Shown: in pieces, positions 1-64,000 of the stretch | How positions within the stretch are numbered: the stretch's first letter is position 1 | How the letters are laid out: the number at the start of each line of letters is the position of its first letter | Assembly (NCBI GenBank): GCA_050287085.1 | Contig: JBNKBE010000016.1 | Span: 86,541 to 150,540 of the forward strand | Direction of reading: 5' to 3' | Origin: Polyangiaceae bacterium | GTDB taxonomy: Bacteria > Myxococcota_A > Polyangia > Polyangiales > Polyangiaceae | DNA: 64,000 nt | Made by a program: the position numbers and the translations under genes | The notes under the pieces: model-generated | Told to the model about the DNA's origin: nothing | Seen by the model: only the letters and a program-made list of their open reading frames with translations | Database searches by the model: none

Positions 1-1142
1 CAATACATGCGGCTTCCGCGCGCGTCCATGTGGACGTGTGTTGCGTTGGGGTAGTAGCCGACGCCTGTACTCGGCAGCGTGAGCAGGAAGTCGACCAGAG
101 CGGTGTTGGGTACACCGGGAATACTGAAGTCGAGGGCACGCCCCAGGCGGTGCTTGGAGTGACGCGCAAAGGAGCGCTCGCGATAACCGCTTACAACTCG
201 GATCGGCCGACCTCCAAACTCATCGCTAACAGTCACTATCAACTTGTATAGCCGCGGATCGAGTGTGATCTGTACTTTGCTTCCCGTTTCCCAGGAGGCG
301 AGCAGTGACTCGATGTGTTTCCGTGCGTCGGGCAACACTCCGCCCTGGGCGTCGAGGACTTGACCGCTCCATTGACCGCCGAGGGTCTTCAGGGTGACCC
401 TGCCGCGCTCGAAGTTTCGCTGGGCGTATTGGCTCCACGCATTGGGCCGAGTGAGGTGCGTGTTGGCATTGGTTATCGGGATCTTCAATCGCTGTCCGAC
501 CCGGATCAACGCGGAGCGACCCAGTTGGTTCAGCTCTTGGAGTGTCTTGGTCGGGACAGTGTAGCGCGCCGCTATCAGGGATAGTGCCTCGCCGGGGCGA
601 ACCTTGTGCAGGTAGTGTTCGGCTTCGGCAGTGGGGCTCGGCTTCACAGTTGTGCGGCGCGGCTTCTGCTGCTTGGGCGAGCTCGCGGGAGGGGTTGTCG
701 CGTCGCTTGTTCCTGGGGCGCGCGTGCCGCCCGCTACGATCAACCTCTGGCCCACCTTGAGCAGGCTGCGTTCGTTGAGGTTGTTGTGGCGACATAGCTC
801 GCGTACGGACACCCCCCGGCGCTCAGCGATGACTCCGAGGACGTCTCCGGGGGCCACCGTATATAGACTGGGAAGCAGCAAGACCTGACCTGGCCGGATG
901 GCGTCCGTGGCCAGGCCGTTGACCTTGCGGAGAAGGTCGAGCGAGACGTCCTCCCGCTGGGCGATCAGGCTCAGCACGTCGTTTGGGCGCACCGTATAGG
1001 TGGCTCGCTCCGGCTCGCGAGACGAGCTCGCGGTTACCATAGCCTGGCGTGCCCCAGCCTTTTTTGCCCAGATATTGTGTGTCCAGGCTGTTGCTAGGCA
1101 CAATACCAACCACCACGTTCGGAAGCGTCTCGCGCGCACCAT
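1..1142 (-). CDS. 3x LysM + YcbK/MepK-type (peptidase M15, DUF882) peptidoglycan endopeptidase; 3'-partial, runs off the window start
   Basis: Not in the ORF track because there is no stop in the window. Manual translation from ATG 1142 gives a signal-like N-terminus (MVRARRFRTWWLVLCLATAW) and three LysM repeats (YTVRPNDVLSLIAQREDVS..IRPGQVL; YTVAPGDVLGVIAERRGVS..LKVGQRL; HKVRPGEALSLIAARYTVP..IRVGQRL). These are followed by LDPRL..IRVVSGYR..SKHRLGRALD..GVGYYPNATHVHMDAR, the M15 Zn motifs. Confidence 0.9.
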   Translation of the reverse strand, partial: MVRARRFRTWWLVLCLATAWTHNIWAKKAGARQAMVTASSSREPERATYTVRPNDVLSLIAQREDVSLDLLRKVNGLATDAIRPGQVLLLPSLYTVAPGDVLGVIAERRGVSVRELCRHNNLNERSLLKVGQRLIVAGGTRAPGTSDATTPPASSPKQQKPRRTTVKPSPTAEAEHYLHKVRPGEALSLIAARYTVPTKTLQELNQLGRSALIRVGQRLKIPITNANTHLTRPNAWSQYAQRNFERGRVTLKTLGGQWSGQVLDAQGGVLPDARKHIESLLASWETGSKVQITLDPRLYKLIVTVSDEFGGRPIRVVSGYRERSFARHSKHRLGRALDFSIPGVPNTALVDFLLTLPSTGVGYYPNATHVHMDARGSRMY

Positions 1143-2095
1143 GGGGCTGCCCTAGACCGAGGCGGCCACACGGGGCAAAAAACCTACATGCGCCGACATT
1201 GGTTTGGGAGAGGGTGACTTAGGTGTCATGCTGAAGTCTCGGCAGAATTTGCGTCCGGCGACGACGTGCGGGTGAAGGATCCGGGCTGAGGAGCGATTAA
1301 CCCCCGTGGAGGCTCTTGGGGTGAACCCGTCGTGGGGCGCTCGCCGGGCGAGCGATTCGTTGACCTCCTGGACGCTGCGGGCGCCCGTCGTCGTGGCGTT
1401 GGTCGCGTAGCTCTTGTGCGAGCATCGCGTCCATTGGGAAGCTGGAGCACAGAGCATCCGTGCACGAGCAAAGTCTCCCGCGGGCAGGCAAGACGTTAGA
1501 GCTGAACACGGCTGGCACAAGCAAGCGATGTGTTCATCTTTTGAGGCATGCTGCGATGGCCTGTGTCTGCGTCGCTTTCGGCGCTTCAGCTTACTGCCTC
1601 GAAGCAGGGGTGAGGCTGCCTCGATGCTGCTGCGTATGCGAATGGCCGATCGGCTCATTCTGCGATCGCTGGGTCACAAGAGCCTATTGGGATAGGCTCT
1701 TCGCCGCTGAGGGACCTGCTTGTTCGAAGAATGCTTACGTCGATACAAGGATCTGACGCGCTACACCATTAAGACTCTAGGAAGGACATCATCGCGTGTG
1801 TCCAAGAGTTTCAATTAATGGATTCGAGGTGCCGGGTAGCGGCTCCGTTTCCAGCGCGCACTAGGGTCGGCCTCGCTTGGTGGCGGGGCAGATTCTTCAG
1901 TGGTCAACGTTCAGGTTTTCGATGTCGTCGTGCGGCCGTTGAGGACGTGGGAGCGGCGATTCACACAGCGGTGTGACGACCTGTTGCACCGAAGAGCCGG
2001 CGTAGGGACAAGCGGGCGGCTCGGAGTCGGGGCGAGCCTCGACAGGGCTGACCTAGCGGCGCCGAAGAGTCTTCAAAATGCAGGAATAGGAATCG

Positions 2096-3493
2096 ATGCT
2101 AAAAGAACTCAAGGTCTCTCGTCGTTTCGCGCTGCGCGGTGCCCTTTCGGGCATTGGCGTAGCGATGTGGTTGCCCGTGCTCGACGTCATGTGCAATGGC
2201 AAGGGCGACGCCTTTGCGCAAGGAGAGGCACTACCTACGACATTTGGCATCTGGTTTTGGGGTAACGGGGTGCATGCCCAATACTGGACCCCTGATGTCA
2301 CGGGTCGCGGGGATGCGTGGCAACTCAAACGCAACATGGAGCCCTTTCAGAACGTCAAGGAGCACATCACCTTGGTGACAGGTCTCCAAATGCTCGACGG
2401 AGGATTCAAGGGGCATGGTTGGGGCAACGTCTATGTGCTGGCCGGTGGTGATGGGCAGGAGGCGACGGTCATCTCGGACATCGACCGCCATCAGAACGTG
2501 GCTTTCGAGGCCAATTCCGCGACCCAATACTTGCCGACGATCGACCAACTGATCGCCGACCAGATCGGGGGGGATTCCCTCTTCAAGTCCCTTCAGACCG
2601 GCGTAATGGAGTACCGGGGTATGGATATGGGGACGACCAGCAAGTACCTCTCTCACCGGGGGCGAAACGAATACTTGCCTCAAGAGAAAGACCCCAGGCG
2701 CTTCTTCGACAAGCTGTTTGGAGCAGGGCAGAGCCCGTCCGAGGGTACGTCGTCGGCCAGCGCATTGTTTTCTAAAGAGCTGCGCCGCAGCACCCTAGAC
2801 GCCGTGTTGCAAGACGCAAAGAGGTTGCAGCAGCGGCTCGGCGTCACCGACCGGGCTCGCCTGGAGAGCCATATGGATCGCGTCCGCGAACTCGAGGCGC
2901 AAATCGAGGGCATTGTCATTCCCAGCGACGGTGGGATAGGTGCGTGTTCACTGCCTGCGGAGCCCTCGGCGCCGGCGGATAACACCGCGCGCAGCAAGGC
3001 GCTGAATCGGCTCTTGGCTACCGCCTTGGCTTGCAACCTCACCCGTGTGTTCACTCATCAGTGGTCAGGTGGGCGCGATGACAACACCTACCCCGAGATC
3101 GACATCAACGCCGACCATCACGGGCTAACGCACCGAGGAGGCCCAGAAAATGAGCTCGCTGCGGACATTGAGCGCTACATCATGGAGCAATACGCGGACT
3201 TCGTCCAGGTGTTGAGCGAAACGCAGGTGGGGGCCAAGACACTGCTCGACCAGACGCTGGTCTACGGCATCTCAGACTTGGGAGAGGACCCATACAATCA
3301 CAATATGACCAACTACCATGTTGTTCTCAGTGGTCATAACGGAGGAAAAGTCCCCGGCAATCAGCACCTTCGCTTTCCTCGGCGCAAGCTAAGCGAGTTG
3401 ATGCTCACCTTGCTTCAGACGATGGGCGTCGAGACGCAAGAGTTCGGCACCTGGGATCGGACGACCCAGACCATCCCCGAAATCTTCGGCTAG
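2096..3493 (+). CDS. DUF1552 (HXXSHH) family protein with Tat-like N-terminus
   Basis: SRRFALRG..LP N-terminus, FWGNG, TIDQLIAD, RRSTLDAV, DRARLESH, ALACNLTRV, HHGLTH and TLLDQTLV motifs. Confidence 0.85.
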   Translation: MLKELKVSRRFALRGALSGIGVAMWLPVLDVMCNGKGDAFAQGEALPTTFGIWFWGNGVHAQYWTPDVTGRGDAWQLKRNMEPFQNVKEHITLVTGLQMLDGGFKGHGWGNVYVLAGGDGQEATVISDIDRHQNVAFEANSATQYLPTIDQLIADQIGGDSLFKSLQTGVMEYRGMDMGTTSKYLSHRGRNEYLPQEKDPRRFFDKLFGAGQSPSEGTSSASALFSKELRRSTLDAVLQDAKRLQQRLGVTDRARLESHMDRVRELEAQIEGIVIPSDGGIGACSLPAEPSAPADNTARSKALNRLLATALACNLTRVFTHQWSGGRDDNTYPEIDINADHHGLTHRGGPENELAADIERYIMEQYADFVQVLSETQVGAKTLLDQTLVYGISDLGEDPYNHNMTNYHVVLSGHNGGKVPGNQHLRFPRRKLSELMLTLLQTMGVETQEFGTWDRTTQTIPEIFG

Positions 3494-3757
3494 CGGTGCA
3501 GCTGAAGCACAACCCACGCATGGAAGCCTAGGGCAGGCGAGGAGGTCCAGGCCCGAACCCGTCGGCAGTGCCTATGCAAGTTGGCTCGCCGTGGCTACAA
3601 GGTGGGGGTGTCTTCGAACTGAGAGTCGGGAACCCCCATGGGGACAGCCCGTTGCTGGCTCCCGGGGTTGCGGGTCGAGGCTGGCTCGGATGGGTGCTTC
3701 ACGTATTCTTCACCCGAGTTTGGCTGCGCTGCCACGGACGGCCGGCATGGTGCCCAG

Positions 3758-4549
3758 ATGCTACACGCCTTTCGGCTCTTGCGTTCACAGCTTTCGGCGA
3801 CGTCGGTCAAGCGCGATGGGCGCCAGTGGCAGAGGCTACTCGCTGCATTGGCTTCAGCGGAAACACGCAGCAGTGCCGAACACGCTATGCTACTGCGCGA
3901 GATCTGCCAGCTGCTGTGCGCGTCTCACGGCGTATTGCCCGAGATCTCCGGCGTCCTGCCAAGCGGACCTGTGGTCCTTGTGGCCAACCATCTCGGCTAC
4001 GTCGATCCGTTGGTGATCTGCGGGCTGGTTCCCTGCTCGCCCATCGCTAAGCGCTCGCTTGCCACTTGGCCCATCGTGGGAGGCACTTGCAAACGCCTCA
4101 ACGTCCAGTTTCTCGATCGCACGAGTCGCTACGATGGCGCACGGGTTCTGCGGGCCGCGCGGCGCCTCTTGGGGCAGGGTGTAAGCGTTCTGAATTTCCC
4201 GGAAGGGACCACCACCCGGGGCGAGATGTTGCCGTTCAAACGCGGGGTATTCGGTCTTGCCAAGCGCCTTGGGATCGCCGTTGTGCCCCTGGCGCTCAAG
4301 TTTGAAGACGAGGGGTTGTGCTGGGTTGATCAGGAGAACTTCTTGTCGCACTACTTGCGCTTCTGCACGCGGCGCCCGCATCGTTTGACGCTTCACGTCG
4401 GTCCTGAGCTGCGGGCGCGTCGGAACGAGAGTGCTGTGCATTTTGCCCAGCGAGCCCAATGCTGGATAGCCCAGCGGCTCGCGTGTCCCGCGACGCCGAC
4501 GCCCTGGCGCGAAGCATCAGGTCATCCGCGGGCCCTCAGCGCAACATGA
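3758..4549 (+). CDS. Lysophospholipid acyltransferase (PlsC/OlsA-like)
   Basis: NHLGYVD (HX4D), FPEGTT and PFKRG motifs. Start uncertain; the ORF extends to 3638. Confidence 0.85.
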   Translation: MLHAFRLLRSQLSATSVKRDGRQWQRLLAALASAETRSSAEHAMLLREICQLLCASHGVLPEISGVLPSGPVVLVANHLGYVDPLVICGLVPCSPIAKRSLATWPIVGGTCKRLNVQFLDRTSRYDGARVLRAARRLLGQGVSVLNFPEGTTTRGEMLPFKRGVFGLAKRLGIAVVPLALKFEDEGLCWVDQENFLSHYLRFCTRRPHRLTLHVGPELRARRNESAVHFAQRAQCWIAQRLACPATPTPWREASGHPRALSAT

Positions 4550-4636
4550 AGGGCCAAGTCTTCGCGGACTCAGTCCTCTGGCTGTAGCGCTTCGCGGACT
4601 CCGAAGGAACTGGACTTATGGTCCGCGAAGCATCAG

Positions 4637-5566
4637 ATGTCCGCCATGGATCGTGCTCGCGGCGGCTCTTCTCTGGTTCTGGCCGCAGCCTTCGGCCTTT
4701 CGCTGAAAGGGATATGGGCTCGCCTGGCCTATGCCGATGGGTTGGATGTTTTGGGGGTGATGTTCTATCGGGCGGCGCTTGCGCTGCCGCTTCTGCTGGG
4801 GGCCGGCTGGTGGGCAGTGGCGCGCGCGGCGCCGGGGGGCGCCACTGCACCGGCTCCAACGCTGCGCGAGCACATCCCCGCTGCGCTCCTTGGGGCGTTG
4901 TTTCCGCTTGGAATGTACTGTGACTTCAGGGCCATTGATGAGCTAGGCGCGGGCTTGTCGCGCGTTCTCCTATTTGGCTTTCCGCTCGCAGTGATGGTGT
5001 TGGAAAGCGCGGCGGCCCGAAGATTTCCGTCACGTATCCGTCTGCTGGGGTTCTGCGTGGCGTGGCTTGGACTGGTGGTGGTGGCTTGGCCCCAACTGTC
5101 TTGGGGGGCTTCGCAAGAGATCACCGCTCTCGGTTGGGGTTTGGCCTCGTTGTTCTTGTATGCATTGTATGTGTGGCGTTCAGCGCCGGAGGCGAGACGC
5201 CTGGGCTCGCTGCGCTTGACCGTGACGTCCAACCTGGCGACGACATTGACGGTTGTCGTGGCGGCCTTGATGGTGAATTCGGGGCGTGCGCCGGACGTAA
5301 CCCTCGGCGCTGCCGCTTGGATTGGCGCCATGGTGCTGGTCTCGACAATTGTTCCCTACCTCTTGCTCAACGAGGGGGTGCGCCGCCTGGGCGCTATCCG
5401 GGCGAGCCTACTGTCCATGGTCGGTCCACCTTTCACGTTGCTCGCGGCATGGGCGTTTCTGGGGGAAGGGCTGTCGTGGGGACAAGGGTTTGGCGTTGTT
5501 CTTACGCTCTCGGGTGTGAGTCTGGCGCAAGGGGTATGGTCGCCCGCGAGGCTTGTGGAGGGCTGA
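4637..5566 (+). CDS. DMT/EamA family transporter
   Basis: About 10 hydrophobic segments with two-fold EamA symmetry; GVRRLGAIRASLL..PPFTLLAAWAFLGE motif. Confidence 0.85.
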   Translation: MSAMDRARGGSSLVLAAAFGLSLKGIWARLAYADGLDVLGVMFYRAALALPLLLGAGWWAVARAAPGGATAPAPTLREHIPAALLGALFPLGMYCDFRAIDELGAGLSRVLLFGFPLAVMVLESAAARRFPSRIRLLGFCVAWLGLVVVAWPQLSWGASQEITALGWGLASLFLYALYVWRSAPEARRLGSLRLTVTSNLATTLTVVVAALMVNSGRAPDVTLGAAAWIGAMVLVSTIVPYLLLNEGVRRLGAIRASLLSMVGPPFTLLAAWAFLGEGLSWGQGFGVVLTLSGVSLAQGVWSPARLVEG

Positions 5567-5779
5567 GGGCGCCCCGGGCCTCGCAGGGCGCGATCGAGTG
5601 GCGGCCAAGCGATAGGTCGACGTTCCAGTCAACATGGAGGTTGCTCGACACACTGCAGGTCACCGTCGCACAAGAGCGCGCTTCGGCACGGAGGGCGTCA
5701 TTGTCATGTCATTGCTGCTACCACGCAGGGGTACGGGTTTGCTCGATGTGATGGGCAGCTTGTTCGACACGCCAGGAGA

Positions 5780-6970
5780 TTGTTTATGATACGCGCTACT
5801 TCCGCTCTTCCCGCCATGGTTCTGTTGTTGCTTGCCGGGGCAGCTTGTTCCTCCACCAGCTCGCAAGAAGGCAGCAACGGAGGCACCTCGACTCAGGCGG
5901 GAGCAGGGGCCGGTGGCGGGGCGGTCTCGGGCGCGCCAGGCACGTCGGAACAAGGCGGGACTGCCGGTGCAGAAGAACAAGGGGGAACTACTGGCCTCGG
6001 CGAAGCGGGGGCAGAGGGCGGCCCCGCAGCGGGTACGGGAGGTACCTCGGGCGCGGCTGGCGCAGGCGATACCATGACCTCGGGTGGGGCGGGCGCTCAG
6101 GGAGAGGGGGGCGCAGCGGGTGCAACCGAGACGGCAGGGGCCGCAGGGGCTGACTCCGGGGGAGCTGGCGCTGGCGGTTCCGAGGGTATGGAGGTGATGG
6201 GCAGCGACGGCTGCGGCGAAGCCAAGACGCTGCAGAATGGAGTGATCAACATTAACTCCGGGGGCGCGCGCAAGTACTTCCTGGCCGTGCCTGACGACTA
6301 CGACAACACCCATCCCTACCGCTTGGTGTTCGCCTTTGCAGAGTCGGGGGCTTCCGCGCAATCAGTCGTGGATCGGAACTACTTCACGCTCAAGACTCTG
6401 GACAGCGAGCGCACGACCATATTCGTGGCGCCGGACGCGGCCAACGGGGCTGGCTCCTGGAGCAGGTCGGACCTGGATCTGACGGATGCGATCCTTGCGG
6501 AGCTCGAAAGCGATCTGTGTATCGACAAGACTCGCATCTTTGCGACGGGCTTCAGCTTTGGTGGAGCCATGTCCCTGGCGATTGCATGCCAGCGAGCGGA
6601 CGTATTCCGCGGTGTTGCCTTCTTCTCCGGTGCCGATCTCACGGGCTCTTGCAACGACCCGCTGACTACGCCCATCGCCTATTACGCTTCGCAGGCCAGC
6701 CAGGACAGCAGCGGTCCGCCGATGCCGAGCAGCGGCAGGATCAAGCAGGCGGATTTCGCAGCGGTCAACGGTTGTAGCCCAGAACCCGACGCCACCACCT
6801 TCCCAGCGCCAGGGCAGCCCCATACCTGCACGGAGTACAAGGACTGCTCAGCGGGTCATCCCACCAAGTATTGCGTGTTTGATGGTCCTCACGGATGGGA
6901 GCCGCGGGATCCGGGCGAACAGATGAGCTGGAACGCGCCCGAGGCGTGGAAGTTCATTACGCAGTTCTAG
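5780..6970 (+). CDS. Lipoprotein alpha/beta-hydrolase esterase (CE1 feruloyl esterase / PHB depolymerase-like)
   Basis: Lipobox-like AGAAC and a long Gly/Ala linker, then RKYFLAVPDDYD, CIDKTRIFATGFSFGG (GxSxG nucleophile) and C-terminal GPH. Confidence 0.8.
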   Translation: MFMIRATSALPAMVLLLLAGAACSSTSSQEGSNGGTSTQAGAGAGGGAVSGAPGTSEQGGTAGAEEQGGTTGLGEAGAEGGPAAGTGGTSGAAGAGDTMTSGGAGAQGEGGAAGATETAGAAGADSGGAGAGGSEGMEVMGSDGCGEAKTLQNGVININSGGARKYFLAVPDDYDNTHPYRLVFAFAESGASAQSVVDRNYFTLKTLDSERTTIFVAPDAANGAGSWSRSDLDLTDAILAELESDLCIDKTRIFATGFSFGGAMSLAIACQRADVFRGVAFFSGADLTGSCNDPLTTPIAYYASQASQDSSGPPMPSSGRIKQADFAAVNGCSPEPDATTFPAPGQPHTCTEYKDCSAGHPTKYCVFDGPHGWEPRDPGEQMSWNAPEAWKFITQF

Positions 6971-7027
6971 TTCGCCCCGGCTCCAGCTAGCCCCAGCGGG
7001 GGTGACGGTTTGCGCTGCGCGTTGCTC

Positions 7028-8032
7028 TCAGGCTTCGAGGGTAAAGCGCGCTCGAAACGTCTCCCCCGAGCGCTCGGACCAGATCCGTCCTCGATGGCGT
7101 GCCACAACCTTTCGCATGATCAGGAAGGGCAAGCGTTCTCCCCGTTCGAGGTCGTTCATCCCGGCGGGGGAGAATACGTCGCGAGGGCGACGAGTACTCG
7201 GCAGCGCGTAGGAGAGCGAAAACGTGGGCGTCGTTTCTGGGGTGTCGCGTTCCACCGAGAAATTGATGCGGCCGAGGGCATGGGTGACGGCGTCTTCCAG
7301 AAGGTGCCGGAGCAAGATCTTGAGCAGCGTGGGGGCAGCCAAGACCTGTGGCTCTTCTCCCACCCAATCGAAGCGCTCCAGGGCCGTGTCTTGGCCGATC
7401 TCCTCGAGCAGGTTCCGCGCTATGCTTGTGACTGAGCAGGGGGAGCGCTTGGGGTCGAGCCCGCCGAGGTCCGAGAGGTGACGGAAGTCGTTGACCATCC
7501 GCGTCAAGATGCGCACTTGTTCGCCTAGCGCGTCGCAGAGGCCAAGCGCTTCTGGCGGTAGGTTCTGGCCGTAGTCTAGTGCCAGTTCTTCGAGTAGGAC
7601 CTGCATGCGTCGCAGCGGCTCGCGCATGTCGTGAGCTGTGATGTGGGCAAACTGAAACAAGTTCTGGCTCGTCTGCCGTGTGAGCGCTTCCCCGGTTTTT
7701 GTCTTGGTAATGTTGCGCGAAAAGATGATGACGCCGTCGTCGATTGCTTGAAGTGATAGCTCGTGAAATGCTCTTGTTCCGTCGGGAAACGTAAACTCGT
7801 TGAGCACCTGCTCCGGTCGGCGCGAGTTCCGACAGCTATGAATCTGGCGGTAAATCTCGGTGTCTTCAATACCCGGAAACTTCTCGCTCATGGCAAAGCC
7901 GACGACCTGCTCGGAGGTCATGCCGATCTCACTTAGCAACGCCGGGTTAAGGTAAACGTAGCGCATGTCGTCGTCGATGATCTGCACACCGTCCGAGAGC
8001 TGTTCAAAGATGGCGTAGCGCTCAGTGTTCAA
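7028..8032 (-). CDS. PAS-domain sensor histidine kinase with degenerate HATPase domain
   Basis: PAS (DGVQIIDDDMRYVYLN) and H-box (AHDMREPLR) present; N/G boxes not conserved. TTG start overlaps the upstream stop (TTGA). Confidence 0.75.
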   Translation of the reverse strand: MNTERYAIFEQLSDGVQIIDDDMRYVYLNPALLSEIGMTSEQVVGFAMSEKFPGIEDTEIYRQIHSCRNSRRPEQVLNEFTFPDGTRAFHELSLQAIDDGVIIFSRNITKTKTGEALTRQTSQNLFQFAHITAHDMREPLRRMQVLLEELALDYGQNLPPEALGLCDALGEQVRILTRMVNDFRHLSDLGGLDPKRSPCSVTSIARNLLEEIGQDTALERFDWVGEEPQVLAAPTLLKILLRHLLEDAVTHALGRINFSVERDTPETTPTFSLSYALPSTRRPRDVFSPAGMNDLERGERLPFLIMRKVVARHRGRIWSERSGETFRARFTLEA

Positions 8033-8427
8033 ACCAGTGACTCCAAGAAAGAAAGGGCGGCGCGTCGACCATCGAACTTCTGGGTGAATTCAGCTCCCAG
8101 TGCTTTGGCTTGAAGCATGTCCTGCTGGCTGTCCGAGTGGGTCAGTATGGTGATGACGGGCAGTGTTGCTAGTTCATCGTACTGACGCACCCGTGCAAGC
8201 ACCTCGAAGCCTGTCATTCCGGGCATGTTGACATCCAAGAAGACGATTGCCGGCATGGCTTCAGTGCCTTCAACAACGGTCTCGATGTAGGCGAGAAAGT
8301 CTTCCCCTGAATAGAACGCACGAAAGTCGTTAGTGAGAGTCGATAGCTCAAGACTGCGCTTCATCAGTCGAACGTCGATTTCGTCGTCATCAACCATGAC
8401 GATCGCGTTCTGGTTTGCGAGCTTCAT
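8029..8427 (-). CDS. Single-domain response regulator (receiver only)
   Basis: VDDD, FLDVNMPGMTGFEVL, ILT and terminal K motifs. Confidence 0.9.
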   Translation of the reverse strand: MKLANQNAIVMVDDDEIDVRLMKRSLELSTLTNDFRAFYSGEDFLAYIETVVEGTEAMPAIVFLDVNMPGMTGFEVLARVRQYDELATLPVITILTHSDSQQDMLQAKALGAEFTQKFDGRRAALSFLESLV

Positions 8428-8699
8428 CCCCTAAGCGATGGCCTTTGAGTCGGCTTGAGTCAATCCGAAAAGGTGCGGCGTTCACCTCGTCTCATATCCC
8501 GCACAAGTGGCGCTCCGACCAGGTAGGCGGTGTGCGGTGCTGTCATGACAGAATCCGACTGCAGCGCCCGGGTAATCACCACGCGGCGGGCGGCTTCCCA
8601 GCGCCGCAGGCCTCCGCTCGGCGGCCATCATAGCCCGATCCAAGCGGCGCCGGGACGGTGAGGCGGCAGGATTGCGGACTCTCACCCTTGGGCTGGTAA

Positions 8700-9959
8700 C
8701 TACCATCCGTCTGGCGTGTACCACTTCTCCTGCTCACCCAGCGGGTCCTGGATCTGCCAGCATGAAATGGACCCGTCGGTACGGATGCCGCACACGCTCC
8801 AGTCTCCGGCATCCACCTCCGTGAACGTGCCGAGTGGTGTGTAGGTCAGGCCATCACTGAAGGTGACGCACTGCAGTTGACCATCCCCAGATAGGGCGCA
8901 GAGCCCCAGGTCGTTCACTGCGAGTTTGGTGTAGCGCCCCATCAAGGGACTCGAGCGAAGAGCGGTGTCACTCCCCAGATCGGAGCACCAGGGCACTCCG
9001 TCCATGTCGAGTCCGCAAGTCTGATAGGGGCTGGTGCTGATGGCAGTGTATTGGCCTTTCAGGTAGATGGAGTCGGAGGAAGAGCCCAGACAGAACGCGC
9101 TGCCGTCTTGGAGCAGCACACAGCGACGCCCCCCCGCGTGGGCAACCTGGGCTGCTGTTTGCTCGGTGAGCTTTCCAGCGGCCGAGCAGCGGGCTTCGCC
9201 ATTTCGGGTGACCCAGCACGTATCGTTGCTGGCTGCTTCGAATTGGACGACGTCTTCGACACTGTTTCCGTCGAGCACCAGGGTTCCGTCATCGAGAAGA
9301 AACACGGCTCTGCCGCCGGCAGACTCGGCGCTGCGAACGGTGCCAGGAGGCTTCGTCGCGATGATGCTCTCTTGGACCTTCAGCTCTCGACGGCCCCACC
9401 AACAGGTGAAGGTGCCATCCGCTTTGGTAGCGCAGGGCATGCCGTCTCCAGTGGCTACCCGGATCGACGTCGCGCACACAAAATCCTCCTCGACCCAGGT
9501 GTGGTCCTCGCAGCGCTCCCGCACGTTGGTCTTCGGATTGCAGCGCACGACACCAGCCACGCAGTCCAGCTCTGAGCCGTTCGAGGGTTGGCCCCCGTCC
9601 GAATCGTGGGACGTTCCGCTGGCTGCGTCAGAAAGGCCTCCCCACGCATCGGACCCGTGTTCGCCACCGGCGTCCAGGGTCGCCGCGCGGGGACGGTTCG
9701 GAGTTTCGGCGGGGGCTTTGCCGCCGTCGATCTCGGTCGAGTCCCTGCCGGCGCTGGTTTCAGCGTCTCTTTTGTCGCGCGCAGCGCCGGCGCCTCCGGC
9801 GTCTGCGGGGGCCGGGTCGTCGATGACTCTGACCGAGCGCCCGCCATCACTTTCCAAGGTCGCAGTGGTTCGTGTGGACGTCGAGCCGCAGCCAGCGAGC
9901 GCCCCGACCGCTAGCAGCACCCCGACCGCGCCCCAGCCCGTCGAATACACCAACCCCAT
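8700..9959 (-). CDS. Lipoprotein with RCC1-like Cys-containing beta-propeller repeats
   Basis: Lipobox LAGC, low-complexity linker, repeats CATKADGTFTCW, CVLLQDGSAFC, CALSGDGQLQC, CGIRTDGSISCW. Confidence 0.75.
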   Translation of the reverse strand: MGLVYSTGWGAVGVLLAVGALAGCGSTSTRTTATLESDGGRSVRVIDDPAPADAGGAGAARDKRDAETSAGRDSTEIDGGKAPAETPNRPRAATLDAGGEHGSDAWGGLSDAASGTSHDSDGGQPSNGSELDCVAGVVRCNPKTNVRERCEDHTWVEEDFVCATSIRVATGDGMPCATKADGTFTCWWGRRELKVQESIIATKPPGTVRSAESAGGRAVFLLDDGTLVLDGNSVEDVVQFEAASNDTCWVTRNGEARCSAAGKLTEQTAAQVAHAGGRRCVLLQDGSAFCLGSSSDSIYLKGQYTAISTSPYQTCGLDMDGVPWCSDLGSDTALRSSPLMGRYTKLAVNDLGLCALSGDGQLQCVTFSDGLTYTPLGTFTEVDAGDWSVCGIRTDGSISCWQIQDPLGEQEKWYTPDGW

Positions 9960-10196
9960 CGCTTGAGCGTAGCCCTTCGCTTGCCCAGCGTCTGCGCATT
10001 TTGTTGCGTTTCAGCTGCTAGGGGCCCAACTAGCCCGCCCGCCGCAGCAAGCGGCTCGGCCGGGGTAGTGGTGGGACTTTGCCCTCCGCGGGCCCTGGGT
10101 TGCGAGGGCGATCGCTGAGCTGAGAACGCGCGCGTTGTGGCGCCATTCGAGCTTGGCACGTGACAGTGACGTCCAGGCTTTGGTAGTCTGTTACCA

Positions 10197-10673
10197 ATGC
10201 ATCTTCGGGGGTCTTGTCATTGTGGGCTTGTTCAGTTTGAGCTGGAGTGTCACGAGCCTTGGCCCTACATGCGTTGCTACTGCAGCATCTGCCGGAAGAC
10301 GGCGGGCGCTGGCGGGTATGGCATCAATCTTGGCGGGGACAGCCGTACCTTGAGGGTGCAGGGACAGCAGCACGTCAAGGTCTACCGAGCCAAGAACCCC
10401 GAGACGGGCAAGCTCAGTGAGCACCAGCGCCATTTTTGTGCCGAGTGCGGGAGCCACCTTTGGGCCTGCAATAGTAGCTGGCCGGAGCTGGTGCACCCGG
10501 TGGCAGGCGCCATCGACACGCCCTTGCCGCCGCCCCCGGAGAGCGTACACATCATGGTGAAGTTCAGGGTACCTTGGGCGCCCGCACCGCAGGAGGGGGA
10601 GGCCCAATTTGCCGCCTACCCAGATCAGAGTCTAGCCAGTCGGCATCAGGCACACGGCTACGAAGACAAGTGA
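10197..10673 (+). CDS. GFA / CENP-V family Zn-binding protein
   Basis: GSCHCGLV, CYCSICRK and RHFCAECGSHLW motifs. Confidence 0.92.
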   Translation: MHLRGSCHCGLVQFELECHEPWPYMRCYCSICRKTAGAGGYGINLGGDSRTLRVQGQQHVKVYRAKNPETGKLSEHQRHFCAECGSHLWACNSSWPELVHPVAGAIDTPLPPPPESVHIMVKFRVPWAPAPQEGEAQFAAYPDQSLASRHQAHGYEDK

Positions 10674-10699
10674 CGCCCGCGGCTGAAGCCGCGGGCGTC
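10672..10699. terminator. Perfect 12-bp hairpin between convergent genes (putative terminator)
   Basis: GACGCCCGCGGC-TGAA-GCCGCGGGCGTC at the GFA stop; no clear U-tract. Confidence 0.55.
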
Positions 10700-10730
10700 G
10701 CTTGTCGGTCAGGACGACGGGCTTGCGCCC

Positions 10731-12185
10731 CTAAGCGAGCAGCTCGCTGATTTCCTGCGGTGTGTAGCGGAAGCGGGCATGGTTGCCGCTGCCCATGTTT
10801 GAAACCAGTCCGTAGGGCTTGAGCACCGTGTCGTAGAGATCCACGATGTTGTAGGCGTTGTCGTAGAAGCCGGGGCGAAAGTGACCGTTGCCTCCCGCGA
10901 TGGCGTGAAAAACACCCTCGGGAATATGACCGGTTGTGACCCCGCCTCCGCCATAGTCCGTACCAATGACAACCAGGGTGTTGTCGAGCACGGTCTTGCC
11001 GTTGGCTTCAAGGTAGTTGGGGTCGTCGAGGGCGAGCAGCGCATTGGCCATGGCGACCTGACAGTAGTGGGCATGAAGTCGGCACTTGTCCCAGCGATTG
11101 TTGTGGAAGTACGCGTCGTGCGCGCTTGTCCCTTCCAAGTCAGCTGTGAAGTTCACGCTGTCCCCCAGTGCCTCGTACGTGCCTTGCAGACCCACGTGGC
11201 CCCCGGAGCCCACAAACACCATACTGCCGAAGCGCAAGACGTCGCAGCGGAGCGCCAGCGCCATCAACTCTCCCTGGAGCTTGAAGGCAGCCGCGAAGTC
11301 CTGGTGGGTCACGCGCGGCGCACCACCACCCGTGCCGCCCTGGGCAACGTCGTAGGGAACGTTGTTGCCTGGGTCAGTGATGCTATCCGGTATGTTGCAG
11401 ATGGCTTCTTGAGAGATGGCGTCGTTGATCGCCGACTCCACCGGGGCAAGCCGCGTCTCGACGTTGCGGATGTTGTCCAGGTGCACGGAGAGCCTGGCCT
11501 TCGATTCTGCGCCGAGCGGCGACGCATCCCCGATATAGTGCTTGTACTCACCCACGACGGCGTCGAGAACACTGCGCTTCAGGTGGCGCTCAGTGATGGC
11601 GGCCGGATCCTCGGGAACGTTGGGGTCGCTGACGGCCATGCGGTCTCCGAACATTTGCTCGAAGATGCGCGTTGGACGCCGCTCGGGCTTTTCACCCGGG
11701 CTGCCGTCTTGGTTCCAATGACGCGTGTACTGCGACACGGAGCCCGTCCGAAACCACATGCCAATGGACTTTGAGCCAAGACGCGTGGGAACCCCGTCCG
11801 GGTGCAGCTGCTTCTTGGCTAGCTGTTCGAGCGAGGGTCCGGACGCCTCATACTCCCGCTTCTGAGGGTCACCGACGAAGATGACGTCGCCGACCTTGAA
11901 ATGGGGTTCCCCGGAGCCAAAGTCGTGTGCTTGGTTCAGCTCCAGATTGGTGAAGAAGGCGATCTTGTTTTCGAGCGACTTGTAGGGCTCAAGTGGTCCG
12001 GTAAACTTCTTCAGCATTTCCTCGCGCGCGATACCCAAGCCGAAGAAGAGCGTAATGAGCCGCATCGGAGGGTCTTGTTCGGCGGCGCGAACACTGGACG
12101 GTCGCATCTCTTCGAGGAAGGGCAGGCCGACGAGGACACCCCCGGCACCATGAAGGAACGTTCGGCGTGCTAGGATTTTTCTCAT
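10731..12185 (-). CDS. DUF1552 family protein (Tat-like signal)
   Basis: RRTFLHGAGGVLVGLPFLE, RSVLDAV, LALRCDVLR, KTVLDNTLVV; ATGA-coupled to the upstream DUF1592-type gene. Confidence 0.88.
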   Translation of the reverse strand: MRKILARRTFLHGAGGVLVGLPFLEEMRPSSVRAAEQDPPMRLITLFFGLGIAREEMLKKFTGPLEPYKSLENKIAFFTNLELNQAHDFGSGEPHFKVGDVIFVGDPQKREYEASGPSLEQLAKKQLHPDGVPTRLGSKSIGMWFRTGSVSQYTRHWNQDGSPGEKPERRPTRIFEQMFGDRMAVSDPNVPEDPAAITERHLKRSVLDAVVGEYKHYIGDASPLGAESKARLSVHLDNIRNVETRLAPVESAINDAISQEAICNIPDSITDPGNNVPYDVAQGGTGGGAPRVTHQDFAAAFKLQGELMALALRCDVLRFGSMVFVGSGGHVGLQGTYEALGDSVNFTADLEGTSAHDAYFHNNRWDKCRLHAHYCQVAMANALLALDDPNYLEANGKTVLDNTLVVIGTDYGGGGVTTGHIPEGVFHAIAGGNGHFRPGFYDNAYNIVDLYDTVLKPYGLVSNMGSGNHARFRYTPQEISELLA

Positions 12186-13966
12186 TGCTGGTCCTCGGCA
12201 GTCGACGGCAGAACGGTCTTGAACAATGGGCTTTCAACGACGGCCGCGATCATTGCGTTCAGTGTGCTGCCATTCTTCAAGTATTCCACCCCGACCTGTT
12301 CGGCCGCCACCCGCGCGACGGGGTCACTGCTGTGTGCGGTGGCAAAGTCAATAAAGTGTTCGGTCATACAATTCTGCACGACTGGGTTGGTCGCCAGCAC
12401 CTGCATGTAGCTGGCCATGTCTGTGTATTGGGCTTCTTCTGCCTCACCCGTCGGCACCCAGCCATCGAGTGGCAGCGGCTTGCCCGTTGCATCCATCTCA
12501 CCGATGTAACGCCCCATGGCGTCAAAGCGTGACAGCCCGAAGGAGAGCGGCTCAAATTGCGAGTGGCAGCCCCAACACTGAGGGCGGGTCATGCGGATAG
12601 CCGCGCGCTCGTGTTCGTTCAGGCCAGTAGTGTCGGCGGTGAAGGCTTCGATCTGGGACGAAAGGGCCGCCGGCACCGCCCCCGGGTTGCGGCACAATAG
12701 GCGTGCCATCAGGTACTTGCCGCGATTGACGAAGGAGCCCGCTTCGCGGTCTCCCATGCCTGCCAACACACCGGGATGGGACAGGATTCCCACACGCTCT
12801 TCCAGGCCGGAGACGTCGATCGGCGCAAGTTCGTCGCCGCTTCCTTCGAAGTCCACGCCGAGCAATTCAGCGACCCTCGCGTTGCCGATGAAGCGGGTTG
12901 TCGTGAACAGGTCAGCCACGCTGCCCTGGTTGGCGAAGTGGTCTTGAATGGTGGCCACAACAGACTGGTTCAGCGCGGCTCGATCGGCGTCCGTAACGCC
13001 CACAAATGAGGCGTAACTTGCGCGCCCGAAGTCCGTGGCAAAGACGCGCGTGAAGCGCTCCGCCTTGGGGTCGGCGAGCATGCGCGAGACCTGGGCGCTC
13101 TGGACGTCAGGGGTGAGCAGGCTTTGGTCTGCGGCGGCAGCCAGGAGCGCATCGTCCGGAACGCTCACCCAGATAAATGAGGCCAGTGCTGCCGCGAGTT
13201 CATAGCCGTCCAAGGGTCGCGGCTGATCGGGGGTGCCCACCGTTTCCTGTTCCATTCGGAATAGGAACTGCGGGGCCTGTAGCAGCGCATGAATGGAGTA
13301 CTGCGCGGCCGCATCGAAACCGAGGTTCTCCGCAAGGGCGCTGTCGAAGACCGATAGAATGCCATCAACCTCCCGCTGATCGAGGGGTCTACGGTAGAGC
13401 TGGCGTCCAACCCCCTGGATCAGTCCGGTGCCGCAGGCCGAGGTGGCCTCGCTGCAAATGCCGAGGCGCGCCACAAGTGCCGCAATATCCACGCGCTTGG
13501 AGACCGCTTCAGCAACCTGGAAAAAGGCGAGCGCGTGCTGCTCGATGCTTATCTGCTTGTCCGCCAGGTGCTTGAAGACGCCGTCGCCGCTGTCGTCCGG
13601 GACGCCGTCTTGGCTCGCGTCCAGTTCGGCGGGAAGGAGGCTCACGCCCAGGACGTCCTGGATGCTGTATTCGTACTCGAACTTGCTCAGACGTCGCGCG
13701 AACGCTCTGCGGCTGAGCACGCTCGGCCTCTCATCTTCAATGCCAGCACCACCCGTGCTGCTACCTGGACCGCCGACTCCGGCAGTTCCTGCATACGAGC
13801 CCCCGGCTGTGTTCATCGTATCGGCTCCACCTCCGCTGCCTGGAGAAGCCGGATCACCGGGGTTATTCCCTGGGTTTGCGGGTTCCGAACACGCGACGAA
13901 TAGCGTCGCTGCCAGCAGGACCGCAATAGGTCCCGACTCACGATTATTGACCATACTGCTGACCAT
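12182..13966 (-). CDS. DUF1587/1595/1592/1588/1585 multi-domain lipoprotein with CxxCH
   Basis: Lipobox FVAC; RRLSKFEY, LYRRPL, ELAAALASFIWVSVPDDALL, RVGILSHPG, RGKYL, CWGCH. Confidence 0.88.
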   Translation of the reverse strand: MVSSMVNNRESGPIAVLLAATLFVACSEPANPGNNPGDPASPGSGGGADTMNTAGGSYAGTAGVGGPGSSTGGAGIEDERPSVLSRRAFARRLSKFEYEYSIQDVLGVSLLPAELDASQDGVPDDSGDGVFKHLADKQISIEQHALAFFQVAEAVSKRVDIAALVARLGICSEATSACGTGLIQGVGRQLYRRPLDQREVDGILSVFDSALAENLGFDAAAQYSIHALLQAPQFLFRMEQETVGTPDQPRPLDGYELAAALASFIWVSVPDDALLAAAADQSLLTPDVQSAQVSRMLADPKAERFTRVFATDFGRASYASFVGVTDADRAALNQSVVATIQDHFANQGSVADLFTTTRFIGNARVAELLGVDFEGSGDELAPIDVSGLEERVGILSHPGVLAGMGDREAGSFVNRGKYLMARLLCRNPGAVPAALSSQIEAFTADTTGLNEHERAAIRMTRPQCWGCHSQFEPLSFGLSRFDAMGRYIGEMDATGKPLPLDGWVPTGEAEEAQYTDMASYMQVLATNPVVQNCMTEHFIDFATAHSSDPVARVAAEQVGVEYLKNGSTLNAMIAAVVESPLFKTVLPSTAEDQQ

Positions 13967-14461
13967 TCATTGACCAAACCGCCTCGACGCTCTCACCGTG
14001 CATTCAGGAAAGCCAACGCAAGCATACCCCACCCTACGAGCGTTTCAATCCACCGCTAAGGGCACGACAACGTTGAATTCGCTCCAACTGCGAATTCTCC
14101 TCTTGAGGGCGAATTGCCCCGGCCACGCCTCAGGCTCACTTGGGGCTGACTCGGTTCCAGTTTCCGCGGAAACGGCTGTGCTGATCGAAATGTCACCAGT
14201 GGGCCCGGCTTGTTGCAACCTGAAGTCACTAGGCTGGTCCGGGGCTAGCAGGCGGTGAACCTTTCGTAGGCACGTCTCAAAGAGTCGAGCGCGGAGCGTC
14301 GTAGCGAGTAGCCTCCAGCGCCGGTCCGTCGCGCCGAGACGCGCGGCGCGAGATGAGCCGAGGCGCAACCTGTGCTTCCTCTCGCACGCGGCAATACGCG
14401 GCGGACGGCGCGGTAGTGGGATGAGCGGCGGAGCCGACTAATCGACTTTCAGATATCGACG

Positions 14462-15358
14462 GTGGTGATTACTCTATCTCGCGTGGAATGGCTCAACTTC
14501 AGGCATCTGTACGCCTTCTGGTGTGTCAGCAAATACGGCGGATTTCAGAAGGCGGCGCAGCGCATCGCGGTGTCGCAGTCCGCGTTAAGCGAACAGGTGC
14601 AACAGCTGGAAGAATACCTCGACGAACATCTGCTGGAACGCACCACGCGCTCCCTCAAGATCACCGAGAGAGGCGTTGCGCTCCTAGCGTATGCCGACGA
14701 GATATTTGCACGCAGTCAGCTGATCAATCATCTGTTCAAGGAGAAGAACGAGAGCCCACAACCTTCGGAGATCCGCATCGGAATGGTAGGCGGCATCTCT
14801 CGGAATTTCTTGTTCAGATTGATCCATCAGAACCTTCATGAGCGACGGGGGCTGCACATTCGCGTGGTCGATGGTTCTCTGGACGAACTCAACACGTTGC
14901 TGAAGGGCTACGAACTCGATCTGGTGTTTACGCTGGATGTTCCGCGGACACGAGACCTCGTGACGCTTGGCTATAAGACGGTCGGGGCGAGTCCCATCTG
15001 CCTCGCGGGTCGACCCGACATGGTCGCCAAGGTAAAGCGACGTCGCAGCCAGGCGCTGAAGGTCGAGCTCTTCATGTTCAATCAGCCTCGTGAAGGGAGC
15101 CAGCTGGAGGATACGCTGCGCTCCAGATTCAACTTGGACATGACTGTTTCGGTTTCGACAGACGACATCTCGTTGCTTCGCTTTCTTGCCAACTCGAGTC
15201 GGGGTCTGGCTGTCATTCCGGAAGTCGGAATCCAGGAAGATCTCGACGCTGGAATATTGTCCAAGGTTCGGCTGACCGAGTGTCTTCCTGCCGTCTTTCA
15301 CGCCGTGTTCTTGAAGAACGGCTTTCATCACCAGCTGGTCCAGGACTTTCTCTCCTAG
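14462..15358 (+). CDS. LysR-family regulator (NhaR-like N-terminus)
   Basis: LNFRHLYAFW..KAAQRIAVSQSALSEQVQQLEE..LLERTTRSLKITERG HTH, plus substrate-binding domain. Confidence 0.92.
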   Translation: MVITLSRVEWLNFRHLYAFWCVSKYGGFQKAAQRIAVSQSALSEQVQQLEEYLDEHLLERTTRSLKITERGVALLAYADEIFARSQLINHLFKEKNESPQPSEIRIGMVGGISRNFLFRLIHQNLHERRGLHIRVVDGSLDELNTLLKGYELDLVFTLDVPRTRDLVTLGYKTVGASPICLAGRPDMVAKVKRRRSQALKVELFMFNQPREGSQLEDTLRSRFNLDMTVSVSTDDISLLRFLANSSRGLAVIPEVGIQEDLDAGILSKVRLTECLPAVFHAVFLKNGFHHQLVQDFLS

Positions 15359-15376
15359 AAGTTCGCCCCTCTTAGC

Positions 15377-15447
15377 TATCGAGATTTTCGAATGGTCATA
15401 TCGAAATAATCTAACTGACCTAATAGTGACTACTCCCTAAAGTAGTC
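15377..15447 (+). promoter_or_regulatory. AT-rich promoter of dabBA with two LysR-type boxes and an inverted repeat
   Basis: TATCGAGATTTTCGAA (15377) and TATCGAAATAATCTAA (15399) lie 22 bp apart; GACTACT-N6-AGTAGTC at 15428-15447. Confidence 0.55.
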
Positions 15448-15452
15448 GGACC

Positions 15453-17090
15453 ATGCAGCTGGCTTGCGTCACTACGACGTCAACGGGCATTCCTCACGGC
15501 TTGTACGTTTGCGCCCTACTACTCGTGTGCGCCTTGGTAGGGCAGGGGCTGAGTCTAGCAATTGCAAGTGCGCGGCGAAGCTCTCCCCACGGATACCCGA
15601 GCGTTTTGCTGGCGGTGGCTGCTCTCTCGGCCGCCGCCTCTGTGGTCATCGGCGACGGCTTCATCGCGCTTAGAGTCGGCGCGCCTGGGCTGGACACGCC
15701 TTACGCGTTGGGCGTCGGAATATGGGTCGACCGCGTGACTGCTGCGATGGCGACGCTCGTCTGCTTCGTGGGCCTGGTTGTCTATCGGTTCTCGCAAACC
15801 TACTTGCGCTCCGAGGTGGGGCGCGACGCATTTCTGCGGAAGCTAGCACTCGCCGTGCTGTTGGTGCAGGTATTTGCACTGAGCAGCGGCTTGCTCGGGC
15901 ACGCGGTGCTCTGGTTGTTCTTGAGCGTGTCGGTGCATCGCTTGCTTCGGCACTACGAGGAGCGCCCCTTGGCGCGATTGGCTGCCAAGAAGAAGTTTCT
16001 CATCAGCCGAGTGGGGGACGCGTTCATGGTCTCGGCGCTGGTTCTCATGTTCGGGCAATACGGCAGTCTGGACATTGAGGAGCTCCAGCATCTTCGCGTC
16101 GCTACCAGCGGCGGGGAGCGACTAGCAGATGTGCTCTCCGGGGCGTTCTTGGTGCTGGCTGCTCTGGCCAAGTCTGCTCAGTTTCCTCTGCACACCTGGC
16201 TGCCCGATGCGATGGACGCACCCACGCCGGTGTCAGCTCTGATGCATGCAGGAATCGCCAATGCGGGCGCGTTCCTGTTGCTTCGAGCTGCCGCTTTGCT
16301 GGACGGCAACGCTCTTGCGCTCTGTCTTCTTATCGCTGTCGGAGGGACGTCGGCGTGTTTCGGGGTGCTGATAGGCAGCCTTCAGCCGAGCATCAAATTG
16401 AAACTTGCGTGGTCGACGATAGCGCAGATGGGCTTTCTGTTCTTTGAGCTGGGCCTTGGATTGACCGGCGCGGCGGCGTTGCACCTGGCGGGTCATGCGG
16501 TGTACAAGGCCCATCGCTTTCTGCGTTCCGGCACGCTCTGTGCCAAAGGCAGACCGTTGCGACCTCGTCTTGGGTCCGTGCTGAGTGTGGTCCTCGCTGC
16601 CGCGTTGGCAGCTGGCGTGGGCTTGTGGGGGCTTGCGAGGTGGGGCGGGTTCGACACGGCCGGCCACGCGCCTCTGGCTATGGTCTGGGCGCTTGCAATG
16701 AGTCAGTTCCTGATCGGACCGCCTGAGGTGCCGCTCCGGATCCGCGCCTGGACGTTGCTGTTGTTTGGCGGCGGTCTTGGAGCCCTCGCCTGGGCAGCGG
16801 AGACGGCGATTACGCCGTGGTTTGGAGTATTGTCAAGTCCACTTCACAGCAGCCAGAGCGCTTGGCTGATTGCCTGGGCTGTTGCGGGGCTGGCGGGAGT
16901 TGTGGCGGTTCTTTGTGCGGTGGGGGAGTGGCGGAGTCAGTGGCTCGAGAGGCTATCGGTCTACCTGCTCTCCGGCTTCTACCTCTCCGACTTTCAGGAT
17001 CGGCTCACGATGGCGCTGTGGCCCGACGTGGTGAACAGGCAGCCAATCCGCGCGCGACTCACTAGACGGTTCGAAGGAGCCCTCAGATGA
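15453..17090 (+). CDS. dabB: DabB/MpsA: NuoL-like proton-pumping subunit of the inorganic carbon transporter
   Basis: AAKKKFLISRVGD, KSAQFPLHTWLPDAMDAPTPVSALMHAG, STIAQMG, HLAGHAVYKAH; ATGA-coupled to the DUF2309 gene. Confidence 0.88.
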   Translation: MQLACVTTTSTGIPHGLYVCALLLVCALVGQGLSLAIASARRSSPHGYPSVLLAVAALSAAASVVIGDGFIALRVGAPGLDTPYALGVGIWVDRVTAAMATLVCFVGLVVYRFSQTYLRSEVGRDAFLRKLALAVLLVQVFALSSGLLGHAVLWLFLSVSVHRLLRHYEERPLARLAAKKKFLISRVGDAFMVSALVLMFGQYGSLDIEELQHLRVATSGGERLADVLSGAFLVLAALAKSAQFPLHTWLPDAMDAPTPVSALMHAGIANAGAFLLLRAAALLDGNALALCLLIAVGGTSACFGVLIGSLQPSIKLKLAWSTIAQMGFLFFELGLGLTGAAALHLAGHAVYKAHRFLRSGTLCAKGRPLRPRLGSVLSVVLAAALAAGVGLWGLARWGGFDTAGHAPLAMVWALAMSQFLIGPPEVPLRIRAWTLLLFGGGLGALAWAAETAITPWFGVLSSPLHSSQSAWLIAWAVAGLAGVVAVLCAVGEWRSQWLERLSVYLLSGFYLSDFQDRLTMALWPDVVNRQPIRARLTRRFEGALR

Positions 17091-19474
17091 CTTCCTTTCA
17101 TCCCACCCACGTGAGTTCGCGGGCCCGTCCAACTGTCGTTCGCGACCTCGACCACGTGATAGCCCGCGCGTGTCGCCGTATCCCGCCATTGTTCAACGTT
17201 CAGGACATGGCGGCTGTAAACCCGTTCATTGGCTTCATCGACCAGGGCTTTGTCGACGCTGCAGTGGCCGTTGAACAGACTTTTCACGAGCAGATATTGC
17301 CAGGACCGCCAGGACCGGACGGTCCTCGCGTTCAAAGCGTTGCGGACGTCCTGATGGGCACTCATTGGGCAGCATGCGTGCGCAATCTCAGGGACAGCCT
17401 GACGCACTTCTTGTCGTTCTACCTGGACGAGGATCAGGCTTGTATCCAGCCGCGGTTCAAAGAGCTGCCGCTCTTGGCGGCGTATATTCGATATGCCAGG
17501 GTCGATCGCAAGCCGGAGCTTTGGGGGCTCAGGGGATATCGGTCGCTGGTCTGTGCCTTGAGCTCAGAGTCCAGGCGGGCCATCGAGAGTCTGAGCGCGC
17601 CACTAGACCTGTGTTCCACGAGACTTGAGCTGTATTTCACGCGCCTATTGGCCTCGCTTGCGGGTTATGCTGGTTTCCTTCGCTCCCTGGGTTGCCGGGC
17701 GGACGCCGGGTACGTTGGCGCGACGCAGGACTTGCTTGCCATCCTGCTGTTCCAGGAGCAGGTCCTGGCGCGGTGTTTCGGCGTGCGATCGGGGCCTCGC
17801 TTCACGCCAGGTGCCCCCGACTTCTTCGAAGATCGGCAGAAGCGCGCTGCAGCGCTCCGCGCGCGAGAGCAAAGCGTACGGCAGGGTATTGTCGACCAGC
17901 TCACCCCGGTGCCGCTCAGCGGACGGCGTGCTCAGTTGCAGCTGCTATTCTGCATCGACGTGCGCGCCGAGCCCTATCGCCAACTGCTGGAGCGTGACGC
18001 CAGGGTGGAGACCGTGGGGATGGCTGGTTTCTTTGGCGTGCCCCTCGCCAAAGAAGCGGATGGCAAGCAGCGTCCGCACTGTCCGCCCCTGGTGCAGCCC
18101 ACCATCACCCTCGTCGACAGGGCGCCGGCGGATGATACGAAGGCGCAGCTGGGGGCCTCTTTCAAATCCGTATTTGAGGCGCCGCTTTCAAGCCTACCCT
18201 GCGTGGAAGCATGGGGACTGAGCTACCTCTTCAAGTTGGTGCGAGACGCATTCCCGGACGGCAAAGTCCAACACGCGGAGCGCGACGAAGAGTGCACGTG
18301 TGATGCCAGCGTGGAAGCGCTGCCATTGGAGACGAAGAAGACGCTTGCTATAGGTATACTCAGTGCCGCCAGTTTGCCGCGCCCGTATGGACGCTTGGTC
18401 GTCTTTGTCGGTCATGGTAGTTCGGTGAGCAATAACCCGCAGGGAGCAGGACTCGCGTGTGGTGCCTGCAGTGGTCATAGTGGTGCACTCAACGCGCGGT
18501 TTGCGGCGGCGCTGTTGAACAATGAGGTGACCCGCTCCGCTCTGGCGGGGACCCCCTTGGCGATCGACCAGGAGGTCGTGTTCTTGGCGGCCGAGCATGA
18601 CACGATGACTGAGCGGGTGAAGGTCTTCGTTCCGGCCATGTTTCCGGCTTCTCATCGCGAAGATCTGGAGTTGTTGCGCGCCGAATTGGATGCGGCGACC
18701 GAGGCCCGCTGCGAGCAACGACGGCATTCGACACCAGGACTGAGCGGCACGGGACCGGAGGCCTTCGTCAGGCGTTCTCGAGACTACGCTGAGAGCCAGC
18801 CAGAGCTGGGGCTTGTGGGCAATGCGGTATTTATCATTGGGCGTCGCGCGCTCAGTCGCGCTCGTGGGCTGGGGGCCCGTGCCTTCCTGCACTCCTACGA
18901 TGAAGCTCAAGACGGCAGCGGCGAAGTGCTGGAGCAGATTCTGACGGCGCCGGTGTTGGTCGCCAGCTGGATCAACATGCAATACTATGCCTCCACCGTG
19001 GCCCCCCGCATCTTTGGCGCTGGCAGAAAGACGCTACACAACATCACGGGGGACTTTGGCGTCGTCGAAGGAAGCCGTGGAGATCTGGTGGTCGGTTTGG
19101 CTCGCGAGTCCTTATGGCAGGGAGGCCGTAGCGTTCACGAACCGCTGCGACTCCAGATATTGGTTGAAGCAAGCCTCAAGAGGCTCCTACCCATCGTTCA
19201 ACGGCATGGGGTTCTGCGTCAGCTGGTTGAGGGGGAATGGCTGACAATGAGCGTCATTCGCGATACAAGGATGGGGCTCAGGGTGGAAACCGTAGAGCCG
19301 TCGAGCTTGACGCCACGCCGCCCAGGGCGGGGCGCAGGGGTCCTGCGGGGCGCAGGGGTCCTGCGGGGCGCCCCGGTCTCAGCCGTCTCCGACTCAGCCA
19401 AGTCCCAAGTTTGGCTCGATGGAGCTAGAGCGCGCTCAGTCCACCATCGACGGCTAGTTCTTGACCGACGATGA
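17087..19474 (+). CDS. dabA: DabA/MpsB (DUF2309) carbonic-anhydrase-like subunit
   Basis: AVNPFIGF, FCIDVRAE, GHGS..NNP..CGAC (putative Zn ligands), RAFLHSYD, WINMQYYASTV, HEPLRL. Confidence 0.92.
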   Translation: MTSFHPTHVSSRARPTVVRDLDHVIARACRRIPPLFNVQDMAAVNPFIGFIDQGFVDAAVAVEQTFHEQILPGPPGPDGPRVQSVADVLMGTHWAACVRNLRDSLTHFLSFYLDEDQACIQPRFKELPLLAAYIRYARVDRKPELWGLRGYRSLVCALSSESRRAIESLSAPLDLCSTRLELYFTRLLASLAGYAGFLRSLGCRADAGYVGATQDLLAILLFQEQVLARCFGVRSGPRFTPGAPDFFEDRQKRAAALRAREQSVRQGIVDQLTPVPLSGRRAQLQLLFCIDVRAEPYRQLLERDARVETVGMAGFFGVPLAKEADGKQRPHCPPLVQPTITLVDRAPADDTKAQLGASFKSVFEAPLSSLPCVEAWGLSYLFKLVRDAFPDGKVQHAERDEECTCDASVEALPLETKKTLAIGILSAASLPRPYGRLVVFVGHGSSVSNNPQGAGLACGACSGHSGALNARFAAALLNNEVTRSALAGTPLAIDQEVVFLAAEHDTMTERVKVFVPAMFPASHREDLELLRAELDAATEARCEQRRHSTPGLSGTGPEAFVRRSRDYAESQPELGLVGNAVFIIGRRALSRARGLGARAFLHSYDEAQDGSGEVLEQILTAPVLVASWINMQYYASTVAPRIFGAGRKTLHNITGDFGVVEGSRGDLVVGLARESLWQGGRSVHEPLRLQILVEASLKRLLPIVQRHGVLRQLVEGEWLTMSVIRDTRMGLRVETVEPSSLTPRRPGRGAGVLRGAGVLRGAPVSAVSDSAKSQVWLDGARARSVHHRRLVLDRR
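19327..19371 (+). repeat. 18-bp tandem repeat, 2.5 copies (GCGGGGCGCAGGGGTCCT)
   Basis: Read directly; encodes RGAGVL repeats in the DabA C-terminal tail. Confidence 0.9.
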
Positions 19475-20192
19475 ACGATGCCTCGTCGGAAAGGAGGAAA
19501 GCTGCTGCGGCGGCCACCTCCGCCGGCCGTCCAAGACGTCCGAGCCGCATCCGCTGATGGACGTAGGGTGCCATTTCTTGGGCCTGTGCGTCCGTCATCG
19601 TGATCTTGCTCAGAATGGGCGTTTCGGTCGGCCCAGGAGAGACTGCGTTGACGCGGACGCCCAGCGGTAGGAGCTCCGCCGCCAAAGACCGGACCAGGGA
19701 GCGCATGGCGGCCTTGCTAGCGCCATACACGGAGCCATTGGGCGCTCCAATCCTGCCGGCGACACTAGTTGTGAATACAACGCTGGAACCCGAAACGAGC
19801 AACGGCAAGGCGTGCTTCAGCGTGAATAGGGCACCCTTGACGTTGACGTCGAAAACCCGGTCGAAGTGGGCTTCGTCAAGCTCTGCCAGCGGACTAAACT
19901 CCGCGATGCCCGCATTGACGAGCAGTGCATCGAGGTGGTCGTTGGCCGCCTTCACGCTCTCGAATAGTCGCGTTAGATCAGCGCTGGACGTAACGCTGCC
20001 GGCTACACAGGTCACCTCGCCGTCGATGTGGTTTCGGGCCGCGGCCAGGTCGTGCTCGCTGCGGGCAAAGAGGAAGACATGGTGACCACTCTGGGCGAGG
20101 CGTTGTGCTGTGGCGAGGCCAATCCCGGTGCTGCCGCCTGTAATGACCGATACCTTGGAGGGCGTTGAGCTTGAGTGCTTGTGTTGTGTCAT
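19425..20192 (-). CDS. Short-chain dehydrogenase/reductase (SDR)
   Basis: TGGSTGIG, VNAG, YGASK, RVNAVSPGP, VDGG. Confidence 0.95.
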   Translation of the reverse strand: MTQHKHSSSTPSKVSVITGGSTGIGLATAQRLAQSGHHVFLFARSEHDLAAARNHIDGEVTCVAGSVTSSADLTRLFESVKAANDHLDALLVNAGIAEFSPLAELDEAHFDRVFDVNVKGALFTLKHALPLLVSGSSVVFTTSVAGRIGAPNGSVYGASKAAMRSLVRSLAAELLPLGVRVNAVSPGPTETPILSKITMTDAQAQEMAPYVHQRMRLGRLGRPAEVAAAAAFLLSDEASFIVGQELAVDGGLSAL

Positions 20193-20214
20193 GGCGAAGT
20201 TCTATGCTGCCGAT

Positions 20215-21147
20215 GTGTCTGATCCGCACGAAGCAAAAGCGCCGTGGGGTGTTGCTCATAAGCAACAGCCCACGTGGGACGACTTGCGGGTCTTCGCCGA
20301 GATTGCCGCGACGGGCTCGATTCGCTCGGCCGCGCGTGGTCTGCAGTTGAATCCCTCGACGGTTTCTCGTCGCCTGGCTGCGTTGGAAGAGGCGCTGAAC
20401 GTCCGCCTGTTCGAACGTCATCCGGAGGGACTCAAGCTTACGGTTGCAGGCCTTGAAGCACAGGGGCTTGCAGCTCAGATGGGCGGGCAGATGCAGGCCT
20501 TCCAGCGCCGTCTTGCGGGCAAAGAGCAGCGGCTGGCGGGCAGCGTTCGCGTGACCACTGCGGAGGCTACAGCATCGCTCGTCAGTGAGGGCTTGGCTCG
20601 TTGTGTTCGACTGCATGGGGAACTGCACATTGAGCTGGTGGTCAGTGATCAGATGGCAGATCTTGACCGCCACGAGTCGGAGGTTGCGTTACGAATGGCC
20701 GATAGCCCTTCGGAGCATCTGGTTGGACGCCGCCTGGGAACCGCCGCGGTCGCCCTTTACGCCGCCCGTAGCTACCTTGAGCGACGTTCCGGCAGTGTCC
20801 CTCTGACCCAACACGATTGGGTTGAGTGGCCCGACTACGTACGCCACAAGAAGGCCTTCCGCTGGCTCGACGAGCACTATCCGCGGCGCCACGTCGTGCT
20901 CAAGGCCAATTCTTCAGGCGCCGTACGCTCGGCCGTGCAGGCAGGGGTCGGGGTCGCTCCGCTAAGCTGCGTACAAGCCGAGGCTGACCCTTGGCTCGTG
21001 CGCCTGCAGCATCTGCCGGAAGACTGCGGAACGCCCGTATGGCTGGTGACGCATCCAGACATGCGTTCTGCCCCCCGCGTTCGCGCCGTGATGGACTGCA
21101 TTGCTGAGCAGCTGCAAGTCCGTCGCGCATGGCTGGAAGGGCGTTGA
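20215..21147 (+). CDS. LysR-family regulator divergent from the SDR
   Basis: WDDLRVF..GSIRSAARGLQLNPSTVSRRLAALEE..LFER; WLVTHPDMRSAPRVRAV. Start uncertain; the ORF-track start 20110 overlaps the SDR. Confidence 0.9.
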   Translation: MSDPHEAKAPWGVAHKQQPTWDDLRVFAEIAATGSIRSAARGLQLNPSTVSRRLAALEEALNVRLFERHPEGLKLTVAGLEAQGLAAQMGGQMQAFQRRLAGKEQRLAGSVRVTTAEATASLVSEGLARCVRLHGELHIELVVSDQMADLDRHESEVALRMADSPSEHLVGRRLGTAAVALYAARSYLERRSGSVPLTQHDWVEWPDYVRHKKAFRWLDEHYPRRHVVLKANSSGAVRSAVQAGVGVAPLSCVQAEADPWLVRLQHLPEDCGTPVWLVTHPDMRSAPRVRAVMDCIAEQLQVRRAWLEGR

Positions 21148-21171
21148 GTGCGCCTTTGGGGCCATGACGCG

Positions 21172-22053
21172 TCAGCGTTCCGCGAGAGCAGCCTCGGCGC
21201 AGCGCGATAGCCAGGCTTCCAGCCGAAGGTCGGCAGCGCCGCGGTCTCGTCGTTCGCGCGCCCGTGCCAGTAGCGCCTGCGCCTTACGCTTCCGCGCCAA
21301 TGCACGTCCGCCCGTCGCTGACCACAACGCTTCTAGCTCAGAATCCGTCAATTCACGGAACGCCCCGATGGCCAACTCGTCGCAACGGAGCGGTCCAACC
21401 TGTTTTCGGTGTAGATGGAGCAGTCGCAGATTGAGCGCGCGACACATCCTTCGAATTTGGCGGTTCTTTCCTTGGTCGAGCACGAGCTCCACCTCGCCAT
21501 AGTGAGGCGATAGTGAGACCACCCGTGCAGCCTTCGCTCCATCGTAACGCTGATCGGTCCGGCAGGTCAGCGCGGCTATTCGCGGGTCGTCATTTGTGAG
21601 TTCCTCATTTAGCCAAAGCCAATAGGTCTTATCGGTATGATGCTCTGGTCGCAGAATAGCGCTCGATAGATCCCCGTCTGTAGTAAACAACAGCAAGCCA
21701 GTGGTGTCGCGATCCAGGCGTCCTACGGGAAACGTACCGTCTGGCATCTGTCGTAGCCAATCTCTGAGGTCACGGCCGCGTCCAGGTTCACATGACGACG
21801 ATGTTGTTGCAGGCGGCTTGTTGAGCATGGCGACGAACTCGCGGGTTCGCGGGGTAACATGCTTGCCATCGAGAAGAACTTGATCCTGCTCGAAGATGAG
21901 GCTGTCCAACTCTGCTCCTTGCTGTGGTGACTGAGCCTCCCATTGGACGCAAACGCGTCCGGCCGCAAAGGCTTCAGCGCTTTCCTCGACGGATAGGGAG
22001 GTACTGTCACTCAGGTATTTGGCAAGACGTCGTGGCAGGTACATGAGAGTCAC
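21172..22053 (-). CDS. RsuA/RluB/E/F-family pseudouridine synthase
   Basis: LNKP, PVGRLDRDTTGLLLFTTDG (catalytic Asp), GKNRQIRRM. Confidence 0.92.
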   Translation of the reverse strand: MTLMYLPRRLAKYLSDSTSLSVEESAEAFAAGRVCVQWEAQSPQQGAELDSLIFEQDQVLLDGKHVTPRTREFVAMLNKPPATTSSSCEPGRGRDLRDWLRQMPDGTFPVGRLDRDTTGLLLFTTDGDLSSAILRPEHHTDKTYWLWLNEELTNDDPRIAALTCRTDQRYDGAKAARVVSLSPHYGEVELVLDQGKNRQIRRMCRALNLRLLHLHRKQVGPLRCDELAIGAFRELTDSELEALWSATGGRALARKRKAQALLARARERRDRGAADLRLEAWLSRCAEAALAER

Positions 22054-24383
22054 TGGATGGGGGCGGGCGCTTCCTGGCGGAGTAGACTTCGCAGGTAGCG
22101 GGCGCCGGCACGTTCGTTGCCCCCGCGCAGGGTGCGCACTTGTTTCAGTACGACGTACCGTGGCATCGCTGTCTCCGCGGGCCAGCCTGCGCCCATGATC
22201 CTAAACTCGAAGTCGAGCATCGGCGGGGGGCTCTCAGTTCGGGGCCAGTGCTGGGCAACGCGCAGAGCGCTATTGGCCAGGGCGCTGAGATCCGCGTCAA
22301 GGAGCACCCGCGTCCCGACCCCAACGGCAGTTGAGAGGCTCCGTCGCTCGATGCCGATCTGAGCCCCTTGACCCTTCACGCGCGATACCTCTGGCCGTGG
22401 ATCCCCGGGTTTAGGCAGTACCACCGAAATGGCGCCTACCTGCGCGTTGACGTTCATGGTGAACTCGCCCGGCTGCGTGCTGTCGAAGGTGAAGACACCG
22501 TTGGCTAGTTCCAGTGAGTCATCGAAGCGGGGGTGTACCAGCACCGCCATGGCACCGGCAAAGGGCTCGAGACCGAAGTGCATGCGTTCTTCAACGGCTG
22601 GCACGGAGAAGAACGAGGCCCAGGTCTTGAGCAACGCCCATTCCAAAGACTTTTTTTCGTGTGTGTCACGATCGGGATAGCCAGTCTCGGAGGAGTACAA
22701 CCCGGCCCCGTTGAAGCCGTCCACGTCCTCAACGGTGCTCGAGGAGCGGAAGCGCAGCCCCACGCCTGCGTCCAGCAGTGCGAAATGCGCCCGCACGGAA
22801 GCCAGCACCTTGGCACGCAAGGCATCGGTGAGCGGAGTGGTGCGCAACACCCGACGCAGTCCGCCGAGTTGGCCCCAACGGCAGAAGGCGTGGCTCGTGG
22901 GTGCGTTGCGGCATGCCGGAGGGGGCAGTCGCCCAGGCGCTGCGGCAGACGCATTGGCGCCCTCCAGAGCCCAAACCCGCGCGCCGTGTTCGGAACGAAA
23001 TAGCGGATCGCGCGACAGTGCTTCAAGCTCACTTTTCAGGGGGCGAATATGTTCGACGAAAGCCCGGGCGGCGATCGCCAGCGGTCGGTAGGGCGTCGTG
23101 ACTGCGGGGACTGGCGCCTGGGGCGCTGCAAGTGCGGAGAGCAGGGTTGCCATCCCGGCGGCTTTGCCGCCCATCAGGCGTGGGTCGCTTCGCCCGTGTA
23201 CCCATCGCAGATCGATGACGTAGGGACCGCTTGAGACGACACCGGGTGCGGATAGCGCGCTCTGTGGAGCTCGCTGGGCCTCGTAGCGCGTTAGCTCCGC
23301 CTCGGTGATAGGCACGACTCGCGCTTCGTCCAGCTCACATTGGAGTAGCACGGGTGCGCCCCGGGCCGCCAACTGGCGCAGCACCGGATCACGGTCTGCA
23401 CCGCCGCGGTAGCAGTCCGGCAGTCCACGGTTGCGGGCGAGCAGTGCCAGGTGGGAGAGCGCGACTTGGGGCGAGCCCGTCAAGATACCTCGCACGTCTG
23501 GCAGCACGGAGGGGACGCGTGCTGAAAGCACGACGGCTGTCGGAGGCGCGTCGGCAGCAGTTTGCGTCGCGTCGGCGAGAAAGAGGTGCCCGGCGACGAT
23601 GCCCTCGCTGTAAACCTCCGTGCGGTTGAGGGTGCCCAGCGCGGCATAGTTGATCCAAGTGGGACGGCCCCTGGGCGTGGCCAGGGCGCGTGCTGCGTCT
23701 TCCTGCGCAGCCGTTTGAGCTACGAAAAGCAGGTGTTCTGCGATTTCAGGGGGCAGTGCGGCGGTCAGTGCTGCGAAGAAGACGGCTAGCTCCTGTGTGG
23801 TGACGGCGTCCGTTTCGTCGACCATGAAGCCCCAGAGCGGCTCCTGGCGGCGGCCGCGAGCGGGGAGGTGGATGAGAGTGCCCGGCCCCAGCTGGCGGGG
23901 CTTCTGATTCATACCGAGTTCATAGAATATTGGAGCTGCAACGCGACCTTCGATAAGCTGAATGCCGCTGGGCAGGGCGCTCGCATGGGTGAGGGCCCAT
24001 GTGCGAAACTCGCCTGGATGGGCCCATCGTCCCCTTTGCATTTGCATGTCTATTCCGGCCACGGGGGCCCCATTGAGCAAACGAAACCAGAACCATTCGT
24101 CGTGGTAGTTGTAGTGGGTACCATCGAGGAAGCGGACGGACCGCTCAGAGGCGCTGGGGAACTGGGTTACAACGAACTTGACGCCAGCCAGTCCGTCTTC
24201 GACGTAGTGTGGTACCATCGCCAGGCGATCGAATAGAGCGACGGAGTTGATGCTCGCTACCGTGAAGTCCTGAAACTGACTCGAGGCTGACGGAGGTGGG
24301 ACCTTGGGGGACTCGCACCCTGAGCACCCGGGCGCGGACGACCACAACCCGAGCACCACGACAGCACCCCAACGCAGATTCAC
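22050..24383 (-). CDS. Putative lipoprotein dikinase: phospho-His domain followed by PPDK_N nucleotide-binding domain
   Basis: GILTGSPQVALSHLALLARNRGLP (His swivel-like), GGKAAGM, RFRSSSTVEDVDGFNGAGLY, MAVLV, DFEF..KQVR. Likely GTG start at 24383 with a Cys-containing signal; the ORF extends to 24482. Confidence 0.75.
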   Translation of the reverse strand: MNLRWGAVVVLGLWSSAPGCSGCESPKVPPPSASSQFQDFTVASINSVALFDRLAMVPHYVEDGLAGVKFVVTQFPSASERSVRFLDGTHYNYHDEWFWFRLLNGAPVAGIDMQMQRGRWAHPGEFRTWALTHASALPSGIQLIEGRVAAPIFYELGMNQKPRQLGPGTLIHLPARGRRQEPLWGFMVDETDAVTTQELAVFFAALTAALPPEIAEHLLFVAQTAAQEDAARALATPRGRPTWINYAALGTLNRTEVYSEGIVAGHLFLADATQTAADAPPTAVVLSARVPSVLPDVRGILTGSPQVALSHLALLARNRGLPDCYRGGADRDPVLRQLAARGAPVLLQCELDEARVVPITEAELTRYEAQRAPQSALSAPGVVSSGPYVIDLRWVHGRSDPRLMGGKAAGMATLLSALAAPQAPVPAVTTPYRPLAIAARAFVEHIRPLKSELEALSRDPLFRSEHGARVWALEGANASAAAPGRLPPPACRNAPTSHAFCRWGQLGGLRRVLRTTPLTDALRAKVLASVRAHFALLDAGVGLRFRSSSTVEDVDGFNGAGLYSSETGYPDRDTHEKKSLEWALLKTWASFFSVPAVEERMHFGLEPFAGAMAVLVHPRFDDSLELANGVFTFDSTQPGEFTMNVNAQVGAISVVLPKPGDPRPEVSRVKGQGAQIGIERRSLSTAVGVGTRVLLDADLSALANSALRVAQHWPRTESPPPMLDFEFRIMGAGWPAETAMPRYVVLKQVRTLRGGNERAGARYLRSLLRQEAPAPIQ

Positions 24384-24668
24384 ACGCCGCGCTAATCCGG
24401 TTAATGTTGGACGTCGTTGCGTTTGGTCGCACCCGTTGGAGGTCCCCCGCCACCCATCTCGGCGATATCCACGTGCCCACATGGGACCATTGTGCCGAGG
24501 TCAGGGGTTCCCCGCAACGCAGGCGCTTCGGAAACGCCCTGACCAGGGCGGGATCGTGGGAGGACGGACCTGGGAACAACGCAATGACGACACTTGCGTC
24601 GGTCAGCTCGCCTGGGAGCGCAGTCGGATCGGTTGCTCCGGCTCTCTGGATTTGTTCTTCTCGGCCCA

Positions 24669-27533
24669 ATGACATACGCCGTATTGCGCAGCGCCGAGGC
24701 ACTGGTTCGCCATCTCGAAGCTGGACATCCCCTGGCTGGCTGTATTCTTCAGGGCCTGAATCTGACGGTGATAGCACCTACGTTGTTGGCTCGGGACGTA
24801 AGAGAGGCGGTCTTTCTAGGCTGTACGTTGACGGCTGAGCAACAAGCCCAGCTCACCGGTCGTGGGGCTCTCGTGTTTCCGGACTTGCGCAAAGGGCGCC
24901 CCTACAATCCCGCACGCGCCGATCTGTACACCTACGACGAGTTGATGCACGGGTTTTCGGCGAAGCATCCGGGTAGCGTGTTGGATACGTTGGATGCGCA
25001 CATCCATGCCCACTTCCAGCGGCATCGACGCTATGGGTCCCATCCCATCATTGAGACGTTGGCTCAGCGCCTACACGATCATGCGATCGATGAAGCCCTC
25101 GCTCGGCTCTTGGCACGACCTGAGGCTCAGCGGGTAGTGGGGGTAATGGGGGGCCACTCGCTGCTTCGCGGTAGTGCTCTGTACCAGCAGGTCGCACGAC
25201 TCGGGTATCAACTTGCGCGCTCTGGGTATCTCGTCGCAACGGGTGGAGGCCCCGGCGCCATGGAGGCCGCGAACCTGGGGGCTTGGATGTCATGTTATGA
25301 CGAAGTTGCGCTCGATACGGCCTTGGGGATTCTTGCGCGGGCAACGGACTACCATACCCATGACTACGTTGTTTGGGCTCTTTCCGCGCGCGCCGCGTTC
25401 CCAGAGGGAGCGCCTAGTCTCGCGATCCCTACCTGGTTCTACGGTCATGAGCCGAGCAATCCGTTTGCGTCGTACATAGCCAAGTATTTTTCCAACAGCC
25501 TGCGAGAGGACGGCTTGCTCGCGATAGCAAAACACGGCGTCGTCTACACGCCCGGCAGCGCTGGTACCATCCAGGAGGTGTTCATGGATGCCACGCAGAA
25601 CCACTACGGTACCTTTGACGTGGTAAGTCCGATGGTCTTCTTTGATGAGACCGAATGGAGTCGCTATCCCGTGTTGGAGCTATTGCAGAAGCTCGCCGGC
25701 GATCGCGCGTATGCTCGGACGATCTACCAGACGAGCCGCGTGGCGGAGGCGGTTGATTTCATTCGGTCTCACCCTCCCGAGCACTTCGACCCGAGTGAGT
25801 TCCTCGGTATCGTGCACGCCAGCGATCACGGCCCGGTCTACGCTGACGCTCTGAATGCTGTGCGCCGGCTCGAACCGACGGAGTCTGCAGCGGTGCCCCC
25901 GTTAGGAAGCTACGTCGTGGCACGCCCCTCGCCTAGCAATGTCTCGTCGGCGGAGCTGGTGCGGGTTCTTGCTCGCAGCGACTCTGGCCTCGCGGATCTG
26001 TATGAGTTGCTGGCTGCCAACGGACATACGCCCTGCTTCTCTACGGCAGTACGGAGGGAGGTCGAGGGCTGGCTCGCTAAGCCCGATATCGACGCGCCAG
26101 ACCTTCTGGACCTCGAGGCGCTCGCTTTTGTTACCGTGGATGGCGAGTCTAGCAAAGATCTAGATCAAGCCTTGTATTTGCGGAAGCGGGAGGGCGGCGG
26201 ACTGACTGTCTACTACGCGCTCGCTGACGCCAGTCACTACGTGCGTCCGGGGTCGGCACTGTTTGCAGAAGCGATGCACCGAGCCGCCAGCTACTACCTC
26301 CCGAGCGTCATGGTGCCGATGTTGCCAAGAGAGTTGTCTGAGGGGCTCGTGTCGTTGAACCCAGAGGTATCACGCCGCGCGGTCGTCTTCGAGATGCAAT
26401 TGGACGACATGGCGGAGGTTGTGAGCTCGCGCGTCCTGCGAGCACGCGTCCGCAGTCGTGCCAAATTGAGCTTCTCAGGCGTACAGGCCTACTACGATGA
26501 ACCGGACTCAAGCGATATTGTCGATCCGGCCATCAGGTGTAGCCTTGACTTGCTTAGGACTTTTGGTGAGCTCCGTCTGCGACGTTCCGGAGAACGCGAT
26601 ATCGTGCGCTATCGGCGCGTTGAGCTGCAAGTAGAGCTGCCGAATCGCAGTTGTCGCGGGTTCTTGGTAAACGAGGCGATCCGTCACCCGGTTGAGCGAT
26701 ACAATGAGCAGCTTTCGCTGCTATGCAACGAACAAGGTGCCACGCTGCTGCAGCGTGCGAGCCAGGATCCGCACGTAGAACCCATTTTTCGTGTGCACCC
26801 AGAGCCAGAGGCAAAAAGCTTCGAGGCATTTCGCTCGCTAACTGAGGCAGTGGCTGACGCGCACGGTTTGGATGCTCGCTGGCGCTGGCGCCGTGAACAG
26901 ACATTGGCCGACTACCTCGCAGCGCTTCCGGAGGAACCGCGCTCAGTGGCGCAGGCTCTACACCGTCAGGCAGTGATGGTGAACGTGGGTTCGGTCTTTC
27001 AGCAGGCACCCGGGGGCCACTACGGCGTCGGGGCGGACGTCTACGCGCGCTTCAGTGCTCCGATGCGTGAGATCGTCGGTGTGTATCTGCATCGGGAACT
27101 CGTCGAAGCGGTTACGGGGCAGACCCGCGCTGACGCGGAGCTTCGAGCCGAGGTGATCGAGCGCGCCAACGCAGCAAGACAACTACAGAGGCGGCTTACC
27201 AACGGTTCAAACCTTCTGGTACTAGATCAGATATTTCGAGGGGCACAGGTTGAGGATCGTACACTTTGCGCAACGATCGTGGGGCTGACAGAAAGCAAAG
27301 CCTATGTCACATTGTCTCCTCAGCCCGTGGACGCTAAGGTGCACCTGCGTGATCACAATCGCTCGGCCGGTGATACTTTGCGTTTGACTAGCGACCGTTG
27401 CGGGCTTGTTGATGAGGCCGGAACCCTTCGGTTTCGTTTGGGGGATGAGGTAGGTATTCGAGTCGTGGAACACGAATCCGCCAGCCACCACTGGCTGCTC
27501 GTGTTGCTGCCTGGTCCCCTTCATACGCAATAG
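24669..27533 (+). CDS. Fusion of LOG-family (SLOG) nucleotide hydrolase-like domain and RNB (RNase II/R) domain
   Basis: N-half: GVMGGH, TGGGPGAMEAANLGA, PTWFYGHEP, KYFSNSLREDGLL, PGSAGTIQE. C-half: FVTVDGESSKDLDQA, YALAD, YLPSVMVPMLPRELSEGLVSL, IFRVHPEP, YARFSAPMRE. Confidence 0.85.
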   Translation: MTYAVLRSAEALVRHLEAGHPLAGCILQGLNLTVIAPTLLARDVREAVFLGCTLTAEQQAQLTGRGALVFPDLRKGRPYNPARADLYTYDELMHGFSAKHPGSVLDTLDAHIHAHFQRHRRYGSHPIIETLAQRLHDHAIDEALARLLARPEAQRVVGVMGGHSLLRGSALYQQVARLGYQLARSGYLVATGGGPGAMEAANLGAWMSCYDEVALDTALGILARATDYHTHDYVVWALSARAAFPEGAPSLAIPTWFYGHEPSNPFASYIAKYFSNSLREDGLLAIAKHGVVYTPGSAGTIQEVFMDATQNHYGTFDVVSPMVFFDETEWSRYPVLELLQKLAGDRAYARTIYQTSRVAEAVDFIRSHPPEHFDPSEFLGIVHASDHGPVYADALNAVRRLEPTESAAVPPLGSYVVARPSPSNVSSAELVRVLARSDSGLADLYELLAANGHTPCFSTAVRREVEGWLAKPDIDAPDLLDLEALAFVTVDGESSKDLDQALYLRKREGGGLTVYYALADASHYVRPGSALFAEAMHRAASYYLPSVMVPMLPRELSEGLVSLNPEVSRRAVVFEMQLDDMAEVVSSRVLRARVRSRAKLSFSGVQAYYDEPDSSDIVDPAIRCSLDLLRTFGELRLRRSGERDIVRYRRVELQVELPNRSCRGFLVNEAIRHPVERYNEQLSLLCNEQGATLLQRASQDPHVEPIFRVHPEPEAKSFEAFRSLTEAVADAHGLDARWRWRREQTLADYLAALPEEPRSVAQALHRQAVMVNVGSVFQQAPGGHYGVGADVYARFSAPMREIVGVYLHRELVEAVTGQTRADAELRAEVIERANAARQLQRRLTNGSNLLVLDQIFRGAQVEDRTLCATIVGLTESKAYVTLSPQPVDAKVHLRDHNRSAGDTLRLTSDRCGLVDEAGTLRFRLGDEVGIRVVEHESASHHWLLVLLPGPLHTQ

Positions 27534-27799
27534 GTTGCCTGTCGACACAACATGAGGGGTCGTGTTCAGCGCTGCGGCGCATGGCCATCGCGCTGAATGC
27601 CCTGCGACTGTAGGAGAGAGTGCGACCACCCAGTTTGCGTCTAGGGGCTAGTCCCGTAGCACCATTCGCTGTGGGTCGCGCGGAGCGTATTTCGTTAAGT
27701 GCACGGTTTGCGAGTTTGTAGAGTGACATTGACTCCCAACTCGTAGACACTCCGCGTCGCCCGCTTCGGCGCGGCACTCATTATCACCACGGGAGGGAT

Positions 27800-29098
27800 A
27801 TGGAACCAGGAGCTCTAGAGGGCGGCTCCCGCCCCATTGGCACGTTGGATTTCCGCAAGCTCGTCCATCGAGAAATCGCGGATCTGGAAACGCTCCGAGC
27901 GCAGTTGCAGCTCGCCATTCAGCTTGAGATGTCGACGGTGCCAGCTTATCTAGTGGCACTTTACTCGATTGTGGACAAGAGCAGTGAGGCGTACCAGCTC
28001 ACCCGCAGCGTCGTAGTCGAGGAAATGCTGCATGTGAATGTGGCGGCTAACTTGTTGGTCGCCATTGGAGGGGTACCGTATTTCACGGGACCCTATAGCC
28101 CGAGCTACCCGACGTATCTCCCAGGGGCCAATCCGCAGCGCACGCCCTACATCGCTTTGCTGCCCGCATCGACTGCGCTCTATTCCGATGTGTTCATGGC
28201 GATTGAACGACCGGCGCCGTTCAAAGCGCCCGCACAAGGGGCTCGCTACGATTCGATCGCGCAGTTCTACAAGGCGATCGACGAAGGATTGGAGAACGTG
28301 GTCGAACGATACGGCCCCGCTGAGGTGTTCAAATCGCAGCCTGGCTATTGTCAGCGGACGGACTTCTACATCGGCAAGGGCGGCGGGCGGCCATTTCTGG
28401 TTCGCGATCTGAAGACAGCAAAGCTTGCCATCCTGGAGATCGTGCAACAAGGGGAAGGCGCGGTATCTATTGATGAGCCGCTGCAACCCGAGCAACACTG
28501 GGGAACCTACAACGCCTATGGGCAGCGGATCGACGGCACCTACGGACCGATACTCGGCAAACCGCGGGAGTTGGCTCACTACTTCAAGTTTCAGCGTATC
28601 GCCCAGGGACTTGCGCCGCTCGGAGCCGTTTATCCCTTGGTTTCCAATCCCGACGCGAGCTCCTACACGAATCCTCAGGCGAAGGAGCTTTCACGGCTAT
28701 TCGATCAAGCTTTTAGCGTGCTGCTAAAGGCGCTCGAACGTTCTTTCCGCGACGCGGACGGGGACGCCTATTTCAAGGTCACGCTGCCATTGATGCACGA
28801 GGCTCTTCCGACCTACGCGGGCGCGCTGATGCAGACGGCCGCGTTGAAAGAGGCCTCCTCTGCGGTAGGACCGAATGCGTTACCGGCCTTTCGCTACGTG
28901 CCTGAAGCCACGCTGAGTGCGCTGCTGGCGGCGACCCGGGCCAAGTCCGGCGTGGTCTCCGAGCCGTCGGCGAAGACCGCCTTCGCCGCCGCGGCATCAG
29001 CAGTCGAGCCTGCTGCTGGAGTCCCTGGCTTCGCATCACTTGTAGAACGGCTGGTTCTTGCCGAAGGCGTGTCGCGCACACACGACCTGTCTCTATAG
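27800..29098 (+). CDS. Ferritin-like (VioB/RebD-type domain) protein
   Basis: LQLAIQLEMSTVPAYLVALYSI, VVEEMLH..ANLLVAIGG, FMAIERP, SIAQFY, IVQQGEG, AHYFKF; SD GGGAGG upstream. Confidence 0.85.
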   Translation: MEPGALEGGSRPIGTLDFRKLVHREIADLETLRAQLQLAIQLEMSTVPAYLVALYSIVDKSSEAYQLTRSVVVEEMLHVNVAANLLVAIGGVPYFTGPYSPSYPTYLPGANPQRTPYIALLPASTALYSDVFMAIERPAPFKAPAQGARYDSIAQFYKAIDEGLENVVERYGPAEVFKSQPGYCQRTDFYIGKGGGRPFLVRDLKTAKLAILEIVQQGEGAVSIDEPLQPEQHWGTYNAYGQRIDGTYGPILGKPRELAHYFKFQRIAQGLAPLGAVYPLVSNPDASSYTNPQAKELSRLFDQAFSVLLKALERSFRDADGDAYFKVTLPLMHEALPTYAGALMQTAALKEASSAVGPNALPAFRYVPEATLSALLAATRAKSGVVSEPSAKTAFAAAASAVEPAAGVPGFASLVERLVLAEGVSRTHDLSL

Positions 29099-29123
29099 AT
29101 CTCTAGCTTGAACGGATGACATC

Positions 29124-30872
29124 ATGAGTGACAGCTACAAGGTATATCCGAGTATTGGCATTGCCCGGGTGGGCAACAGTCAGGACGCGTTCTATGTAGG
29201 ACCGGAATCAGCTGCAGCGCTGCCGACATTGCCCGACGGCAAGCCATTTGGACCTGAAGACTTTCGGGACGGCAGCGGGGATCTGAAGCGGCAGGCGGCG
29301 CGCTTTCGCGTCTACCGGACGAGAGCAGATGGCAGCGCCGAGGAGATTACACTCCAGACTCCTGGCGTGCTGGAAATCCGCTGGACGGTCCATCTGGCCA
29401 ACAAGAAGGCCGGTTGGTACGAATTTCAGACCAATAAGGGTGAACAGGGATACGCTTCGAATCATCCGCTTCGCAACGCAAGTGTTGCTAGCGATCAGCG
29501 GCACACGTTGTTCATCGACCCGGGGCCGCGGACGGTCGTAGCTAAGCCAGGTGGAGATGAGCGGGCCGAGTTTTCCAGGGGCACGATACCCAAGGACTAC
29601 CCTGGCAGCTTCCCGCCGCCAGATACCAAGCCGTTTAGCATCGATACGCTCGGTCAGCTCCGCTCGGAAAGTTCCGGCGCCTTGCTGGTGCTCGGAGGAC
29701 TAGGGCGCTCGGGATCTAGTCGCGCACCCGAGATCTCGAACTACGCAAACAACGACGACTGGTGGGATGACACGTCTGACGGTCCGGTGCAGGCGACGAT
29801 CGTGTTCAGTGACGGCCGTGAGGTAAGCGTGGAGCCGGCGTGGGTCCTAGTAACGCCGCCGGCGTATGCGCCTCAGATTCTGAACCTCGTCACCCTCTAC
29901 GACACGATCTTCGACGTTGCCGTTCGCAGTCTGGGTGCGCGCCCCGATTGGTACGAGAATGGACTGTGGAAGCGCGGTGCGGACGGATACAAGCCGAACT
30001 ACAGAACGGAAATACGTCCCATCCTGGAGCGGGGTGAACATTACCCGTGGGTGGCTGCCATTCCGCCCAAGGCGCATCGCTTCGACTATGAGCGCCTCGG
30101 CACTGCGGACCCCGCACTCGATGGATTTCGAAAGTACTACCTGGACGTCCTGCGCGGCCCGAACGAAGAGAACAATCTGATCTCGACCAAGGGTGCCACC
30201 ATGATGCCCTACCTGGCGGGCGATGATTGCATAGGTGCGACGGATAAGACGCAGTCGAAGTATCTGAAGCTAACGGATACCCAGTACTTTCTGCTTCAGC
30301 AGTGGGCAGACGGACACTTCGTGAACGAGCCGGCCGAGCCGAGGCATCCTGGGGAGATGTTGTCGCAGGGGGTCCTGGAGAACTGCGTGGGCGGCGCGTT
30401 TTCGCCAGGCATCGAAATGACGTGGGTGAGTCGCTACCCCGAGCTCTATTGCGAGCCCTTGCGCTTGCACATGGCGAAGGTCGTTCCAGCTCCGCTGAGC
30501 AACGGTCTCGACCTGAAGCGCGGTTTGGAGCCTGGGGACGTGACCAAGTTCATGGCGGTTCCCTGGCAGGCCGACTTCAACGAGTGCTCTGCTCAGCCGA
30601 TCGGAGAGCGCATTCTATGGTGGTGGCCCGCCCAGCGCCCAGCCATGGTGTACATCGAAGCGGCCCAGCCCAAGGATGGTCCGTCGCCGACGACTGGACA
30701 GCAGGTGCCATGGATTGGCACCGCCGACGACCAAAACGCTGACAACTACATCGCCTTTGCAAATGACCTGGAGATGGTAGAAAGCTGGGACCGCTTGGGG
30801 TTCGTTTACAACGTTGGTAGCGAAGCTGAGCCGCGCTTCATCGAGGTTGCCCGCACACTCAAGCGAGAATGA
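29124..30872 (+). CDS. lodA: LodA/GoxA-family CTQ-dependent amino-acid oxidase
   Basis: YPSIGIARVGNS, KRQAARFRVY, VHLANKKA, NNDDWWDDTSDGPV, CVGGAFSPGIE, PWQADFNEC (Asp and CTQ Cys), WWPAQRP (CTQ Trp). Confidence 0.93.
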   Translation: MSDSYKVYPSIGIARVGNSQDAFYVGPESAAALPTLPDGKPFGPEDFRDGSGDLKRQAARFRVYRTRADGSAEEITLQTPGVLEIRWTVHLANKKAGWYEFQTNKGEQGYASNHPLRNASVASDQRHTLFIDPGPRTVVAKPGGDERAEFSRGTIPKDYPGSFPPPDTKPFSIDTLGQLRSESSGALLVLGGLGRSGSSRAPEISNYANNDDWWDDTSDGPVQATIVFSDGREVSVEPAWVLVTPPAYAPQILNLVTLYDTIFDVAVRSLGARPDWYENGLWKRGADGYKPNYRTEIRPILERGEHYPWVAAIPPKAHRFDYERLGTADPALDGFRKYYLDVLRGPNEENNLISTKGATMMPYLAGDDCIGATDKTQSKYLKLTDTQYFLLQQWADGHFVNEPAEPRHPGEMLSQGVLENCVGGAFSPGIEMTWVSRYPELYCEPLRLHMAKVVPAPLSNGLDLKRGLEPGDVTKFMAVPWQADFNECSAQPIGERILWWWPAQRPAMVYIEAAQPKDGPSPTTGQQVPWIGTADDQNADNYIAFANDLEMVESWDRLGFVYNVGSEAEPRFIEVARTLKRE

Positions 30873-31981
30873 CGGAGCTGACCACTCAGGTCTTGGTCGT
30901 CGGCGCGGGACCTGCGGGTTGCGCTACTGCCCTATCCTTGCTGCGCGCGGGGATTTCCGAGGTCCTATTGGTATCGGCCGACGGATTCGAGCAGGGGGGC
31001 GCCGGCGACGGCGTTCCGCCACATTTCGGTGCGCTGCTCGAAGCTTTGGGTCTGGATGAGCCGCCGGAGGCTATCGACTGTCATGGCAGTTACGTGTGGT
31101 GGGGCAGCGAAGGGCTTCGCGTGGAAGACCATTGGTCTTCCATGCGCGGGCTGTCTCGGCATGTCGCTCGAGCGCAGTTTGATCCCTGGCTTCGCCGTCA
31201 AGTGGCGAAGCGCGGTGCGCAACTCCGCTGCGACAACAAGGTTGTAGCGGTAGAGAGTCGGAGGCGTGGTGGGTGGCTTGTCCAGATGCGAGACAAGACG
31301 GGCGAGTCCTTGCGGGTGGCCGCAAGCTTCGTCGTCGACGCTACCGGGCGACGAGCGTGGCTGGCGCGGCGACTTGGTGCGCGGCTGCACGGCCATGATC
31401 GTCTACTTGCGTCCTACTTGGAGTGTGGGTTGAGGCCGGGGCCACTGGCGCGCTACTCGCACCTCCAAGCAGCCCCCTTCGGCTACCTATATGCCGGAGC
31501 CCTACCGAAGGCACGAGTTCTGCTCAGCATCTTCTTCGATGCCGACGGTTTGCCGTCGGAGCTCAGCCCTTCTCGCGTTGCTGCTGCCAGTGAACTGATG
31601 AAGATCGCTGTGCGATACTGCCCGCACCTCGAGGCGCAGCTTCAGCCATTGCCCGTCTCGACGGTGCGGGTGCAATCTGCCCGTTCTCAACATCTCGACC
31701 GGTGCGGCGGCGAAAATTGGCTGGCCGTGGGAGATGCCGCCATGGCCTTCGATCCCCTGTCCGCCTCTGGTATCTACAATGCCATGGCAGATGGCTTGAC
31801 GGCGGGACTGGCCATCGCGCGTGCTGGGGTTCGGGGCATCGTTGTGAACGATGCCCAAGGGGAGCGGCTGGTATCGTGCTGGAAGCGCTATCAGATGGAG
31901 TTGCGACAACACTACCGAGCAGAGCGGCGCTGGCGCGCTCATCCCTTCTGGGCCCGACGGCATGAGACGGCGGCATGCTAG
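30869..31981 (+). CDS. lodB: LodB/GoxB-type FAD-dependent oxidoreductase (CTQ maturation)
   Basis: GAGPAG, FVVDATGR, WLAVGDAAMAFDPLSASGI, YRAERRW..PFWARR; ATGA overlap with lodA. Confidence 0.85.
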   Translation: MTELTTQVLVVGAGPAGCATALSLLRAGISEVLLVSADGFEQGGAGDGVPPHFGALLEALGLDEPPEAIDCHGSYVWWGSEGLRVEDHWSSMRGLSRHVARAQFDPWLRRQVAKRGAQLRCDNKVVAVESRRRGGWLVQMRDKTGESLRVAASFVVDATGRRAWLARRLGARLHGHDRLLASYLECGLRPGPLARYSHLQAAPFGYLYAGALPKARVLLSIFFDADGLPSELSPSRVAAASELMKIAVRYCPHLEAQLQPLPVSTVRVQSARSQHLDRCGGENWLAVGDAAMAFDPLSASGIYNAMADGLTAGLAIARAGVRGIVVNDAQGERLVSCWKRYQMELRQHYRAERRWRAHPFWARRHETAAC

Positions 31982-33453
31982 ACGTCAGTGCGGCGAAGTT
32001 GCCTGAACTGCGAGACGTTCGCGCCGTCATCGGTGGAGAGTTGGCGACGGCCGCGGAAGGGGGCCGCTACCTAGTTACGAGTCCAGTAACAGGGAAAGGT
32101 TGGACGGAGGTGCCTGACTGCACCGCAGTCGACGTGGACCGTGCGGTGCGAGCCGCGTCGCGCTGGGTGAGGCAGAATTCGGTTCCCTTGGCACCGAAGG
32201 ACCGCGCGGGGCTATTGTTCAAACTCGCGGCTTTGATGGAGCGCGACGGCGAACTGCTCGCGTGTCTGGAGACTTTCGACAGTGGTAAGACTATCAGTGC
32301 GACCCGCGGAATTGACGTTCCCGCAGCAATCGCATGCGTTCGCTTCTACGCGGAGCTAGTGGACAAGGTGTTCGATCGGATTGCCCCGGCCGCCAGTGGC
32401 ACGCTGCCGTGTATCCGCCGCTATCCGGTCGGCGTGGTGGCGGCCATCCTGCCGTGGAACTACCCACTCTTGATGGCAGTCTGGAAGCTTGCGCCAGCCC
32501 TTGCCGCGGGTAACGCGGTCATTCTCAAACCCTCCCCCAATACGCCGCTTACCACGCTCTGGCTCGCGCAATTGGCGCTGGAAGCAGGAGCTGGCCCAGG
32601 TCAGGTACAGGCCGTCTCGGGGCGTTCGGCGGCGCTGGGTGAAGCGCTTGGAGCTCACTCGGGTGTGCACATGATCGCCCTGACTGGCTCCACGGCTACG
32701 GCGAAGCACTTCTACGCCTATGCGGCCCGCAGCTCTCTCAAAAAGCTGAGTTTGGAGTGCGGGGGCAAGAGCCCTCACGTCGTGCTCGCCAGCTGTGACC
32801 AGCTACCAGAAGCGGCCCGCGCTGTGGCGCGAGGCGTGTTTGCCAATCAGGGCGCGGTATGCAATGCCGGCTCCCGGTTGATCGTTGAGCGCTCGATAGC
32901 CGATTCCTTCTTGCATTTGGTGCTAGAGGAAGCCCAGCGCTTTCAACCAAGGGATCCGCGTACTCCGGGTGAGGGCAACGGTGCACTGATCGACGAGACC
33001 CATGCGATCACGATTGAACGCCAGCTGAGGCTGGCGCGAGCCCAGGGTGCGCAGGTTTTGGCAGGAGGCGAACGAACTCTCCAGACGCTGGGGGGAGCCT
33101 ACCTCACCCCGGCGATCGTCACGAACGTCGACCACGAGGCGACGATCGCTCGCGAAGAGGTATTCGGACCAGTGCTAAGTGTCATCTGTGCTGACGACCC
33201 CGAGCACGCCTTGCAGTTGGCCAATGACACAGACTTTGGTCTGGCCGCTGCGGTGTGGACAGCGGAGCTGCGCACGGCCCATACCTTTGCCGAGCGACTG
33301 AAGGCCGGAATCGTTTGGGTCAACTGCTTCGACAGAGGGGCGATGGCGATGCCCTTTGGCGGCTGGTTCGAGTCTGGGTTCGATGCCGACAAGGGCATCG
33401 AGGCTTTCGACAAGTACTGTCGTACCAAGGCCGTGTGGGTGAACTATGCCTGA
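31975..33453 (+). CDS. Aldehyde dehydrogenase (PuuC/aminoaldehyde-DH-like)
   Basis: PWNYP, TGST, LECGGKSP, NQGAVCNAGSR (catalytic Cys), EEVFGPV. Confidence 0.93.
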   Translation: MLDVSAAKLPELRDVRAVIGGELATAAEGGRYLVTSPVTGKGWTEVPDCTAVDVDRAVRAASRWVRQNSVPLAPKDRAGLLFKLAALMERDGELLACLETFDSGKTISATRGIDVPAAIACVRFYAELVDKVFDRIAPAASGTLPCIRRYPVGVVAAILPWNYPLLMAVWKLAPALAAGNAVILKPSPNTPLTTLWLAQLALEAGAGPGQVQAVSGRSAALGEALGAHSGVHMIALTGSTATAKHFYAYAARSSLKKLSLECGGKSPHVVLASCDQLPEAARAVARGVFANQGAVCNAGSRLIVERSIADSFLHLVLEEAQRFQPRDPRTPGEGNGALIDETHAITIERQLRLARAQGAQVLAGGERTLQTLGGAYLTPAIVTNVDHEATIAREEVFGPVLSVICADDPEHALQLANDTDFGLAAAVWTAELRTAHTFAERLKAGIVWVNCFDRGAMAMPFGGWFESGFDADKGIEAFDKYCRTKAVWVNYA

Positions 33454-34726
33454 ACGGCTGGGGCCCTTTCGCGTCACAGAACTTCTGGAGGCAGCGAAAC
33501 ACTTTGGAACGCCCCTCTTCGCCTATGACGTTGGGACTGTGGAGGCCAACTACCGGAGCTTGCGCGCAGCCATTCCGGAGCGGGTGGCGATTCACTATGC
33601 ACTCAAGGCTAACGGTAGCGCCGCGCTGCTCCAGATTCTCAGGCGCTGCGGAGCCAACGTAGATGTCGCCTCGCCTGGTGAGCTGCACCTGGCTAGGCTG
33701 CTTGGCTTTGCTTCCGATGAGGTTGTGTACACAGCGGCGGGGCGAAGCGACTCGGAGATAGAGTTTGCGCTCGACCCTGCGGTTGGCTTGCTGGTCATTG
33801 AAGCGTTGGACGAGGCAGAGGCACTTTCCCGATTGGCTCAGGAGCGTGGACTTGTTCAGGATATCTTGCTGCGAGTGCGTTTGCCGGTGGTCGAGGATGC
33901 GGACGGAATGCTCATCGTTCAGAAGCGGTCCAAGTTCGGTGTTCGTCCCGAGGAGTTGCTGCACGTAGTCACCAGACTTCAGCTTTTGCCTGGGATCCGG
34001 TTGCGCGGGCTGCACGCCAATCAGCACACCGCCTGTTTGGACGAGCGGGTTCACGAACGCGTGTATCATTCTCTCATGGACGAAGCGCTTGGGCTCCTGG
34101 CGCGTTCAGTGGCCATCGACACTGTCGACTTCGGGGGTGGGTTGGGGGTTTCCTACGGCCAGGAGCCAGGCCTGGATCTTCAGATGATTGGCCGCGCTCT
34201 CACACGGCAAGTCGAGCGCGCGCCTCGAGGTTGGCGCTTTCTAATCGAACCGGGTCGTTTCCTCGTCGCGAACGCCGGTGCATACGTCTTTCGAGTGCTG
34301 TCCGCGAAGCGGGAGGCCTCTCGGCAGGTACTCGTCACAGAGGGCGGAATTCACCAGCTATTTCGCCTAGGCCTTCGCGATAAGAATAAGCTGCTGCAAG
34401 TGCTTAGTCCGGCGGGTCACGAGTTAATAGCCTCCAGTGTTTGGGGGCCTCTGCTGTCGTCGGATGACGAGCTCGTGTCCGACATGCCGCTGCCCGAACT
34501 GGAGCGCGGGGCGTTATTGGCGATTCCGAACTGCGGCGCATATGCGTTCAGCCATAGCCTGAGCAGGTTCTGCTACTACCCAACGCCGGTAGAGCTTCTG
34601 CGTTGCCATGAGAGCTGGCACTGCGTACGTGAAAGAGGCTGCTCTGACGATGTCGTGCAAGGGCAGCACTGGCATCAACAGGATCGCCCACTCGCCTTTG
34701 GCACGTCAGGAAGGAGCAAATCGTGA
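33446..34726 (+). CDS. Group IV (alanine-racemase fold) PLP-dependent decarboxylase, LysA-like but atypical
   Basis: FGTPLFAYD, HYALKAN (PLP Lys), DVASPGEL, SKFG, DFGGG, EPGRFLV, GAY. Confidence 0.85.
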   Translation: MPERLGPFRVTELLEAAKHFGTPLFAYDVGTVEANYRSLRAAIPERVAIHYALKANGSAALLQILRRCGANVDVASPGELHLARLLGFASDEVVYTAAGRSDSEIEFALDPAVGLLVIEALDEAEALSRLAQERGLVQDILLRVRLPVVEDADGMLIVQKRSKFGVRPEELLHVVTRLQLLPGIRLRGLHANQHTACLDERVHERVYHSLMDEALGLLARSVAIDTVDFGGGLGVSYGQEPGLDLQMIGRALTRQVERAPRGWRFLIEPGRFLVANAGAYVFRVLSAKREASRQVLVTEGGIHQLFRLGLRDKNKLLQVLSPAGHELIASSVWGPLLSSDDELVSDMPLPELERGALLAIPNCGAYAFSHSLSRFCYYPTPVELLRCHESWHCVRERGCSDDVVQGQHWHQQDRPLAFGTSGRSKS

Positions 34727-35661
34727 AAGTGGTGTTTTTCGGATTTCAGACGTGGGGGTACGAAAGTCTGCGCCCACTACTCACCCATCCGCATCATCAA
34801 GTGAGTCTGGTGGTTACCCACCCGGAAAGCTCACATCCATACGAATGCATTTGGAACGACTCGGTGGCGGAGTTGGCTCGCGGCCGCGACATCGAAGTGG
34901 TCACCGCACGCGAGGGGGATGAGCCTGCGGTACTAGCCGCGCTGGCCAGGCATCCCGCGGACGTTCTGCTCGCCTCCGACTGGCGCTCGCACCTTTCGAC
35001 CCGAGTCTTGAGCCACTTCCCCCGCGGCGGGATAAACGTGCACGACGGCTTGTTGCCTCGCTACGGCGGCTTTGCTCCCATCAATTGGGCCATTGCCAAT
35101 GGTGAACCAGAGATCGGGGTGACGGCGCACGAGATCAGCGACGGCTTCGACCTCGGTCCCATCATCGTTCAGAGACGGCTAAGCGTGGGTCCGGACGAGA
35201 CCGCCACGCAGGTAGCACGAAGAGTATTCGGCGTTTGCAGGGAGATCTGTGTGGACGCATTGCAGTGCATCGATAGGACAGACTTCAGACCTCGGCCGCA
35301 GGATGCCGCCGAGGCTACGTTCTTCCACAAACGCGGCGAGCGCGAAGGGCGCATCGACTGGACGTGGCCTGCTCGGCGCGTCTACGACTTGATTCGAGCC
35401 CAATCGGATCCCTATCCAAACGCGCACGCTCGCTATCGTGGTAGGCGCTTGCTCGTCAAGCGAGCTCAGTTTCCGACACGCGCGTATTGCGGAACGCCGG
35501 GCAGAGTGCTGCAGCGTTCGCAAGCTGGCGCGCTGGTGCTGTGTGGCAAGGGGCGCGATACTCACAACCAGGGATTGTGGTTGACTGAGGTTCAAGCTTC
35601 AGAAGGCGGCGTTGCCGTCCCAGCGACACATCTACTGCAGCCTGGCAGCCACCTTGACTAG
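34723..35661 (+). CDS. N10-formyl-THF-dependent N-formyltransferase, CchA/FxbA-type
   Basis: MKVVFFGFQTWG, VVTHP..YECIWNDSVAELA, NVHDGLLPRYGGFAP, TFFHKR, LIRAQSDPYPNA, GTPGR. From recall, these match hydroxyornithine formyltransferases better than Fmt. Confidence 0.85.
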   Translation: MKVVFFGFQTWGYESLRPLLTHPHHQVSLVVTHPESSHPYECIWNDSVAELARGRDIEVVTAREGDEPAVLAALARHPADVLLASDWRSHLSTRVLSHFPRGGINVHDGLLPRYGGFAPINWAIANGEPEIGVTAHEISDGFDLGPIIVQRRLSVGPDETATQVARRVFGVCREICVDALQCIDRTDFRPRPQDAAEATFFHKRGEREGRIDWTWPARRVYDLIRAQSDPYPNAHARYRGRRLLVKRAQFPTRAYCGTPGRVLQRSQAGALVLCGKGRDTHNQGLWLTEVQASEGGVAVPATHLLQPGSHLD

Positions 35662-35703
35662 TCGGGGACAGCAAATATCCGTCGCAAGGGAAGAGGAGCA
35701 TCT

Positions 35704-36897
35704 ATGAAAATCGTTCTAGCCTACTCGGGAGGGCTCGACACCTCGGTCGCGCTCCGCTGGCTGCAGCAAAAGTACGAAGCGGACGTCATTGCCTATTGCG
35801 TCAATCTTGGTCAGCTTGATGATCTGAGGGTGGTTGAGCGGCGAGCTCGCGCCATTGGAGCCGCAGAGGTTGTCATCGACGACAAGCGGGGAACCTACCT
35901 CAGAGAGTTTGCTTTCCCGGCGCTCCGCGCGTCTGCTCGCTACGAGGGGCGGTACCTGATGGCGGCACCTCTAGGTCGACCATTGATCGCGCGGGGGCTG
36001 GTCGAGACCGCTCATCGCTTCGGGTGTGAAGCTGTGGCCCACGGATCTACAGGCAAGGGCAATGACCAGGTGCGCTTCTACACCGGGGTTGTGGCGCACG
36101 ACCCCACGCTGAGGGTATTGGCCCCGTGCATGGAGTGGGAGCTTGGCTCCCGACAGGAGGAACTGCAGTTCGCGGAGGCACATGGCATCGAAGTGGACGC
36201 AAGCCCGCGCGCGCCGTATAGCAAGGACGGCAGCCTATGGGGTTCCAGTACCGAGTGCGGTATGCTGGACGATCCGAATCAAGCCCCTACGCCAGACGTC
36301 TTTCAGATGACGGCGGATCCGCACACGGCACCCTCGGAGGGTCAACATATCAGCGTTGGCTTTCGCCGAGGTCTACCGATATCGGTGAACGGCCGTGAGT
36401 TGGAGCCGATAGAACTCGTATTGACCCTGAATGAGCTCGCAGGGCGACACGGCATCGGCCGGGTGGACATCGTGGAAGACAGCCTTCTAGGTTACAAGTC
36501 GAGGGCGATATACGAAAGCCCTGGCGCTACCCTGCTGCACTTCGCCCATCGTGAGCTGGAAAGCTTATGTGTCGAACGAGACGCATTGCGCTTCAAGCAG
36601 CGTGTCGCAGATCGCTACGCGGAGCTAGTCTATGAGGGTAAGTGGTTCTCGCCCCTACGAGAAGCTCTGGACGGATTCGTCGACGTCACGCAACGCTCGG
36701 TTAACGGTGAGGTTGAGATGCTAGTGCGCGGTGGTCACATCAAAGTAGTAGGGAGACGCAGCACGACCTCATTGCTACGTCCAGAGCTGGTCACGCACGA
36801 CGGCACCGATGAGTTCGAGCACGGACTGGCCGAGGGCTTTTCCTACGTGTGGTCGATGCCCGAACGAATTCGCGCAAAGAATCGGCGCGGCGTCTAG
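35704..36897 (+). CDS. argG: Argininosuccinate synthase family ATP-dependent ligase (divergent, possible paralogue)
   Basis: IVLAYSGGLDTS, HGSTGKGNDQVRF, GRHGIGRVD, KSRAIYESPG, YEGKWFSP; SD GAGGAG. Confidence 0.85.
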   Translation: MKIVLAYSGGLDTSVALRWLQQKYEADVIAYCVNLGQLDDLRVVERRARAIGAAEVVIDDKRGTYLREFAFPALRASARYEGRYLMAAPLGRPLIARGLVETAHRFGCEAVAHGSTGKGNDQVRFYTGVVAHDPTLRVLAPCMEWELGSRQEELQFAEAHGIEVDASPRAPYSKDGSLWGSSTECGMLDDPNQAPTPDVFQMTADPHTAPSEGQHISVGFRRGLPISVNGRELEPIELVLTLNELAGRHGIGRVDIVEDSLLGYKSRAIYESPGATLLHFAHRELESLCVERDALRFKQRVADRYAELVYEGKWFSPLREALDGFVDVTQRSVNGEVEMLVRGGHIKVVGRRSTTSLLRPELVTHDGTDEFEHGLAEGFSYVWSMPERIRAKNRRGV

Positions 36898-37311
36898 CCA
36901 CCGCGTGCCAGCGGGACCCGGGGGACTCGCCCGAACCCGGCTGTCGCGGCGGAGCAGCCCTAGCGCATTTGTGTCATACGAAGTCGCTTCGATCCGGGGG
37001 CGAAGCGTGGTCCGGATGTGCATCGTGACGTGTGAAGGTCCACCTGAGGCCAGCCTGCGCTGAGTGTTTCACCGGTGCCGGGACGTGTCTCGTGTCTTTC
37101 GGCATCCGCAGTCGGATTCCCCTATATGGGCGTCCTCGGTTCCTGATAGATAGAGGCCGGCGGTGAAGTAGGTCACCAGGCTTGTAGGTACTTGCAGGTC
37201 CGCCCGGCAGATTCGCCAACCCCAGCGTGTGACTGCGCCTCGGCGATGGTCACAGTGGCGGAACGGCAAAGCTGCGCGCTTTTCCGAAAACAGGATTAGT
37301 CGTGGTGCAAA

Positions 37312-38325
37312 ATGAACCGTAAGCGCATGCAGGGCGAGTTCACCCATGGCGGACGCCGACGGCTGCCGCCCCGCCTCAGCCAGAATGAGGCTGCTCTTCC
37401 CGCGGCGCACCCACCTGACGCTTCCCGGTTCTCTCATTCGGCCTGGGCGCGGGCTAGAAGGCTAGGAGAACAGTACCACGCTCAATGGGTCTTGCTCACG
37501 CTCGTATCCGGAGCGACTGCATGTGTGGTCGCAACGAGCGTCTTCTATCATGAGCGGATCTTCTGGTTGGCACTCGTCTTCTGCTGTTCCTTTATTGCCG
37601 GAGTGTATCTACTCAATTGGCTACTGGAGACAACCCACGACTTCATCAACAGTCCGTCTCGTCTACAAGTCGTCAAGCACAAGGCGATGTACTGGGGCTT
37701 GGCCTGCTCTTGCTACGTTCTGAGTCTGGTAGTCGTTGTCTCTAGAGGAAGAGTTAACCTGGCTCTGATATTTCTCTTTGCGATGAGCGTCATGTATTCG
37801 ACCCCGTCGCTGCCCGTTGTGCGAAAGGGGACGTTGGTCTTTCTGCGACTCAAGGATGTGACCTTTCTGAAGAGCTTACTGGTCGCGTTGTGCTTTCCTT
37901 TGCTTAGTTTTGAAAGCGTACGGCTCTTCACATCCGCCAACATGATGGAAGCTCCGGGAATCCTCTGGTTCTATGCGGGCTTTGCGATAACTACATTTCT
38001 TGCGACGGTTTACGACGACATGCTCGACATTCCGGGTGACACTGAAGCAGGAGTTGTTACTTTGCCCATTCTGTTGGGGGCAGCGAATACGCGGCGCTTT
38101 CTTGTGGGCACCACCGCGATGTGGGTGTCGGTTATCGCCTTCTTCTACGGTCAGGGTATGATTGTTCACCGACATCTTCTGCCTTTGCTGCTGCAGGCGG
38201 CATTTCCCCTGACCTGGCCCGCGATACACCGAGCCTGGCCCAAGTCGCGGCTTGCGCTCGATGTTTCCATCGAAGGGGTCTTCTGGATGACGGCCTTGGC
38301 GTTGGTGCTGTCCGGCGGCGGATGA
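37312..38325 (+). CDS. UbiA-family membrane prenyltransferase
   Basis: Multi-TM; YSTP..RLKD..LKSLLVA and DDMLDIPGDTEAGVVTLPILLG. Start uncertain. Confidence 0.8.
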   Translation: MNRKRMQGEFTHGGRRRLPPRLSQNEAALPAAHPPDASRFSHSAWARARRLGEQYHAQWVLLTLVSGATACVVATSVFYHERIFWLALVFCCSFIAGVYLLNWLLETTHDFINSPSRLQVVKHKAMYWGLACSCYVLSLVVVVSRGRVNLALIFLFAMSVMYSTPSLPVVRKGTLVFLRLKDVTFLKSLLVALCFPLLSFESVRLFTSANMMEAPGILWFYAGFAITTFLATVYDDMLDIPGDTEAGVVTLPILLGAANTRRFLVGTTAMWVSVIAFFYGQGMIVHRHLLPLLLQAAFPLTWPAIHRAWPKSRLALDVSIEGVFWMTALALVLSGGG

Positions 38326-39032
38326 GCTCCGAGCCCGCTCGGTAGCCGATGTCCAGAGCCACGCGGTCGGAGGAAGCGGCATGCGCCAAGCGACATGGCC
38401 AAGGCGTTGCTGTCGTAGGTTGGCGTCGCTGTCGCCAACTTCCCCACTTGCTACGTGGGACCCATGGTAGTTGTTGTCAGGAGAGCAGCATGCGGTCGCG
38501 CAGCGACTTGTGGCGTAGGGCGAGAGCTTTCCGGCCATCGACGGGCGCGGAGGCGGGGAAACTCTGTCAGAAGGTTGCTCACTTCGCGTACGACGTTCGG
38601 GGCCGGGTCCAAACTGGACCACAGTCTCGTCTTGCGCCAGCCCCGCGGCGAGATTTCTTTGGTCGCGAGTGACCGGTTTTCGTCCTAGAAATGAGCGTGA
38701 AAGAGGCGACGCCCTTGAGCGGCCGGCTCTCGTGCAATTGGGGAGAAGACGAGACCTAAGTTGCGGATAAGTTGGAAAAATGGTCTAGGGCGTCAGTTGT
38801 GGTAGAGGGCCTGGTGAGGCTGCGGGAGAGGTAAGCGATAGCCGGCTGATGGCTGGGCGCGGAGACGCCTGCGGTGTGTGTCCTACATTCCGGAGTTGAA
38901 CCAGCTCCAGAAATGCGAGCATGCGTTCGCCATGGGTCCCCGCGGCAGTGGTGAAAGTTTGTGGCCTGGGTACTGGCGGGGTGGTAGCACACTGCTCTGG
39001 GTGCAGTGCCGCATCCCATTGTGGGGGTCCAG

Positions 39033-42000
39033 ATGAATAGACGTTCGAATGCTTTAGCGTGCTGCAGCACGCTACTGTTGCTCATATCTTGTTCAGGACG
39101 GATCGAGGGACCGTCCCCCGCGTTGCTCTCCGAGGAGGAGGGCGAGTCCTTGGCGACGACCATCGTGTGTCGCGACCAGCTTAGCACGGAGGTCGTGGTC
39201 AGCGGCGACGGCTTCTCCCCGATTCCGGTCAACATTCCCAATGGCCCCAAGGTTGCTTTGCCCAGCATCACGCTGTCGCGCACATCCGAGCTCAATGGGG
39301 ACCCGGTAGACACGCCGGTAGATGTACTGTTCAGCGGCACGCCCGACGATCGCACCAACATCAAGTGGCTCACCTGGCAGAGCCAGAAGCAGATGACGTT
39401 CACGGTAAACCAGTCGCTGTCCGTGGATGGGGACTCTTCCGTTTTGCCAGAAGGGATCCACGACATCCTGGTTAGAAATCCAGATGATGAGAAGACCCAG
39501 CAGACGGGCGTACTTGCCGTCGTGAGCAAGCCAGTGCTTGAAGCGCCCTCGCCCTCGATTACATGCCTAGCGCAAGGTGCGCGGGAGCTTACGCTCAACG
39601 GCGCCACGTTTCTCGACATCGACGGTGACCTCGTCGGCTTCGAGGTAGCGGGCGAGGCCACCCCCTTTGTTCCCAGTGCCCTGAGAAACTGTACGAAAAT
39701 CGCTCGCACTGGTCTCAACGCTCGTACGTGCGAATCGGCGACCGTGACGCTCGGCAAGGATTCCGTGGCGACCGGCTATCATCGCGTCAACGTGCACAAT
39801 CCGGAAACGGCAGCTTGTCGCAGCGAAGAGGAGATCCTTCTCCGTGTTGTCCCACCGCCGTCAATCAGCCGCGTGGTGCCCCCTCTTGCCTGCGTGGCCG
39901 AGAGTGAGCGCATGTTCACTATTGAAGGCAAAGACTATCTCGAGATCGACGGTGCCCTGCCATCACTCACGGTTGGGGGTACCGCATTTGACGTGCTGAC
40001 CGCCTCGGGATGCAAGACGCTTCCGACGATGGGCCACAGTGTTCGCCGCTGTACGGAGCTCTCCTTCACGGTGCCTCAGGATGGGCTGCCGGTGGGGCAG
40101 CCCGAAGTGGTGGTCACCAATCCGGATCCTGCGGGCTGCGAGGCCTCGAACGCGGTGGCTTTGACCATTGTACCACCTCCGAGCATCGAGGAGGTGGTTC
40201 CGGATGCGATCTGCCTCGATGAGAGCATGCGTTCGGTCGAAGTGAATGGCGAAGGCTTCCTGGAAGTAGATGGTGTGGTCCCTGCGGTGCTTGTGGCGGA
40301 CGTCGAGTTGCTAGCGAGCGCCGTTTCGGTGTCGGGTTGTGAGACGATCCCCGTCGATGGCATGAAGGTCCGTCGCTGCGACACCTTGCGGCTGTCCATT
40401 CCGAAGAACGCGCTTGACCCGACGGTGGCCGACATATGGGTTACCAACCCGCAGCCTGCCGGGTGTTCTGACTTAGCGCCAGACGCGTTGGCCATCTTGG
40501 GAGCACCGGAAGTGCTGTCGGCTGCGCCGCCCTTGATCTGTACCGACGACGTGGAGCGTCAGCTGGTCTTGTCGGGCGTCGACTTTGTCAGGGTGGGTGA
40601 CACGTTTCCCACGGTTACCATCGACGGCAGAGACGTTAACGTAGATGCGGCAGACGGATGCAGGGACGTCCCAGTGGCGGGTGGCGGTCTACAGTCGTGC
40701 GACACGCTGACCGTCACCGTGCCAAAGGGCGCACTCTCCGCCGGTCAGAACGACGTCCGGGTTTCCAACCCAGAGCCGGTGGGGTGTTCGGGAGATGCGG
40801 CTGTGTTGACCACGCCGCCCACTGTCACATTGACGTCAGCAGAGCCTGGCAACGTGTGCACGACCAGTGGAGCGCTGAGCGTGAGCTTCACGGGCACCGG
40901 TTTCCTCAGGGTTGACGGTAACGACTTCAGCGTATTCGTCGAAGGGACCGAGGTCGTGCCCACGGCGATTACCGGATGCAACTCGCTCGAAGTCGCGGGA
41001 ATGGACGTGAAAAGCTGCACCGGCTTCCAAATTCCTTTCGAGCCGAGCGGCATGTCGGTCGGCGACGTGGAGGTCGTGGTCAGCAACCCAGCGCCGAGCA
41101 GCTGCGAGGTCTCGGCCTCCAACGTATTCCGGCTCGTCGGGCCGCCGACGATTGCGGCGGTCGTTCCGAGCAACGTCTGTTCCGATGTGAGCACGACTCT
41201 GGCACTGACGGGCACAGGATTCGTTCCCGGAGCCATGGTACTGGCGGGCGGCGTCGCCGCTGACGCGGTGGTTGTCACCAGCGCAACGTCGCTCGAAGCT
41301 ACTTGGGATTCCGGGCTTGCTGCCGGCACCCACGATGTGACGGTGAACAACGATGCGGGCGGCACGTGCGCTACGACCGTGAGCCGCGCACTAGTGGTCG
41401 ATCCGACGCCTCTGGTCTTCTTCGTGGATCCACCGGTGCTCTACAACGGGATCCAAGTCGGTGCGACCATCTTCACGAGCGGATTGTCGGCGTTGGCGCA
41501 GTCGGTGGACCTGGTGGATTCGACGGGCAACTCCACCCCGGTCGTCAGCTTTGATAGTCCTGACCGGCCCAATCGCATTCAGGCCGAAATACCCGCAGGG
41601 CTCGTGGCGGGTGACTACGAAGTTCGCGTGACCAGTCAGCTTGGATGCGTGGGCGGCTTGCCCGGAGCGGTCACAGTGACTGATGCGCTGACGCTTGACC
41701 TCAGCTCGATCGATCCCAGCTACGTTTCGTCGACCAAAGATACCGCGGTGACGCTCGCTGCGACCAGTCCCCCGGCGGCAGACAAGGTTGGATTCGCGTC
41801 CACGCCTCGCATCTACCTCGACCCGACCGGCAGCAACACGTTGGCGACCGCTATGCGCGCCGTGGTCTACCAGTCGGGCGAACAGCTGAGCGCGGTGGTA
41901 CCGAGCGGGCTCGCCGCCGGTTCGTACAACGTCATTGTCGTCAATCCGAACGGCGAGGTGGGTGTGCTCGCGGACGGGCTGACCATCACGGCGACGGAGC

Positions 42001-43727
42001 CGCCGCTGATCACGGCCGTGGTTCCGTCTTCGCTCGACAACAATGCCGATCAGCCTGCACGTATCATCGGGCAGAACTTTGATACCGTGGGGGTCGCCGT
42101 TCAGCTGGAGTGCCGCGCGCCTGGGCAAAACACGATTGCAACGCTTGCAGCCACGGTCACGAGTGCTACGGCCACTGAGGTCCAGGCGACACTCCCGAGC
42201 TCGGGTCTGACGGCTGACACGGTGTGTATCGTGCGGGCCACCAACGGTGACGGAGCTTTCTTCCGTTACTCGGCGATCAGCGCCAAGTCGCCGGCTCAGA
42301 ACCTGGGTGCTTGGAGTGGTGGCGCGTCGCTGACTGCCGGCCGCCGAGCGCTGTCAGCAGTGGCGGCGCGTCCGACCGAGACCAGTCGCTTCGTTTACGC
42401 CATCGGCGGTGACGACGGCACATCGGCGAGCGCAAGAAGTGACGTCGAGGCGGTGAGTGTCGACGTATTTGGCGACATGGGTTCATTCGCCTTGCAGCGG
42501 TCGCAACTGCCGGCGCCACGAACCTTGGCAAGCGCCGTCACGGTGGGGCGCTTCGTGTATCTGACGGGCGGACACGACGGTACGAGCGCCACCGACACGG
42601 TGCTCCGCGCCCAGGTGCTAGACCCCCTCGCGGGACCCGAGATCGTAGATCTGGACGCGCAGCTGGTGGACAGCGAAGCGCTACCAGCGGGACTTTGGTT
42701 TTATCGCGTTTCCGCAACCTTTCCCAGCGCGGATGCTGACAATCCCGGCGGTGAGTCGCTGCCCGGTGAGGTGTTCACGGTGCAGTTGCCCGACACGGGC
42801 GGCGGCATCGAGCTGACCCTCAAGTGGGCCCAGGTGACTGGGGCCAGTGGCTACCGCGTATTCCGCACGGCAGCGCCGGACGGAAACGTTGACAACTTGG
42901 AGCTCCTGGGAACCGTATCGTGTCCGAGTGATGCTGCTTGTGACTGCGGTACGGACATCGCTTGCCAACTTACGGACGCAGGCGATGCCACAACGGCCAG
43001 CGAAACACCCCTTCCGGGAGGCTCGCTCGGCATCTGGCATGCGGCTGGGACGCTGGCTTCGAAGCGCGAAGGGCACAAGACGGTTGCCGTCGACAACCCG
43101 GCTACCCCCGGAGAGGTCTTCCTCTACGCCTTTGGCGGTCGCGACGAGACAGGCACGCTGCTCGATAGCTACGAGTACTCTACCGTTTCTGTGTTAGGAA
43201 ATGGTGAACAGTCGCCCGGGGCTTGGGCGCTGAGTGCAGATACGATCGGGGTGCCCAAGGCGGATCTAGCGGCGTGGGTGGTCACCAATGACGACTCCAA
43301 CTTCGTTCCAGCGGGGCAAGTGCAGGTCTTCGTGGGCACTGGGCGCACCGGAACCAACACTACAACGGGAGAGATCTTCTCTGGTTGGGTGGATACAACG
43401 AACACCAGCGGCGAACTGCAAGCGACAGCAGGCGGCAGTCTAGACGCCGAAAACGCAGCGCAGCAGATCGCAGCAGCGGCCTTCGGCGACGCGGGCGGGT
43501 ACTTGTTCTTGTTCGCGGGAACTCGCTCTTCGTTCACCTCCACCGATAGTTCTACGCCGGTTATCGCCGGCCCGGACCTGGACAATTGGAATAGCCTGGG
43601 CGGCGGCAGTCTCGCAACGCGCCGCGCGTATGCCGCTGGGGTACAGGAGAGCGCATTCTTCTTCGTCCTGGGCGGTGTCGATAGCGGTGGCAGCGCTCTC
43701 ACGGCTGTCGAAAGGACGGTACAATGA
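39033..43727 (+). CDS. Giant surface lipoprotein: Cys-containing Ig/IPT-like repeats plus Kelch-like C-terminal region
   Basis: Lipobox LISC; five ~108-aa repeats (GxxFLxIDG..C..C..VxNP..C); IPT-like repeats; Kelch-like VYAIGGDDG, VYLTGGHDG, LYAFGGRD, FVLGGVD. Confidence 0.8.
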   Translation: MNRRSNALACCSTLLLLISCSGRIEGPSPALLSEEEGESLATTIVCRDQLSTEVVVSGDGFSPIPVNIPNGPKVALPSITLSRTSELNGDPVDTPVDVLFSGTPDDRTNIKWLTWQSQKQMTFTVNQSLSVDGDSSVLPEGIHDILVRNPDDEKTQQTGVLAVVSKPVLEAPSPSITCLAQGARELTLNGATFLDIDGDLVGFEVAGEATPFVPSALRNCTKIARTGLNARTCESATVTLGKDSVATGYHRVNVHNPETAACRSEEEILLRVVPPPSISRVVPPLACVAESERMFTIEGKDYLEIDGALPSLTVGGTAFDVLTASGCKTLPTMGHSVRRCTELSFTVPQDGLPVGQPEVVVTNPDPAGCEASNAVALTIVPPPSIEEVVPDAICLDESMRSVEVNGEGFLEVDGVVPAVLVADVELLASAVSVSGCETIPVDGMKVRRCDTLRLSIPKNALDPTVADIWVTNPQPAGCSDLAPDALAILGAPEVLSAAPPLICTDDVERQLVLSGVDFVRVGDTFPTVTIDGRDVNVDAADGCRDVPVAGGGLQSCDTLTVTVPKGALSAGQNDVRVSNPEPVGCSGDAAVLTTPPTVTLTSAEPGNVCTTSGALSVSFTGTGFLRVDGNDFSVFVEGTEVVPTAITGCNSLEVAGMDVKSCTGFQIPFEPSGMSVGDVEVVVSNPAPSSCEVSASNVFRLVGPPTIAAVVPSNVCSDVSTTLALTGTGFVPGAMVLAGGVAADAVVVTSATSLEATWDSGLAAGTHDVTVNNDAGGTCATTVSRALVVDPTPLVFFVDPPVLYNGIQVGATIFTSGLSALAQSVDLVDSTGNSTPVVSFDSPDRPNRIQAEIPAGLVAGDYEVRVTSQLGCVGGLPGAVTVTDALTLDLSSIDPSYVSSTKDTAVTLAATSPPAADKVGFASTPRIYLDPTGSNTLATAMRAVVYQSGEQLSAVVPSGLAAGSYNVIVVNPNGEVGVLADGLTITATEPPLITAVVPSSLDNNADQPARIIGQNFDTVGVAVQLECRAPGQNTIATLAATVTSATATEVQATLPSSGLTADTVCIVRATNGDGAFFRYSAISAKSPAQNLGAWSGGASLTAGRRALSAVAARPTETSRFVYAIGGDDGTSASARSDVEAVSVDVFGDMGSFALQRSQLPAPRTLASAVTVGRFVYLTGGHDGTSATDTVLRAQVLDPLAGPEIVDLDAQLVDSEALPAGLWFYRVSATFPSADADNPGGESLPGEVFTVQLPDTGGGIELTLKWAQVTGASGYRVFRTAAPDGNVDNLELLGTVSCPSDAACDCGTDIACQLTDAGDATTASETPLPGGSLGIWHAAGTLASKREGHKTVAVDNPATPGEVFLYAFGGRDETGTLLDSYEYSTVSVLGNGEQSPGAWALSADTIGVPKADLAAWVVTNDDSNFVPAGQVQVFVGTGRTGTNTTTGEIFSGWVDTTNTSGELQATAGGSLDAENAAQQIAAAAFGDAGGYLFLFAGTRSSFTSTDSSTPVIAGPDLDNWNSLGGGSLATRRAYAAGVQESAFFFVLGGVDSGGSALTAVERTVQ

Positions 43728-44458
43728 GCACTTTGAAGACGAGGAGCCGGATGAGGCGCGGTAGCGTGGCTGGGTTGATGGTTGGCGCGGCGGTTTGCGT
43801 CGCACCGACGCTGGCGGCGGCACAGGACGAGGCGGAGTCCGCCGGGAAGTCCAACTTCATGTACGAAGAGGGAGGCCTGATGGGTATCGGTCTGGCCGCG
43901 GGGGCCAAGCTTGGAGGGGGTTTTGGTGCCCCATTCAATCAGCTCGACACCGCCTTCGTGGGGGAGCTGGAAGTGGGTTACAATCTGCCGTTTCTGAAAC
44001 GCTCCTTCGGGGTATTCTTGGCGGGCCAATACGTTCGACCCACAATGAGCGACAGCGGTATTGTAGATACATACGGGGCGTCCGCCGATGGTAGCCGGCT
44101 CCCGGGTGACGCAAGCTACGAGCTAACTCAGCAGCAGGCGGTGATGACGCTAGGAGCTACCTATCGTGTTCCGCTGAACATCCCCATGTTTCGCCCATAC
44201 GTTGCTTTGGGCGGTCGCTACGTCATGATGAGCACTCAGATTGCGGCCAGGTCGGGCGACGAGTCTTTCGGGACCAACACGGAATACGGTAAGGCTTTTG
44301 GATTCTACGGCGCGGCCGGCGGCGAACTGCACCTCGGCCCGGGGGCTGCGCTACTGGAGCTGCAATGGAGTCGTGTCCGCGTCGCTGATCAGTACGTGCT
44401 GCGCCACACCAACGTCAGCGCGCTGAACCTGGCGCTCGGCTACCGCTTCTTCTTGTAG
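43724..44458 (+). CDS. Small outer-membrane beta-barrel protein
   Basis: Signal peptide ending LAAAQ, alternating amphipathic strands, PYVALGG, C-terminal LGYRFFL; ATGA overlap with the giant lipoprotein. Confidence 0.75.
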   Translation: MSTLKTRSRMRRGSVAGLMVGAAVCVAPTLAAAQDEAESAGKSNFMYEEGGLMGIGLAAGAKLGGGFGAPFNQLDTAFVGELEVGYNLPFLKRSFGVFLAGQYVRPTMSDSGIVDTYGASADGSRLPGDASYELTQQQAVMTLGATYRVPLNIPMFRPYVALGGRYVMMSTQIAARSGDESFGTNTEYGKAFGFYGAAGGELHLGPGAALLELQWSRVRVADQYVLRHTNVSALNLALGYRFFL

Positions 44459-44567
44459 CGGCGGCGCAGTCAGTGGGGGAAAGATCGCGGGAGGAGGCGA
44501 CCCGCTTGAAGACCCAGTTCACACGTGAGGTAGTTTGGCTCCGCGGCGGTCGCAGCCCGCCAGGGTA

Positions 44568-44921
44568 CTACTCGCTGCGCAAGATCTTCGCCATCACTTT
44601 GCCTTTGGCGAGTTCGTCGATGAGTTTGTCAAGGTAACGGATCTCACGCATCAAGGGCTCGGCGACCTCTTCGACCCGCACTCCGCAAACCACTCCCTTG
44701 ATGAGCGCCCGTGCCGGGTTCATCTCCGGAGCCTGAGAAAAGAAGGCTTCCACATCCACCTCTTTGCGGAGCTGGGAATCTAGCTTTCTTTGGGTGTAGC
44801 CTGTGAGCCAGCGGATGATCTGGTCTACCTCCGCCTTGGTGCGGCCCTTGCGCTCCGCTTTCGCCACGTAGGCAGGGTAGACGCTAGAGAAGGCGAGCTT
44901 GTAGATGCGGTGTTGGGTCAT
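44568..44921 (-). CDS. DUF2200 family protein
   Basis: [57 protein letters not shown]. Confidence 0.9.
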
Positions 44922-45077
44922 GGCGTCGACAAGCGAGGCTAGCGAAGCCTTCGTTCTCGTCAATGGAAAGCGTCCTGGTTAAACCTTGGGTGAGCCCGCG
45001 ACGCGTCCGCCTCGCGGCGGTCTCGAGCGGACCTCAGGTGTTTGACGAAGGACCGCAAATGTTGTTGGGTGCTGAGG

Positions 45078-46772
45078 ATGCGTTCATTCTTCCGGACTTC
45101 GATCTATCGTGCGGCCCTGGCCTGGGGCTTCGCTGCCGCGCTCACGCCGGCCTGCGCTGATCGCGAAGCCCCTTCGAGGGACGAGCAGCCCGCGCCCAAG
45201 GGGCGCGACAACTCAACCGAAAGCGATGCCTCTCGGCCCGAGACGACATCTGGCGATTCGAGTCCGAAGATGTCCACGGATGTGGACGCATCGAACGGAA
45301 GCTCTTTGGATGGCGCGGGGGGAGGGCGTCCGGATGCGGGGAGTGCGGAGCCGGATGCGGGGGCGGCAGGCGCTAGCCGTGACGGCAAGGACGGTAAGCT
45401 GCCGATTCACTTCGTTGGCCTGGCGTCTGGTACCAAGCTGGTGGCCAAGACTCGACCGTTTGCCTACGACGACTATCCGTCTTGCGACGCTGAGGTGAAC
45501 GAAGGGGGGGAGCCCATCATCACTGAGTGCGTGGCGCGCGCAATCGTGGACGACCTCAACGACGAGCTGGAAGCTCTCGCGGGCGTTCGCTTGTTCACGT
45601 TTGGAGCGTTCGAGGTGCGCCCGTACTCGCTGCAGGCTGAAATGAAGGCACCCGCATCGGGCGCAGAAGTCCCTCGCGACTTCTGGAATGCCGAGTTCGT
45701 TCATCCGGACGCGCTGACCATCGTTATGCCGGAGGTTGTCGACTCGACCTTCATGTGCACCAATGAGGCGATCTTCGCCGACCCGGGCCTTTGGTTTGCG
45801 GCCCCAGCGGGCGCGCGGAAGGGCCAGATGCTCTATGGGCTCGCTCGGATGATCGGTCTGCACGACGGGCTTTCAGCTGGTGACCGCTACGAGGGATGCG
45901 GAGGATTCGACTATCCGGAGCCTTCGAGCGATCCTTGCGCGTGTGAATATCATCCCAGTCGTCCCATCTATCCCCAGGACGCAACGTGTCCGGTTTGTGA
46001 GCCAGAGCCGACGCTGGACACCCCCACCTACGGAGCGCTCTCGCGGCACGCCGCCAAGTGTTGGTTGACCCAGCTGCATCGTTGCTCATTTGGTCTCAAC
46101 CCGTGGTCTGATCGAATTCAGTGCAGCGGAGCCGACGGGGACGTGACTTGCTCGTGCCCGGTTGCAAGGCCCACGGACGAGCCGTTGACGTTCACGGTTA
46201 GCAGTTGTGCGACGACGGCCGAGGACGAGCGCCTGAGCAAGGCGAAGGAAGTGTGCGGCGTGCGCAGTTGTCGCTATCCGGACGACGAGGCAATCGTGTG
46301 CGAAGGCTTCGCTACGGAGAACAGTCTTCCTTGTGCCTGTCCGAGTGGTCACGTCTTCTACCATGTGGGGGACGCTTGTTCGGTGATCGAAAGCGCGGAG
46401 CCCGATCCCACGCGTTGTGAGCTACCCTACGAAGAATGCATAGATCCTTTCGGGCATGACGACACCGTGCTCGACTGCTTCGAGTTCCAAGCGGAGCTCC
46501 GCTGCATCTGTCCTGAGACAAGTGGAGGAACGTATTTCATCGTCGACTCCTGCGACCTGAGTGAGCGCGCGAGCCGCCTCGCCCAGGCGGAGGAGGTCTG
46601 CGGTGTCAATACGTGTGAGATCCCCGGGCGCCCCGACGTGGACTGCATAGGATTGGGAACGGAGTCCAGCGTCGATTGCCGATGTCCAGGGGGCGAGCTG
46701 TTCCGCCTCCCCGTGGACTGTACCGGCGCAGATTTCACCCAAGCGATCGATCAGATCTGCGGTCCTCGTTGA
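45078..46772 (+). CDS. Cys-rich lipoprotein with degenerate zincin-like segment and duplicated C-terminal Cys module
   Basis: Lipobox TPAC; linker; LPIHFV..LYGLARMIGLHD; two similar modules containing EVCGV..C. Confidence 0.6.
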   Translation: MRSFFRTSIYRAALAWGFAAALTPACADREAPSRDEQPAPKGRDNSTESDASRPETTSGDSSPKMSTDVDASNGSSLDGAGGGRPDAGSAEPDAGAAGASRDGKDGKLPIHFVGLASGTKLVAKTRPFAYDDYPSCDAEVNEGGEPIITECVARAIVDDLNDELEALAGVRLFTFGAFEVRPYSLQAEMKAPASGAEVPRDFWNAEFVHPDALTIVMPEVVDSTFMCTNEAIFADPGLWFAAPAGARKGQMLYGLARMIGLHDGLSAGDRYEGCGGFDYPEPSSDPCACEYHPSRPIYPQDATCPVCEPEPTLDTPTYGALSRHAAKCWLTQLHRCSFGLNPWSDRIQCSGADGDVTCSCPVARPTDEPLTFTVSSCATTAEDERLSKAKEVCGVRSCRYPDDEAIVCEGFATENSLPCACPSGHVFYHVGDACSVIESAEPDPTRCELPYEECIDPFGHDDTVLDCFEFQAELRCICPETSGGTYFIVDSCDLSERASRLAQAEEVCGVNTCEIPGRPDVDCIGLGTESSVDCRCPGGELFRLPVDCTGADFTQAIDQICGPR

Positions 46773-46877
46773 CACGGCAGACCAGACGTTGAGCGGGTTT
46801 GGGGCGTCGGGTCGCGGAAGGACGCGAGCTGGACGTCGCCGGTCTTGCGCTTGGGGCGCTGAAACGCGGCGAGAGCC

Positions 46878-46909
46878 TTGACAATCCATAAGTGGCGACT
46901 TATGGATTG
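46878..46909 (+). promoter_or_regulatory. Sigma70-type -35 overlapped by a perfect 12-bp inverted repeat (putative ArsR operator)
   Basis: TTGACA at 46878; CAATCCATAAGT-GGCG-ACTTATGGATTG at 46882-46909. Confidence 0.75.
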
Positions 46910-46912
46910 GCC

Positions 46913-47230
46913 ATGGTGCCTATGGACGCCGTCTTTCGCGCGCTCGCGGACCCAAGCCGTCGAGCGATTTTCGAGCGCCTCACGGAGGGCGAAACGGGGG
47001 TGAAAGAACTCACCGAAGCATTTGCTCTATCGCAGCCCGCAGTCTCACAGCATCTCGCAGCCCTCGGCCAAGCCAGTCTGGTCACACATCGCCGGCAGGG
47101 GCGTCGGACCTACTATCGCGTGGCACCTGGTGGACTGCGTCCGCTGGTCGACTGGGTCGCGCGCTACAAGGTGTTCTGGCTCGAACGCGTCGACGCTCTA
47201 CAGCAGCTGCTCGAGGAGATGGACGAATGA
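46913..47230 (+). CDS. ArsR/SmtB-family regulator
   Basis: VFRALADPSRRAI, SQPAVSQHLAAL, RQGRRTYY; start 46913 or 46922. Confidence 0.92.
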   Translation: MVPMDAVFRALADPSRRAIFERLTEGETGVKELTEAFALSQPAVSQHLAALGQASLVTHRRQGRRTYYRVAPGGLRPLVDWVARYKVFWLERVDALQQLLEEMDE

Positions 47231-47652
47231 AGGAGAAAGCGATCGTTCTCGAATTCGATCTACCTCACCCCCCAAAAAAGGTGTGGCGAGCGCTTACGGA
47301 ACCAGAACTGCTTGCTCGTTGGCTCTTGAAGACCGACTTCGCCCCTGTTCTCGGCCACGCTTTCCAGTTCGTACGGGAGCCAACACCCGGCTGGAACGGC
47401 GTTATCAGCTGCGAAGTAATCCACTGCGATGAGCCCAGAGCCCTCAGCTATTCGTGGCAAGCGCTAGGCGTCGATACGGTGGTGACGTGGACCCTGGAAC
47501 CCATCGCCGCCGGCACACGTCTGCGGCTCGAACAGGCGGGATTCGATCCCGAGCACAAACAAGCCTGGGGCGGAGCACTCGCCGGATGGAAGCATATGGC
47601 AGGAGTTGCTCTGCCCGCAGTCTTGGCGCAACTCACCCAAACCCCTTGCTAG
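47227..47652 (+). CDS. SRPBCC/AHSA1 domain protein
   Basis: PPKKVWRALTEPELLARW, LSYSW, VTWTLEP..GTRLRLEQAGF..GW; ATGA-coupled to arsR. Confidence 0.9.
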   Translation: MKEKAIVLEFDLPHPPKKVWRALTEPELLARWLLKTDFAPVLGHAFQFVREPTPGWNGVISCEVIHCDEPRALSYSWQALGVDTVVTWTLEPIAAGTRLRLEQAGFDPEHKQAWGGALAGWKHMAGVALPAVLAQLTQTPC

Positions 47653-47658
47653 GAAGCT

Positions 47659-48024
47659 ATGAACATTCTCCTTTGGATCCTCCAATCCCTGCTAGCCGCG
47701 CACACTTTCATGGGCGCAATTTGGAAGTTTTCCAATCCAGCGAAGAACATACCTTCGCTTGCCGCAATCCCTGTCCCTGTGTGGACGGGTCTCAGCTTCA
47801 TCGAGATACTCTGCGCGGCGGGGCTCGTCCTCCCAGCCCTGGGTGCGCGTTTCGCACAGGCTCCCGCGATAGCGGCTAGCGTCGTGGCCGGAGAGATGCT
47901 CCTGTTCTGTGTTTTGCACCTCGCCTCTGGTGAGAAGGGTTATGGCCCCCTCGTCTATTGGCTTGTGGTTGCCGCTTTGGGTGGATGTGTCGTCTTGGGC
48001 CGGATAGGTCTGACACCGCACTGA
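47659..48024 (+). CDS. DoxX-like membrane protein
   Basis: MNILLWILQSLLA..K..EILCAAGLVLP; four TM segments. Confidence 0.75.
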   Translation: MNILLWILQSLLAAHTFMGAIWKFSNPAKNIPSLAAIPVPVWTGLSFIEILCAAGLVLPALGARFAQAPAIAASVVAGEMLLFCVLHLASGEKGYGPLVYWLVVAALGGCVVLGRIGLTPH

Positions 48025-48115
48025 GTCTCTCATCAGCCACAAGTGCCGGCGCCGACCCAGATGCTCCGGTCGGCGCTGTCGGTGGGCACTGTTGGGTCGG
48101 GTGTTGGCCCTCCCG

Positions 48116-49045
48116 CTAGCTTGCTAGGCGTGAACTCAGGCGGCGATAGAGCTCGATCGACGCGTCGACTTCTGACTTTCTGATCGAAACGCTTTCCACG
48201 TTGATCCCAATGGGCAGGCGCTTTGCGCGCGCGTAGTCCTGCACGTCCGAGAAAACGCTCTCGCACAAGTCGATAGAGCGCTCGAGAGTATCGGTTGCGT
48301 GTCGCAACTCGTTCTCGAGCCAACGCGGAAAGGAAATGCCCAGCCACTTCATGAATTCCAGTGTGCGGACCGAGCCGCAGGGCGAGAAGGTGAGCACTAG
48401 CGGAGCGGGCAAGTGATTGCCGTCTTGCAGCGATAGGGCGTAGTCAGAGAGCAATGACTTGGTCGAGGATGCGTCGTATACGGACTGCGTGACGAAGAAA
48501 CGACACCCCGCGTCCTGCTTGGAGATAATGCGCAGGTGTTCGTCCCGCTTCGCAACATGTCGCTCGGCGATCGCGATTCCGCCGACAACCAGGTTTGGCT
48601 CGGCGCGCGCCAGCGCGTACGCATCTGTCAAGGGCAGCCCGGAGCTGCAAGACCGACCGCGCGGCGCGCCGACGAACACGCTGAGGTGCCGGTCCCGTCT
48701 TGCGGCCAATGTTTCGAGCCACCTTGAGAAGATGTCGGGCGGACGAGCTCCCACGCAGCGGTAGACGATCTTGGGAATCGTCAGGTCGGTGAGCGCGCCG
48801 TACGCGTAGGAATCGGGATCGATGGTGGGCAGGAATGGAAAGGGACGTTCCTGGCCGGCTGGGTTCGGTTCGTCCTGGATGTCGTAGACCACCAAGCCGT
48901 CGGGAGCGAGCTCACGAAGGCGGGCAACCTGCTGCGCAACGATTCCACGCAGGCGTTCGGGTGGGGTCGACAACTTCGGCGGTGCGATGCCATAGAGGCG
49001 AATGCCGGTGGCGCCCTGATCGATCTTGTCAAAAAGTGTGGTCAA
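48116..49045 (-). CDS. Methylenetetrahydrofolate reductase-like protein
   Basis: YGIAPPK, DGLVVYDIQDE..RPFPF, GGIAIAERH, KQDAGCRFFVTQSVY, FMKWLGI. Confidence 0.8.
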   Translation of the reverse strand: MTTLFDKIDQGATGIRLYGIAPPKLSTPPERLRGIVAQQVARLRELAPDGLVVYDIQDEPNPAGQERPFPFLPTIDPDSYAYGALTDLTIPKIVYRCVGARPPDIFSRWLETLAARRDRHLSVFVGAPRGRSCSSGLPLTDAYALARAEPNLVVGGIAIAERHVAKRDEHLRIISKQDAGCRFFVTQSVYDASSTKSLLSDYALSLQDGNHLPAPLVLTFSPCGSVRTLEFMKWLGISFPRWLENELRHATDTLERSIDLCESVFSDVQDYARAKRLPIGINVESVSIRKSEVDASIELYRRLSSRLAS

Positions 49046-49247
49046 CGGAGCGCTAGTAACATCACGTTCCGGGCGAAGTCACGTCCAAGTCCACGAGCTT
49101 AGCGGGCGGAGCGCAGGCAGAGATGACCGTGGTAGTCAGACCGACCCCCGACTTTCAAACCCACCGAGCGAGAGGTGCCTTTGGACCCGATGCCGGCGGA
49201 TTTGAGTGGCGCGTGCTGGGGCGCTGAACGTATGCTCCGTGCACCTC

Positions 49248-49793
49248 ATGAGTTCGTCTTCCTCACCGGTTCAAGCCGTCGTCGCAATCTACACTGGCCC
49301 ATTGCAGGGCGTTCGCTTCGCCGATATCGACTCTGACAGTCTCGCTCATCTCGCGACGGAAGTGGAGAGCATCACGAGCGATGTGGAGAAGTTGGAAGCG
49401 CAGCTGGCGAGCTTGCGTTCAGCCCTGGCACAAAAAGAGGAATCGCTGCTGGTGCTCACCCAGCAGGCGCTCGCCTACGCGCGCATCTACGCCGAGAATG
49501 ACGAGACCCTCACTGCCGAATTGAATGCGATCGCTCTGCCTCGCGCCACCAAGCCGCGCAAGAACGGCGTGAGCAAGTCGCCTGAGCGGAAGGCGCGCGC
49601 GCCAAAGGAAGAGGGTCAGCTTGGCGCCGATAGCGCCGGCGCGGGAGCCGAAGCGGAGCTCGAAACCGTTGCCGCGGCGGCCAAGTCGAAGCGAAAAGCG
49701 CCCGCAGTGGCCGTCGAATCGGACAAGGAAGCGATCGCCACAAGACCAGGGCGTCGCAAGTTGCCGACGCGTACGGGCCGCGCTGCACGCTGA
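49248..49793 (+). CDS. Hypothetical coiled-coil protein with basic Lys/Arg/Ala-rich tail
   Basis: Heptad-like helix (residues ~35-80), ALAYARIYAE, basic C-terminus. Confidence 0.65.
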   Translation: MSSSSSPVQAVVAIYTGPLQGVRFADIDSDSLAHLATEVESITSDVEKLEAQLASLRSALAQKEESLLVLTQQALAYARIYAENDETLTAELNAIALPRATKPRKNGVSKSPERKARAPKEEGQLGADSAGAGAEAELETVAAAAKSKRKAPAVAVESDKEAIATRPGRRKLPTRTGRAAR

Positions 49794-49819
49794 GAACAGG
49801 CCTTGGGCTAGGAAGAGCG

Positions 49820-50641
49820 CTAGCTGCGGAGCAGCACTGGACGCTGGTCAAGGAGTTCGGGCTCGCAGCGATTGTCGATCTCTTTCCGTTGGAACGTGAA
49901 GTAGTCTCGTGGAGTGCACCCAAGATACTGGTGGAAGGCGCGATGACACTGTGCGTAGCTGCCAAACGAGGCTTCGAGCGCGGCGCGCGTGAGAGAACTC
50001 CCCGAATCCACGAGTTGAATGAAGCGCATCAGTCGGTGCCGCGTGCGGAACGCGACCAAACGGAGGCCCAGAGTGCGATGGAAGTATCGGGAGATCTCGC
50101 TGGGCTGGACGCGAAGCTCCACCGCCAGCTGCGACGAGACGACATCGGGCCGCTCGGCAATGGCCGCGAGTGTTCGGCGCGCAAGGAGGTGACCGCGCCC
50201 GAAGTGGCCCTCGGAGTAGCCAAAGAGATCCCCGACGATGCGCTCGTGGTTCTCGGCGCCCGTTGGAGAATCAAGAGCGAGAAGTTGATGCCGAATTGCT
50301 CGCGCCTCGTCCTCGGGCAGTCGGAAGGGACGCGACTCAACGGGGAGAGGGCCCGGAAGGCAGCGCGCCGCGAGCTCAGGAGTCAGAGCGGTTACAACCA
50401 GTTCTACGTCGTCGGAAGCCTGAAGCATTTCGTGGTCCTGGCCGGGGCGTAGCAGCAGGACGTCGCCAGGACTCATGTCGAAGACGAACTCCCCAACGCC
50501 CATCCTGGCGTAACCGTGGAAGACGAAGTTCAGCTCGGGCTCCGCGTGAAAGTGCCGCGGGCGCCTGTAGGCAGGGCGGTGAAGCCACGCTTGTGCCCGG
50601 TGCCCGGGCAGCATCGGAAAAGGCTGATAGAAAGTCGTCAC
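49820..50641 (-). CDS. AraC-family transcriptional regulator
   Basis: Cupin RHFHAEPELN; C-terminal ISRYFHRTLG..AALEASFGSYAQCHRAF..GCTPRDY. Confidence 0.88.
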   Translation of the reverse strand: MTTFYQPFPMLPGHRAQAWLHRPAYRRPRHFHAEPELNFVFHGYARMGVGEFVFDMSPGDVLLLRPGQDHEMLQASDDVELVVTALTPELAARCLPGPLPVESRPFRLPEDEARAIRHQLLALDSPTGAENHERIVGDLFGYSEGHFGRGHLLARRTLAAIAERPDVVSSQLAVELRVQPSEISRYFHRTLGLRLVAFRTRHRLMRFIQLVDSGSSLTRAALEASFGSYAQCHRAFHQYLGCTPRDYFTFQRKEIDNRCEPELLDQRPVLLRS

Positions 50642-50737
50642 CGCCGTGAAGGGTAGCTCGTCCGGAAGGTGAGGTCGAACTCACAAGCCCCAAGAAATGA
50701 GAGGTTCTGGACGCGACCTCGGGGCAGGCTGACATCC

Positions 50738-51673
50738 ATGACTGTTGGTGCTCGGCTTACAACGTATTTCTATTTGTCTTCCCTCGTCCTTATTGGGTGT
50801 GGGGGGGCTTCATCCGAGCCTGCGGCGCCGGGAGAGCCACAAGCTGGCGACGACAGTCCCGCGGGTGGGGCGGGTGCTGGCGGCGGTGGCGGCTCCTCGG
50901 GTGCAAGCCCAGCGTCGGCTGGAACCCTTGGCGAAGGCGGGGCTCCAGCGAGCTCTGGGGGCGCACAATTCGACCTCCTATTTCGTGATGACTTCGACGC
51001 GCTGAACACCTCGCGCTGGCAGCTTATGACCCATTCCTGGGCGGGGAACCTCGCGGTGTTCTCGAGCAAGTCCGTCACCGTGGAAAATGGTGAGCTCTCG
51101 ATCACACTGCTGGATGCACCCGACGGCACAACGGATGATGGCGGTGCCAAGAAGACATTCTGGGGCGCTGAAGTTAGGTCGAGAGACACGATTGCGTACG
51201 GCCGAGTCAAGGCCAGAGCCAAGCTCGCGCGAGGCAGTGCCGTAGTCTCCTCATTGGTGACGATCTACACGCCCTGGCCGGCGGATAACTGGAACGAACT
51301 GGACATCGAATCCCTTGGAAAGGATCCGACCGAGATTCAGTTCAACGCAATGGTCTACACCGGACCGCTACCCGCGTCGACGACTCCGGTGAGTCCTACG
51401 CAGGACCCAACTCTATACGCCCTTGGCTTTGACTCGAGTGCCGACTTTCACGAATACACGATTGAGTGGACACCTGAGTCAGCGAAGTACTTTGTCGACG
51501 GTGAGCTGGCGCATACCTGGGATGCTTCTATCGACTTGATGACGCTGCCACAGAATATCTTGCTGACGATCTGGGCGTCCGACAGCGCTTCCTGGGCAGG
51601 GCCGGTCGACGCGACCACGAGCGGTGCTCGCGCGGTCTATGACTGGATCGAAGTCTACGAGTACCACCCCTGA
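50738..51673 (+). CDS. Glycoside hydrolase family 16 lipoprotein (beta-glucanase-like)
   Basis: Lipobox LIGC, linker, FRDDFD, YGRVKAR, NELDIE (ExDxE), DFHEYTIEWTP..YFVDG. Confidence 0.88.
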   Translation: MTVGARLTTYFYLSSLVLIGCGGASSEPAAPGEPQAGDDSPAGGAGAGGGGGSSGASPASAGTLGEGGAPASSGGAQFDLLFRDDFDALNTSRWQLMTHSWAGNLAVFSSKSVTVENGELSITLLDAPDGTTDDGGAKKTFWGAEVRSRDTIAYGRVKARAKLARGSAVVSSLVTIYTPWPADNWNELDIESLGKDPTEIQFNAMVYTGPLPASTTPVSPTQDPTLYALGFDSSADFHEYTIEWTPESAKYFVDGELAHTWDASIDLMTLPQNILLTIWASDSASWAGPVDATTSGARAVYDWIEVYEYHP

Positions 51674-51838
51674 CCGCATGGGACGCCCCGGCACTCGATC
51701 TTTGCTCGCAGGGACGCGGGGAAAGGCGAACTCCAGTGCTGGCCTGGCGGATCGGCAATGTTGCACCGTCGCCGATTGCCCCGACTACGACGGCCTCCCG
51801 GGGGCCATCGTGCAGCGACTCGTGGGCTACCCGGACGC

Positions 51839-52396
51839 CTAGAGTCTGACGCAGAGCAGCAGCTGGTCGAAGTGGTTACAGGCAGCGGAACAAAGTGAGA
51901 GAGCCGCGGCTGTACCGCTTGTCACGAAGTATCCCGCAGCATCCAGCTGGGGAGTGCATTCTGCTGGCCCATCAAGTTCGGGCAATACGCTTCCGCTGCC
52001 ATCAACGCCGGCCCAGACGACTACCTCAGTCGGAGAGATATCCTCTCCACGGCGACCGACGCCGAATTGAGCGACATCGAATTCGCAGGGGAGGCTGGCG
52101 TCCGTCGAGTCCAGCTCGACCCAGACGACGGGTTCGCATTCGGGCAGGTCATGGGCGGCATCACAGGGCAGATCCACGAATCGCTGAGCTTGCGGCTGGC
52201 CTCCGCAGGCCTGGTCGCCGGGTGCGGTGGTGGCGAGTGCAGCTGCGTTACCGGCGTCGATCCTGGGCAACGTGGCCTCGGGGGAACTATGAATCTTGGC
52301 TATCGCGGTGTCCCCGCCGCTGCAGGCGAGGGCCGCGAGTTGGCAGCTGAGCGCAGCTGACGCCCAGACTGTTGCTTTGGCGGCGGGTGATTTCAT
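51839..52396 (-). CDS. Hypothetical Cys-rich lipoprotein
   Basis: Lipobox ALAC; LPCEF and LSLCSAAC segments. Confidence 0.55.
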   Translation of the reverse strand: MKSPAAKATVWASAALSCQLAALACSGGDTAIAKIHSSPEATLPRIDAGNAAALATTAPGDQACGGQPQAQRFVDLPCDAAHDLPECEPVVWVELDSTDASLPCEFDVAQFGVGRRGEDISPTEVVVWAGVDGSGSVLPELDGPAECTPQLDAAGYFVTSGTAAALSLCSAACNHFDQLLLCVRL

Positions 52397-52403
52397 CGGG
52401 GTG

Positions 52404-53049
52404 CTAGCCGGCGAGAAACTGTTGCACGAGGGCAGCTGTCAACGGGGGGGCTTCCTGCATTGGATAGTGTCCGGAATCGGCGTTCGGCACAACCGTAACG
52501 CGGTCGCAGAAGGCCTCCAGGGCGGCCGCGACGGCAGTCTGCCTCATCGGCGGTGCGTCTTGTTCACCGGTGATGGCTAGACTGCGGGGCCAGCTGCTTG
52601 GCTCGGGCTTCGTCATCCGCATTAGCCAGCGCACGCAGGCCCGACAGCGTGGCGTCATCAACCCGGAAACCGGCGGGCAGCGCCGGGGTCACGACGACGG
52701 CTTTCTCGATTCGGTCGGCGTATTGCTGTGCCAGGTGGAGTGCGATGAGAGAGCTCATTGAATGACCGACGATGGCAAATCGCGACCAGTCTAGCGCATC
52801 CGCCAGCCCAAGGATGTCTGTCGCGGACTCCCTGAGGGTGAACTCTCCGCTGCGGGCAATCGAGCTTCCGTAGCCGCGCAGATCGGCGAAGGCAAAGGTG
52901 AATCGATCGAGGTCAAGAAGGTGCCGGGTGCCATCCCACGTCGAGGTGTCGCAGAGCCAGTCATTCAGAACGACCACGTGCCTCAGACCGGAGCCCAAGA
53001 GGTCGTGGCCAATGGTCAGCTGCTGCCGGGTCCTGTCAGTCGCGTTCAT
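52404..53049 (-). pseudogene. Alpha/beta hydrolase, frameshifted near 52580 with probable internal deletion
   Basis: The N-part (DLRGYG, VGHSMS) ends at stop 52564; the C-part (LAITGEQDAP..SGHYPMQEAP) is in another frame. Confidence 0.75.
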
Positions 53050-53069
53050 GGGTGTGTGATCTCATCCTG

Positions 53070-54200
53070 CTACTCGCGTCCAGGCTTTGTTCTCGTAGCA
53101 GCACGCACCATTTTGGTAAACTCCTTGTGCTTCCGATGTACGAGGTGCCGTGAGTGCGCGTCGTGCCGCGCCTGCTGACGGAGGGATTCGTCGGAGAGCT
53201 GTCGGTAGCTTTCGAGTTCTTCTGGTGAGAGGTCGCCGCGCCGGACCGCTGCTTGGACGGCGCATCCTGACTCGCTTTCGTGTCCGCAGTTCGAGAAGCG
53301 GCACTCGCGGGCAAGCTCGCTGATGGCGGGAAAGCCCGCGTCGGCACTTTGTCCCAATGCTACCCCGAACTCACGCATCCCCGGCGTGTCGAGCACAAGT
53401 GTGCCTCCGGCGGTGCGAAGGAGGAGGCGCCGTGTCGTCGTGTGGCGGCCTTTTGCGTCTGCGTCGCGCACCGCTCCGGTCGCCAATGCCTCTTGCCCGA
53501 GGAGTCGATTGATAAGGGTGGACTTGCCGACTCCCGATGACCCCACGAAGGCGACTGTCTCGCCTTCGGCAAGCCACGACGCGAGGGAATCAGAAGGATC
53601 GCGCTCGATCGCACTGCAGAAGACCATTTCAGTATCGCGAAGCCGTCCCTTGAGCGGGTCAAGCTGGGCTTCGTCACCTGGAGCCAGGTCTACCTTGTTC
53701 ACTAGAATAACTGGGAGAGCGCCTCCGTCTCGTATCGCGGCGACATAACGCTCCAGCCGGCGTGGGTTCAGAGAGCGCGAAGTTTGCTTCTCCGTTGTTG
53801 AGAACGCAGCTACGACAAATACGACATCCACGTTTGCTGCAACCACTTGCGTTGAGCTATCGGCAGCAACGGACTGTCTGGCTAGCTGTGATGAGCGAGC
53901 GAGTACGCTGACAATGCGTGGCGCATCGGAGTCGTCCCAGGTGACCCAGTCGCCGGGAGCCACGACTAGGTCAGATGAGGGGCGGACGGCAGCTTCGGCG
54001 AGGCCGTCCCCCCAGCTGGATGCGCTGGCAGCATTGGGGAGCGCTGGGCCATCAGGGGCCGTAGTGACAACGCGACAAAGCCCCCGATCGACGGCGGTGA
54101 CGCGGCCTAAGGTGGACCTGGAGTTGAGGGCGAGGTAGCTCTGAAGATGGACGGGCTTGAGCCCAAGTGATGCGAGTCGGGAGAAATCAGGCTGCGACAT
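53070..54200 (-). CDS. rsgA: Ribosome small subunit-dependent GTPase A family (RsgA/YjeQ)
   Basis: GDWV, AANVD, RLERY, NKVD, GSSGVGKSTLIN, GRHTTT, DTPGMRE, CRFSNCGHESESGC. Confidence 0.93.
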   Translation of the reverse strand: MSQPDFSRLASLGLKPVHLQSYLALNSRSTLGRVTAVDRGLCRVVTTAPDGPALPNAASASSWGDGLAEAAVRPSSDLVVAPGDWVTWDDSDAPRIVSVLARSSQLARQSVAADSSTQVVAANVDVVFVVAAFSTTEKQTSRSLNPRRLERYVAAIRDGGALPVILVNKVDLAPGDEAQLDPLKGRLRDTEMVFCSAIERDPSDSLASWLAEGETVAFVGSSGVGKSTLINRLLGQEALATGAVRDADAKGRHTTTRRLLLRTAGGTLVLDTPGMREFGVALGQSADAGFPAISELARECRFSNCGHESESGCAVQAAVRRGDLSPEELESYRQLSDESLRQQARHDAHSRHLVHRKHKEFTKMVRAATRTKPGRE

Positions 54201-54546
54201 TTGAAATCAGGCGGCGGCGCGGGTGAAGAGCCGAGCTGTGTGATGGCTGCGGGGACCGTGCCCCTGCGGTAGAAACCTGGCAAGTTGGCGCACGACTCGC
54301 CCCCACGCAAGATTCGCAGTGGCGTCCGCGACGGTGGGACAGCCGTCGGGGGCGTCGCTGAGCCGTCAGGACAAGGTGACTCGATAGGCAGCTTGAACCA
54401 TCCTGCGGACCTGATAAGGTCGCCGCTCATGCCTTTGGCGTCCTGATCCAGCCTGCCATCCGAAGGCAGGCCTCCAGTCAAGCAATCACTCAGCCGCCGT
54501 CCCGAGGGGACGCGTGGTCAGATTTCTTATTGTTAGGATCAGGAAA

Positions 54547-55017
54547 TTGAAGAATACCAAGTCATTGGAGATAAGGGTAGCGAAGGCAGCCGACATCCCA
54601 GTTCTTACAGAACTGTCTCATCGCACGGTGCTTGCCAAGTACCCCGACGTTATCGGACTGGATATGGTGCAGGGATACGTCGCCAGCGGCGCTGTCCCGG
54701 CGTACTACCGCGAGCGATTGGAGCATACTCGGGTCGCTCTACTAGAGGGACGCGTCGTGGGGTGTTATGCCGTGAAGGAAGACGCGATAGATCTGATGAT
54801 GGTCGACGTCGACTTTCACCGCGAGGGGATCGGTCATGCACTACTCGACCATGCCGAGACCCGCCTCTTCGAGACGTATGAGACGCTCTTTCTCGATAGT
54901 TTTAGCGAGAATGAGCAGGCCGTGAGTTTCTACCAGAAGCACGGCTGGAGCAATGTCACTCAGTTCAAGGATCCCGACTACGGAATCTCGATGGTGAAGC
55001 TCCAGAAGAAACGTTGA
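54547..55017 (+). CDS. GNAT-family N-acetyltransferase
   Basis: VDVDFHREGIGHALL, NEQAVSFYQKHGW. Start uncertain. Confidence 0.88.
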   Translation: MKNTKSLEIRVAKAADIPVLTELSHRTVLAKYPDVIGLDMVQGYVASGAVPAYYRERLEHTRVALLEGRVVGCYAVKEDAIDLMMVDVDFHREGIGHALLDHAETRLFETYETLFLDSFSENEQAVSFYQKHGWSNVTQFKDPDYGISMVKLQKKR

Positions 55018-55024
55018 AGCAAAC

Positions 55025-55054
55025 GCCCCCTGGCTGCGTGGGCAGCTAGGGGGC
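55025..55054. terminator. 13-bp hairpin between convergent GNAT and MFS genes
   Basis: GCCCCCTGGCTGC-GTGG-GCAGCTAGGGGGC (one G-U pair), 8 bp after the GNAT stop. Confidence 0.55.
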
Positions 55055-55229
55055 CCTAGACATGACGACCGGTTCGAGCCTGTGATTGCCGCGCCAGGAT
55101 CGCGGCAGTTACGCGGTCAGGTAAGGGCTAGGCCGTTGTTCCATTGCTTCAGCACCATGGCGGCCCGAGCTTTCAATTGCTCTGGGACACGTCTCGAGGC
55201 CATCGACCAGCCTCGGCCATTGGGTGGCC

Positions 55230-56753
55230 CTACGCCGCTGCAGACGGCGCTTTATCCAGATGCGGAATGAACGGGATCAGGAGCATGGAGGGCACCGTCG
55301 CGAGGAAGGTGAACCCGAAGTAGGGGGCGTAGCCGACCGCCTCCGCGAGGAACCCACTGGTGACGCCTGCAGTCGTGAAGCCAACGCTCATCAGCGCGGT
55401 GACGATAGCCATGTGGGCGGCGCGGTGGCTTGGGGCGGCGCACCGCATGATGTAGACCATGAAGACCGCGGTCCCCAGCCCCGCGCCGAGATTCTCGGCG
55501 ATGATGACGAAGGCGAGAGTGGCGGTCGAGGTCCGAGCGGGGTCGCCGAGCGCCACGAGCATGTAGAGGAGGTTCAAGACGTTCTGGGACAGCACGAACG
55601 GCCAGATCCAGCGTCTCAGACCCCCGCGGGAGATCAGGAAGCCGCCGACCATCGACGCGACGATGGTCGCTGCGACCCCGATGGTCGCGGTCAGCAGCCC
55701 GAACTCGCCCTCGCTCATCTGCACCTCCTTGAGGAGGAAGGGCGTTCGCATCTTGAGCAGGAAAGACTCGCCTAGCCGGAAGGTGACAACGAAGGCAAGC
55801 GCCCGACCGATGCGCGGCTGCTCGAGGAAGGTGACGTAGGCCTGGGCGAAGTCGGAGCCGCTCCGCTCGATACGGCGGCGTATGCGGGGGAGCAGCGCGA
55901 ACGTCACCAACAAGCCCGCGAGCAGGAGGATGCCGATCCAACCGGAGGTGGAGAGCTTCGATGTCCACGGCAGCGCGGACTCCAGCGCGTGGCCCGCCGA
56001 TGCGAGGGTGCCAGACAGCAGCCCACTCCTGCGTTCGAGGATGATCAGTGCGAGCGCGAGGCCGAAGAGCAAGAGCCCACGACGGCTGACCAGGAGGCGG
56101 CCGAGCTGGCGAGCGGGTTTCTGGCGGGGCTCGGCGTGGGGCAGCAGGCGTGCGTGACCGAGCGCCAGGAGAAAAAGCACGGCGGCCGTCACGGTCCAGG
56201 CTACGGGCCAGCTGGTGGCGCCTGCCAGCATGAGGAAGCCGCCAAAGCCCGCCAAGGTGGCGACGCGGTGGCCCGCGACGCGCAGCCCCACGTAGCGGGA
56301 CTGCCCCGCCTCGTCGAGCGCCTCGAGGTAATAGCCGTCGACGGCGATGTCGTGGGTCGCCGAGGCGATCGCGAGCAGCACGAACGCGGCCGAGCTCACC
56401 GCGAGCGCTGCCCCGCTCGAGGACGTGAACGCCAGCAGCAAGACCAGCAGCCCCAAGACGAGCTCGAAGACCCACAGCCAGGTTCGCTTGGTCTCATAGG
56501 CGTCGACCAGCGGGCCCCACAGGAACTTGAGGTTCCACGGGAGATGGAACACCGCGGTCAGGCCGATGGTGCCGAGACTGGCCCCCATCAGGGTGAACAT
56601 TGCGTCGGCGACGTTGTTGACGAGGGCGTACGGCAGCCCCTCAGCGAAGTAGGTCGTGGAGACCCAGCCAGCTTCGCGGCCCCACCCTTTGTCGTTTTCA
56701 TGGTCCCGCCCGGCCGTGGGGGGCGGAGCCGGAAGGGGTGCAGTGGCACTCAT
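55230..56753 (-). CDS. AmpG-like MFS transporter
   Basis: WVSTTYFAEGLP, LPWNLKFLWGPLVD, SATHDIAVDGYY, FRLGE, YAPYF. Confidence 0.85.
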   Translation of the reverse strand: MSATAPLPAPPPTAGRDHENDKGWGREAGWVSTTYFAEGLPYALVNNVADAMFTLMGASLGTIGLTAVFHLPWNLKFLWGPLVDAYETKRTWLWVFELVLGLLVLLLAFTSSSGAALAVSSAAFVLLAIASATHDIAVDGYYLEALDEAGQSRYVGLRVAGHRVATLAGFGGFLMLAGATSWPVAWTVTAAVLFLLALGHARLLPHAEPRQKPARQLGRLLVSRRGLLLFGLALALIILERRSGLLSGTLASAGHALESALPWTSKLSTSGWIGILLLAGLLVTFALLPRIRRRIERSGSDFAQAYVTFLEQPRIGRALAFVVTFRLGESFLLKMRTPFLLKEVQMSEGEFGLLTATIGVAATIVASMVGGFLISRGGLRRWIWPFVLSQNVLNLLYMLVALGDPARTSTATLAFVIIAENLGAGLGTAVFMVYIMRCAAPSHRAAHMAIVTALMSVGFTTAGVTSGFLAEAVGYAPYFGFTFLATVPSMLLIPFIPHLDKAPSAAA

Positions 56754-56827
56754 GGGCTCCCGTCTGTATAGACGCTTCAGTCGCATCAAGCGAAGAAGTG
56801 GATCAAACGCAGCGCGGCAGCGGCGGC

Positions 56828-57990
56828 CTAGGGCGCTTCCGATACGTCGTCGAGGGTTGGCAGCGTACCTTTGCCGAGGGTCCGTGCGAGGCGAAAGCCG
56901 TGGGCGGTGGAGGGGAGGGCGGGCGCTGCTCCTAGGGAGCTCGCCACTCGCAACAGCGAAGGCCAGGCGATGACCAGCCCGCCGACAATGGGTCGATGGT
57001 CAGAATCCAAGCCCAGTTCCCCAAAGGGGTCAGTGGCAAAGGGAGCGGGTGAGCGTGCCCGCTCCCGGTCGTGAAGAAGTTCTGCCGCGTTTCCTAGCAA
57101 GTCGTAGAGCCCCCAGGCGTTGGGCAGCTTCAGACCCACGGGGTGGGTCCGACGACCCGAGTTCACGCTGTACCAGGCGATCGGATTGAGGTTTGTGTCT
57201 TCGAAACAACCCTTGTTCTCCAGCGCCTCATCGACAGTCATGGGACCCGAGTAATAGGCTGTTGTAGTGCCGGCCCGGGCAGCGTATTGCCATTCAGCGC
57301 GGGTGGGGAGCCGATAGCCCTCGCACTCGTAAACGGACTCGGCGTTCATCTCAAACTCCTTGCAGTAGAATCTGGCGCCGTATTTCGTCTTGGCGCAGCC
57401 GCCTACGACGTAACACGGCGAGAGGGGCGGCTCGTGAGCGGCCGACATGGCGTTGGCAAACTTCAACATTTCGAACCACAAAACGCCTCCTACCGGACAC
57501 TGGGGTTCGGTGCAGTCAAAACCATTGGCGCGGGGAGTGAACTCGAAGCCCAATTCATTCCACTGACCGACGGTGACCTCGAACTGTCCGAGTTCGAAGT
57601 CGTGGGTGATGACAACATGCCTGCTGCTCGCGGCTTTCCGAGCGCTTGGGTTCGGACTCGGGAGAGCCCCAGATGAAACAGCCCGCCGGGATCTGTCGGA
57701 TCAATGCAGGCGTCGGGGTTACAGCTCTGCTTGTATGCCTCGTAGATCTCATCAAGCGAACTCCTGGTTGGACCGAGGCGGTTCCAATTCCACAGAAACT
57801 GCAGCCAGTCGCGTTCCGTGGACATCTGCTCAATACTCCTGCCGTTGGTCGTTCGTTGGGGGCGTTGTCAGCCCAACGACACTGACAGGTTTGCCCGGTG
57901 GGGCAAGGCTGCCCGTCTACTTGCGTGCAGAATTGGGCAGCAGCGGCGCAACCCTCATCGATCGTGCATTCTGTGGAGTCCAGCGTCAGG
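56828..57990 (-). pseudogene. Disrupted FGE-sulfatase (formylglycine-generating enzyme-like) domain gene with mosaic upstream fragments
   Basis: IPAGCFIWGSPESEP..EQQ, then a frameshift near 57620 to HVVITHDFELGQFEVT..YRLPTRAEWQYAARAG..PNAWGLYDLLGNAAE..GFRLAR. Further frame changes upstream; 5' boundary approximate. Confidence 0.7.
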
Positions 57991-58182
57991 GAAGCGGGGC
58001 CGACGAAGAGCCTGCCTTCATGCACGCACGTGTCGAGACGCAGCAGCAGCGGCGGCTTGACTGTATCAAGGGTTGGTCCCACGGCAGCTCGAAGGCGAAC
58101 GCTTGGGTGAGGTGGAGGAGCGTCATCGGGGAACGTTTGCGTTTCGCCCCGAGACACGAAACTCAGCCGCTCCGAATTCCGC

Positions 58183-58211
58183 TTGACAGTCAGACGACTG
58201 GCTCCCAGAGT
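58183..58211 (+). promoter_or_regulatory. Putative promoter/TetR operator of the epimerase-peroxiredoxin-tetR operon
   Basis: TTGACA-N17-CAGAGT ending 7 bp before ATG 58219; CAGTC-N4-GACTG inverted repeat at 58187-58200. Confidence 0.45.
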
Positions 58212-58218
58212 CAGGCGC

Positions 58219-59280
58219 ATGACTGACTCATCAGTAAGTGCGCCCTCGGGCGCTCCCACTCGCGTCCTCGTTCTCGGCGCCACCGGCTACGTCGGCCGCA
58301 ACACGCTTGCCGCTTTGCGGCGTGCTCCCAACGCCGAGGTCATCGTCGGCTGTCGCGACGCGAGCCGTCTCGGGCCGAGCGTCGGCGACTGCGAAGTGCG
58401 CGTCGGCGACCTGCGCGATCCGCACTACCGGTCGCGCGTTTTTCGCGGCGTCGACGTGGTCTGCTTCGCCAACGCTTGGAGCGCTCTCTATGGGCGTGCC
58501 AAGCAGTCTCGAGCCGACTTTCTCCAGCCGACGTTGGAGGGAATGACGGCAGCTGCCAACGCCGGCGTCAGGCGCATTCTATTCACGAGCGCGATCGACG
58601 TTGTCAACGTCGCCCGCAGCCGCAGCGCGAGCGTGCGTCGCGACGTCGCCAAAGTTTGGCCCCATCTCGGGAACGTGATCCTGATCGAGCAGCACATGAA
58701 GGCGCTGGCCGCGCGTGGGCTCACCACGGCCGCCATGCGCTGCGGGGCGTTCACGGGGCCAGGCGGCACTTTGGGCATCTTGCCGGTGCTCCTGCCGCGG
58801 CTTAGGGCTCGCATGGTGCCCTACATCGAGGGCGGCCAGATCCCCATGCGACTGATCGACGGGCGTGACGTCGGCGAGGCTTTCCGCGTTGCCGCGCTCG
58901 CGCCGCTCGAAGCAGGCGCACATCACTTCGACGTGGCCCGAGATGACTCGCCGTCGTTCTTGCAGCTACTACGTTTGATCCATGCGCAGTTTGGGGTGCC
59001 TCTGCCTTGGTTCTCGGTGTCGTTCGACATGGCCTACGGATTTGCGGCCTTCGCCGAGGCTCTGTCGCACTTGACGCCTTTCGACCCGCTGCTCACGCGC
59101 AGCATCATATTTCTGTCTGAGCCCGCCCCGGTTAACACGGAGCCGCTGAAGGCGCTTGGTTTCCGTCCTGCCTACGCGTGGCAGGACTCCGTACGTGAGC
59201 AGGTTGCCGAGATTCTGGATAAGCGCATTCCCAGCCGCCTGATCACGACTTCGACCCGGATGTTGCCAGCTCCGCGCTGA
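58219..59280 (+). CDS. NAD(P)-dependent epimerase/dehydratase (atypical SDR)
   Basis: VLVLGATGYVG, GDLRD, AGVRRILFTS, LIDGRDVGEA. Confidence 0.85.
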   Translation: MTDSSVSAPSGAPTRVLVLGATGYVGRNTLAALRRAPNAEVIVGCRDASRLGPSVGDCEVRVGDLRDPHYRSRVFRGVDVVCFANAWSALYGRAKQSRADFLQPTLEGMTAAANAGVRRILFTSAIDVVNVARSRSASVRRDVAKVWPHLGNVILIEQHMKALAARGLTTAAMRCGAFTGPGGTLGILPVLLPRLRARMVPYIEGGQIPMRLIDGRDVGEAFRVAALAPLEAGAHHFDVARDDSPSFLQLLRLIHAQFGVPLPWFSVSFDMAYGFAAFAEALSHLTPFDPLLTRSIIFLSEPAPVNTEPLKALGFRPAYAWQDSVREQVAEILDKRIPSRLITTSTRMLPAPR

Positions 59281-59293
59281 TGGCATCGAACCC

Positions 59294-59899
59294 TTGGAGA
59301 ACACCATGACTCACTCAAACCGACTATCCGTAGGGACTCAAGCTCCCGACTTCGATGTGCAGGACGCCTACGGGCGGGCTATTCGCCTTCGGGACTATCG
59401 AGGAAAGCGCCTGCTCTTGTCCTTCTACCGCTTTGCCAGCTGCCCGTTCTGCAATCTGCGCGTGCACCGCTTGCTGCAGCAGCGTGATTCCTTCGCGCGG
59501 CGCAACCTCGAGATGGTGGCCGTGTTCCAATCTGCGCCGGAGCACATTCGCACCCACGTGGGCAAGCAGGACGACCAGCTGCCCATTGCACCGGACCCAG
59601 AGGGTCGGCTGTACGCCGCCTACGGCGTCGAGGCTTCCCAGGCGGCGGTCGTGCGTGCGGCGGTCACACGCATGGGTGACGCGGTCACAGCCTTGGCCAA
59701 GGGTTTTGTGCCGAGCGACATCGACGGCGACATGCGGACCATCCCGGCGGACTTCCTCATCGATGAGCGCGGCGTGATCCAAATCGCCTATTACGGCCGC
59801 GACATCGGTGATCACCTGCCCATCGACCGCATCGAATCGCTCTTGGCGGTCGCGCCGCTCGGCGAGATCGGGCAAAGTGCGCACACGAGCCCGCCATGA
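59294..59899 (+). CDS. Peroxiredoxin-like AhpC/TSA family protein
   Basis: APDF, FYRFASCPFC, DPEGRLYAAYGV, PADFLIDERG; start 59294 or 59306. Confidence 0.85.
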   Translation: MENTMTHSNRLSVGTQAPDFDVQDAYGRAIRLRDYRGKRLLLSFYRFASCPFCNLRVHRLLQQRDSFARRNLEMVAVFQSAPEHIRTHVGKQDDQLPIAPDPEGRLYAAYGVEASQAAVVRAAVTRMGDAVTALAKGFVPSDIDGDMRTIPADFLIDERGVIQIAYYGRDIGDHLPIDRIESLLAVAPLGEIGQSAHTSPP

Positions 59900-60465
59900 C
59901 CGTTTCCGCCCGTGACAAGATCGTTAGCGCAGCGCGCCGCACCTTTTATGAGCGGGGCTACGAGGATACCTCCTTTGCGGACATTGCGAAGGCATCGGGG
60001 GTGCCGAAGGGCAACTTCTACTACCATTTCAAGAGCAAAGCGGAGCTACTGGCTGCAGTCATGCAAGCTCGGGTCGAGTCCGTGGAAGGGGCGTTGCAGG
60101 CCTGGGGGCAAGCCCTCCCAAGCGCTCAAGAACGCCTGCAGCGCTTTGTGCGCATGCTGACGTCCGAGAAGGACGACCTCGTGCGTTTCGGCTGTCCCAT
60201 GGGGTCGCTGCTGGTGGAGCTTGGTAAGAAGCGGCAGCCAGAGCTGCACGAGCAGGCGCGCGCCTTGCTGGACATCTACATCGCTTGGGCTGCGCGCCAG
60301 TTTGCCGAACGCGGGCAAAGCCCCAAGGCCGCGCGAGACCTCGCTGTCCGCCTGCTCAGCCGTTGTCAGGGGGCCGTGCTCGTTGCGCAGGCCTATGGGG
60401 ACAGCAAGCTGCTGGAACGCGAGGTGCGCGACATCGAACGCTGGCTGGCCAGCACCGCGTCTTGA
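59896..60465 (+). CDS. TetR-family regulator (NemR-like)
   Basis: GYEDTSFADIAKASGVPKGNFYYHFKSK, GCPMG..EL; ATGA overlap. Confidence 0.92.
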   Translation: MTVSARDKIVSAARRTFYERGYEDTSFADIAKASGVPKGNFYYHFKSKAELLAAVMQARVESVEGALQAWGQALPSAQERLQRFVRMLTSEKDDLVRFGCPMGSLLVELGKKRQPELHEQARALLDIYIAWAARQFAERGQSPKAARDLAVRLLSRCQGAVLVAQAYGDSKLLEREVRDIERWLASTAS

Positions 60466-60610
60466 CGCGCGGCTGGCCGACGACCCGAGTAGCAACCCTT
60501 GCTCAGCCCGCTGAGAGAGAAGCTCTCGCGCTACTGCGAGCGGGTTTTCGCGCCTCGCTGCGAGATCTCCGCCCGAGTTCCTTGTACACTTGTCCGTCGT
60601 GGCTCGAGTG

Positions 60611-61201
60611 ATGAACCGAACGTGCGCTGCCTTGGGGTTCATCACGGCACTTGTTCTTGCCTCCTCTTCAGAGGCGCAGGAGATCCAACTTAGCGGGCCG
60701 CTCCGGGCAGCGCCCGTGGGTCGTCGCTTGTGGCGGGAGCGGCGCTGGGAGATCGCAGCGGCGTTGGGCTTGCGCCTGTCCGACGAGTCAGCGCCTGGCG
60801 CTTCACTCCTCAGCGAAGTGCGATACTATCCGTTGGATCGGGTTGGGCTGGGACTGGCGGCGGCACACACGCTCCCCCTGGGTGACGCTAGTTCGGGCTC
60901 GTGGGCTCTCCTCGCGGCGCCCGAGCTCGCCGTTCAGCCGCTAGCCGGTAGGTTGTCGTGGTTCGAATACCTGCCCTATGACGTGCACCTCCTCGCCGCG
61001 CCCGCATGGCTTTGGCGCAGCGACGGCGACCGCGACCGACGTGAGCTCGCGACGAGCCTGGGTGTGGGCGTTCGCGTCTTCTGGGCGTCCTCGTTCTCAA
61101 CGTCGCTTGCCTACCGAGCCCTCCGGAGCAGCCCCGTCGCGCACGTGGTCAGTCTCTCGATCAGTGGGTGGCCAAGTGAGAGACGCTGGTCCGACGAGTA
61201 G
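60611..61201 (+). CDS. Putative outer-membrane beta-barrel, myxobacterial GltA/B/H-like N-terminus
   Basis: Signal peptide (SEA|Q), QEIQLSGPLRAAP..RRWEI, PLAGRLSWF..YDVHL, GVGVRVF. Confidence 0.55.
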   Translation: MNRTCAALGFITALVLASSSEAQEIQLSGPLRAAPVGRRLWRERRWEIAAALGLRLSDESAPGASLLSEVRYYPLDRVGLGLAAAHTLPLGDASSGSWALLAAPELAVQPLAGRLSWFEYLPYDVHLLAAPAWLWRSDGDRDRRELATSLGVGVRVFWASSFSTSLAYRALRSSPVAHVVSLSISGWPSERRWSDE

Positions 61202-62063
61202 TGCCTGAGCTGGCCTAACACAGCGTAGCAGCGAGACCTGGCACAACGAGGTTGGAACTCGGGAGCACTGCGCGGGTTGGCGAGGGGCAGTATCGCGCCG
61301 CCGGGCCGCCACCGAGCGCGCTCGGCGGCCCTCAGCCTGTTCCTCACCCAGCCCCGAGCGTCGCGTGCACGCGTCACGACCGGCTACGACCCGCACAAAA
61401 GGCCGACGGCGGCACCGCGCGCTTTGTAGCCACGCACAGTACCGCCGTCGAGCGCCAACCCTACTCACCCACGAGGGGTTGTGGTTGGAGGCAACGCTCG
61501 GCTTAGAGCCTTGCCACACTCCCGAATAGGGTGGCGTTACTAGCTTGTTTCATAGGCTGCGTCCTCCTCCGGCGATGCCGGCGCCGCGGATGATCACGAT
61601 GACTAGGACCTGTGGAGGGTGATCCATGCCGTGGCGTTCATTGGGGTGGGGCGCCGTCGACCGAATTGCTGCTCGTCGACAAGACTGCGGGGCGGATGTC
61701 CTGCTCAGGAGCTGCCGCGTCCGAACCTTGCCGCCGCGCGAGCACTACGGTGCTCGGGTGCCGCGTTGCTGTTGCAGGCCGGTGCTCTGCTTTCGATTGC
61801 CTGACGTCGAGACTATTCGTTTCGAGCTCGCCTTTGAGGCTACGCACAGCAGTCTCGATACTGCTGTGCGCTATGTTTACCAAAGCTGCGTCCAATCGCA
61901 GTCCGGCGTCTGCGGTGAGGTGCAGAACACCAGTCGGACCATTCCGGGGCTACGCCCCTGCAACCCCTCCATTGTGAGTCCACCGTGCCACATGGCAAGC
62001 CCCCAGCGCATCCTGCGGCGATTTTTCTTTCGTCGCGCCGTCCCCGGTGGAGTGCCCCTTGCC

Positions 62064-62426
62064 TCACTGGCGAAGCAACCACAGGACCCGATCGTAGGAG
62101 ATTGCGTAGTGCAGCGTGGTCGCCCCACCGAAGCTGAGCGCTAGCGGGTCGTTGCCGAGATCGGCGATCGCCCACGTCGCGAAGCCGAAAACCGCTAACT
62201 CAATCGCCAGGCGAGCCAACCCAGGCACCGCAATGACGGGCGAGCCACCGCGGCTTGGGTCGTTGGGTACCGCGAAAACGCCCCACGAGGTGGCTGCCAC
62301 CGCCGGTACCCCCAGCATCAAGGCGTAGCGAGACGGCTCTTGCGTCTGCTCGAATCCCCACCAGCCCATCGCGGTCAGCGCCCCCAATTCCAGGGCGAAT
62401 CGCAGCGCTCCATTTGCCGGATGCAT
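62064..62426 (-). CDS. YrdB/DUF2568 family membrane protein
   Basis: NGALRFALEL..WGVFAVPNDPSR..RLAIELAVF; may start upstream at 62627. Confidence 0.8.
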   Translation of the reverse strand: MHPANGALRFALELGALTAMGWWGFEQTQEPSRYALMLGVPAVAATSWGVFAVPNDPSRGGSPVIAVPGLARLAIELAVFGFATWAIADLGNDPLALSFGGATTLHYAISYDRVLWLLRQ

Positions 62427-62709
62427 AGCGGGCGGCGTCACGGGGGCACCGCCCGAGGGGCGGGCACGCTGGGCACGCGCAGGCGCGGGACCTTCGGTCT
62501 GGGCCAAGCCGAGCGACGGCCATCCCATCGTAGCGAACGAACCTAGCGCCAAGAGCCGGCACAGTGTTCGAGTCACACCCAGCCCCGTCCTTGCGAAACG
62601 CTCCGAGCGGCGGCTTCGACTCTTCATTCGTGCACTATACCGTACTGGTGGGCCGATTCCGCACTGGGTGGGCTTTCGGAGTTCGGCTTTGGGTCCTAGT
62701 CCATGTCCC

Positions 62710-63216
62710 ATGACGATAGAAATCGGCAACTCACTTCCCGACGCAACTCTGTTCGAAAGCACCGAATTCGGTGACGCGTGCCCCGTGGCACCAACCCCGG
62801 TGAACGTGCGGGAGGCTGCGCGAGGCAAACGCATCGTGATCTTTGGCTTGCCCGGTGCCTACACCCCGACGTGTTCGGCCAATCACGCCCCTGGCTACGT
62901 CGAAGCCCTCGGACAACTGCAGGCGCAGGGGGTGGACGAAGTGTGGTGCGTCGCAGTCAACGACGGTTTCGTCATGGCTGAGTGGGGACGGGCGCTCGGG
63001 GGGCTGGGGAAGATCCGCTTCTTGGGTGACGGCTCAGCGGAGTTCACTCAGGCGCTGGGGCTCGACGTCAACATCCCGGGGATGGGCATTCGCATGCAGC
63101 GCTGCTCGCTGTTCATCGACGATGGCGTGGTCAAACTTCTGAACATTGAAAAGCCACGCAGCTTCGAGGTTAGCGACGCGACGACGATGCTGAAGCAGTT
63201 GCAGGGCTTGAAGTAG
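62710..63216 (+). CDS. Peroxiredoxin, Prx5 family
   Basis: FGLPGAYTPTCS..H.PGY, CVAVNDGFVMAEW, DGVVKLLNIE. Confidence 0.93.
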   Translation: MTIEIGNSLPDATLFESTEFGDACPVAPTPVNVREAARGKRIVIFGLPGAYTPTCSANHAPGYVEALGQLQAQGVDEVWCVAVNDGFVMAEWGRALGGLGKIRFLGDGSAEFTQALGLDVNIPGMGIRMQRCSLFIDDGVVKLLNIEKPRSFEVSDATTMLKQLQGLK

Positions 63217-63417
63217 CCACGGCCTCCTCGCGGTCGCGGCGTGGGCAGGGAGGTGTTCGGGGCGCCTGGCGAGAGGTCGTGTATTTGTTTCAGAGTAGCT
63301 CCCGCCGACACGTCGCGAAACAACTGACATCGACGCTGCGCGCCGCAACAGGACGTCTCATCGCACCGGCCACTCGCCTGAGCCATAGCGCCGGCGGCTG
63401 TGCTAGCCTCACCCACC

Positions 63418-64000
63418 ATGAAACGCTGTTGGTTCCGGAGCTCCGCGGCCCTCGTCCTGCTCGCCGTCACGGGTGCGTGTGCGGCTCCAAAGGAGAAAGA
63501 CGCGTGTGAGACGGGGTCGGAGCGCTGCGCCTGTTTTGGCAACGGCACGTGTTTCGAGGGATTGACCTGCTTGTCCAACCGCTGCGTCGACGCTGATGGG
63601 TCTGCCGCGACGAACGGGCCTGCGAGCGACAAGGACGCAGGCGACGCCGGCGAGCCGAGCGGCACCGACGGGCGCGGCAGCGCGAGCGCTGAGCCCGGCG
63701 AGAGGGACGCGTCCGGCACCGACGTCGAGCCAGCGACAGGTCCCGACGCTCTCGACGGCCCGGACGCGTCGGCGACGGACGACGGGAACGGGCCGGGGAG
63801 CGATCCGAAGGGCAGCGACGTGAAGAACCCAGGTCCCGACGTCACAGACGCGGATCCCGGGGCTGGCGGGGCTACCGGGGAGCCTTCCGGTCAGGGGGGC
63901 TCGGCGGGAGCTACTTCGAGCGGGGGAGCTACTTCGAGCGGGGGAGCTACTTCGAGCGGGGGGGCTACTTCGAGCGGGGGAGCTACTTCGAGCGGGGGAG
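63418..64000 (+). CDS. Cys-rich lipoprotein, 3'-partial
   Basis: Not in the ORF track. Manual translation MKRCWFRSSAALVLLAVTGAC..CETGSERCACFGNGTCFEGLTCLSNRCV, then an Asp/Gly linker; open to the window end. Confidence 0.8.
   Translation, partial: MKRCWFRSSAALVLLAVTGACAAPKEKDACETGSERCACFGNGTCFEGLTCLSNRCVDADGSAATNGPASDKDAGDAGEPSGTDGRGSASAEPGERDASGTDVEPATGPDALDGPDASATDDGNGPGSDPKGSDVKNPGPDVTDADPGAGGATGEPSGQGGSAGATSSGGATSSGGATSSGGATSSGGATSSGG
63907..64000 (+). repeat. 18-bp coding tandem repeat, at least 5 copies (GGAGCTACTTCGAGCGGG = GATSSG)
   Basis: Read directly; one synonymous change in copy 4; continues past the window end. Confidence 0.95.

Follow-up and report, generated by a model that had tools for sequence, protein, structure and literature searches.

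A recurrent gene cluster with a LodA-type oxidase and an argininosuccinate synthase paralogue in a Polyangiaceae bacterium, and its possible amidine chemistry

In the 64,000-nucleotide stretch of Polyangiaceae DNA analysed here (the window), seven genes appear to constitute a local form, acquired horizontally, of a conserved cluster for specialised metabolism. Judging from sequence comparison, the recurrent core of this cluster comprises five genes, which encode a LodA-type CTQ-dependent amine oxidase, a LodB maturase, a fold-III PLP-dependent decarboxylase (DC), a formyltransferase (FT) and an argininosuccinate synthase paralogue (ArgG*). It is very likely that the cluster is real, conserved and functional, and that its ArgG is neofunctionalised. 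The cluster taken together with a proposed amidine pathway is the best overall explanation of the data and is considered probable. The original prediction knew of no described cluster with such a gene set, and the cluster is indeed undescribed in the publications found.

The seven genes are co-directional and tightly packed on the + strand at 27800-36897 in the ORF listing of the window, as first noted, and Pfam and NCBIfam profiles agree with the family originally assigned to each. The four predicted overlaps and the two gaps were likewise recovered from the ORF coordinates: lodA and lodB share 4 nt (30869-30872), lodB and the aldehyde dehydrogenase (ALDH) gene 7 nt (31975-31981), the ALDH and DC genes 8 nt (33446-33453), and the DC and FT genes 4 nt (34723-34726), the remaining adjacent ORFs being separated by 25 and 42 nt. 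The 266-bp intergenic region upstream (27534..27799, + strand) presumably holds the operon's promoter. A Shine-Dalgarno-like GGGAGGG lies just 5' of the first ATG, that of the ferritin-like gene (Fer) at 27800. Scanning of 27300-38600 with the sigma-70 consensus gave no promoter-like sites (2.6 expected in shuffles). Terminator-like sites in the region numbered four in total versus 8.9 expected, and the sole + strand site within the seven-gene block is weak, at 34220. Because of the overlaps, the short gaps and this single weak + strand site, the genes are read as a single tightly coupled operon. The one public run containing the stretch is catalogued as DNA. The genome carries lysA, fmt, argG and argH genes outside the cluster, so the cluster genes are not the only lysA, fmt and argG copies of the genome, an outcome against which the original prediction had asked to be checked.

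When metagenomes were scanned with a DNA pattern that picks out the ArgG* signature specifically, 11 loci were recovered, 10 of which bear ArgG*. DC was found in eight of them, and FT, LodA and LodB in six each; the loci that lack DC, FT, LodA or LodB are contigs of 1.0-3.1 kb ending before those genes. Five cluster lineages can be distinguished: A (L109, L111, L112), B (L115, L117, L118), C (L110), D (L113) and E (L116). The gene order is DC-FT-ArgG-LodA-LodB in lineage E and LodB-DC-FT-ArgG in lineage D, while in lineage A ArgG is divergent from DC-FT-LodA-LodB; FT lies directly 3' of DC in each lineage showing both. The flanks are unrelated among lineages, with recBCD and a Na/Pi transporter in A and histidine kinases in E, and the cluster LodA proteins belong to at least three distinct LodA lineages. 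Co-localisation in five lineages in shuffled order and with unrelated flanks supports the functional tie of lodAB to DC, FT and the ArgG-like gene that had been suggested. Control loci around the canonical argG of C4 and two sister-clade ArgG genes had no DC, FT or LodA nearby. Source genomes are common to the ArgG* and DC matches (Salsipaludibacter albus, one 2,190,202-bp contig, compost metagenome), and the lineage-A ArgG* matches and one DC match belong to different Pseudomonas-group species. The cluster has no conserved lyase, exporter or resistance gene.

The original prediction had asked whether the four genes downstream of lodAB are syntenic with it elsewhere: DC, FT and the ArgG-like gene recur in the five lineages, and ALDH was found in none of the 11 metagenome loci. 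Since ALDH was not found in the other lineages, the sequence of oxidase, ALDH, decarboxylase, formyltransferase and ligase originally proposed cannot be conserved logic. The exact seven-gene set was found in the Polyangiaceae genome only; as ALDH and Fer stand outside the conserved core, the seven-gene unit as such is known from a single genome. DC, FT and ArgG were also absent from all 80 loci around the closest LodA relatives, which implies that most members of that LodA family work without them.

The oxidase gene (29124..30872, + strand) encodes a protein of 582 aa with LodA_N and LodA_C domains (Pfam). It is followed by the gene of a LodB-like FAD flavoprotein of 370 aa (30869..31981, + strand), which matches NF038171 maturase_LodB over its full length at 195.5 bits (cut-off 400) and is the presumed CTQ maturase acting on that oxidase. 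Marinomonas mediterranea has two-gene operons for LodA/LodB (L-lysine epsilon-oxidase) and for GoxA/GoxB (glycine oxidase). Both share with the window LodA_N and LodA_C, the Cys, Trp and Asp of the CTQ site and a LodB-type flavoprotein directly downstream; they are stand-alone pairs, whereas the window lodAB sits inside a multi-enzyme operon. The window LodA scores below the equivalog cut-offs of both LodA (395.9 bits, cut-off 600) and GoxA (225.7, cut-off 750). Its predicted cofactor residues are C488 and W501, with D484. C488 and D484 align to C516 and D512 of LodA, and the motif WWWPAQRP aligns to WW(581)P, the spacing from Cys to Trp being 13 residues in the window protein and 65 in LodA. 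All 75 homologues compared keep D484, C488, W500 and W501. The original prediction noted no obvious signal peptide in LodA; in alignment with the solved LodA chain 3WEU the window protein shows no N-terminal extension, its residue 6 falling opposite residue 4 of that chain.

In most of the 80 loci a lodB-like gene lies 3' of lodA. The window LodA shares 54-62% identity with a large family, Chromobacterium and Azospirillum proteins among them, and its closest named relatives include the Chromobacterium proteins (55-56% identity). The LodA-like protein of Chromobacterium violaceum was placed in group IC and produces H2O2 without oxidising lysine (PMC4417212). The parts consulted of this 2015 survey of LodA-like proteins mention ferritin-like neighbours for fungi only, and no decarboxylase, formyltransferase or ArgG neighbours of LodA-like genes were found in them (PMC4417212).

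Fer (27800..29098, + strand) encodes a ferritin-like protein of 432 aa (PF12902, Pfam E 1.4e-42), in which residues from about 370 to 432 form an extension specific to the window. Among 28 sequences there is no variation at E43, E74, E75, H78, E136, E219 or H260 and almost none at E257, and Fer is a probable two-metal carboxylate protein. Its sole solved relative, and its only significant match in both sequence and fold, is the uncharacterised CC_0557 of Caulobacter vibrioides (PDB 3HL1, structural genomics), with a sequence E of 1e-10 and, for the structure model (pLDDT 76.9), a Foldseek E of 3.5e-09 and a TM of 0.76 on the target. The CC_0557 gene presumably adjoins a Caulobacter LodA-like gene. 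Matches to Mn-catalase did not reach significance, their probability being 0.14 at most. Fer is the immediate upstream neighbour of lodA in 43 of the 80 loci and thus appears to be a conserved partner of the LodA/LodB lineage of the window. The original prediction had counted it as an operon member; it is present in the window operon, but the wider Fer-LodA-LodB triad normally occurs without the other genes.

DC (33446..34726, + strand; 426 aa) has fold-III PLP decarboxylase domains with K54 as the PLP lysine. It is not LysA, as it reaches 226.4 bits on the lysA model (cut-off 297.9) and the true lysA is on C12. Its best matches among 5.8 billion proteins are just 37-39% identical, and the top ones are the cluster DCs of other lineages, themselves 81-99.8% identical to those of L110, L109 and L112. 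The motifs KAN, GGGxGV and ExGR are kept in seven, six and six cluster homologues, respectively, among those whose alignment reaches the motif. The best solved relative is BtrK (2J66, E 3.7e-49), with diaminopimelate decarboxylases following from 1e-42. BtrK is the L-glutamyl-[BtrI acyl-carrier protein] decarboxylase of butirosin biosynthesis; it and LysA have the fold-III PLP motifs in common with DC, but unlike the BtrK system the window cluster has no carrier protein or ATP-grasp gene. FT (34723..35661, + strand; 312 aa, GTG start) is an N10-formyl-THF-type formyltransferase with Formyl_trans_N and Formyl_trans_C domains, the C-terminal one being Fmt-like. Its identification as Fmt was rejected (fmt score 132.5 against 201.5, true fmt on C6). 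Among solved structures the ArnA formyltransferase domain is the nearest, and the motifs N-x-H-D-x-LLP and DLGD are kept in the cluster homologues.

ArgG* (35704..36897, + strand; 397 aa) has argininosuccinate synthase domains and was originally described as argG-like. It scores as a bona fide ArgG (496 bits versus a cut-off of 334, and 434 versus 268), yet it belongs to a distinct paralogue clade in which two invariant residues are replaced. The sub-clade, marked by A88, Y126, G176, S177, T183, S260 and A268, is monophyletic (52 leaves, support 0.965) and contains all seven cluster-linked ArgGs. N177 and R260, which are shared by all 46 canonical ArgGs compared, are both Ser in it, and ArgG* further differs from ArgG by T88A, E126Y and I183T. 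The features kept include the PP-loop SGGLDTS, GKGNDQVRF and Y84, T116, N120, D121, R124, S182, E184, E258 and Y270; the citrulline, aspartate and ATP contacts listed for human ASS1 are all retained (PMC13289927). ArgG* shares only 31-34% identity with the genus-type argG (copy on C4) and 45-47% with housekeeping ArgGs from the same order. Its linkage is to a formyltransferase rather than a carbamoyltransferase, and it is not the arginine-pathway copy of the genus.

Because the equivalog cut-offs are passed and the listed contacts all kept, ArgG* may be an ordinary argininosuccinate synthase, perhaps feedback-insensitive, duplicated to feed arginine on which, or on agmatine, DC, FT and LodA would act. 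The identity to same-order housekeeping ArgGs fits this precursor-supply role, which is nevertheless rather unlikely. It has to accommodate the Ser/Ser replacement throughout a monophyletic clade, and human R272C, at the motif position of R260, is listed as an amorphic active-site variant (PMC13289927). Moreover, argF, argH and car are not co-duplicated, and the formyltransferase would be left without a role. The R260S change might, as a guess, be tied to a decarboxylated substrate.

ALDH (31975..33453, + strand; 492 aa) is an NAD(P)-dependent aldehyde dehydrogenase (Aldedh PF00171, E 6.5e-142) closest to the aminoaldehyde dehydrogenases PuuC, ABALDH and BADH, with 462.7 bits on the PuuC model (cut-off 850). 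It appears to be a window-specific addition to the cluster. In 4 of the 80 loci another ALDH (33-35% identity) immediately precedes lodA as part of an ALDH-LodA-LodB trio, which fits oxidation of the aldehyde formed by LodA. These trios, the resemblance to PuuC and aminobutyraldehyde dehydrogenases and the plausible amine-to-acid route through LodA and ALDH could also point to a catabolic, nitrogen-scavenging operon, in which DC, LodA and ALDH would degrade a basic amino acid or diamine to ammonia with FT and ArgG* in a side role. Such a function is improbable: ALDH is absent from the conserved core, N-formylation and ATP-dependent aspartate ligation are anabolic steps, and no transporter or catabolic regulator is conserved across the lineages.

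The chemistry of the favoured amidine pathway, as drawn here step by step, is put forward with low confidence. DC would decarboxylate a basic amino acid to an amine or diamine, and FT would N-formylate one amino group. ArgG* would then adenylate the carbonyl of this formamide, in the manner of ArgG with the citrulline ureido carbonyl, and condense it with aspartate. An ArgH-type lyase, present as a single housekeeping copy in the genome, could complete the nitrogen transfer by releasing fumarate, leaving a formamidine, a guanidine-like group. LodA would convert the remaining primary amine to an aldehyde with release of NH3 and H2O2, and in the Polyangiaceae genome ALDH would oxidise the aldehyde to a carboxylic acid. 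The order of steps is ambiguous, since primary amines would be substrates for FT as well as for LodA. Aspartate serves as the nitrogen donor in ArgG/ArgH and PurC/PurB, where ATP-dependent ligation is followed by fumarate elimination. In the purine pathway from GAR through FGAR to FGAM, the PurN formyltransferase precedes ATP-dependent amidine formation. The cluster resembles the latter in pairing a formyltransferase of the PurN/Fmt/ArnA superfamily with an ATP-dependent enzyme capable of carbonyl-to-amidine conversion; the enzymes and the substrate differ, and the likeness is an analogy only.

A different use of the N-formyl group would be its adenylation by ArgG* and elimination of AMP without aspartate, giving an isonitrile or, by analogy, a nitrile. 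The solved ArgG-fold 'nitrile synthetases' 9LEI and 9LEH match ArgG* (E about 1e-25), two residues invariant in canonical ArgG are lost, and the term 'argininosuccinate synthetase-like' appears once in a 2026 preprint whose abstract reports a RiPP cluster making C-terminal nitrile groups (PMC13060819). Such a dehydration is very unlikely, as ArgG* is far nearer to true ArgG (E 1.7e-110), and within the wider group containing the sub-clade 67-74 of the 74 sequences keep the aspartate-contact residues T116, N120, D121 and R150. The human counterpart of R150 by motif offset, R157, is implicated in aspartate recruitment (PMC13289927). Chance juxtaposition of an H2O2-generating Fer-LodA-LodB cassette with unrelated metabolic genes accords with the 43 of 80 loci holding that triad alone, the 0 of 80 with DC, FT and ArgG and the uniqueness of the seven-gene set, but is scarcely credible given the same combination in five further lineages, in rearranged orders and with three different LodA lineages, and translational coupling of the genes in both the window and L113.

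A related cluster thus appears, from the matches described, to occur in soil Pseudomonas relatives and other bacteria. It probably makes a nitrogen-rich small molecule, for which the amidine pathway would predict a small aldehyde or acid that carries an amidine group and is analogous to agmatine or 4-guanidinobutyrate.

The cluster consists of seven co-directional ORFs on the plus strand (27800..36897), whose coordinates in the ORF listing match those of the original prediction exactly. Overlaps of 4, 7, 8 and 4 nt at 30869-72, 31975-81, 33446-53 and 34723-26, respectively, and remaining gaps of 25 and 42 nt were likewise recovered. The proposed families agree with Pfam and NCBIfam: a ferritin-like protein (Fer, PF12902), a LodA-like oxidase, a LodB-like flavoprotein maturase, an aldehyde dehydrogenase (ALDH), a fold-III PLP decarboxylase (DC), a formyltransferase with an Fmt-like C domain (FT) and an argininosuccinate synthase paralogue (ArgG*, 35704..36897). 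A Shine-Dalgarno-like GGGAGGG lies just 5' of the first ATG, and the intergenic gap 5' of the cluster is 266 bp. The block contains one weak terminator-like site on the plus strand, and the promoter scan returned 0 sites against 2.6 expected in shuffles.

The genome of the window (96.8% complete, 160 contigs) carries a separate lysA on contig C12 (404.5 bits), a separate fmt on C6 (254.4 bits) and a second argG on C4 (322.7 bits, over the cut-off), and argH is present as a single copy. The cluster genes are thus not the only lysA, fmt and argG of the genome. In 40 related genomes, the same-genus argG matches are of the C4 type and have 31-34% identity to ArgG*. A housekeeping role for the lysA/fmt/argG relatives of the cluster was rejected. 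The best ArgG of the order in this set has 47% identity to ArgG*; no DC relative above 34% identity and no LodA relative above 41% identity over the full length were found there. No ArgG* was found at E <=1e-125 in 400 further genomes of the phylum. When the seven proteins were compared with the whole genome by tblastn, only distant paralogues (27-33% identity) were obtained. These distant in-genome paralogues and the low-identity matches in relatives mark the block as accessory and laterally acquired. Its GC content (0.60-0.62) is no different from that of the window. The genus is divergent (50-59% amino-acid identity), and only the RNB gene, upstream of the cluster, is common to the same-genus genomes; synteny with relatives is therefore too eroded for an insertion boundary to be drawn. 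The next gene, a UbiA-family prenyltransferase (37312-38325, plus strand), begins 414 bp after the cluster. Homologues are absent from 17 same-genus genomes and from the other cluster loci. The gene may have come in together with the island, and it is outside the conserved core.

Several other features of the window were observed. Upstream of the cluster, a 979-aa ORF (24594-27533, plus strand) joins an N-terminal SLOG/LDcluster4 (TIGR00730/PpnN-like) half to an RNase II/R-type RNB domain. In seven same-genus genomes the halves match separate stretches (49-58% identity). Six of these genomes have the stretches side by side on opposite strands, and the seventh has them on different contigs, so that the window seems to carry an inversion and an in-frame fusion. 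Two LysR regulators (14462-15358 and 20110-21147) stand on either side of a DabB/DabA-type inorganic-carbon transporter pair (15453-19474, plus strand; Proton_antipo_M and DabA, E 1.7e-171). A 1573-aa protein with 'choice-of-anchor Z' PGGG repeat, TIG and Kelch motifs (39006-43727, plus strand) is probably a surface or secreted protein. Two DUF1552 (HXXSHH) proteins are encoded at 2096-3493 (plus strand) and 10731-13966 (minus strand), the second paired with a multi-domain PSD/PSCyt protein (DUF1585, DUF1587, DUF1588, DUF1592, DUF1595). Such pairs are typical of Planctomycetota-like genomes.

A metagenome collection was scanned with a degenerate DNA pattern back-translated from the ArgG* motif DGS[LI]WG[TS]STECG, which gave 11 loci. 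By tblastn with the window proteins, ArgG* was present in 10 of the 11, DC in eight, and FT, LodA and LodB in six each; Fer was found in one and ALDH in none. One locus, L119, proved to be a false pattern match without ArgG, and where some genes are missing, the contig (1.0-3.1 kb) ends before reaching them. Grouping by nucleotide identity gave five lineages with different arrangements. In lineage A (L109, L111, L112), ArgG* is divergent from DC-FT-LodA-LodB; in lineage B (L115, L117, L118), LodA and a flavin amine oxidase are divergent from ArgG*-DC. Lineage C (L110) has LodB-LodA-Fer divergent from ArgG*, with DC-FT 6 kb further on, while lineages D (L113) and E (L116) show the orders LodB-DC-FT-ArgG* and DC-FT-ArgG*-LodA-LodB, respectively. 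The flanks are unrelated housekeeping genes, such as recBCD and a Na/Pi transporter in A or histidine kinases in E, and this delimits a five-gene core of LodA, LodB, DC, FT and ArgG*. The expectation that the downstream genes would be syntenic with lodAB elsewhere was borne out for DC, FT and ArgG* and failed for ALDH. The seven-gene pathway reading accordingly stands strongly for LodAB, DC, FT and ArgG*; ALDH and Fer drop out as conserved members.

Chance juxtaposition, the weakest of the rival explanations, has to be set against this recurrence. Control loci (the canonical argG of C4 and two Streptosporangiaceae sister-clade ArgG genes) have none of the cluster neighbours. The LodA tree places the cluster LodAs in at least three separate branches, which implies that the DC-FT-ArgG* trio has repeatedly joined different LodAB pairs. 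Lineage A has a DC with 99.8% identity to a compost-metagenome protein and 88% identity to a protein listed under Pseudomonas sp. BN417; the ArgG* matches corresponding to this lineage are listed under Metapseudomonas boanensis and Pseudomonas resinovorans. Cultivable bacteria of the Pseudomonas resinovorans group appear to carry the core. A second quinoprotein set is encoded on L110 (9424-15969, minus strand), the contig of lineage C; it consists of a radical SAM enzyme, a ferritin-like protein, a flavoprotein of the LodB-like kind and a very distant protein with a LodA_C domain. In L117, a 696-aa flavin amine oxidase (PF01593; 366-2456, minus strand) lies between lodA and ArgG* and is a second amine-oxidising enzyme in lineage B.

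The window LodA contains both LodA_N (PF17990, E 3.6e-70) and LodA_C (PF18417, E 3.3e-39). Its C488 and D484 align to C516 and D512 of LodA with high posterior probability; W501 is paired with W581 via a WWP.Q motif common to both, in a segment of low score, where the invariant WWWPAQRP stands opposite WW(581)PPQ of LodA. The predicted CTQ residues and the Asp (D, C, W, W) are kept in all 75 homologues compared. The LodB-like gene overlaps lodA by 4 nt and matches NF038171 over its full length (195.5 bits). Judging by domains, predicted cofactor residues and the adjoining LodB-type gene, the protein belongs to the LodA/GoxA family of CTQ-dependent oxidases, with scores under both equivalog cut-offs (LodA 395.9 vs 600, GoxA 225.7 vs 750). 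To our knowledge, the characterised LodA/GoxA enzymes are all stand-alone oxidases whose value lies chiefly in the released H2O2. The window LodA has 54-62% identity to a large family from Azospirillum, Chromobacterium, Burkholderia, Halomonas, cyanobacteria, actinobacteria and others. According to the available part of the 2015 LodA survey (PMC4417212), the protein of Chromobacterium violaceum is a member of group IC, a group that generates H2O2 and does not oxidize lysine.

Around LodA relatives, 80 genome loci were taken with 10-kb flanks. In 43 of them the gene immediately upstream of lodA is Fer, and DC, FT and ArgG were found in none, which makes Fer-LodA-LodB a widespread triad in its own right. 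Ferritin-like neighbours are mentioned for fungi only in the accessible sections of the LodA survey (PMC4417212). Fer has two ExxH motifs and further invariant Glu residues (E43, E74/E75-x-x-H78, E136, E219, E257-x-x-H260). The only solved relative is the uncharacterised 3HL1, also the sole match of the fold search, in which Mn-catalase and Dps matches were not significant. The triad would provide many LodA systems with a conserved putative two-metal partner, which may bear on cofactor maturation or peroxide handling. The window Fer (27800-29098) ends in an Ala/Ser-rich extension of about 60 residues (about 370-432), modelled with low confidence; none of the 39 long Fer matches listed extends past residue 369.

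ALDH matches PF00171 over its full length (473.7 bits, residues 28-487) and reaches no equivalog cut-off (PuuC 462.7 vs 850). An unrelated ALDH (33-35% identity) stands directly before lodA in four of the 80 genome loci (L039, L068, L069, L072). DC is not LysA by equivalog (226.4 vs 297.9) and is nearly an orphan, its best match among 5.8 billion proteins having 37-39% identity; in the plasmid collection, all matches to DC were at or below 33% identity, with no similar cluster. FT is not Fmt by equivalog (132.5 vs 201.5) and carries N-x-H and D, which we take to be the catalytic motifs of the superfamily.

ArgG*, by its scores, could be an ordinary ArgG supplying arginine: it is over the ArgG equivalog cut-offs (NF001770 496.1 vs 334; TIGR00032 434.1 vs 268.2) and has the PP-loop motif AYSGGLDTS at residues 6-14. 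The genus type is the C4 argG, and ArgG* is not the arginine-pathway copy of the lineage. Its relatives form a family at 53-63% identity and share sources with the best DC matches (Salsipaludibacter albus, one 2,190,202-bp contig, the compost metagenome), the Pseudomonas-group species differing between the two match lists. In the alignment, these relatives have YLMAAPLGRP for canonical LGT..RP, RFY for RFE/D, DGS[LI]WG[TS]STECG for DxN[LI]W..S[IY]E and E-x-S for E-N-R. Positions 177/260 (Thermus numbering) are N/R in 46 of 46 canonical ArgGs and S/S in ArgG* of the window and in 44 of 74 A88/Y126-type sequences. In a tree of 130 sequences rooted on the C4 copy, the signature clade is monophyletic (52 leaves, support 0.965) and contains all seven full-length cluster-linked ArgGs, with the sister-clade paralogues outside. 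Two candidate relatives were rejected: the Streptosporangiaceae paralogues (54% identity, 2 of 201 genomes) have no DC, FT, ALDH or LodA nearby and fall outside the signature clade, and a 54% fragment from a Thermoanaerobaculia genome proved to be a canonical gene split across two contigs.

For human ASS1, the available part of PMC13289927 gives citrulline contacts (Y87, N123, R127, S189, E191, E270, Y282) and aspartate contacts (T119, N123, D124), implicates R157 in aspartate recruitment and describes R272C as an amorphic active-site variant. With numbering transferred by motif position rather than by direct alignment to 2NZ2, the ArgG* counterparts Y84, N120, R124, S182, E184, E258, Y270, T116, D121 and R150 are all kept, and human R272 corresponds to S260. 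The machinery of adenylation and aspartate ligation therefore looks intact, and part of the pocket has changed. No contacts or roles of ArgG N177 and R260 were found in the literature searched, the original structure papers lying outside it. At a guess, the loss of R260 could reflect a substrate with no alpha-carboxylate.

FT-family enzymes formylate amines, LodA-type enzymes oxidize primary CH2-NH2 groups, FT directly follows DC wherever both were seen, and ArgG* is the sole core enzyme able to activate a carbonyl. The most economical scheme we infer has five steps. DC would decarboxylate a basic amino acid into an amine, which FT would convert into an N-formyl amine. ArgG*, with ATP and aspartate, would turn the latter into a succino-formamidine, to be cleaved by housekeeping ArgH into a formamidine. 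LodA would then oxidize the remaining amine to an aldehyde, which in the window's genome ALDH would convert into an acid. The genes of lineage E follow the order of this scheme, in which aspartate serves as the nitrogen donor as in ArgG/ArgH and PurC/PurB. PurN/PurL provide an established biochemical parallel for its formyl-to-amidine logic. The order predicted originally (oxidase, ALDH, DC, FT, ligase) does not hold, given the absence of ALDH from the metagenome loci. A catabolic route could also be drawn from the oxidation of an amine through aldehyde to acid, the last enzyme of which is outside the core. Dehydration of the N-formyl amine to an isonitrile is considered less likely than the formamidine. 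The five-gene core might represent a new pathway free of NRPS and PKS. In it a CTQ quinoprotein oxidase would for the first time have a role in biosynthetic tailoring, and a neofunctionalised ArgG*, acting after FT, would transfer nitrogen from aspartate to form a formamidine. An antimetabolite resembling arginine or agmatine, or a signal aldehyde, would result. This reading as a whole is put forward tentatively and is rather doubtful.

The gene combination had been thought undescribed, and neither it nor the ArgG* clade was found in the accessible portions of the full-text literature searched and of the LodA survey. The building blocks are known families; the novelty lies in their conserved combination and in the altered ArgG. 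The apparent presence of the core in cultivable Pseudomonas relatives makes the hypothesis amenable to routine genetics and LC-MS. If true, a conserved cluster joining a LodA-type oxidase to DC, FT and an altered ArgG would be the first pathway role for the oxidase family and would give a new function to a clade of ArgG paralogues auto-annotated as ordinary argininosuccinate synthase. A further implication would be a nitrogen-rich metabolite made with neither NRPS nor PKS enzymes.
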